Both the position numbers and the translations under genes were made by a program. From a virus (lineage: Duplodnaviria; Caudoviricetes): 33,629 nucleotides of DNA. The notes beneath the pieces were generated by a model that searched no databases, was not told where the DNA came from, and saw only the letters and a program-made list of their open reading frames with translations. The stretch is taken from positions 1-33,629 of the IMG/VR virus record IMGVR_UViG_3300038974_000531. One strand, given 5' to 3'. Below, in pieces: positions 1 through 33,629 of the stretch. Numbering within the stretch: position 1 is the first letter of the stretch; each line of letters opens with the position of its first letter.

Positions 1-2
1 AA

Positions 3-173
3 GCATATGAAGAGGAGAAGAAATCCCATGCCCAGACCATTGCCAATTACCAGCGCCATGTCGCTGCCTTGGAAACGTTCGAGCAGGACAAACAGGAAGC
101 GAAGGATGAGGCTGCTGCCGCTACTGCTAGTGATGCTGATCGCCTTGACTTCCTGCACGACTACCAGCTCTGA
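3..173 (+). CDS. 3' end of a coiled-coil protein, probable inner-membrane spanin (Rz-like); truncated by the window edge
   Basis: Open frame AYEEEKKSHAQTIANYQRHVAALETFEQDKQEAKDEAAAATASDADRLDFLHDYQL* ending at TGA 171-173, overlapped in another frame by a lipoprotein gene. Confidence 0.5.
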   Translation, partial: AYEEEKKSHAQTIANYQRHVAALETFEQDKQEAKDEAAAATASDADRLDFLHDYQL

Positions 174-423
174 TCTGATAACAGAACCGCAGATCGAGGT
201 TACAACTCCCCTGCAGATTGATCTGCCGATGCCTCCGGTACCGGCATACCCCCAGGCCTTAAATTGGCAGGTACAGGAAACCGTCTACACCTTGCCGGTT
301 TCCGATATGGACCGTTTAATTGAATGGCTTGTCGCGCTCAAGAAATGGCGCACCGAAAGCCTGCCTACATGGCTGCAGTTCTACGGGCTGACCGAGAAAG
401 GAAAGGGGTCCAGCCTTGAATAG
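106..423 (+). CDS. Pro-rich lipoprotein, probable outer-membrane spanin (Rz1-like)
   Basis: ATG at 106 gives MRLLPLLLVMLIALTS-C (signal peptide with lipobox), then a Pro-rich segment LPMPPVPAYP; overlaps the upstream gene. Confidence 0.6.
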   Translation: MRLLPLLLVMLIALTSCTTTSSDLITEPQIEVTTPLQIDLPMPPVPAYPQALNWQVQETVYTLPVSDMDRLIEWLVALKKWRTESLPTWLQFYGLTEKGKGSSLE

Positions 424-450
424 CATGAACAACAGAACAGAGGTGTGCGC

Positions 451-870
451 ATGAGGGAATGGTTGGGAATAATCATCAGTGTGCTGTCGGTGCTGATTGC
501 ATTCGGCACATTTTACTGGCGCGTCCGCGTGGATAACCGGCAGCAACAGGAAAAACAAACGGCCATCCAGGCCGACTTTATCAAGAGCGTCAATGAACGG
601 ATCGCTGTGCTGCAGAAGGCTCACGACTCCGAGATCGCCCAGTTGCGGCTCGACCTGCAAAGCAGGCTTGAGGATTTGCACGGTAAGGTTGATGAACGGA
701 GACGGAAGGATGTCCAGGACTTGCACAACAGGGTCAACGCCCTGGAGACGACATATCTTGCCAGTGTAGGCGACCGTCTCGGAAAGATAGAAGGCAAGAT
801 GGACTCGATGAATAATACGCTTATGCTGATTCAACGGCATTTTATAGAGAACCAGGGAGGTAGCCAGTGA
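451..870 (+). CDS. membrane-anchored coiled-coil protein (Mu gp25/DUF2730-like position)
   Basis: N-terminal hydrophobic helix WLGIIISVLSVLIAFGTFYW followed by coiled coil; lies just before the gp26-like gene. Confidence 0.55.
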   Translation: MREWLGIIISVLSVLIAFGTFYWRVRVDNRQQQEKQTAIQADFIKSVNERIAVLQKAHDSEIAQLRLDLQSRLEDLHGKVDERRRKDVQDLHNRVNALETTYLASVGDRLGKIEGKMDSMNNTLMLIQRHFIENQGGSQ

Positions 871-1169
871 AAAGAATGAAGGATGTTTTTGCTGAACAAC
901 AGCGAATCATTATATTACAGCTGATGTACCAGGACTCTGATTATTCACTCAATGACCAGATTCTTCAGAAGGCCCTGGACCTTTTTGGTCATGCAATTTC
1001 CATTGACCGCATCGATGCACACCTGCGCTTCCTTGAGGACTGCGACCTGGTCGAAGTCGATGATCTCGGTCATGGGATGCTGGTGGCGAAGCTTACCCGG
1101 AAAGGTATGGATGTAGCTCAAGGTCGATCCAGGGTTGACGGCATCGATCGCCCTATCCCGATGGAGTAG
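867..1169 (+). CDS. Mu gp26-like winged-helix protein
   Basis: RIIILQLM...YSLNDQIL...LRFLEDCDLV...AKLTRKGMDVAQGR...GIDRP pattern typical of the gene before the small terminase in Mu-like phages. Confidence 0.75.
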   Translation: MKRMKDVFAEQQRIIILQLMYQDSDYSLNDQILQKALDLFGHAISIDRIDAHLRFLEDCDLVEVDDLGHGMLVAKLTRKGMDVAQGRSRVDGIDRPIPME

Positions 1170-1172
1170 GCA

Positions 1173-1733
1173 ATGGGAAGAAAATCATCGATCGAGAGGT
1201 TGCCGGATGAGTTAAGGGCACGGTTGCTGAAATTACTCAATGATCCAAATGTGACCCAACTGCAAATTGCTGAAATCATAAACGATGAGGCAGGAGAGCA
1301 GGTTGTTTCAAAGAGCGCAGTCAACAGGTATGCCGTGAGGATGCGAGAGTTCCAAGAAAAGAATAGGCAAGCCCGTGAGGTTGCACAGGTGTATGTCGCC
1401 CAGTATGGAAGCGATACACAAAACCAACTTGGAAAGCTGGTCAATGAACAGGTCCGTATGCTGGTCTTTGAATTGTTAATGGCAATCGATGAGATAAAGA
1501 AAAGTGGAGATGACCCAGAGATGATCGAGTCCTTGGCATTCACTACCTCTAAAATTGCCAAAGCAATCAAGGACCTTGAGAGTTCCTCAACCATCAACAT
1601 GGAACGCGAGGAGAAAATGCGGGCCGCGACCAAGAAGGCAGCCGAGGAAGTGGAGTCCACCGTGCGCAAGGCAGGCCTTACCGACGAGACGGTGGAACAG
1701 ATAAAGGCCAGGATATTGGGGATCACAAAATAA
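1173..1733 (+). CDS. terminase small subunit (Mu gp27/DUF3486-like)
   Basis: N-terminus MGRKSSIERLP, VSKSAVNRY, C-terminus GLTDETVEQIKARILGI; stop overlaps the large terminase start. Confidence 0.85.
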   Translation: MGRKSSIERLPDELRARLLKLLNDPNVTQLQIAEIINDEAGEQVVSKSAVNRYAVRMREFQEKNRQAREVAQVYVAQYGSDTQNQLGKLVNEQVRMLVFELLMAIDEIKKSGDDPEMIESLAFTTSKIAKAIKDLESSSTINMEREEKMRAATKKAAEEVESTVRKAGLTDETVEQIKARILGITK

Positions 1734-3208
1734 TGGACGAGACGGTATTCCTTCCATACCAGCAGAAATGGATGGCGGACACCTCCCAGGTGAAGGTCGG
1801 GGAGAAGAGCAGGCGGATCGGACTCACATGGGCCGAGGCCGCCGATTCTGTTCTTACGGCCGCAGCCGATGCTGGCGAGGATGTCTTCTACATCTCCTAC
1901 AACATGGAGTTCACCAAGGAATTCGTGCAGACCTGTGCAGGTTGGGCGAAGAGCCTTGGCCGTGCCGCGTCCGAGATGGAGGAGATTCTGATAAAGGACG
2001 AGGATAAGGATGTCACCGCCTATAGGATTGCCTTTCCCAGCGGCCATAAGATACTCGGCCTGCCCTCCCGGCCCACCACATTGCGCGGTCGCCAGGGCCG
2101 TGTCATCATCGATGAGGCGGCGTTCTGCGACAACCTTGGCGAGTTGCTCAAAGCGGCTCTTGCCTTGCTGATGTGGGGCGGCGATGTGAGGATCATCAGC
2201 ACCCACAATGGTGAGGACAATCCCTTCAACGAGATGGTCAAGGACATCCGGTCCGGCAAGGTTCCCTACAGCCTGCACCGCACCACGATCAACGACGCGC
2301 TGGAGCAGGGGCTGTACAAGCGCATCTGCCTGCGCACCGGCAAGGCCTGGACGAAAGCTGCCGAGAAGAAATGGCTGGACGATCTGGTGAAGACCTACGG
2401 CGACGGGGCGAGCGAGGAGCTTTTCTGTATACCCTCCAAGAGTGGCAGCAAGTACCTGTCCCGCGCCTTGGTCGAGGCTTCCATGGACCAGGCCATCCCT
2501 GTGCTCAAATGGGAACAGAGCGATGACTTTACCTACCTGGCGGAAGAGGTCAGACAGGCCGCTTGCATGCAGTGGATTGCCGAGGACTTGGCTCCGATCC
2601 TGGAACAGGCCCCGGAACTTCCCTCCTTCGTGGGTGAGGACTTCGGTCGAAGCGGCGACCTTTCGGTCGTGGCGATTCAGCAGGAGATCATGCCCGGATT
2701 TTTGAAGGCGCTCTGCTATGTCGAGATGCGCAACGTTCCGTTCGCCCAACAGTACCAGGTGATCTGCTTTATCATCGACCACCTCAAGCGGTTCTATGGA
2801 TCGTCGCTTGACGCCAGGGGCAACGGGCAGATGATCGCCGAGCTGCTTGCCCAGAAGTACGGCCCGGGCTATGTGAACCAGGTCATGATTAGCCGGCAGT
2901 TCTACATGGAATATTTTCCCAAGTACAAGGCGCGGTTCGAGGACCAGGGGGTCAAGATACCCTACAGCCAGGACATCCTGGAGGACCACCGCCTGGTGGC
3001 CATCGAGAAGGGTGTCCCGCTGATCCCGGACGGCCGCACCAGCGAGGATGCTGGAAGGAAGAAGCTGCGCCACGGCGACTCGGTCGTCGCGGGCCTCATG
3101 GTCGAGCATGCCTACAGCAGCACAGCGTCGGCCTATCAGCCGTTCGAATACGAGCCGTGCCCACCGGCCAGCAGTTTTTCCAAAGGAGTAGATGATGAGA
3201 ATTGGTGA
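1733..3208 (+). CDS. terminase large subunit (Mu gp28-like)
   Basis: FLPYQQKW, Walker A-like EKSRRIGLTW, Walker B VIIDEAAF, IISTHNG, nuclease motifs GEDFGRSGD and HGD. Confidence 0.93.
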   Translation: MDETVFLPYQQKWMADTSQVKVGEKSRRIGLTWAEAADSVLTAAADAGEDVFYISYNMEFTKEFVQTCAGWAKSLGRAASEMEEILIKDEDKDVTAYRIAFPSGHKILGLPSRPTTLRGRQGRVIIDEAAFCDNLGELLKAALALLMWGGDVRIISTHNGEDNPFNEMVKDIRSGKVPYSLHRTTINDALEQGLYKRICLRTGKAWTKAAEKKWLDDLVKTYGDGASEELFCIPSKSGSKYLSRALVEASMDQAIPVLKWEQSDDFTYLAEEVRQAACMQWIAEDLAPILEQAPELPSFVGEDFGRSGDLSVVAIQQEIMPGFLKALCYVEMRNVPFAQQYQVICFIIDHLKRFYGSSLDARGNGQMIAELLAQKYGPGYVNQVMISRQFYMEYFPKYKARFEDQGVKIPYSQDILEDHRLVAIEKGVPLIPDGRTSEDAGRKKLRHGDSVVAGLMVEHAYSSTASAYQPFEYEPCPPASSFSKGVDDENW

Positions 3209-4778
3209 TGTGTTCAGAAGGTTGTCGACAAACCGCGAGAAGCCGCCGGTCAAGAGGCAGGAGATGGAGGGGGAGCTTGCCGCTCCCTCCCCGTTCAGTA
3301 TCCGCCAGCCCTGGATTAGCGAGGAGGTGGCCACCACCCTGTCGCCGATCAAGCTTGCCTCCCTGGTACGTGACATCAAGACGGGCGAGGCCAACGCATA
3401 CCTCACCCTTGCCGAGGAGATGGAGGAGCGCGACGGTCATTACCGGTCCGTACTCGGGTCCCGCAAGAACGCCATCAGCAGCCTTGAATACCTGGTCGAG
3501 TCCGGCGGCGATGACGAGAAGGCCAAGGCGATCGCCGACGATGTGTACACCAACATCGTGCGCAAGCCGCAGTTCAGCCTGCTTGTCTCCGATCTGCTCG
3601 ACGCCCTGGGCAAAGGCTACAGTGTTTGTGAGATCATCTGGAAATTGGACGCCTCCTGGTGGACACCCCTCACCTACAAATGGCGTGATCCCCGGTGGTT
3701 TCGCTACGACCACGAGACCGGCGAAAACCTTATGCTCAAGGAGGGGGCGGAGCTGCTGCCTCTGAAGCCCTACAAGTATGTGGTCCATCAGCCCCACCTC
3801 AAGAGCGGGCTGCAGATCAGAAGCGGCCTTGCACTCCCGTGTGCCTACTACCACATGATAAAGTCCTTCGACCTGGCCGGCTGGGCCGCGTTCGCCGAGA
3901 CTTACGGCTATCCGATCCGCATTGGCAAGTACGGGCGCAACGCATCGAAGAAGGACATCGAGGTGCTCAAGAGCGCGGTGCGCAATATCGGCACCGACGT
4001 GGGGGCTGTGGTCCCCGAGAGCATGCTGATCGAGATCGTCAACGGTGTGACCGGCAACGGCAACGTGACCCTGTACGAGCGCCTTGCCGAGTATGCCGAC
4101 AAGCAGATGAGCAAGACGGTTTTAGGCCAGACGATGAGCAGCGACGCCGAGGGCGGCCAGTACAAGGGCGATCTGCACAACGAGATTCGCCTGGAGATTC
4201 GCGAGAGCGATGCAGACCAGATCGCCTCTACCATAAACCGTGATCTCATTATCCCGTATGTGCAGCTCAACTATGGCATCCAGGAAGAATACCCGCATCT
4301 TACCATCCCCGTCCCCCGTCCGGAGGATATTCCCGGGCTGGTCGATGCAGTGACCAAGCTTGCCCCCCTGGGGTTCAAGGTCAAGACCGAGGACCTTTAT
4401 TACAAGCTGGGACTCAACCGGCCGGCCAAGGAGGATGATGTGCTGCAGCCCGCCCCTGCTCCGGTTGTTGATCCGGATTTGAACCAGCAGAAGAAGAGCC
4501 GCCTGCAGCTGAACGCAGAGCAGGCCGAGGCCGCCGATGATCCGGTTGCCGAGCTGGTGGACGAAGCTGCCGGCGAGTGGGAGCAGATTGCTTCCCCGCT
4601 GCTTGAGCAGATTCAGCAACTGGCCGCCGAGTGCGGTTCATATGATGAGCTTTCCCGGCGCCTGCCTTCCTTGTTGAAGGGTACGGCTTTGGATGCCGCG
4701 ATCGACCGGATCGCCCTGGCAACCTTCAAGGCCAAGGCCCTGGGTGATGTGGCAGCTTTGGAGGATGAGGATGTTTGA
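3192..4778 (+). CDS. portal protein (Mu gp29/DUF935)
   Basis: LAEEMEERDGH, LLDALGKGYSVCEIIW, FAETYGYPIRIGKY, SKTVLGQTMSS motifs; follows the terminase. Confidence 0.92.
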   Translation: MMRIGDVFRRLSTNREKPPVKRQEMEGELAAPSPFSIRQPWISEEVATTLSPIKLASLVRDIKTGEANAYLTLAEEMEERDGHYRSVLGSRKNAISSLEYLVESGGDDEKAKAIADDVYTNIVRKPQFSLLVSDLLDALGKGYSVCEIIWKLDASWWTPLTYKWRDPRWFRYDHETGENLMLKEGAELLPLKPYKYVVHQPHLKSGLQIRSGLALPCAYYHMIKSFDLAGWAAFAETYGYPIRIGKYGRNASKKDIEVLKSAVRNIGTDVGAVVPESMLIEIVNGVTGNGNVTLYERLAEYADKQMSKTVLGQTMSSDAEGGQYKGDLHNEIRLEIRESDADQIASTINRDLIIPYVQLNYGIQEEYPHLTIPVPRPEDIPGLVDAVTKLAPLGFKVKTEDLYYKLGLNRPAKEDDVLQPAPAPVVDPDLNQQKKSRLQLNAEQAEAADDPVAELVDEAAGEWEQIASPLLEQIQQLAAECGSYDELSRRLPSLLKGTALDAAIDRIALATFKAKALGDVAALEDEDV

Positions 4779-6216
4779 CCCCGGTGTTGTTCCCAAGGAG
4801 GCCCTGGATTATCTGGAGGGCAAGAAGCTTCGACCGGCGTTCAGTTATCAGGACGTCTGGAAGGAGGAGCACAACCACGCCTTCACCGTTGCCAAGTGCA
4901 TGCAGCTGGACCTGCTCAAGGACATTCAGGATTCGCTTGCCAAGGCGATCACCGAGGGCGTGCCCTATGAGAAGTGGTCCAAGGATATGACCAAGACCAT
5001 GGTCGATGCCGGATGGTGGGGCAAGCAGGAGATGGTCGACCCGCTCACCGGCGAGGTGAAGATGGTGCAGCTGGGCAGTTCCAGGCGCATCAAGACGATC
5101 TTCAACGTGAACATCAACTCCGCCTACCAGGCGGGGGTGTGGGAGCGCGGGTCGAAGAGCAAGCTGCACACCCATATCATGTACCGCATCGGGCCGAGCA
5201 GGCAGCACCGCGAGGAGCACCTGGGATGGGATGCCCTGGTGTTGCCGAAGGATGATCCTTTCTGGGATACCCACTGGCCGCCGCTTGGCTGGGGGTGCAA
5301 GTGCAAGACCCGCTTCCTTATGCAGAGCCAGGTGGACCGCTACGAGCGCGAGGGATTGCCCGACATGACCAGCATGGTCGACGGGTACCCCACCCGCAAG
5401 ACACCAGTACGGACCACCGCGCCCAAGGATGTGATGGTAAGCTATGTCAACAAGCGCACAGGCAAGTCCTACACGATCCCCGAGGGGATTGATCCCGGCT
5501 TCGAGTTCAACCAGGGCAAGCGCGAGGTTGCCCAACAGCAGACCGCGCAGCTCTACCAGGAGAAGTTCCAGCAGGCCACCGACGCGATCAACGGCAGCAC
5601 GGCCCCGGCCAACACATCGATGCCCGTATCCAGGAACATCGTCAGTGAGGCGAGGAAGAACACGCCGGTGGTCGATAGGGTGCTCAAGGCTATCGATTCG
5701 ATCCATGGCGACGGATCGCTGCCGGGTGTGCCGGTGAAGACATCCAGGGCGAAGTCGTTCTATGGGCAGTACAGCTTCTCCGGAAGCAGGTCCCACCAGA
5801 TCGCCCTCACCGATATTCCCGGGTCGCACAAGGAGCTGACCCTTGCCCACGAGATTGGGCATTACCTGGACCACCAGGGCTTGCCTGGTCCCGGACTCAC
5901 CTCCCGGACAGGAAGCTTCAAGCCGCTGGAGAATGTGCTGGATGCGATCGGTAAAAGCGACTCCATCGCCATGCTGAAAAAAGCGAAGGTGCGCAACCTG
6001 CATTACTATCTGAAGAAGGAGGAGGAGTTCGCTCGGGCCTATGCGCAGTACGTCGCGACCAAGAGCGCCGACCCTGTGCTGCTTGAGCAATTGCAGCAAC
6101 TTCAGACAGATGCTTCGGATTACCGATATATACAGTGGACAAATGAGGATTTTGTGCCTATCATGAAATCGATGGACGATATGTTCAAGGAGCTGGGATG
6201 GATACGAGAAGGATAG
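4771..6216 (+). CDS. MuF (gp30/F) head morphogenesis protein with a C-terminal zincin-like extension
   Basis: AFTVAK, RRIKTIFNVN, HREEH..WD..VLP.DDPFW..HWPPLGWGCKC and GIDPGFEFNQG form the MuF domain; about 230 extra residues contain HEIGH and EEEFARAY. Confidence 0.85.
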   Translation: MFDPGVVPKEALDYLEGKKLRPAFSYQDVWKEEHNHAFTVAKCMQLDLLKDIQDSLAKAITEGVPYEKWSKDMTKTMVDAGWWGKQEMVDPLTGEVKMVQLGSSRRIKTIFNVNINSAYQAGVWERGSKSKLHTHIMYRIGPSRQHREEHLGWDALVLPKDDPFWDTHWPPLGWGCKCKTRFLMQSQVDRYEREGLPDMTSMVDGYPTRKTPVRTTAPKDVMVSYVNKRTGKSYTIPEGIDPGFEFNQGKREVAQQQTAQLYQEKFQQATDAINGSTAPANTSMPVSRNIVSEARKNTPVVDRVLKAIDSIHGDGSLPGVPVKTSRAKSFYGQYSFSGSRSHQIALTDIPGSHKELTLAHEIGHYLDHQGLPGPGLTSRTGSFKPLENVLDAIGKSDSIAMLKKAKVRNLHYYLKKEEEFARAYAQYVATKSADPVLLEQLQQLQTDASDYRYIQWTNEDFVPIMKSMDDMFKELGWIREG

Positions 6217-6443
6217 TGGGCACCACGTGCCTGGGAAACCCGATCTACGAGACAGACCCCAACCTTCCGCCTTTGACTAAGGAGGAGGAAATCCTGCATG
6301 CAATGCGCGCCGGTATCTTCGATTGTGTTGAGGTGGGTTCGGACGGCAAGGATTACGTTGCCTCCGATGAGGATGGCCTGTACCATCCGCTGATGGAGGA
6401 CGGGTACCCCGATCTCTCCAAGAAGGTGCCGTTGCCGGCATGA
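6198..6443 (+). CDS. small acidic hypothetical protein coupled to MuF
   Basis: 81-aa ORF overlapping the MuF stop, AGGAG upstream, ends just before a terminator. Confidence 0.6.
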   Translation: MDTRRIVGTTCLGNPIYETDPNLPPLTKEEEILHAMRAGIFDCVEVGSDGKDYVASDEDGLYHPLMEDGYPDLSKKVPLPA

Positions 6444-6457
6444 GTAGAATGTGATTC

Positions 6458-6486
6458 AAAAGGAGGCGGAAACGCCTCTTTTTTTA
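6458..6486. terminator. intrinsic terminator, probably bidirectional
   Basis: AAAAG-GAGGCG-GAAA-CGCCTC-TTTTTTT between convergent genes. Confidence 0.85.
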
Positions 6487-7140
6487 TTGCTGTTTTTGCT
6501 GGTCAAACAATGCTTGGATATATGCCTTGGTCATTACTTTTTTGGTTTGATCTAACTGGCAGTATTCGTTCTCAATTTCTGATAGTATATCAACCTTATT
6601 TTTGAGCGATTTATTTTCAAGGTACATTTTATAGACACCAGGGAAAAGGATTTCAAAAGATTCCTGCGGGATATTTTCCTTCGGTGGTCGTTTCTGAATC
6701 TGGTCCGGCGTAATCTGCATCGGGCCTTTTCCTGTCAAAATCCAGCTCCGACTATAAAGTGTATTGCCTTCGAGCCTGCGGAGTGCGTCATATTCCGGCT
6801 CTTCGATATCATCTTCCCATTTTGCGTAATTCTCTGGATCAATAGTCATCATGTTGGATATTTGTGTCCGATCCCACCCGATAGTCCTGCGAACTAAGGC
6901 TAAGCGCTTACCTATAGTTTCTGGATATAAAAATATTTCGCCTTTTCCGAATATCAAATAGTTTGCATTTACAGAATATTTGGTCACTAAAAACTCAATC
7001 ACACTTTTAGGTATTTCCTTCTTTCCATTTTCAATTTCATTAATAGTGCTCTTTCCGATGCCTGAAGCCTCAGATAAAGCAGTCTGGCTTTTAAACCCCA
7101 ACCTTTCTCTAAGTTTAGCAAACTCTTCTCCAGAAAGCAT
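6484..7140 (-). CDS. prophage repressor with two tandem XRE-type HTH domains
   Basis: LRERLGFKSQTALSEASGIGKSTINEIENG...NYLIFGKG and RLALVRRTIGWDRTQIS...WILTGKG; only convincing minus-strand gene; divergent from a Ner/Cro-like gene; AT-rich. Confidence 0.8.
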   Translation of the reverse strand: MLSGEEFAKLRERLGFKSQTALSEASGIGKSTINEIENGKKEIPKSVIEFLVTKYSVNANYLIFGKGEIFLYPETIGKRLALVRRTIGWDRTQISNMMTIDPENYAKWEDDIEEPEYDALRRLEGNTLYSRSWILTGKGPMQITPDQIQKRPPKENIPQESFEILFPGVYKMYLENKSLKNKVDILSEIENEYCQLDQTKKVMTKAYIQALFDQQKQQ

Positions 7141-7163
7141 GATTCTCTCCTATTTGGCAAAAA

Positions 7164-7221
7164 GTCTTATTTTACGATTGACTTTTTCGCATATTAAGAT
7201 AAACTGTTCGTATGTTACGAA
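7164..7221. promoter_or_regulatory. three 15-bp operator-like sites overlapping a rightward sigma70-like promoter
   Basis: GTCTTATTTTACGAT (7164-7178), TTCGCATATTAAGAT (7186-7200) and palindromic TTCGTA-TGT-TACGAA (7207-7221); -35 TTGACT (7178-7183), 16 bp spacer, -10 TAAACT (7200-7205). Confidence 0.65.
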
Positions 7222-7287
7222 ATTAACTTTACTTTAATTATTGCGCTAGAAATTCATTTTTGTCTAGCGTCCAACAGGGAGGATATC

Positions 7288-7518
7288 TTGCCAAACACTT
7301 CACAACGCGATCGGGACGTTCATCTGAAGGTGAGTGTGATTCTTAAAAAGAGAAACATCACTCTCGATCAGCTGGCTAAAAAACACAAGGTCAGTCGGCC
7401 ATATATCTCTATGGTCATTATGGGCAGTAGGTCTTCAGCGGTAATGCGTCAGAAGTTAGCCGAAGACCTCGGGTGTAGGTCTTGGGAAGAATTACAAAAC
7501 TTGGAGGTGACAGTATGA
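7288..7518 (+). CDS. Ner/Cro-like HTH regulator
   Basis: LKKRNITLDQLAKKHKVSRPYISMVIMG; TTG start with GGAGG RBS; first gene of the early operon. Confidence 0.75.
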   Translation: MPNTSQRDRDVHLKVSVILKKRNITLDQLAKKHKVSRPYISMVIMGSRSSAVMRQKLAEDLGCRSWEELQNLEVTV

Positions 7519-8027
7519 GCATGATTTGCAGGCGTCTGTACAAGGTCCGCCATGGCAAGATCACCATGAACGACGGACGGTCTTACCAGGTTCCGTGTCT
7601 GCAGGATTCGGTGCTGGTGGTAGAAAGTTATTCGGAGCTGCTGCTGCTTTGCGAGATGAACGGCAAGGCGCTGGAGGAGTCCGAGGGCGTGGAGCTTTCT
7701 CCCTGCTCCTGCGTGAACGGGTGTCTGATCCGCAAGGATAAGACAGGACAGGCTTCCTGCCCGTTGGCCGATCGCCGCTATGTGATGGCAGACGACGATC
7801 TTGCCGTCACCCCCCCCCACGACAACGATCTGGAGTTCGGAAAGATAGTCCAGGAAGAACGGAAACGGCTGGGCCTTTCCATGTACCGCCTTGCCCAGTT
7901 GTCCGGGGTTTGTTCAACCACCATCCGGAACATCGAAGCCGGCATCCGTAGCACCGAGCGCACCAAGGCATTCGTCCGTGATGCCTTGAACGACTGCGCC
8001 CAGGGGAGGCTTGCATGCAACGGCTGA
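7515..8027 (+). CDS. Cys-rich N-terminal domain plus C-terminal XRE HTH
   Basis: FGKIVQEERKRLGLSMYRLAQLSGVCSTTIRNIEAG; ATG overlaps the upstream stop, GGAGG RBS. Confidence 0.65.
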   Translation: MSMICRRLYKVRHGKITMNDGRSYQVPCLQDSVLVVESYSELLLLCEMNGKALEESEGVELSPCSCVNGCLIRKDKTGQASCPLADRRYVMADDDLAVTPPHDNDLEFGKIVQEERKRLGLSMYRLAQLSGVCSTTIRNIEAGIRSTERTKAFVRDALNDCAQGRLACNG

Positions 8028-8266
8028 TCTCCCTTGTTTCCAGGAATGCGGACAAGGTCCTGCATGTGGTCTGCGCCTATGGTGCGACCGTCACCGCCGG
8101 CATCGTACTGCATTCGATCGGATGGGCGTTGTTGTCTGGGCTGGTGGTTTCCGTATTGAAGGAAGCCTACGACCAATGGTCTTACAAGGGCTGGTCCTGG
8201 GCTGATCTGGCTGCCGATGCGATAGGCATCGTCATGGCGTTTCTGATTCTCGCAATCGCGTTGTAG
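8015..8266 (+). CDS. small membrane protein (DKxLH...KE.YD...W.DL.AD motif)
   Basis: 83 aa, mostly hydrophobic; motif resembles small VanZ/YfiM-like phage membrane proteins. Confidence 0.55.
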   Translation: MQRLISLVSRNADKVLHVVCAYGATVTAGIVLHSIGWALLSGLVVSVLKEAYDQWSYKGWSWADLAADAIGIVMAFLILAIAL

Positions 8267-8268
8267 AG

Positions 8269-8475
8269 GTGAGTATGGCTTTGAATGTGAAGAAGTCCCA
8301 GGCGGCGATGGAAGTGATCCAAGCCGGGGAGAAGAAGGTGGTCGTGGTGCTGAACGAGTACAACTACGAACTGTTGACGGTATTGGCGGCATCCGGTGGA
8401 ACTACGGTCGAGCGGATGGTGGAGCATGCGACGCTGCAGATGCTGAACCAGCGGACGCTGGAGGGTGCCAGATGA
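8269..8475 (+). CDS. hypothetical protein
   Basis: 68-aa ORF tightly packed in the early operon. Confidence 0.5.
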   Translation: MSMALNVKKSQAAMEVIQAGEKKVVVVLNEYNYELLTVLAASGGTTVERMVEHATLQMLNQRTLEGAR

Positions 8476-8735
8476 AGAGCTGTGAATGTTTCGTACTGAT
8501 CCGTGAGGCCGGCTACAAGGTTCCCATCGCCGACTGCCTGGACTCCGCCGACAAGGAGAGCAAGTCCTACCTGCTGGCCCTGGCATCGAAAGACGGCAGG
8601 CAGCATGCACTGTCCCTGCGGTTCTGCCCGTTCTGCGGGAATGTCCTGCATGACATCAGCGAGGAGTCTGTGGACAGGAAGCGCAAGCAAGGCGTCGAGG
8701 TCCGTATCGGGACCGTCGAACGGAAGGAGGGTTGA
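8472..8735 (+). CDS. small Zn-ribbon-like protein
   Basis: CxC near the N-terminus and FCPFCG; ATGA overlap and GGAGG RBS. Confidence 0.55.
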   Translation: MKSCECFVLIREAGYKVPIADCLDSADKESKSYLLALASKDGRQHALSLRFCPFCGNVLHDISEESVDRKRKQGVEVRIGTVERKEG

Positions 8736-8736
8736 T

Positions 8737-8988
8737 ATGGCAGCAAGGAAGAAAGGCCGGCAGGTGGTAGTCACCTTGAGCACCGAGGAGTATATCAAGC
8801 TCTCGATGTTCGGAAGGATGTATGGCGAGAGTGTGGCCAAGATGGCCAAGCGATCGGTTGGAATGTACCTGGGGTATCTGGACAACCAGTTGAAAAAGGC
8901 TGCCGATCAGCGGCTGAAAGAGCTTGCCGAGCAAGGTGTGACCATCAGTGTGGGTGTCTCGCAGAAGGAGGCCAAGGATGGAGAGTAA
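8737..8988 (+). CDS. hypothetical protein, possible ribbon-helix-helix DNA binder
   Basis: AAGGAGG RBS; RQVVVTLSTEEYIKL beta-strand/helix pattern. Confidence 0.5.
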   Translation: MAARKKGRQVVVTLSTEEYIKLSMFGRMYGESVAKMAKRSVGMYLGYLDNQLKKAADQRLKELAEQGVTISVGVSQKEAKDGE

Positions 8989-9475
8989 GTGCAGGCATTG
9001 CAAGATCGGCACCTATGAGCACCAGGTTACCCGCTACAACCCGTCCAATGGTTCGGCGATCGGTATCGACCGGTGCATCGTCAAGGAGATCGAGGAGCTT
9101 TGGGCTTCCGGCATCCGTACAACCGGCAGTTGCTGCGGCCATGGCATCCTACCTGGCATGGTGAATGTGGTCGAGGCTGACATGGAGAAGATGCTTGCCC
9201 TTGGTTATATCGGCGGACGCAACCTGTACGGTGCTCCGACCTACGCCCTGCATGCCCAGTGTGGGACCATGGGCATAACGTTCGAGGATATCCGGTACCC
9301 CGAGCACCTGGGGCCGTTGGCCGACCAACCCATAGCGATCCTCTTGGAGGGACTGTCCCTCATCGAGGTGGCGCTGGTGACCGGCAACATTCGCCTGGCG
9401 CTCCGCTTCGAGCGATCGCTGGCGACGGCATTGCAACCCTACTTCAAGGAGGTAAGTGAGAAGTATGGCAAATGA
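8978..9475 (+). CDS. hypothetical protein with IDxCI...GIRTTGSCCGHG motif
   Basis: AAGGAG RBS before ATG 8978; Cys/His cluster. Confidence 0.55.
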   Translation: MESKCRHCKIGTYEHQVTRYNPSNGSAIGIDRCIVKEIEELWASGIRTTGSCCGHGILPGMVNVVEADMEKMLALGYIGGRNLYGAPTYALHAQCGTMGITFEDIRYPEHLGPLADQPIAILLEGLSLIEVALVTGNIRLALRFERSLATALQPYFKEVSEKYGK

Positions 9476-9677
9476 TTATCAAGACCAGTACGAGAAGGTG
9501 ACCCTTGAGTTCTCTTCCGACTTCATGAAGGAGCTGCGGGACCTGGTTGCCAATACCAGAACGCAGAGCGGTGCCACGGTCACTGTGGAAGAGTTCCTGG
9601 AGGTGCAGGTTGAGCAGATGGTTGAAGGGTTTCTGGAGATGATCCGAAAGAAGAGGGCTGAAAAAGATGGCAAATGA
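9465..9677 (+). CDS. hypothetical protein
   Basis: Packed ORF overlapping both neighbours. Confidence 0.5.
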   Translation: MANDYQDQYEKVTLEFSSDFMKELRDLVANTRTQSGATVTVEEFLEVQVEQMVEGFLEMIRKKRAEKDGK

Positions 9678-9966
9678 TTATGACTGCGCTTCCCAGCAAC
9701 GGCTGCTGAAGCTGATCGAGACTATGGCGGGTTCGGAGATCGACGGCCAGACGGCTGCCGATCTGGCGAGGAAGATGGAGGTGTCCACCACCGCCACCTT
9801 CCGGGACCTGCAGAACCTGCAGACTGCCTTGTGGGCGGAGCAGCTGGAGGACGGGCGCTGGCGCCTCACCCCCAATGCAGCGCGGCTCTTGAGGCGGATC
9901 ACCGACAACATCAACACGGCCATGCGCCGGATCAACAAGGTCCACCAGGACTACATGGGGGTATGA
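9667..9966 (+). CDS. IclR-like winged-HTH DNA-binding protein
   Basis: QQRLLKLIETMAG...TAADLARKMEVSTTATFRDLQNL...AEQLEDGRWRLT, a pattern common in Mu-like early regions. Confidence 0.7.
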   Translation: MANDYDCASQQRLLKLIETMAGSEIDGQTAADLARKMEVSTTATFRDLQNLQTALWAEQLEDGRWRLTPNAARLLRRITDNINTAMRRINKVHQDYMGV

Positions 9967-10343
9967 GGATGGCTAATGGCACACCGGAGAAAACAGACCC
10001 GCGAATAGAGCGTGACTATCAGATTTTCAGAAGGTTCCAGGATCTTGAGAAATTGTACAATGAACGGGGAATAGTTGATCTGAAAATTGATGATGCAAGG
10101 ATTGAGGCTGGAATCATTCTGTTTACACTCATCGCTGATTGTGAATCAGAGAAGGTGTTCGATTACAATCTTGACAGATTGCGTGTTTCTCGTTTTGAAG
10201 CAGAGTATTTTATGATGCTTGCTCTTCAACCGCTTCACGAAAGGCATCCAAAAACTGCAATCGTATGGGTTAAGAAGTTTTTTGCATGGCAGGAAAAATA
10301 TAGAACCGCCAAGAATGCTCGGTCTATGGAGGGTGGAAAATGA
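9963..10343 (+). CDS. AT-rich hypothetical protein
   Basis: ATGA overlaps at both ends; visibly lower GC than its neighbours. Confidence 0.55.
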   Translation: MRMANGTPEKTDPRIERDYQIFRRFQDLEKLYNERGIVDLKIDDARIEAGIILFTLIADCESEKVFDYNLDRLRVSRFEAEYFMMLALQPLHERHPKTAIVWVKKFFAWQEKYRTAKNARSMEGGK

Positions 10344-11350
10344 AAGCTGAAAAAATCACCAACCCGGCAACCAAGGAAGTTGACATCGATGTCAACTTTG
10401 AAGATGGAAGCAAGCCCAAATCGGACAACGTTGTCCGATTTGGAAACGACGGCAATACCTCCGGCCTGGTCGCACTGTCGAAGCAGGACCAACAGATCGA
10501 CAGCGTCTACGGCTTCATCGGGGAATACTCCTACGAGACCGATGTCTCCGGTCTGAAGGACGACCTTTCGGTTTCTGCGATGCGCATGCTGGCGGCCGGT
10601 TGCCGGCTGATCCGCATCAAGGAGCATGAGGAGAAGGGCAGGTTCATGTCTGCACTTGAGTCGGTTGGAATAGAGTACCGGGTAGCCAACAGGTTTATGA
10701 ACGCTGCAGCCAAGTTCGTCAACGACAAGGGGGCCGTGAAGTACCAGCGCCTTGCCCAGCTTAGTGTCACGAAAATCTATGACCTAGCCATGGAGGACGA
10801 CGAGCTGCTGAAGGAGCTGGAGGAAGGCCGCACGGTCGCCGGGCTGAAGCTTGCCGATGTGGATAGGATGAGTACCAGGGAACTTAGGGCGAAGCTGCGG
10901 GACATCAAGAAGGACAAGGCCGCATCCGAGGAGCTTGTGCGCCAGAAGAATGCGAAGATCGACGAGCTGGAGAAGAAGTTGATCGCCATGGAAGCCGAGG
11001 GCAAGCCGGCCGTCGACTGGTCGGCCCGATCGGCCGAGATACTCTCCGAGCTGAACAAGATTCTGATGGAGGCCTCCCAGCTCAACGGCCGGCTCAACGC
11101 CCTGGTGGACGAGATACACGGCATGGGGGAGACCGAGTGGACCAAGGAGGAGAGCGTGTGCCTGCAGCAGGCGAAGTTCGTGGCCTCCACGATCAGCGAC
11201 GACGCATCGGTCACTGTTGACCGGCTGGACTGGCTGGCGCCGAAGGTGAACGCCGCCTTCTTCCCGGGGCTGGACTTCGACCGCGGCCATGCCGACGAAG
11301 CCGACGAAGCCGACTACACCGTGGTCGGCGTCGAGGGGGAGGATGCGTGA
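10340..11350 (+). CDS. early protein preceding the transposase (DUF3102-like N-terminus plus coiled coil)
   Basis: AGCRLIRIKEHEEKGRF...GIEYRVANRFM...DVDRMSTRELR pattern and position. Confidence 0.6.
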   Translation: MKAEKITNPATKEVDIDVNFEDGSKPKSDNVVRFGNDGNTSGLVALSKQDQQIDSVYGFIGEYSYETDVSGLKDDLSVSAMRMLAAGCRLIRIKEHEEKGRFMSALESVGIEYRVANRFMNAAAKFVNDKGAVKYQRLAQLSVTKIYDLAMEDDELLKELEEGRTVAGLKLADVDRMSTRELRAKLRDIKKDKAASEELVRQKNAKIDELEKKLIAMEAEGKPAVDWSARSAEILSELNKILMEASQLNGRLNALVDEIHGMGETEWTKEESVCLQQAKFVASTISDDASVTVDRLDWLAPKVNAAFFPGLDFDRGHADEADEADYTVVGVEGEDA

Positions 11351-13038
11351 TGCTGCAGTCGTACCTACCGGTTATAGAGGCCGCCCCGCGAGGCGAGCGC
11401 GGGCGGATGATCGAGGACTTGAGCAGGCAGCTGGGGGTGAGCAAGGCCACCATCTACCGCAAACTTGACGAGGCCGGCTACTGCCAGGACCGCCAGAGGA
11501 GGGCCGACGCAGGCTCCACGGCGGTCGAGGAGCAGGCGCTTGCCGCCCTTGCCGCCTACATGAAGAGCGGCATCAGAAGCAACGACAAGGCCACCTTGGC
11601 CATCCCAACCGCCCGGCAGGTCTTGGAAGCCAGCGGGGTCGACTTCGGAGAGGTGACCAACTCCACCCTGGGCCGGCTGCTGCGCGAGCGCGGGCTGGAC
11701 GTGAAGACCCAGCAGGCGCCCGAGCCGTTCGTGCGGATGCGCAGCCTGTATCCCAACCACGTGCACCAGTGCGACCCGTCGGTCTGCCTGGTCTACTACC
11801 TTCCCAACGGCGGCCAGCACATCCTGGAGGAGCGCGAGGTGTACAAGAACAAGCCGTTTTTGTTGGGCAAGGAGAACCTCAAGGTGTGGCGCTACGTGCT
11901 GACCGACCACTACAGCGGCTCGATCTGCCACCGCTACTACCAGGTGGCCGGTGAGAACACCCTCACCCTCTGGGACTTCCTGCTGTACAGCTGGGCGAAG
12001 AAGGCCGATCCGCTGGATGCGTTCCACGGCCTGCCCGATCTGCTGGTCTGGGACAAGGGCAGCGCCAACTCATCCAAGGCGATCGCCAACGCGCTGAAGG
12101 GCCTGCGGGTGCAGACCTACGACCACAAGGTGGGAAACCCCAGGGCCAAGGGAAGCGTCGAGCGGAGCAACGACATTGTCGAGCGCCTGTTCGAGTCGCG
12201 CCTGAAGGCCCAGCCGGTGCGCAGCGTGGACGAGCTGAACGAGTATGCCGAGAAGTGGGACGCGCTGTACAACGCGGGCCTCATCAAGGGCTACGACAGC
12301 ACCCTGCGCCGCGCCAAGAGCAGCCGCCTTGACCTGTGGCTCACCATCCCGGTCGACAAGCTGCGCGAGCTTCCCGAGGGAGCGAGGAACCTTTTGGTGC
12401 CGGAGCCGGAGACCCGCCAGGTCCAGGGCGACTTGTCCGTCAGCTATGCGCACCCGCGCCTTGGGCGCAGCGGATCGTACAACCTGGGCAAGCTGCCGGG
12501 CATCCGTCCCAAGTTGGTGGTCAACGTGCAGCCGATCCTCACCGATCCCGATGGGGTGCTGCGCGTCAGCTACCAGTACCAGGGCGAGGAGATCACCGAC
12601 GAGATTTACCCGGTCCTCACCGACGAGGCGGGCTTCCCGCTGGACGCACCGGTGTGGGGGGTGGAGTTCAAGCGCCATCCGGACACCTACGTGCAGACGG
12701 CCGCCAAGAGCCTGGACGATCTGATCGGCGACGATAAGAAGCCGTTCGCCGGCTGGAACGAGGGCAACGGCATCGCCGCCCTGGATGCGATCCAAAGCAG
12801 CGACCCGTCGGTTGTGGCCATGCAGAAGACCGGCCGGCAGGCGACCCCGCCGCAAAGCCGCATCCGCATCTCCACCGTGGAGGCTGCCAAGGTGCTCAAG
12901 GCCCGCATGGGATGGTGGACGCCCGAATGCCTGCAGTATTTGCGCGACACCTATACCGACGGCGTGCCAGAGGCTGACATCGATGCGATCGAGCTGCGCC
13001 TTGGCGGGCAGAGGAGGCAGGCCGGATGTGTGGGTTGA
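11347..13038 (+). CDS. Mu-type DDE transposase
   Basis: N-terminal HTH (LGVSKATIYRKL), RRRADAG, HQCD...VWDKG...GNPRAKGSVER catalytic triad. Confidence 0.92.
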   Translation: MMLQSYLPVIEAAPRGERGRMIEDLSRQLGVSKATIYRKLDEAGYCQDRQRRADAGSTAVEEQALAALAAYMKSGIRSNDKATLAIPTARQVLEASGVDFGEVTNSTLGRLLRERGLDVKTQQAPEPFVRMRSLYPNHVHQCDPSVCLVYYLPNGGQHILEEREVYKNKPFLLGKENLKVWRYVLTDHYSGSICHRYYQVAGENTLTLWDFLLYSWAKKADPLDAFHGLPDLLVWDKGSANSSKAIANALKGLRVQTYDHKVGNPRAKGSVERSNDIVERLFESRLKAQPVRSVDELNEYAEKWDALYNAGLIKGYDSTLRRAKSSRLDLWLTIPVDKLRELPEGARNLLVPEPETRQVQGDLSVSYAHPRLGRSGSYNLGKLPGIRPKLVVNVQPILTDPDGVLRVSYQYQGEEITDEIYPVLTDEAGFPLDAPVWGVEFKRHPDTYVQTAAKSLDDLIGDDKKPFAGWNEGNGIAALDAIQSSDPSVVAMQKTGRQATPPQSRIRISTVEAAKVLKARMGWWTPECLQYLRDTYTDGVPEADIDAIELRLGGQRRQAGCVG

Positions 13039-14126
13039 AGACGCTTCTTGCCAAGGAAGGCATCACACAGGTGGAGCTTGCCGGCCATCTGGGATTGAGC
13101 AAGGCGGCGGTATGCCAGATCGCCAACTATGGGCAGTTCCCCAAGGGCCGCGAGGCCGAGACGAGGGATGCGATCAACAAGTTCCTGGACGCCCGAGGCG
13201 TACCGGTGAAGGATTTATGGAAAGGCGTCCGATCGGACGACGAGGAAGAAGCCAAGGAGGCATGCGTTATGTTGGGCATGAATGCGAAGAGACAGTTCAG
13301 ACTGGTACGTGACCCGTTCACCGATGATGTGACCGAGAGCAGGGACGTGTACCTGTCCGAGAGCGGCCGCTATGTGGCCGAGTACATGTACATGACGGCC
13401 AAGGCCGGCGGTATGCTGGCGGTGGTCGGCGAGAGCGGAAGCGGCAAGAGCACGCTGCGGCGCCTGCTGCTGGACCGCATCGACCGTGAGGGCCTCAAGA
13501 TCAAGGTGATCTTCCCCCGCTCCATCGACAAGGGCAAGCTCACCGCCTCCTCCATCTGCGATGCGATCGTCGCCGACTGCAGCGAGGACAGGCCGAAGCG
13601 CACCCTTGAGGCCAAGAGCCGGCAGATCGAGCGGGTGCTGACCGCATCGAGCAGGGCCGGATGGTCGCATGTGCTGATGATCGAGGAGGCCCACGACCTG
13701 GACGTGCGCACGCTGAAGTACCTCAAGCGGTTCTGGGAGTTGGAGGATGGCTTCAAGAAGCTGCTCTCGGTGATCCTGGTGGCGCAGCCGGAGATCAAGG
13801 GGATGCTGGACGAGAGCCGCAACCCCGAGGCGCGCGAGATCATCCGGCGCATGGAGGTTGCCGAGATCAGCCCGTTCGAGAACCCGGATGAATTGAAGGA
13901 ATACCTTACCCTCAAGTTCGCCCGTGTGGGCGTGAAGGCAGGCGAGGTGATGGACGAGGGTTGCTACCAGGCGATCCTGGACAAGCTGGTGAGGAAGACC
14001 CGCAGCGGGTACCGGTTGAACTACGCATACCCGCTTACGGTGAACAACATGGTCAAGAAGGCCATGAACACAGCCGCCGACATCGGCCAGAGCCTGGTGG
14101 ACGCGGAGACGATTGCAAGCATATAG
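13026..14126 (+). CDS. transposition ATPase (MuB/ExeA-like AAA) with N-terminal HTH
   Basis: Walker A GESGSGKS, Walker B LMIEEAH, directly after the transposase. Confidence 0.9.
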   Translation: MCGLKTLLAKEGITQVELAGHLGLSKAAVCQIANYGQFPKGREAETRDAINKFLDARGVPVKDLWKGVRSDDEEEAKEACVMLGMNAKRQFRLVRDPFTDDVTESRDVYLSESGRYVAEYMYMTAKAGGMLAVVGESGSGKSTLRRLLLDRIDREGLKIKVIFPRSIDKGKLTASSICDAIVADCSEDRPKRTLEAKSRQIERVLTASSRAGWSHVLMIEEAHDLDVRTLKYLKRFWELEDGFKKLLSVILVAQPEIKGMLDESRNPEAREIIRRMEVAEISPFENPDELKEYLTLKFARVGVKAGEVMDEGCYQAILDKLVRKTRSGYRLNYAYPLTVNNMVKKAMNTAADIGQSLVDAETIASI

Positions 14127-14140
14127 CAAGGGAGAGGAAT

Positions 14141-14776
14141 ATGGAAGATTACAAGTACAGGCAGACGATGAACGGGACCGAGTATTGGCTGGACCAGCGG
14201 GGCAGCCTGGTGCCCGCCGAGAAGATCGGCGAGCTGGACAAGCTGCGCGACGACGTGGTGCGCGAGATGCTGGGCGTTGCCCTGCCGCTCTCGGATGCCT
14301 TGAGGAAGGCCAAGGCAAGCGTGTACAGTACGCTGGACACCTTCCTGGCGATGAGCAGCGAGCAGTACGGTGTCAAGCGCAAGGGCACCAAGGGCAACGT
14401 CACCCTGCTCACCTTCGACGGCCGGTACAAGGTCGCCCTCTGCTACAACGATGTGTTCGCGTTCGACGAGCGGCTGCAGACCGCCAAGGAACTGATCGAC
14501 TCCTGCCTCATCCGCTGGGCCGACGGCGCTTCCGCCAATCTGGTGGCCGTGGTCAAGGAGGCTTTCCGGGTCGACAAGAAGGGCAAGCTGGACGTGAGGC
14601 GCATCCTTGAGCTGCGCCGCTATGAGATCCATGACGAGCAGTGGCGGCAGGCCATGGAGGCGATCAGCGACAGCATCACCGTGCAGAACACGCGCCGGTA
14701 TGTGCGCTTCTATGAGCGCCACGGGGAGGACGAGTGGAGGCAGGTTGCCCTGGACTGGTCCTCGATCACAGGGTAA
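14141..14776 (+). CDS. DUF3164 family protein (occupies the Gam position in many Mu-like phages)
   Basis: YWLDQRGSLVP, KGNVTLLTFDGRYKV, FDERLQTAKELIDSCL, AFRVDKKG motifs. Confidence 0.85.
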   Translation: MEDYKYRQTMNGTEYWLDQRGSLVPAEKIGELDKLRDDVVREMLGVALPLSDALRKAKASVYSTLDTFLAMSSEQYGVKRKGTKGNVTLLTFDGRYKVALCYNDVFAFDERLQTAKELIDSCLIRWADGASANLVAVVKEAFRVDKKGKLDVRRILELRRYEIHDEQWRQAMEAISDSITVQNTRRYVRFYERHGEDEWRQVALDWSSITG

Positions 14777-14781
14777 GGGGG

Positions 14782-15219
14782 ATGGCGATGAAGAGCAGCT
14801 GGCTGAAACTGATCCACGTGGCCAAGAGGCAGTGCAACCTGGACGACCAGAGCTACCGCGCCCTTCTGTCGGGGGCAGCCGGGGTCGACTCCGCAAGCGG
14901 CATCGAATCGGAGGCGCAGTTCAAGGCAGTCATGGACGCCTTCGGCCGCCTCGGCTTTGCCCGCAAGGACGGCAAGGTCTACTCGATTGACGACGACCAG
15001 ATGGCCAAGGCCTATGCCTTATGGTGCAACCTGCATGACTTGGGAGCGGTGGACAACCGCTCCTACGGCAGTTTCATGGCATGGGTGAAGCGCATGTATC
15101 CCCAGGACATTTTGCGCAAGGGCCAGAAGAGCCAGCTGATCGAGTCGCTCAAGCGCTGGGAGATTCGCGTGGACACGAAGCGGATGAACGAACTTGCAAA
15201 AGGGAGGATCAGCCGGTGA
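14782..15219 (+). CDS. gemA: GemA/gp16-like (DUF1018) protein
   Basis: LKLIHVAKRQCNLDDQSYRALL...LIESLKRW. Confidence 0.8.
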   Translation: MAMKSSWLKLIHVAKRQCNLDDQSYRALLSGAAGVDSASGIESEAQFKAVMDAFGRLGFARKDGKVYSIDDDQMAKAYALWCNLHDLGAVDNRSYGSFMAWVKRMYPQDILRKGQKSQLIESLKRWEIRVDTKRMNELAKGRISR

Positions 15220-15536
15220 GAAATGACATGGCAGCCGAGATGGTCGAGTCGGTGAAGAAGGTGGTCGGGGACGAGAGCCAGGCGACGCGCGTGGTGCGCC
15301 AGCTCCTGGCTGACTTTGGCGGTACGCAGGTGTACCTTCCAATGGTAGCGACTGCATTCCGCGACGAGCTGGAGGCCGAGGTGTACGACTCCTTCGACGG
15401 GTCCAACCAGCGCGAGATATGCACCCGCTACCAGATCAGCTTCACCACCCTGTACGCGATCATCAAGCGCGAACGTGAGAAGCGCATCGGTAAGCGCGAG
15501 GAGGACGCACAGGGCGTGCTGGATTTGACGGACTAG
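15216..15536 (+). CDS. Mor/C-family transcription activator
   Basis: FGGTQVYLP...VYDSFDGSNQREICTRYQISFTTLYAIIKR. Confidence 0.85.
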   Translation: MRNDMAAEMVESVKKVVGDESQATRVVRQLLADFGGTQVYLPMVATAFRDELEAEVYDSFDGSNQREICTRYQISFTTLYAIIKREREKRIGKREEDAQGVLDLTD

Positions 15537-15573
15537 TAATTTCATCACCTGGTCCACAGGATGCGCCTACGGC

Positions 15574-15594
15574 GTTCATAAACCGTTTATGAAC
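15574..15594. promoter_or_regulatory. perfect 21-bp palindrome, candidate protein-binding site
   Basis: GTTCATAAAC-C-GTTTATGAAC between the Mor-like gene and the late head operon. Confidence 0.55.
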
Positions 15595-15606
15595 CGGATT
15601 ACCAAC

Positions 15607-15644
15607 AGGGGTGACAAGCAGAATGCTTGCCACCCCTTCTCTTT
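15607..15644 (+). terminator. probable intrinsic terminator of the early/middle operon
   Basis: AGGGGTGACAAGCA-GAA-TGCTTGCCACCCCT (14-bp stem, one mismatch) followed by TCTCTTT. Confidence 0.6.
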
Positions 15645-15703
15645 GCCAAAAAAGTAAGGCGCATTACAAGGAATGTACGTGCGCAATGGTCCACTATGGC
15701 CCC

Positions 15704-16654
15704 ATGGCAGACAAGAACGTTTCACTGAATTCGTACTCGCTCACCTCCGACCCGCCGGCCTGGATGCTCCTGGTTCCGGCGGGTCTCGATGTGCCCGGCC
15801 GTGACGGCCGTTCATTCATCAATCCGGGTCCCTCCTCCCTCATCGACGCCTTCCGCTCCAATGGGGTGGACATCGTCGTCGACGTGGAGCACAGCAGCCA
15901 CACCCAGGCGGTGGAGGGCAAGCCCGCCCCGGCCTTCGGTTGGATCGTCGACCTTGAGGACAGAAGCGGCGAGCTGTGGGGGAAGGTGGAGTGGACCGAG
16001 GGCGGCAAAAACGCCGTCAGTTCTCGCGAGTACCGCTACTACAGCCCGGCCTACAGCTGCGATGCAGCGGCCAGGATCGTGCGGGTGGTTTCTGTCGGCC
16101 TCACCAATACGCCCAATTTGCGCCTGCCGGCGCTGAATAACCAAGGAGGGGATGTGATGGACAAATTCAAACAGGACGTTGCCGAGGCCATGGGCCTGAA
16201 GGCCGACGCCGCCGAACCCGATGTGATCGCCAAGGCCAAGGAGCTGGCGGGGGTCGTCTCGCTGAACCGTCAGCAGGACATGGTTCCCAAGACCGACCTC
16301 ACCCTTGCGCTCAACCGGGCGCAGACTGCCGAGACCGAGCTGGCCAACCTCAAGAAGGCCCAGTTCGAGGCCAAGAGGGACGAGCAGATTGACAAGGCGG
16401 TAGCCGACGGAAAGATCGCTCCGGCGAGCAAGGACTATTACAAGACTTCCTGCAACAGCGAGGAAGCCCTGGCCAAGTTCACCGAGTTCGTGGGGACGCT
16501 GCCCAATATCGTGACCAACGGCGAGCAGCCGCGTGCTGCCAATCCCGCAGGTGAGGTGGAGCTGAACGCCGAGCAGATCGCGTTCGCCGCCAAGCTCGGC
16601 ATCAACGCCGAGGATGCCAAGAAGTTCTACAAGGACTACAAGGAGAGTAAGTAA
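15704..16654 (+). CDS. prohead protease/scaffold (Mu gpI)
   Basis: VVDVEH, APAFGWI, LWGKVEWT, EYRYYSP, GLTNTPNL are Mu I protease motifs. Confidence 0.9.
   Translation: MADKNVSLNSYSLTSDPPAWMLLVPAGLDVPGRDGRSFINPGPSSLIDAFRSNGVDIVVDVEHSSHTQAVEGKPAPAFGWIVDLEDRSGELWGKVEWTEGGKNAVSSREYRYYSPAYSCDAAARIVRVVSVGLTNTPNLRLPALNNQGGDVMDKFKQDVAEAMGLKADAAEPDVIAKAKELAGVVSLNRQQDMVPKTDLTLALNRAQTAETELANLKKAQFEAKRDEQIDKAVADGKIAPASKDYYKTSCNSEEALAKFTEFVGTLPNIVTNGEQPRAANPAGEVELNAEQIAFAAKLGINAEDAKKFYKDYKESK
16157..16654 (+). CDS. in-frame internal scaffold protein (Mu gpZ-like)
   Basis: Strong AAGGAGG at 16143-16149 before an in-frame ATG right after the protease domain, as in Mu I/Z. Confidence 0.6.
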   Translation: MDKFKQDVAEAMGLKADAAEPDVIAKAKELAGVVSLNRQQDMVPKTDLTLALNRAQTAETELANLKKAQFEAKRDEQIDKAVADGKIAPASKDYYKTSCNSEEALAKFTEFVGTLPNIVTNGEQPRAANPAGEVELNAEQIAFAAKLGINAEDAKKFYKDYKESK

Positions 16655-17568
16655 TGGGTATCATCAAGAAAGAATTGTTGACCGACCTCTACGTCAATTT
16701 CTCGGGCCTCTTCAAGCAGGGACTTGCAAGCGCACCGTCGGTGTGGAAGAAGGTTGCCACCATGGTGCCATCCTCCGCGGCCACCACCGCCTACGGCTGG
16801 CTGGGCCGCTTCCCGCAGCTGCGCGAATGGGTGGGCGACCGTGTCATCAAGGATATGGTGGAGAACGCCTACATGCTGCCGAACAAGAAGTTCGAGGGCA
16901 CCGTTGCGGTGAGCCGCTCGGACATCGAGGACGACAACCTGGGCATGTATTCGCCTATCGTGCAGAGCATGGGCGAGGAGAGCGAACTGCACATCGACCG
17001 CAACGTGTTCTCCCAGCTGGGCCTTGGCTTGAGCGAGCTGTGCTACGACGGTCAGAACTTCTTCGACACCGACCACCCTGTGTACCCCAACCATGACGGT
17101 ACCGGAGTCGCCGTGTCGACAAGCAACATCATCAACCCGCTGGTGACCGACGGACCTGCCTGGTATCTTCTGGATGCCAGCAAGGTCATCAAGCCGCTGA
17201 TCTACCAGAACCGCAGCGCAGCGGAGCTTCAGACCATCAACGATCCGCAGAACGACGCCGTCTTCATGCGTGACGAATACCTCTATGGGGTACGCGCCCG
17301 CCGTGCGTTCGGCTTCAGCTTCTGGCAGATGGCCGTCATGAGCCGTGATGCGCTGAACGAGGAGAACTTCAACGCGGCCTACCAGGCGATGTGTTCCTTC
17401 AAGGCCGACGGCGGTGATCCCCTGGGCTTGCGCCCCACCATCCTGGTGGTGCCTCCCGCCCTGCGTGCCGATGCCAAGGCCCTTATCGAAGTGGAGCGCC
17501 TTGCTAATGGCGCATCCAACCCCAACTACAAGGTCGTCGAGGTTCTCGATACCGCGTGGCTGGCATAA
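16654..17568 (+). CDS. major capsid protein (Mu gpT family)
   Basis: YGWLGRFPQLREWVGDR, CYDGQNFFDTDHPV, WYLLDASKVIKPLIYQNR, GFSFWQMA. Confidence 0.95.
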   Translation: MGIIKKELLTDLYVNFSGLFKQGLASAPSVWKKVATMVPSSAATTAYGWLGRFPQLREWVGDRVIKDMVENAYMLPNKKFEGTVAVSRSDIEDDNLGMYSPIVQSMGEESELHIDRNVFSQLGLGLSELCYDGQNFFDTDHPVYPNHDGTGVAVSTSNIINPLVTDGPAWYLLDASKVIKPLIYQNRSAAELQTINDPQNDAVFMRDEYLYGVRARRAFGFSFWQMAVMSRDALNEENFNAAYQAMCSFKADGGDPLGLRPTILVVPPALRADAKALIEVERLANGASNPNYKVVEVLDTAWLA

Positions 17569-17580
17569 GGGGGGTGATCC

Positions 17581-17793
17581 GTGGCTGAGAAGAAAAGCAT
17601 CAGGATCGTAGCCCGCCACGTCCGCGGCAAGTCGCCGGTGCCTTCCTATCGGAGGGCCGGCATTGTCCTTGGATTGACCGATGCGGAGTACGAGGTGACC
17701 GAGGAACAGCTTGCAGCCCTCAAGGCTGACAAGCTTGTCAAGCTGGCGGTGAAGACCGAGGCGAAGGCCTCCGGCAAGGATGAGAAGAAATGA
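17581..17793 (+). CDS. small head-associated protein (HI1506/gp35-like)
   Basis: YRRAGI...VTEEQLAALKADKL motif; follows the capsid gene. Confidence 0.65.
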   Translation: MAEKKSIRIVARHVRGKSPVPSYRRAGIVLGLTDAEYEVTEEQLAALKADKLVKLAVKTEAKASGKDEKK

Positions 17794-18212
17794 CCTACCT
17801 TTCCCTGGATGAGTTGAAGCTGCGCGATGCCGAGCGGCTGCCGCGCCTTGAGGACGGGCAGCTGAACGAGGAGCGCTGCATCACCGCCCTGGGGGACGCC
17901 GCCGAGATCGTGAGGACCTACCTCCCCGAGCTGATCGGGGAGGACGGCCTGCCCTTGGACCCGCCCGCCCGTCTGGCGGGATCGCTCAAGCCGATCGTGC
18001 GCGACATCGCCATGTACCTGCTCAACGAGAGACCCGGCGAGGAGTCGGTGAACGCACGCTACGACCGGGCCATCAAGCTTTTGATCGCCCTGGGCGGAGG
18101 TTCGGCCGGAGGGTCGGGAGCCGCCGGCGGACCCGATCCACTGGATACGAACAATGCAGAATTGATTGACGGACGCAGCGAGTTCATCCCGCCAGGAGGA
18201 CTGTACCACTGA
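17790..18212 (+). CDS. head-tail adaptor (Mu gp36/DUF1320-like)
   Basis: MTYLSLDEL...ALGDA...DIAMYLL...RYDRAIKLL. Confidence 0.75.
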   Translation: MTYLSLDELKLRDAERLPRLEDGQLNEERCITALGDAAEIVRTYLPELIGEDGLPLDPPARLAGSLKPIVRDIAMYLLNERPGEESVNARYDRAIKLLIALGGGSAGGSGAAGGPDPLDTNNAELIDGRSEFIPPGGLYH

Positions 18213-18658
18213 TGGGCGCCTCATTCCGTGTGGACATCAGCGAGCTTGAGGCCTTGCAGGCTATGCTGGCCAAGGTCGCCGTCCTTGACTTGGATGCGCT
18301 GGAGAACGCCTTCGGTGAGATAGCAGTCACCAATGCCCAGGATCGGTTCGAGAAAAAGGCTGATCCAGAGAGGACACAGTGGAAGAAGTGGTCCGATAAG
18401 TACCACAAGAAGATCGCAGGTGATGCACGCAGATCGGTGCTTATGGGACCGACGGCCCGCCTGCAGCAGTCGCTCACCTACGAGAACCGCAGCGACGGTG
18501 TCTACGTGGGTTCTACGATGGTGTACGCAAGGGTGCATCAGCAAGGATGGGAGGAACGCAACATTCCGGCCCGTCCATATCTTGGAGTCGGGGCCGAGGA
18601 TGCCGAGGACTTTTACCAGGCAACCGAGACCGTGCTGAAACAGGGAGGCATCGCATGA
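18212..18658 (+). CDS. virion morphogenesis protein (Mu gpG/P2 S-like)
   Basis: RFEKKADP...W...LQQSL...VGSTMVYARVHQQG...IPARPYLG. Confidence 0.85.
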   Translation: MGASFRVDISELEALQAMLAKVAVLDLDALENAFGEIAVTNAQDRFEKKADPERTQWKKWSDKYHKKIAGDARRSVLMGPTARLQQSLTYENRSDGVYVGSTMVYARVHQQGWEERNIPARPYLGVGAEDAEDFYQATETVLKQGGIA

Positions 18659-19563
18659 CATTGGAAGCGGCACAGGCAAGCGCGAGTGCAGCATTGGCAG
18701 CGGCATTCTCCACCTTCGTGCCGAAGGTCTACGTGGAGGATTACGACGGTGTGTTCTCCCTGGACGAGGCCAACAAGAAGGGCAGCGCCACCCCCAAGCT
18801 TATGGTCAGTCCGCTCTCGGTGGACAACGAGGGTGTGAAGCTGGCCGTGTATACGCTGTTCAGATCGACCGACCGCCGGCAGGTGGAGGTGCTCGATCTG
18901 TGTGTACAGGCCTTGAGGGGCCTTGGAGGAAGCGGCAGACCGCCTTTGAACGTATCCAGCCGGTCGTTGTACGACAAGGATGCGTTGAAAAGCAGCTTGC
19001 GGCTGTGGGTGCACATGGTCGATTGGCCGCACCTTGCTATCGGGGACGACCCGCTTGCATCCGGAGGCCCTGTGGCCGCCGAGAAGCAGCGTATCGCTTC
19101 CCTCTTTTCCGGCACCTGCCCGGTCGCCCAGAGCGAGCAGCAGCTGAAGGCCCTGGTGCTCTCCTCCGTCCTGCCGTTTATCGGCATCCAGGAGGGAAGC
19201 GGGGTCTTCGAGAAGGGCGAGGCCAGGACGGTCAAGTACACCGATGCCGAGGGCAAGTTGTACAGGCGCACCGTAAAGGGCAGTGCCACCTGGCCGATTT
19301 CCATCGCCGCCTATGCCCACAGCGAGGCGGAGGCTGAAGGCCTGCTTTGGCCGCTTCTGGCATTGCTGCCGAATGTGAGCACGCAGGATGGTCTGAACAC
19401 CACCACGCTGGTGGTGGAGCTGCATTCCGGCAAGGGCGAGAATGGCGCATCGGTCGCATCGGTCACGGTCAACCTGGTCGTGCCGGTGGCAACGCAGCCG
19501 GAGCGCGTCGCACAGTTCAAGAACGCCGTGGTAACCGACACGGTGATATCGAGGAGGGTTTGA
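18655..19563 (+). CDS. tail completion/terminator-like protein (Mu gp37 position)
   Basis: GGAGG RBS, ATGA overlap; 302 aa between head completion genes and the sheath. Confidence 0.5.
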   Translation: MTLEAAQASASAALAAAFSTFVPKVYVEDYDGVFSLDEANKKGSATPKLMVSPLSVDNEGVKLAVYTLFRSTDRRQVEVLDLCVQALRGLGGSGRPPLNVSSRSLYDKDALKSSLRLWVHMVDWPHLAIGDDPLASGGPVAAEKQRIASLFSGTCPVAQSEQQLKALVLSSVLPFIGIQEGSGVFEKGEARTVKYTDAEGKLYRRTVKGSATWPISIAAYAHSEAEAEGLLWPLLALLPNVSTQDGLNTTTLVVELHSGKGENGASVASVTVNLVVPVATQPERVAQFKNAVVTDTVISRRV

Positions 19564-19751
19564 TGAAGAAGACCGAAGAGTCGGCCAAGTACAGGATTGA
19601 GGACTTGGCCAAGGGCATCGATGCCGCCACGTTTGCCGCCGTGTGCGTCATGAAAAACTGGAGTCCTGGAAAGAGTGTTTCACAGGGTGAATTCGACCAG
19701 GCTGTGAAGCAGTTCCTGAACGCTCCCGCCGGGCGTACCAAAAGGGGGTAA
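19563..19751 (+). CDS. small hypothetical tail-region protein
   Basis: 62 aa, GAGGAGG RBS, just before the sheath gene. Confidence 0.55.
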   Translation: MKKTEESAKYRIEDLAKGIDAATFAAVCVMKNWSPGKSVSQGEFDQAVKQFLNAPAGRTKRG

Positions 19752-19754
19752 CCG

Positions 19755-21173
19755 ATGGCAAGAGGACATGTAAACAATTCGATACTGGACGGAGCGCTGG
19801 GCGTGCAGCCTGCCGCATCCACCGGGATTTTCGGTGCCGTCGGTGTGGCAGCCGCCGGCTATGGCCAGGGGATTCTCATCCTCACCACCGCAGCTGACGC
19901 CCAGGAGAAACTTCTGGCTGGACCACTTCGTGATCTGATCGTGTCGGCCCTGTCGCTGGCCAACACCACCGTGTATGCGGTTCCTCTTCTGGGGACTGTG
20001 GACGGTGTGGTCTCCGCCGTGCTCAAGGCTGCGGCAGCTACCGGAACCGGCAGCATGACCGTTGCCGGTCTTCCGCGCAACGACTACGACGTGAGCGTCG
20101 AGATCAAGGGCAGCGGCGGCCTCAACGAGGCATCGGCCGTGGTCACCGTGGACGGTATCCCGTCCGCACGGTTCACCATCGCAGAGGATGGCAAGTATGT
20201 GATCGCCGGAACCGGTCTGACGCTGACCTTCGTTGCAGGGGCCGAGGGAATTTCCTTCGCCGCCGGCGATGTGTTCACCTTCAGCACCAGCGCCCCGGGC
20301 GCCACGAATGCCGAGCTGCTTGCAGGCATCGACTCATTGCTTGAGTCTTCCTATGCGTTCGAGTGGATCGCCGTGGCAGGCGTCACCGATGCGGCCATGT
20401 GGGCGGCCCTGGCCACCAAGGCGACCGGCGCCGAAGCCTTCTACCGCTACATCCACTTCAAGGCCCAGGCACGGTATCTGGATGAGGGCGAGACGATCGA
20501 CCAATGGGTGGCGGCCCTCACCGGGGACGAACGCGGCTTGACCGTGGGCGGCCGGGTGCAGGTCTATGCTGCATATCTTTTGCAGGCCGACCCGTTCGGT
20601 GCCACCGATGTGCGTGGTGCGATCGGTCTTGCCTGCGGCATGAGCGCAAGGCGCGACGTGCAGGAGCCGGTCGATGCTGTGCGCAACGGTTCGGTCAGCG
20701 GCGTGGTGAAGCTGCTCCCCGAGGGGATCAACGGCGGACACATCGACGCATTGGACAATGCCGGCTATGCGACGCTCACCACCTACATCGGCCTCACCGG
20801 CGCGTACATCACCCACGGGCGGATGTTCGCCGAGGGCACCAGCGACTACGGACTGGAGGAGCGCAGGCGGGTCATGGACCTTGCATGCCACCGCATCCGG
20901 ACCGCGCAGCTGATGTACCTCAACGATACGGTCTCCATCGCCGCCGACGGCAGCATGGAAGGCATCGAGATGTTCAAGGCGATCAGCCAGCAGGTGCTCA
21001 ACGACATGGCCGCGGCCGGTCAGATCAGCGCCGGCGAGATCGAGATCGATCCCAACCAGAACATCTTGAGCACTGAGACGATCGAGACGCGCGTCAAGAT
21101 CGTTCCGCTTGGCAAGATGACCTTCATCGAGAACGTCATCAGCTACGCAAACCCAGTCCTTGAGGAGGAATAG
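19755..21173 (+). CDS. contractile tail sheath (DUF2586-like)
   Basis: I.DGALG N-terminus; LDNAGYATL..Y.G..G.YIT.GRM....SDY..E.RRVMD.A C-terminal sheath pattern. Confidence 0.8.
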   Translation: MARGHVNNSILDGALGVQPAASTGIFGAVGVAAAGYGQGILILTTAADAQEKLLAGPLRDLIVSALSLANTTVYAVPLLGTVDGVVSAVLKAAAATGTGSMTVAGLPRNDYDVSVEIKGSGGLNEASAVVTVDGIPSARFTIAEDGKYVIAGTGLTLTFVAGAEGISFAAGDVFTFSTSAPGATNAELLAGIDSLLESSYAFEWIAVAGVTDAAMWAALATKATGAEAFYRYIHFKAQARYLDEGETIDQWVAALTGDERGLTVGGRVQVYAAYLLQADPFGATDVRGAIGLACGMSARRDVQEPVDAVRNGSVSGVVKLLPEGINGGHIDALDNAGYATLTTYIGLTGAYITHGRMFAEGTSDYGLEERRRVMDLACHRIRTAQLMYLNDTVSIAADGSMEGIEMFKAISQQVLNDMAAAGQISAGEIEIDPNQNILSTETIETRVKIVPLGKMTFIENVISYANPVLEEE

Positions 21174-21174
21174 G

Positions 21175-21603
21175 ATGATTAACGGAGTAGTCTATGACTT
21201 TGAGTCCATCAAGGTGCAGCTGCCTACCGGCATGGTAAGCACGGTCGAGGACATCAAGTACGGCGTCAAGAAGGACGTGGACGTGGTGACCGACAAGAAC
21301 GGCATTCCCCGCGGTACGGTGCGCAAGGCATACGAGGGCGACTTCGAGATGACCTTGGCACTCGGCGAGTACGAACGCCTGGCACAGAGTGCGCCCAGGG
21401 GCATCCTTGCCCTGGACCCGTTCCCGATTGTCGTCTCCATGGGGGATGGGGCAAGCCCGGTGGTGACCGACACGATCATCGTGAAGATCACCGAGGTGCC
21501 GCGCGAGTTCAAGAAGGATGACGAGATCAAGATGTCGGTCAAGGGAAAGCAGACCGCCGTCGCGAAACTGAACGGTAAGCTTGCTTACCAGCCGCTCGGA
21601 TAA
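21175..21603 (+). CDS. tail tube protein
   Basis: MINGVVYDFESI...PRGTVRKAYEG; follows the sheath. Confidence 0.7.
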   Translation: MINGVVYDFESIKVQLPTGMVSTVEDIKYGVKKDVDVVTDKNGIPRGTVRKAYEGDFEMTLALGEYERLAQSAPRGILALDPFPIVVSMGDGASPVVTDTIIVKITEVPREFKKDDEIKMSVKGKQTAVAKLNGKLAYQPLG

Positions 21604-21614
21604 GGAGGTAGGCG

Positions 21615-21956
21615 ATGTTCGACAATGACGTTCTGAAGTCTGTCAAGGAAAAGAACCCCAACAGCACGCTGTATGTGGGTGAGATCAGTTTCAAGGACCA
21701 GGAAGACAAGCCGTACAAGCTTGAGTTCATCTGGCGGACGCCCACCGTGGCCGACATGGAGGCGTACAACAAGGCGGCTGCGAAGAATGCCTTCACCGCC
21801 CAGAACAACCTGCTTGTCAGCCTGGTGGTTCATCCGGACCCCAAGAGCGTGGCCGATGTGATCCAGAAATTCCCGGCCGTCACGGCTGATTTCGTGGAGA
21901 AGCAGGTGTCGCCTTTTTTCGGCACGGAGGTGGTGAGCACGAGCCGGAAGCTCTGA
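21615..21956 (+). CDS. tail assembly chaperone
   Basis: Between tube and tape measure genes; TAAGGAGG RBS; a -1-frame open extension runs to 22114. Confidence 0.7.
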   Translation: MFDNDVLKSVKEKNPNSTLYVGEISFKDQEDKPYKLEFIWRTPTVADMEAYNKAAAKNAFTAQNNLLVSLVVHPDPKSVADVIQKFPAVTADFVEKQVSPFFGTEVVSTSRKL

Positions 21957-22117
21957 CGAAAACCCGCCTGTTCATCAGGCGGTTCACCGGCGTGGACGTG
22001 TCTGGCTATCCGGCCGACGGCATTGATTGCCTGTTGGCCGAAGCCAAGTACCTCCGCAGCCTTGAAGTCGGGATCATCGCCGATGCGGTGGCAAGTCTTT
22101 TCAGAAAGGAGTAGGGA

Positions 22118-24631
22118 TTGAAGAACTTCGTAGCCAATATAAAACTGGTTCTCCAGGACTCCTTCTCCAGTGGATTGAACGCGGCCCGTACCTCCGTCAA
22201 GGGGATCGGGGAAAGTCTGCAGGGCCTGCAAGCGAATACGGGGCTGCTGCAGACTGCGTCGTCTCTGGGGTTGATGGCCGCTTCGACCGAGCAGTACCGC
22301 CAAAAATTGGTGGCAAGCCTGGCCGAACCGTCCAGGAAAGCCGGCGAGCTTGAGCAGTCCCTGGCGGCTGCCACCACCGTCATGAATGCAGGCAACACCG
22401 TCGATGGATCGGTTGCCAAGACCTACGACCTGCTGCGCAAGCAGGCCCTCTCATGGGCCAGCGGCCATGCCGAGGGAAGCAGGATCGCATCGGTGAGCGC
22501 ATCCGAATATGCAGCCACCACCTACTCCATGCTTAGTGCCGGCCTCAAGACCGAGGCCGCCATCGCTGCGACGAACCGCAGCTTGATCCTTGCCAAGGGC
22601 ACGATGGGCGACAACAAGACTGCCGCTGATCTCTTGGCCATTTCCTACAATACGATGGGCGACAAGACGGCGGATATAGACAGTGAGATGTCCCGACTTG
22701 CCGACACCATCGCCAACACCCAGGCGACCTTCCAGATCGCCAACCTCGGCCAGCTCAACGAGGGCCTCAAGTACGGCATCCCGGTTGCCCAGAAGTACGG
22801 CATCGCGTGGACCGAACTGAACACCATCATCGGCCAGCTGAACACCAGCGGCCTTTCCGGCAGCCTTGCCGGAACGTCCCTGTCGTCCATGATGGCGCAG
22901 ATGAACAAGGCCAGCGGAAAGCTCGGCTTCAATATCGCATACAACGAACAGGGTGGAACCGATGTGATCGGTACCCTGGAGAATATACAAAAGAAATTCG
23001 GGGATGTGACCAAGCTTGCCCCCAACGTGCAGATGGCCTTCGACGAGGCGTTCGGCACCGAGGGCGGGCGTGCGCTCACCCTGCTTAGTGCATCGCTTGA
23101 GAGCCTCAAGGCGAACTATGGCCAGATCGGCGCATCGGACGGCCAGTCAACCATGATGGCCGAGCGGATGAGCGACAGTTTTGTCGAACAGACCAAGCGC
23201 ATGGAGAATGCCAGGAGCGCCCTGCAGTCCCAGCTGGGAGAGTCCACCAACAAGATACAAGGCCAGCTGATGGGCGTGCAGACCGCCTGGTACAATATGG
23301 CAGGCGCTGTACTTTCCACGCCGATCGGCGGGAAACTTTCCACCCTGGTCTCCGGGGGAACCCTGGCTACAAGCGCCCTTCTGAAGGTCGGCGGGACCGC
23401 CTTGAACACCACCGCCCAGATCGCCACGATCGCGGCCATGGGAGGAAAGGCCGGGGGCATGCTGAAGTTGCTCAAGAGCAGTGCCACCCTGTTGGCATCA
23501 CCGCTGATTGGATTGGGCCATGGGCTTGCGAAGATCGGGGGCGGCATCATGGCGGCACTTCCGGCCATGGGCACGTGGATCACTTCCATGTTCAGCGCTG
23601 CTGCCGCCCATTGGGCCGTCATCGCTCCCGTCGCCCTTATCGTCGCCGGTGTGATCGCCCTGGGCGTGGCCATCTTCATGATCGTCAAGCATTGGGATTC
23701 CATCAAGGCCGCCGCAGTCGGCGCATGGGAAGGCATCAAGACCGCCTGGGGTGCCGCCGGCCAATGGCTGGGTGGTGTCTGGGATTCTGTGACTGCCGGC
23801 GTCATGGGTGCATGGCAGGGAGTGAAGCAGTGGTTCGCAGGCCTGTGGGATTCGATCACAGGCGGAGCGGTCGCGGCCTTCGATTGGATCGTGGGCAAGA
23901 TCACCGCGGTTGCGACGGCCATCAAGCAGCCGTTCACCTGGATCAAGGACAAGATCGGCGGCCTGTTCGGTGGTGATGATTCACAGCAGGCTCCCCTGGA
24001 GGCTCCGCAGGTCGCAGCCTCCCCTATAGGACAGGCTCCTGCTCCCGCCGGTGAACCAAAGAAGGGCATCGGGACTTGGATCAAGGACAAGGTGGGCGGA
24101 CTGTTTGGACGGAATGAAGGTAAGGCGGCCATGGACGCAATGGCTGCCGGCATCGAGGGACAGGCTCCTGTCTTGGCCGATACGACCGCATCGGCCTTCG
24201 GCCAGACTTCCGCATTCATCCCCCATAGCGACGCCAAGCGCGGCCCGTTCTCCACCCTCACCGCTTCCGGACGTGCAATCCCTGCGACCTTGGCCAAGGG
24301 CCTGTCCCAGGGCGGTGCATTGCTTACCAGGGCGAGCGAGAACCTGTTCGCCCGTGTCCAGGTTGCATCACCTGCAGCAAACGTGCTGCAGTTCCCCACC
24401 CCAGAGCAGGAAGGAAGCCGTGAGGCGTCAGCTCCCCAGGGACAGGGCGGCTTGCTCTCCGCTTTGGTGGACAGACTTTCCAAGCGCGAGCAGAAGATTG
24501 AGAAGCATTACCACACCGAGATCAAGCAGATCACCCTTCCGGATGTGAAGGATATCCAGGATGTGATCCGCTTCGTATCTTCGCTTGAGCAGCAGTTCGA
24601 GCTGGACAGCACGGAGGAGGTTGCCATATGA
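22118..24631 (+). CDS. tail tape measure protein (TP901-type core)
   Basis: 837 aa, Ala/Gly-rich; LNEGLKY...LNTSGLSGSLAGTSL...FGTEG; Trp-periodic repeats; TTG start with AAGGAG. Confidence 0.9.
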   Translation: MKNFVANIKLVLQDSFSSGLNAARTSVKGIGESLQGLQANTGLLQTASSLGLMAASTEQYRQKLVASLAEPSRKAGELEQSLAAATTVMNAGNTVDGSVAKTYDLLRKQALSWASGHAEGSRIASVSASEYAATTYSMLSAGLKTEAAIAATNRSLILAKGTMGDNKTAADLLAISYNTMGDKTADIDSEMSRLADTIANTQATFQIANLGQLNEGLKYGIPVAQKYGIAWTELNTIIGQLNTSGLSGSLAGTSLSSMMAQMNKASGKLGFNIAYNEQGGTDVIGTLENIQKKFGDVTKLAPNVQMAFDEAFGTEGGRALTLLSASLESLKANYGQIGASDGQSTMMAERMSDSFVEQTKRMENARSALQSQLGESTNKIQGQLMGVQTAWYNMAGAVLSTPIGGKLSTLVSGGTLATSALLKVGGTALNTTAQIATIAAMGGKAGGMLKLLKSSATLLASPLIGLGHGLAKIGGGIMAALPAMGTWITSMFSAAAAHWAVIAPVALIVAGVIALGVAIFMIVKHWDSIKAAAVGAWEGIKTAWGAAGQWLGGVWDSVTAGVMGAWQGVKQWFAGLWDSITGGAVAAFDWIVGKITAVATAIKQPFTWIKDKIGGLFGGDDSQQAPLEAPQVAASPIGQAPAPAGEPKKGIGTWIKDKVGGLFGRNEGKAAMDAMAAGIEGQAPVLADTTASAFGQTSAFIPHSDAKRGPFSTLTASGRAIPATLAKGLSQGGALLTRASENLFARVQVASPAANVLQFPTPEQEGSREASAPQGQGGLLSALVDRLSKREQKIEKHYHTEIKQITLPDVKDIQDVIRFVSSLEQQFELDSTEEVAI

Positions 24632-25176
24632 GTGCCAACACCATCCGTTTGAATAATGATTTTTCCTTGACGGTCAACGGTGTAACCCTCCCCGGATTCG
24701 TGGAGCGGGTCAGCATCGGCGGCCAGATGGTCCTTGGCGAAGCCGAGCTGTTGCTTACCAGCGGATCGGAGAAGACCTTCAACGGGTTCGATGACGCTTC
24801 GGTCAAATTGTATCTGACCATGATCGAGCCGACCGACGGAGGGTCCAGCCGGTATGACAAGCTGCTGATCCTCACCAGCGCATTCAAGAAGTTGCGCCAG
24901 GGCGAGCCTGTGGTATACGCCCTGGAGGGGAATGTCTTTCGTTCTCACCAGCTGAAGGCGGCCCTGTTCCGCGGCCTGTCCAGCGATGACGGCAAGGACG
25001 CCGACCGCCTGGACGTGGTCATCTCCCTGGTCGAGCACGACCCTGTGGTGGGCAAGGTGCAGAAGCAGCAGGGTGCGGCGACCCAGGACAGCGGTACGAC
25101 GGATATTCAACCGACGCTGATGACGGCGGCGGAGAGCAGGAAATTGCAAGCATTGGAGGCGGATTACCATGAATGA
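24628..25176 (+). CDS. tail/baseplate protein following the tape measure
   Basis: ATGA overlap, GGAGG RBS, synteny only. Confidence 0.5.
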   Translation: MSANTIRLNNDFSLTVNGVTLPGFVERVSIGGQMVLGEAELLLTSGSEKTFNGFDDASVKLYLTMIEPTDGGSSRYDKLLILTSAFKKLRQGEPVVYALEGNVFRSHQLKAALFRGLSSDDGKDADRLDVVISLVEHDPVVGKVQKQQGAATQDSGTTDIQPTLMTAAESRKLQALEADYHE

Positions 25177-25912
25177 ATTGGGTACACGGGCGGTTGAGAT
25201 TGTCGTAGCGATCGATGGGCAGGAGGTGCAGTATTTGAACCTGTTGTTCCACTCCCGTATCTACGGGTCGACGGCAACCATCTATGTGCCTACCTCAACC
25301 AAGGCGGCCAAGGATTCGGTCGTCACGCTTTCGTACAGGCATGAGGACCGCCTGCAGCTGTTCGCCACCTTGGTGGTGAAACTTGTCAATCCCGGCGAGG
25401 TTGGGGTGAAACACCTGCTGTGCAAGGAGCCGTACTACCGGTCCATGGGAACGGTGGTGAAGGCCACCAGTTGGAGGAAGGCCACGGTTGCGGAGATCGC
25501 CACCGACATACTCACCGAGGCGGGTGTGGCCAAGTACGACCTGTCCGCGATCCCGTCCGTCCGTCTTGAGCGGTTCAGTTATCCGGACCAGATCATGTTC
25601 AGCCTGCTGCAGAACCTGCGCTGGGCCGTGCGCCAGTACCAGAAGCTTGACCTGGTGATAATCCCGGGCATCGATGGCGTGCTGCATTTCGGGCCGCTTG
25701 CTTCGATCCGTCCGGATTTTGGATCTTCGATCTCGGTTGTCACCGGCGTGGATATCCTGTGGATGCGCCGGGGAATGTACGGCCTGCATGTGCTGCCGCT
25801 GCTGTACGGCCAGCTGCTCACCATCGATGGCGTGCAATGCCAGGCCGAGGATGTGGAGATCGTGGTGAGGTCGGACCGGCACGAGACCTGTGCCAAGGTG
25901 AGGTGGCTATGA
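25169..25912 (+). CDS. baseplate hub-like protein
   Basis: Position before the spike; SWRKATVAEIATDIL segment resembles hub proteins. Confidence 0.45.
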   Translation: MNELGTRAVEIVVAIDGQEVQYLNLLFHSRIYGSTATIYVPTSTKAAKDSVVTLSYRHEDRLQLFATLVVKLVNPGEVGVKHLLCKEPYYRSMGTVVKATSWRKATVAEIATDILTEAGVAKYDLSAIPSVRLERFSYPDQIMFSLLQNLRWAVRQYQKLDLVIIPGIDGVLHFGPLASIRPDFGSSISVVTGVDILWMRRGMYGLHVLPLLYGQLLTIDGVQCQAEDVEIVVRSDRHETCAKVRWL

Positions 25913-26484
25913 GAAGCCTGGCCGAGATCATCGACGAGCGCATCCGCAGCCAGGTCGCAGCACCCGTGCTTGCGCGGGTGGACAAGGCCTATGTGAAGGC
26001 CGCAACCGGCGGCTACTGCATCGATGCGACCGTGCTTGTTCCGGGAAGCCTTGAGGCTACCGGCGAGCTGCTGAAGGAAGTTCCGCTTTCCCCTATCTGG
26101 GCAGGCAAGGACGGGCGTGGCATCTATGCTCCTCCGGAGGAGGGGACCGTGGTGGTCGTCTCTTTCATCGCCTCTTCGAAGGCATGGCCGTTTGTCGGTG
26201 CCGTCTATGGCGAGCAGGTCAAGCCTTGTTCCGACGCCGCCCCTGCATCGCTGGTGATCTGCGATGGAAAGGGTGCCCATATCACGCTGGCCGCCGATGG
26301 CAAGATCACGATCGCCAACGGTGGGGGAACGCTCAAGGCATTGCTCGATGAGATTCTCGACCTTTGTGGCGCATTGAAAGCGAACGGGACGGACACCCGC
26401 GGTGACTCGGTAATCACTACATCGATGGAGGCCGGAACGGCCGCAGGCATCAAGGCCAAGGTGGCCGCCCTGCTGGGAGAGTGA
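25909..26484 (+). CDS. baseplate spike (gpV/gp45-like)
   Basis: OB-fold-like LKEVPL...GIYAPPEEGTVVVVSF...PFVGAVY followed by beta repeats. Confidence 0.7.
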   Translation: MRSLAEIIDERIRSQVAAPVLARVDKAYVKAATGGYCIDATVLVPGSLEATGELLKEVPLSPIWAGKDGRGIYAPPEEGTVVVVSFIASSKAWPFVGAVYGEQVKPCSDAAPASLVICDGKGAHITLAADGKITIANGGGTLKALLDEILDLCGALKANGTDTRGDSVITTSMEAGTAAGIKAKVAALLGE

Positions 26485-26873
26485 GCATGGATTACGGTAC
26501 GGATTTGTATCTGGATGAGAATAGGGATGTGGTGTTCACTACCGACGGGGATGTGCAGCTTGCAAGCGGCGCCCGCCTGGTGGCCCAGGATATCCGCGAG
26601 GCATTGAGCATCCATGTGGGGGCGGTTGCCTGGGACAAGGAAGCGGGAAGCACCTTGCTGGATCAGCTCAACAGTGAGCTGGATGTGGATTTGACGGTAT
26701 GCAACGAGCTGGAGCGCGTGGCGCTTGCCGACCCGCGGGTGGATGCCTCGACGGTGGTGGCGACCAGGCTGGAGAACGGCACCTTCCGCCTTGCGTTCGC
26801 GGTGATAGGCGAGCTGGACGAGGTGCAGTTGCTCTTTGACCTGGAGGATTTGATGGGAGGACTGGATGGCTGA
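26481..26873 (+). CDS. baseplate wedge protein (gp25/W-like)
   Basis: GTDL...GDVQL.SG...QDI..AL...G...D..AGS...DPRV pattern before baseplate J. Confidence 0.65.
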   Translation: MSMDYGTDLYLDENRDVVFTTDGDVQLASGARLVAQDIREALSIHVGAVAWDKEAGSTLLDQLNSELDVDLTVCNELERVALADPRVDASTVVATRLENGTFRLAFAVIGELDEVQLLFDLEDLMGGLDG

Positions 26874-27912
26874 AGACTTGTCTTTTCTGCAGAAAAGCGA
26901 TGATGAGATACGCAAGGATGTGATCGTGGTTGCCTCCGAGGAGACCGGCATCCGCAACTTCAAGTCGACCGGTGTGCTCCGGGGACTGCTTGAAACCTTT
27001 TCCAGGATAGTCTCTACCCTGTATCGGAGTTATCTGACCCCGATCTACCAGCAGACCAACCTGGAAACGGCTGGCGGGCGCTGGCTTTCCATGTGGGGCC
27101 TCATGCTCGGCGTCGTGCGGCTTGCCGCAACCAAGACCCAAGGCTTGGCCACAGTGAGTGCATATGCCGACGGTTCCCTGGCTGCAGGGACATGGATCAC
27201 TGTTTCCGGAACCACGCTGCGTTTCCGGATTACTGAGGATGTGGCCTTTGTGGCCGGTATCTTCCAGGTTCCCGTCGAGGCGGAGTTCGCCGGTTCGCAG
27301 TACAACATCAGCGATGACCCCGGCCTGCTTACCAGGGTGATCGCCGGCATTGAAAGTGTTCACTTCGGACCCGACTGGATCACCTCCGCAGGGACCGATG
27401 AGGAGTTGGACGAAGCGTATCGCGCAAGGATATCGGACCGATGGATGAGCCAGGGACAAGGCAATCCGCCGGTGTCGTTCGAGTATTATGCGATGAGCGT
27501 TTCCGGAGTGAAGGAGATCAAGCTGATCCGTACCCCTCGGGGCTACGGAACGGTCGATGTGATCGTGGTGTCGGTTGCCGGCATTCCCTCCCAGGCCCTG
27601 CTTGACGACGTATACCAGGCCTTGTATGACCATGCCTTGATCTGCAACGACCTGCAGGTGAAGGGTCCGCAGCAGACCGCTGTCGCCATCGATGTGGTCT
27701 TCTCCGGAGAGGCGACCGAGAACGAGGTGCAGGAGGCTGTGCTGCAGCATGTGTATAGCCTTGGCATCGGTGGCAAGCTTGAGATCAGGGAGATTTATGC
27801 GACCCTTGATGCCCTCGGGCTTGACTCGGTGGAAGTCCTGGCACCAGCCAGGGATATAAGCGCCGACGAAGATTCGATCATCGTGGCAGCCGTGACGGCG
27901 ACGAAGGTGTGA
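26866..27912 (+). CDS. baseplate J-like protein
   Basis: TAGGRWL, VEAEFAGSQYN, GTDEELDEAYRARI, PRGYGTVDV. Confidence 0.9.
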   Translation: MAEDLSFLQKSDDEIRKDVIVVASEETGIRNFKSTGVLRGLLETFSRIVSTLYRSYLTPIYQQTNLETAGGRWLSMWGLMLGVVRLAATKTQGLATVSAYADGSLAAGTWITVSGTTLRFRITEDVAFVAGIFQVPVEAEFAGSQYNISDDPGLLTRVIAGIESVHFGPDWITSAGTDEELDEAYRARISDRWMSQGQGNPPVSFEYYAMSVSGVKEIKLIRTPRGYGTVDVIVVSVAGIPSQALLDDVYQALYDHALICNDLQVKGPQQTAVAIDVVFSGEATENEVQEAVLQHVYSLGIGGKLEIREIYATLDALGLDSVEVLAPARDISADEDSIIVAAVTATKV

Positions 27913-27913
27913 T

Positions 27914-28852
27914 ATGAAGCAGGTGATTGACAACCTCAACCCTCCCGGCAGGGATAAGACGAACCGGGGCCGGCTGTTCTCCCTTATCGAGCGCCTGGGC
28001 GAGATACTCGGCCAGGATGCTACGGCAACGCTGCGCAACTTCTTCCCGTTCCTGTCCGATGCAAAGGCCTTGGCCGCCCATGGGAAAGCCTTGGCCGTCC
28101 CGCGCTACTCCAACGATACGGACGAGAGCTACCGCCAGCGTGTGGCTGCAGCCTCCTTCTATCTGCAGCGGCGCGGAGAGCGGGTGTTCTTCCAGACGGC
28201 GATCGGCCAGCGCTTCACCGGCCGCGAGTATGAGATTGTCGAGGAATTCCTGCATCTGACCGTGAAGGTCTTGGACATGATGAATGCAGATCGTGCATGG
28301 CTCTGGGAATTCCTGGGCAAGGAGCTTGATCCGAACATAGCCATTACACTAGTCGACTGGTTCCGCTTTGTGGAGCACATCCCCATGGCCGAGGACCTTG
28401 CGGTCAATCTGAATGACAACGTGCTGGACTGGCTTCCCGGGGACCTGTGCCATGACGGGCAGATCAGGCACGACCACGGTATGCAGCTGCTGCATGCCGG
28501 CTCGGTGGTGGCCGACGGCGCTACCTTATATATAGGGGTGAAGGCGAAGCTGGGAACCTGGACCGGCATCCGTAACCTACCGTTCGCACAGAGCGGGGTC
28601 ATGGCCTATGGAGGGTTTGTATCCCATGCCGGATATCTGGTCTTTGCATCGCAGAAGAAGGCCGAGGGTGCGCGGTATGCCAACTCCATGGCCGATGCGA
28701 TCGGGGACCTGCTGCTGCAGCACAACGTTTCCGACCAGATCAAGCTGGCCGCCCTGCATGTGGGTGGTGTGAATTACGGCGGACAATTGTTCTATGCACC
28801 GGAGAATTCTTCCTTATTGGACGAGCTTTCGGTGCAGGTGAACCAACTATAA
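27914..28852 (+). CDS. baseplate wedge protein (P2 I/gp48-like) with C-terminal H/Y-x-G repeats
   Basis: RYSNDTDESYRQRV; repeated HDG/HAG/YGG/HVG motifs. Confidence 0.6.
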   Translation: MKQVIDNLNPPGRDKTNRGRLFSLIERLGEILGQDATATLRNFFPFLSDAKALAAHGKALAVPRYSNDTDESYRQRVAAASFYLQRRGERVFFQTAIGQRFTGREYEIVEEFLHLTVKVLDMMNADRAWLWEFLGKELDPNIAITLVDWFRFVEHIPMAEDLAVNLNDNVLDWLPGDLCHDGQIRHDHGMQLLHAGSVVADGATLYIGVKAKLGTWTGIRNLPFAQSGVMAYGGFVSHAGYLVFASQKKAEGARYANSMADAIGDLLLQHNVSDQIKLAALHVGGVNYGGQLFYAPENSSLLDELSVQVNQL

Positions 28853-28861
28853 GGAGTGTGT

Positions 28862-29302
28862 ATGAAGATTCAAGAAAGGCAGCAGGTCCGGGGAAGTTTC
28901 ATGATCCGGATTTATACGAATGGGGTGCTGACCGAGGAGTACCGGGATGACAACCTCATTGTCGATATGGCCAAGGTTGCACTCACCCGGCTTGTCGCCG
29001 GCGAAGTGACCGGCCGCAGCGTGAACAGGATCGCAGTAGGCACCCGCTCGGCCACGCCGATCGCCTCCGATGTTGCGATCACATCCCCGTTCGTGAAGAA
29101 CGTCGACTCCCATTCATACCCGGCTACCGGCCAGGTGACGTTCCATTGGAGCTTGGCTTCCACCGAAGCCAACGGGAAGGCGATCAGTGAGTTCGGCCTG
29201 CTGTGTGCAGACGGCGCCCTGTTCGCACGCAAGACCAGGACTGAACCCATCAATAAGGCGTCTGATATCACCATTGATGGTCAGTGGACTCTGATTTTCT
29301 AG
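28862..29302 (+). CDS. tail fibre attachment/collar-like protein
   Basis: NLIVD...IAVGT...EANGKAISEFGL...LFARKTR.PINK. Confidence 0.65.
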   Translation: MKIQERQQVRGSFMIRIYTNGVLTEEYRDDNLIVDMAKVALTRLVAGEVTGRSVNRIAVGTRSATPIASDVAITSPFVKNVDSHSYPATGQVTFHWSLASTEANGKAISEFGLLCADGALFARKTRTEPINKASDITIDGQWTLIF

Positions 29303-29314
29303 CAAGGAGGAGCT

Positions 29315-30232
29315 ATGGCAAATGTAGTACAGACACCCGTCTGGGAAGATGGCATCTACCAGATTGAAACAACCGATCCGGTGATGGGTGGGCCGGATGG
29401 CATCAGCAACAAGCAGGCGAAGCAGCTGGCGAATCGCACCCTGTATCTGAAGCAGCGCGCCGACGAGGTCGACGGCGCGAAAGGGGAATTCAACTCCCTG
29501 GATCAGCGGCTTGACCAGTATGACCTGTTCAGTCCGGATTCGATCAATGCACTGGCCGCAGCGGCCATGAAGGCGTTGCATTTGGGCGGAGGGGCTGCCG
29601 GCGAGATCACCAGGTTGAAGCAGGTTCTTACACAGAAGGGCGAGGTGACGATTGTCAATCGGGGCGTGGTTAAGGGATGCACGGTTACCAAGTCGGCGAG
29701 TGCCACCAGGAATCTGTCCCTAGCTACCGGGCTTTGCTTTTATGGCAGCCGCCTGGTGCCTGCAGCAGCGGCCGAGAATGTGGCGATCATCCCGTCCAAC
29801 CTTTCGGATGTGGCGGCTTCCTGCTACTGCTATCTGATCGAGGATGGTGGCGTGATGCGCATGATCTGCACGGAGATCGGGGAAGTTGTTCCGGATGTGG
29901 GCTTGCCCTTGTATCGGGTGAACATTCCGGCTAACAACACGTCGGCCAATGATCCGCAGGCTACCGCAGTCACGTTGACGGATATCCGCAGGATCGAGGC
30001 GAAGTGGCCCACCCTGTTCATCACCGCCCCGTATGCGAATATTGCGCTGCAGTATCCCTTTTTGAATGCCGACTACTCGGTGTCCCTGGATGTGATCGCC
30101 TATGAGGGCGGGGGGTTCCAGGAGGGTAAGATTTATGTGGGCGACCGTGCGGCGAACGGGTTCAAGATTTACATGAACGGCACAATCGACCAGGTCCAGG
30201 TTCGCTGGACGGTAAGCAAGAAGGAGGCCTAG
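29315..30232 (+). CDS. tail fibre protein
   Basis: N-terminus WEDGIYQIETTDPVMGGPDGISNKQAKQLANRTLYLK typical of myophage fibres. Confidence 0.75.
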   Translation: MANVVQTPVWEDGIYQIETTDPVMGGPDGISNKQAKQLANRTLYLKQRADEVDGAKGEFNSLDQRLDQYDLFSPDSINALAAAAMKALHLGGGAAGEITRLKQVLTQKGEVTIVNRGVVKGCTVTKSASATRNLSLATGLCFYGSRLVPAAAAENVAIIPSNLSDVAASCYCYLIEDGGVMRMICTEIGEVVPDVGLPLYRVNIPANNTSANDPQATAVTLTDIRRIEAKWPTLFITAPYANIALQYPFLNADYSVSLDVIAYEGGGFQEGKIYVGDRAANGFKIYMNGTIDQVQVRWTVSKKEA

Positions 30233-30233
30233 G

Positions 30234-30551
30234 GTGCTGGTGAAGAAGCTTGGAAAGGGTGACTATGCCGATTATCAACTGGATGGAACCGTGTTGACGA
30301 TTGGCGAGGACTCCATCGATGTGGCTGCAGTGCAGCGGGATGAGCAGGTAATCCACACCATCAAGGACGGTGAGGATTTTGTGGCAACTATTGAAGTGCC
30401 CCCCCGCACATACCACCAGGAGATCGATGATTCGGTGGTTCTGGAGGAAGGGGAAGAGGAACGAGAGGTTACCGTCATGGTGGCTGATCCGTTGGATATC
30501 GGCGCGGTGAGCATTACGCTTTGGCCGCTGAAGTTTGGCAAGGAGGAGTAA
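30234..30551 (+). CDS. small acidic protein between the fibre and the DGR target (possible adaptor)
   Basis: 105 aa, AAGGAGG RBS, packed operon position. Confidence 0.55.
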   Translation: MLVKKLGKGDYADYQLDGTVLTIGEDSIDVAAVQRDEQVIHTIKDGEDFVATIEVPPRTYHQEIDDSVVLEEGEEEREVTVMVADPLDIGAVSITLWPLKFGKEE

Positions 30552-30553
30552 AG

Positions 30554-31633
30554 ATGCCTACTATTTTCGTGAAGGATTCGTATCGGGCGGCTGTGGAAGC
30601 TGCATCCGGAGGACACCAGACGGTGCTCTATGATGACAAGGGTTTCCCTTCCATCATGAATGTGATCCCCAAGTTCAACATGGAGGATATGGACCCAGCC
30701 CTTGGCACCGGCGTACATCCTGCCTTCATCAAGGGCGGCGTACAGAAGTCCGAGATTTTTGTCGGTACTTATCCGTCGATCGTTGCGGATGACCGCGCGG
30801 TTTCCATGCCTATGGTCCCGGCTCTTGGCGGAAAGACATTCGACCAGGCAAGGACCTATTGCAAGAACAAGGGTCCCGGCTGGCATATGCTCACCAACCA
30901 CGAATGGGCGGCGATCGCGATCTGGTTGGCCAAGAAAGGCATCAAGCCGAATGGCAACACCAATTATGGCCGATCGCACAAGGCGCTCTATGAGACTGGT
31001 GTGCGTGAGGATGGCGCTGCCCCCGGACTGACTTCCGGAACGCCGTACACCATTCCTGGCTCCGGTCCCATTACCTGGAACCACGACCAGACGGCCAACG
31101 GGATTGTCGACCTCATCGGCAACCGGTCCACCTGGGTCGATTTGCTGAAACTGGTCGATGGCCGTGTCTACTGCCCGGCGGACAACAACTTCGATCTGGC
31201 CGAGGCTGATTGGCCGGCACAGAACGTGTTTTTCGATGTTTCTGCCGCATACAGCGACGACGGCGTGACGCAACAATATGGGTATCCGATCCTTAGCGAT
31301 GCCATCATCAACCGAACCGGAGCACCTGGTGTGATCGGCACTTATGACGATTACACGACGGTGGCCTGGGCGTCCCTGGTGAACAAGGCAGGATTTGTCA
31401 CCCCGGCGTTGATGAAGCAGTTGCTCATTGCTCCGATCGAGCCTGCAGGTGCCTCTGACTTCTCGAAGATGAGCGAAGGAACGCTCTACATTCGGAACAA
31501 TGGAGAGCGTTTGCCGCTTCGTTCTGGGCGCTACAGCTTCGGTTCCAATGCTGGGGCCGGCTACCTCGACCTGTACAACCCGCGGTCGTACCAGGTCGGC
31601 TCCATTGAGTTCCGGGTAGCTTTTTGTCTTTGA
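30554..31633 (+). CDS. DGR target protein: C-type lectin/FGE-sulfatase-like fold, probable receptor-binding protein
   Basis: HPAF, GWHMLTNHEWAAI, GIVDLIGNRSTWV, and a C-terminal RLPLRSG...IEFRVAF segment encoded by the variable repeat. Confidence 0.88.
   Translation: MPTIFVKDSYRAAVEAASGGHQTVLYDDKGFPSIMNVIPKFNMEDMDPALGTGVHPAFIKGGVQKSEIFVGTYPSIVADDRAVSMPMVPALGGKTFDQARTYCKNKGPGWHMLTNHEWAAIAIWLAKKGIKPNGNTNYGRSHKALYETGVREDGAAPGLTSGTPYTIPGSGPITWNHDQTANGIVDLIGNRSTWVDLLKLVDGRVYCPADNNFDLAEADWPAQNVFFDVSAAYSDDGVTQQYGYPILSDAIINRTGAPGVIGTYDDYTTVAWASLVNKAGFVTPALMKQLLIAPIEPAGASDFSKMSEGTLYIRNNGERLPLRSGRYSFGSNAGAGYLDLYNPRSYQVGSIEFRVAFCL
31508..31622 (+). repeat. DGR variable repeat (VR)
   Basis: 115-bp ungapped match to 32065-32179 with 12 mismatches, all opposite TR adenines. 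Confidence 0.97.
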
Positions 31634-31681
31634 TAATCTGACCTCTGATTTCTGGTAATCTGGCATATAGGGAGTTGGTAC

Positions 31682-32035
31682 ATGACCGAGGATTTGAGAA
31701 TTTTTCAGAAGTGGACTGACGCCACCGTAGAAGCCTGGGAAGTATTGAAGAAGTATCCGAAGGAGGAAAAGTTCATTCTGGCCAACATGACGCGCGAGAG
31801 CATTTTGATGATCGGAACGCTGATTGATAGGGTGAACGTTGCCAGGGGGTCCGAAGCGAAGCTTAGGCTGGTTGAGGACCTGGATACGCAGATCAGCAAG
31901 GTGAAAATGCTTTTTCACCTTGCTGTTGAGCTGAAGTACATTTCTGTGAAGACTTACGGCTTTATGACAGGAAAATTTGTTGAGATCGGCCGCCTGCTTG
32001 GTGGATGGAAAAAGACCATTGCAGGCAGCCGATAA
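31682..32035 (+). CDS. avd: DGR accessory variability determinant (Avd, four-helix bundle)
   Basis: 117 aa; KYPKEEKFILA and EIGRLLGGWKK motifs; lies between VR and TR. Confidence 0.9.
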   Translation: MTEDLRIFQKWTDATVEAWEVLKKYPKEEKFILANMTRESILMIGTLIDRVNVARGSEAKLRLVEDLDTQISKVKMLFHLAVELKYISVKTYGFMTGKFVEIGRLLGGWKKTIAGSR

Positions 32036-32039
32036 TTTT

Positions 32040-32335
32040 AGGGTTATGGCTGGTACGGATGTTCCGTTTGCCGCTTCGTTCTGGGAACTACAACAACGGT
32101 TCCAATGCTGGGGCCGGCTACCTCAACCTGAACAACCCGCGGTCGAACCAGAACGGCAACATTGAGTTCCGGGTAGCTTCATCCCCGTCTACTGGAAGCC
32201 GATGCCTTACGGGGCTTCGGACATAGTGTAGGGGAAAAAGGAGCTATAATCCTTCCCGCAAGGGAAAAGATAAACCAGACTTGGGCGACAAGTAGCTAAC
32301 GCCAAAGGCCGCAGCAAAAGCCGCCCAAGTTCTTT
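32040..32335 (+). ncRNA. putative structured DGR template RNA (TR plus flanks/spacer)
   Basis: Long-range helix 32041-32051/32242-32252, GCAA-tetraloop hairpin 32253-32266, 9-bp inverted repeat 32279-32287/32322-32330. Confidence 0.6.
32065..32179 (+). repeat. DGR template repeat (TR)
   Basis: AAC-rich copy of the VR (9 AAC + 1 AAT in the target frame) between avd and RT. Confidence 0.97.
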
Positions 32336-32344
32336 TTGAGAGCC

Positions 32345-33547
32345 ATGTCAAAACGAATAGGAAATTTATGGGAACCGATTTGTGAGTTTGAGAACCTGTA
32401 CAACGGGTATCTGAACACCAGGAAGAGACGCCGGTATCATAAGTCGATTCTCCGGTATACGGCCAATCTTGAGGAGAACCTGTATGATCTGCATGACCAA
32501 TTCGTTAACCTCACCTGGCATCCGAGCATGTCGGTGGTCAAGACGGTATTTTGGCCAAAGTGCCGGATCATCACCGCGCCGGTGGTGGCCGACCGTGTCG
32601 CATTCCATTCCATCGTCGATGTGATCGAGCCGTATTTTGAGAAGAAATTCCTGTTCCATTCATATGCCTGCAGGTGCAAGAAAGGCACCCACAAGGCCGT
32701 GAAGGCCGTCCAGCATCATGTGTACGGTCTGCAGCGCTGGGAGGGTGGAGGATACGTTCTGAAGGCCGATATACAGAACTACTTCGGAACCATCGACCAC
32801 CAGAAGCTGAAGAAGATCATCCGCAAGACACTCAAGGATAAGCGGCTGCTATCTGTCCTGGACTCCGTCATCGATGAGGTGGTCATTTCTCCGGAGATAC
32901 TCAAGCGGATATTGAGCAAAGCCTTGAAAGATCGCGAGGCTGTGCGCTGCTTTGATGTCATCATCGATGCCGGCAATCTGAACGAGCGGATGCTGCAGCG
33001 CATGATCCGCAAGTACATCACCAGAAGGCCCATGCTGAACTTCCTGGACAGGATCATCTTTGCTGTATGCCACCCGGAGGTAGGATTACCCCTGGGCGCT
33101 CTTACAAGCCAGCTCTTCGCTAATGTGTACCTGGACCAACTGGATCACTATGTGAAGGAGGTGCTGCAGGTGAAGCATTATTTCCGCTATATGGATGACT
33201 TCATCATCCTGTCCACATCGAAGGCGTACCTGCGTGATATCCTGGGAAAGATTGATGCCTACCTGCAGGAGGAATTGGCCCTCAAGCTCAACCCGAAGAC
33301 CTCGATATTCCCGCTGCATAAGTTCATAGATTTCTGCGGGTACCGGATACGGGCCGACAGATTGACGCCCCGGAAGAGGAACGTGGTAACGGCCAGACAC
33401 CGACTGAAAAAGCTCAATAACGAGGTCCTGGATGGCGCTATACCGTTCTCAAAGTTCCGGGCTAGTCTTATGTCGTTCCTGGGATATGTGAAGCACTGTA
33501 AGGCCTCTACAACCGTCCAGCACATGCTGGAGGAATTGAAAATGTGA
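32345..33547 (+). CDS. DGR reverse transcriptase
   Basis: SYACRCKKGTHKA, LKADIQNYF (motif A), GLPLGALTSQLFANVYL (motif B), RYMDDF (motif C), IDFCGY. Confidence 0.96.
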   Translation: MSKRIGNLWEPICEFENLYNGYLNTRKRRRYHKSILRYTANLEENLYDLHDQFVNLTWHPSMSVVKTVFWPKCRIITAPVVADRVAFHSIVDVIEPYFEKKFLFHSYACRCKKGTHKAVKAVQHHVYGLQRWEGGGYVLKADIQNYFGTIDHQKLKKIIRKTLKDKRLLSVLDSVIDEVVISPEILKRILSKALKDREAVRCFDVIIDAGNLNERMLQRMIRKYITRRPMLNFLDRIIFAVCHPEVGLPLGALTSQLFANVYLDQLDHYVKEVLQVKHYFRYMDDFIILSTSKAYLRDILGKIDAYLQEELALKLNPKTSIFPLHKFIDFCGYRIRADRLTPRKRNVVTARHRLKKLNNEVLDGAIPFSKFRASLMSFLGYVKHCKASTTVQHMLEELKM

Positions 33548-33564
33548 ACGAACTGTTTTACACA

Positions 33565-33627
33565 GTGAAAGATTTTTTAGGGGAGAAATATCTCACGCAG
33601 AGGGCGCGAATTTCGCACGCGGCTACA
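33565..33627. repeat. candidate Mu-type right end with transposase-binding repeats
   Basis: AAATATCTCACGC (33586-33598) and GAATTTCGCACGC (33608-33620) 22 bp apart, a similar inverted copy at about 33565-33576, terminal ...CTACA. Confidence 0.5.
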
Positions 33628-33629
33628 CG

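Follow-up and report, generated by a model that had tools for sequence, protein, structure and literature searches.

An intact and very likely active BPP-1-type DGR at the right end of a transposable prophage

The DGR of BPP-1 needs a GC hairpin after its VR, which has 7-10 bp and a GRNA loop and lies 4-34 bp downstream, and the accessible part of the study by Guo et al. proposes this hairpin as a conserved requirement (PMC3240598). The layout of the elements of the BPP-1 spacer RNA is known from cryo-EM (bioRxiv 10.1101/2023.10.23.563531, accessible part), and the accessible literature still presents the way in which the cDNA of a DGR finds and enters the VR as poorly understood. The targets of viral DGRs are mostly predicted tail proteins. 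TaqVP is described, in the accessible part of its report, as a monomeric FGE-type CLec protein with exposed variable residues that form one site, and without the trimerising domains of Mtd (PMC6328139), and Benler et al. (2018) arrived at a total of 57 phage targets of this kind, without deciding the role of the TaqVP homologues in the portion of their text that is accessible. For the phages Mushu and hankyphage, both replicative transposition and VR variation have been shown by experiment (PMC5883640, PMC6199706, PMC12135933, accessible parts).

The DNA analysed here, which we call the window, is a whole record of 33,629 bases from a transposable prophage, with an intact BPP-1-type DGR at its right end.

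The DGR cassette and the variation of its VR

The cassette comprises the following features:

30554-31633, plus strand: DGR target, 359 aa, with a TaqVP-family C-type-lectin (FGE subtype) fold (profile match to 5VF4, E 8e-121)
31508-31622, plus strand: VR, codons 319-356 of the 359-aa target (TR alignment)
31682-32035, plus strand: avd (PF22296 bAvd, E 1e-14, 55 bits against a cut-off of 40; phrog_3206)
32065-32179, plus strand: TR (gapless 115-bp alignment with the VR)
32345-33547, plus strand: DGR reverse transcriptase (RT), 400 aa (RVT_1; phrog_1423, E 3e-110)

The order target-avd-TR-RT agrees with the DGRs of both BPP-1 and the Thermus aquaticus prophage, and the BPP-1-type architecture that had been recognised in a reading of the sequence alone is supported by the gene order, the A-specific TR/VR differences, Avd and RT, the last two being open frames with family matches (bAvd and phrog_3206; RVT_1 and phrog_1423) and intact, as had been stated. 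The gapless TR/VR match of 115 bp was reproduced to the base by realignment, with similarity that ends abruptly on either flank, and every one of its 12 differences replaces a TR adenine (with T in 6 cases, G in 4 and C in 2), for which the probability by chance is P = 1.6e-9. A second reading of the eight altered AAC codons gave the same CGC, AGC, TTC, GAC, TAC, TAC, GTC and TCC, and a recount agreed on the 26 adenines of the TR, which includes 10 AAY codons, and on its stop-proof target frame, in which 0 codons are stop-capable, with 3 and 1 in the two other frames. The 15^10 protein variants calculated earlier are right for the AAY codons (5.8e11), and the ceiling rises to 5.9e14 when five four-way codons are counted.

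As the window is a metagenomic contig, a pair of repeats of this kind might be attributed to chance, to ordinary duplication or to an artefact of assembly, and yet neither the A bias nor the recurrence of the same layout in L001, L002, G049, G050 and the isolates Bise and BalMu-1 can be reconciled with such an origin. These assemblies are independent and already refute it, and the probability left to it is practically nil.

The comparison of related phages extends this evidence from the window to populations. The 90% cluster of the target has 32 members, of which 15 were compared, and these 15 target proteins of near-identical phages bear 14 distinct VRs, with differences at 1-10 of the other 318 residues. 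Between the window and L001, 15 of the 115 VR bases differ, against 0 of the 115 TR bases and 2 of the 954 in the remainder of the target gene. The related phages also show the A-specific VR variation whose absence would have argued, in the sequence-only reading, for present inactivity, given that all 11 differences of L001 from its own TR, and all 13 of L002, are at adenines (L003, with VR and statistics identical to those of L001, was counted once with it). The TR is unaltered in L001 and has two non-A changes in L002, which are present in TR and VR alike. The residue changes A335P, I351C and F353C found in the cluster are unexplained by the adenines of the window's TR, the first of them being present in the TR of L002 itself, and two related target clusters are equally variable, with 5/5 and 9/10 distinct C-termini.

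A similar picture is obtained within single sequencing runs, which were compared for 4 of 23 runs, all as contigs, with the small-share RNA runs X22 and X23 excluded. Since contigs lose rare variants, the counts refer to assembled alleles: 20 VR places show an alternative letter in the four runs, 19 of them at TR adenines, where the variation had been expected from the sequence alone, and the other 986 bases hold 9 such places. Run X2 yielded two distinct contigs, both of which start upstream of the VR, and run X5 yielded two that both extend beyond the VR end, so that these contigs, being anchored outside the repeat, represent VR alleles and not copies of the TR, and alleles within one run may belong to different strains.

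These data bear on the possibility that the DGR was formerly active in the lineage and is now silent in this copy, its VR differences being inherited. Run X1, possibly the run from which the window came, has a single VR allele, the canonical hairpin is absent and the RT contains a large insertion, all of which would suit a silent copy, but the near-identical phages all share the missing hairpin and the insertion and their 15 targets nevertheless bear 14 distinct VRs, runs X2 and X5 each contain at least two VR alleles, and all the reading frames of the cassette are intact, which makes silence in this copy very improbable. Given that the VR varies among near-identical phages and in single runs, the mutagenesis looks recent or ongoing, beyond past activity, and the compared sequences make an active DGR very likely. 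The earlier description of past adenine mutagenesis was accurate in its A-specificity and too narrow in placing the process in the past only.

The phage, its host and the target protein

The transposable nature of the phage is supported by these features:

11347-13038, plus strand: DDE transposase (phrog_310, E 1e-65)
13026-14126, plus strand: AAA transposition ATPase (phrog_296, E 7e-57)
33551-33627, no strand assigned: phage right end, with three transposase-site-like repeats and terminal CA (L003 junction)

In addition to the transposase and the ATPase, the phage has genes for GemA, Mor and Mu-type head proteins. In L003, the similarity to the window stops exactly after 33627 and is followed by a host AraC gene that the phage has interrupted, and 33627 is also the last base of the X1 contig. 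No more than 80 bases are left between the RT stop and the phage end, and the DGR has the distal position, following the tail genes at the right end, that had been given to it earlier. The left end lies some 680 bases before base 1 of the window, as seen in the relative L007, and an end-site repeat is common to both ends; the whole phage, with its left end taken from this relative, would thus measure about 34.3 kb between TG...CA ends. The exact right-end pattern had no match in viral_contigs, the transposase alone as the query had no close relative in genome_contigs, and a promoter and terminator scan of the DNA returned counts at chance level.

A whole related prophage is found in a Sphaerochaetaceae chromosome (G049), where it has TG...CA ends, a 6-bp duplication, a transposase 58% identical to that of the window and a triple RT; it lacks the hairpin, and its genes are in the order seen in the window. 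A 6-bp target scar marks the B3/Tn552 type in the accessible part of PMC8705779, and the duplication points, for this relative, to the B3/Tn552 type rather than Mu proper, a type that the phage of the window may share. The layout of Mu sensu stricto is not found in the window, in which the early block is mid-genome and gin and mom are lacking, as had been noted before, with neither an invertase nor a methylase among the 49 ORFs scanned of the 157 listed. Given this, the label Mu-like holds as far as transposition is concerned, through the transposase, the ATPase, GemA, Mor, the TG...CA ends and the host DNA directly beyond the right end, and it does not extend to Mu sensu stricto, from which the mid-genome early block and the 6-bp duplication of the relative depart. 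The odd gene order was also considered as a product of misassembly, an explanation rejected on the evidence of L005 and L006, which bridge F to the repressor region, and of G049, in which this order is found throughout.

Near-identical target, RT and capsid proteins are assigned to uncultured Sphaerochaeta, and these, together with the prophage in G049, make a member of the Sphaerochaetaceae of sludge and bioreactors the likely host.

The sequence-only reading had also seen in the cassette a stand-in for the invertible G segment of Mu and had called for a survey of the co-occurrence of DGRs with Mu-type transposases. The position and the absence of gin and mom are borne out. In the survey, which covered one transposase family with a profile that also matched 6 of 14 control genomes, the window's transposase family was present in 5 of 46 longer viral loci (from 79) and in 5 of 19 near-complete records, and the target family occurred in the 14 of 19 near-complete viral records that had no match to it. 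As these 14 relatives carry the cassette without this transposase family, the cassette is, judging from the records surveyed, a general tail-end module, and its likeness to the G segment is positional, which weakens the idea of a stand-in.

The genes directly before the target complete a trio:

29315-30232, plus strand: short tail-fibre-like protein, 305 aa, first of the trio (N-terminus matches tail-fibre PHROGs 3100 and 4209)
30234-30551, plus strand: 105-aa protein directly upstream of the target, candidate adaptor (phrog_8734)

The target itself was modelled with pLDDT 94.5 and pTM 0.93, and the model matches TaqVP (PDB 5VF4) over its full length (Foldseek TM 0.91, 39% identity), with TvpA and Mtd next and far behind, which bears out the CLec fold that had been predicted. 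The nearest Atlas cluster of the 305-aa protein is 'putative tail fiber' (score 0.98), and this protein is 45% identical to the product of a Bise gene at the same position; for the 105-aa protein, no solved structural relative was found. A census of the upstream genes in 73 related loci with sufficient upstream DNA, based on a profile of the 105-aa gene built from 35 of them, found both genes before the target in 48 loci, neither in 21 and one in 4. Since the target closes this conserved trio of fibre, small gene and target, a position on the phage tail is likely.

Judging from its gene neighbours, the target is likely, with good confidence, to be a tail adhesin which recognises host surfaces. 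It might instead be that the DGR is active and its target is no host-receptor adhesin at all, being a virion decoration or a binder expressed by the lysogen and directed to matrix, to a competing phage or to a host protein, a reading that would suit the monomeric state of TaqVP and the role left open in the papers, the Hoc-like capsid protein that is the DGR target of Mushu, the absence of both the fibre-like and the 105-aa genes in 21/73 loci, and phiARM81mr, in which a homologous domain forms the last part of a longer protein encoded next to the major capsid gene. Such a role is nevertheless unlikely, given that in the window and in 48/73 loci the target comes directly after the tail-fibre-like gene and the small gene that partners it, where the baseplate block ends, and that the 49 scanned ORFs (of the 157 listed) contain no other receptor-binding candidate. 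In the literature searched, no virion-proteomics report on the TaqVP-type target family was found. The tail adhesin remains the preferred reading, and the trio provides a testable answer to the question of how monomeric TaqVP-type proteins are displayed.

Spacer RNA, reverse transcriptase and target site

Four further features concern the copying and the homing of the repeat:

31637-31662, plus strand: four TCTG direct repeats with spacing 7, 7 and 8, just past the target stop (motif survey)
32040-32051, plus strand: upstream strand of a predicted stop duplex, which pairs with 32242-32253 (12 bp; 0/30 shuffles as good)
32180-32344, plus strand: spacer RNA, with a UACG-capped stem-loop, a predicted priming A near 32239, the duplex strand, a short stem-loop, an A-run and a final stem-loop (fold, duplex scan and BPP-1 layout)
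32795-33073, plus strand: three tandem 31-aa helix-hairpin copies, RT residues 151-243, with one copy in most relatives (repeat comparison)

A spacer RNA with a stop duplex and an Avd-binding stem-loop is predicted after the model of BPP-1, in which case the priming adenine would lie near 32239. One G-U pair of the 12-bp duplex becomes G-C in L001 and L002, and for 26 of 37 loci, among them the window, no more than 1 shuffle in 30 equals the stop duplex.

Two features of the locus had been overlooked in the sequence-only reading, namely 62 residues of inserted repeats in the RT and a VR that is not followed by a hairpin. The nearest solved relative of the RT is the bRT of BPP-1 (8UB7), with E 4e-33 by sequence and a TM of 0.90 over the matched structure by fold, a match far ahead of those to group II intron RTs. 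The catalytic residues are intact, with D142 and YMDD in invariant columns. After motif 4 there is a signature which we take to be the one labelled SQ, and the repeat units are located between motifs 3 and 4, in a segment that presumably corresponds to RT3a. These units are identical to one another at 8-10 of 31 residues, and each is modelled as a helix hairpin with pLDDT about 90.

The expansion is rare among the RTs examined. In a set of 121, made up of the RT of the window and its 120 best hits, the spacing is short in 113, triple in 3 (the window, its cluster representative and P0150) and five-fold in 1 (P0155), with 4 that escaped the pattern, and the repeat region alone as the query found two clusters among 176 candidates. 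Among 78 viral loci and 3 isolates, which gave 36 RT matches, no RT is expanded, and 1 of the 78 matches in 80 genome loci is (L090), with shorter non-repetitive loops in 11. The three expanded RTs group together with branch support of 86/73 only, and a single origin of the repeat, which was considered, is not established by this value. In the papers found, tandem repeats in the RTs of DGRs are not described. Most likely, the tripled hairpin merely enlarges the surface of the RT and is tolerated there. The expanded RTs, with 62 to 124 additional residues next to the active-site motifs, point to a site in DGR RTs at which fusions may be possible.

At the target site, the window has no GC hairpin of the BPP-1 type after the VR, the DNA fold reaching -1.9 kcal/mol and 198 of 200 shuffles folding as well. 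The motif survey began from 78 related viral loci, 14 of which were dropped for lacking the C-terminus or being too short, with 14 others too short to judge the RT, 12 without RT and 38 with RT. Among the RT-bearing loci, 27/38 have at least two TCTG within 66 bases (background 2.6%) and 24/38 a perfect hairpin of at least 6 bp, several others being near-perfect, so that the hairpin is common but not universal among relatives. Six loci are hairpin-less by eye (L017, L020, L022, L026, L036 and L044) and keep both the TCTG repeats and an A-biased TR. These six lie among the viral loci without an expanded RT, and a link between hairpin loss and the RT repeat is accordingly not supported. A 14-bp inverted repeat in avd was also considered as a substitute cruciform and is doubtful in this role, since it is 272 bases from the VR, its loop is not GRNA, and it is broken in L002, which still diversifies. 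The TCTG repeats may serve as a signal for homing or may partly act as reserve stop codons, given that many of them read CTGA; a mention of them in the context of DGRs was not found in the literature searched.

A bolder reading, to which we give a small though not trivial chance, joins both features: a DGR lineage would home without the GC cruciform and read the TCTG repeats as its target signal, and the Sphaerochaetaceae branch would have stacked 1, 3 or 5 basic helix hairpins into a new nucleic-acid-binding arm of the RT. If this were true, hairpin-free homing and the stacked RT arm would offer a cis-element and a series of proteins, both natural, for dissecting cDNA integration. An element that diversifies without the hairpin is itself a natural variant for testing the cDNA integration step, and so are the RTs with their additional residues.

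The reading that we consider probable is that an active BPP-1-type DGR in a transposable prophage diversifies the predicted CLec binding face of a protein likely mounted on the tail fibre for host recognition. From the sequence and the BPP-1 model, the RNA over the avd end, the TR and the spacer is predicted to fold round the RT and an Avd pentamer, and the cDNA would be primed from the adenine near 32239, with the TR copied with errors at A up to a stop at the 12-bp duplex. The cDNA would then replace the VR in the absence of the GC hairpin on which efficient homing in BPP-1 depends. To judge from the trio, the monomeric target would be held on the 305-aa fibre, perhaps via the 105-aa protein, and new variants would alter receptor binding.

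Comparison with known systems

The BPP-1 DGR (mtd-avd-TR-brt; PDB 8UB7) has in common with the window the gene order, the A-specific TR/VR differences, a C-terminal VR on a CLec fold, Avd, the RT fold and the predicted layout of the spacer RNA, with its stop duplex and UNCG stem-loop. It differs in its trimeric Mtd target, against the single-domain TaqVP-type target of the window, in the GC hairpin after the VR, which the window is without, and in an RT of 328 aa, compared with 400 aa and a tripled helix hairpin; unlike BPP-1, moreover, the phage that hosts the DGR of the window is a transposable prophage of myovirus type. The DGR of the Thermus aquaticus prophage (TaqVP, 5VF4; PMC6328139, accessible part) shares a target homologous over its full length and the order of the cassette, and differs in its VR alphabet and its host.

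Two isolate phages come closer in the surroundings of the cassette. Near the right end of both Pseudomonas phage Bise (OR683401.1) and Bacillus phage BalMu-1 (KP063903.1) lies the series of small gene, target, avd, TR and RT, and in both the differences between TR and VR are A-specific; they are set apart from the window by a hairpin after the VR and by an RT segment in a single copy. Bise has further genes in common with the window, namely the fibre gene, the transposase and the ATPase (the latter two 37% identical each), the terminase and the portal; it has a DNA adenine methylase behind the RT, at the position of mom in Mu, and its left half is inverted rather than rearranged. In BalMu-1, lysis genes come after the RT. 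In the literature searched, no description of the DGRs of Bise or BalMu-1 was found, nor any title that joins Sphaerochaeta with a DGR or a prophage.

Mushu, from Faecalibacterium, and hankyphage, from Bacteroides, are also transposable phages with an active DGR. The accessible parts of their reports give the differences, which consist for Mushu of a capsid-decorating, Hoc-like protein as the DGR target and a gut host (PMC5883640), and for hankyphage of a very large tail fibre as the target, 5-bp duplications and likewise a gut host (PMC6199706, PMC12135933). The element or its relatives may already be listed in the DGR catalogues that accompany PMC8144416 and PMC5758913 as supplements. With Mushu and hankyphage, the pairing of a DGR with a transposable phage is already published. 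A work by Toussaint from 2013 is said to name this pairing in its title. The present finding extends the known pairing to a phage of likely Sphaerochaetaceae hosts in sludge and bioreactors, and its value lies in two features that were not found in print, the repeated helix hairpin of the RT and a target site without the GC hairpin.

Insertion site and the inverted repeat in avd

In the near-identical locus L003, which runs past the right end of the phage into host DNA, the prophage end (L003 13005-13760) interrupts a host gene for an AraC regulator, which adjoins an operon of a family-4 glycosidase and a sugar ABC transporter; this is a Mu-style insertional mutation.

Within the DGR, the avd gene carries the longest inverted repeat of the window:

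31894-31925, two perfectly complementary 14-bp arms around a loop of 4 bases

The second longest has 9 bp, and 20 shuffled versions of the window sequence yielded no inverted repeat of 12 bp or more. Of the near-identical loci, L001 keeps the 14-bp repeat intact, while one pair is broken in L002.

Reverse transcriptases and targets in related loci

The helix hairpin, present as three tandem copies in the window RT, occurs in five copies in the related DGR RT P0155/P0286, and a target cluster, P0002, whose contigs match those of this RT in length, has distinct C-termini in 5 of 5 cases. A further RT, P0158 (543 aa), contains a near-exact internal duplication of some 200 residues, which is probably an assembly artefact. 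The RT of L114 (10001-11012), a second Sphaerochaetaceae transposable prophage, may be frameshifted, given that its N-terminus matches fall in separate frames.

Ten loci (L019, L023, L035, L055, L063, L072, L077, L081, L083 and L086) have no RT behind the target-family gene, and the majority of these also lack the hairpin that follows the VR; their phages retain the target protein without a linked DGR.

Cultured phages and gene order

Two cultured phages carry an intact DGR of the window type:

31905-37825, Pseudomonas phage Bise (OR683401.1)
4649-7734, Bacillus phage BalMu-1 (KP063903.1)

Their GenBank records label the DGR genes merely as hypothetical, four-helix-bundle and RT, and both phages offer ready models for virion proteomics.

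The gene order of the window appears unusual, in that positions 1-17568 run from lysis, terminase, portal and F, which occupy the left end, to the repressor and the early/transposition block, followed by protease, capsid and tail. The same order, at ~55% identity, is found in the Sphaerochaetaceae prophage of G049 (C1, 2307113-2325195). In Bise, the head genes are split at the same point as in the window, but through an inversion.
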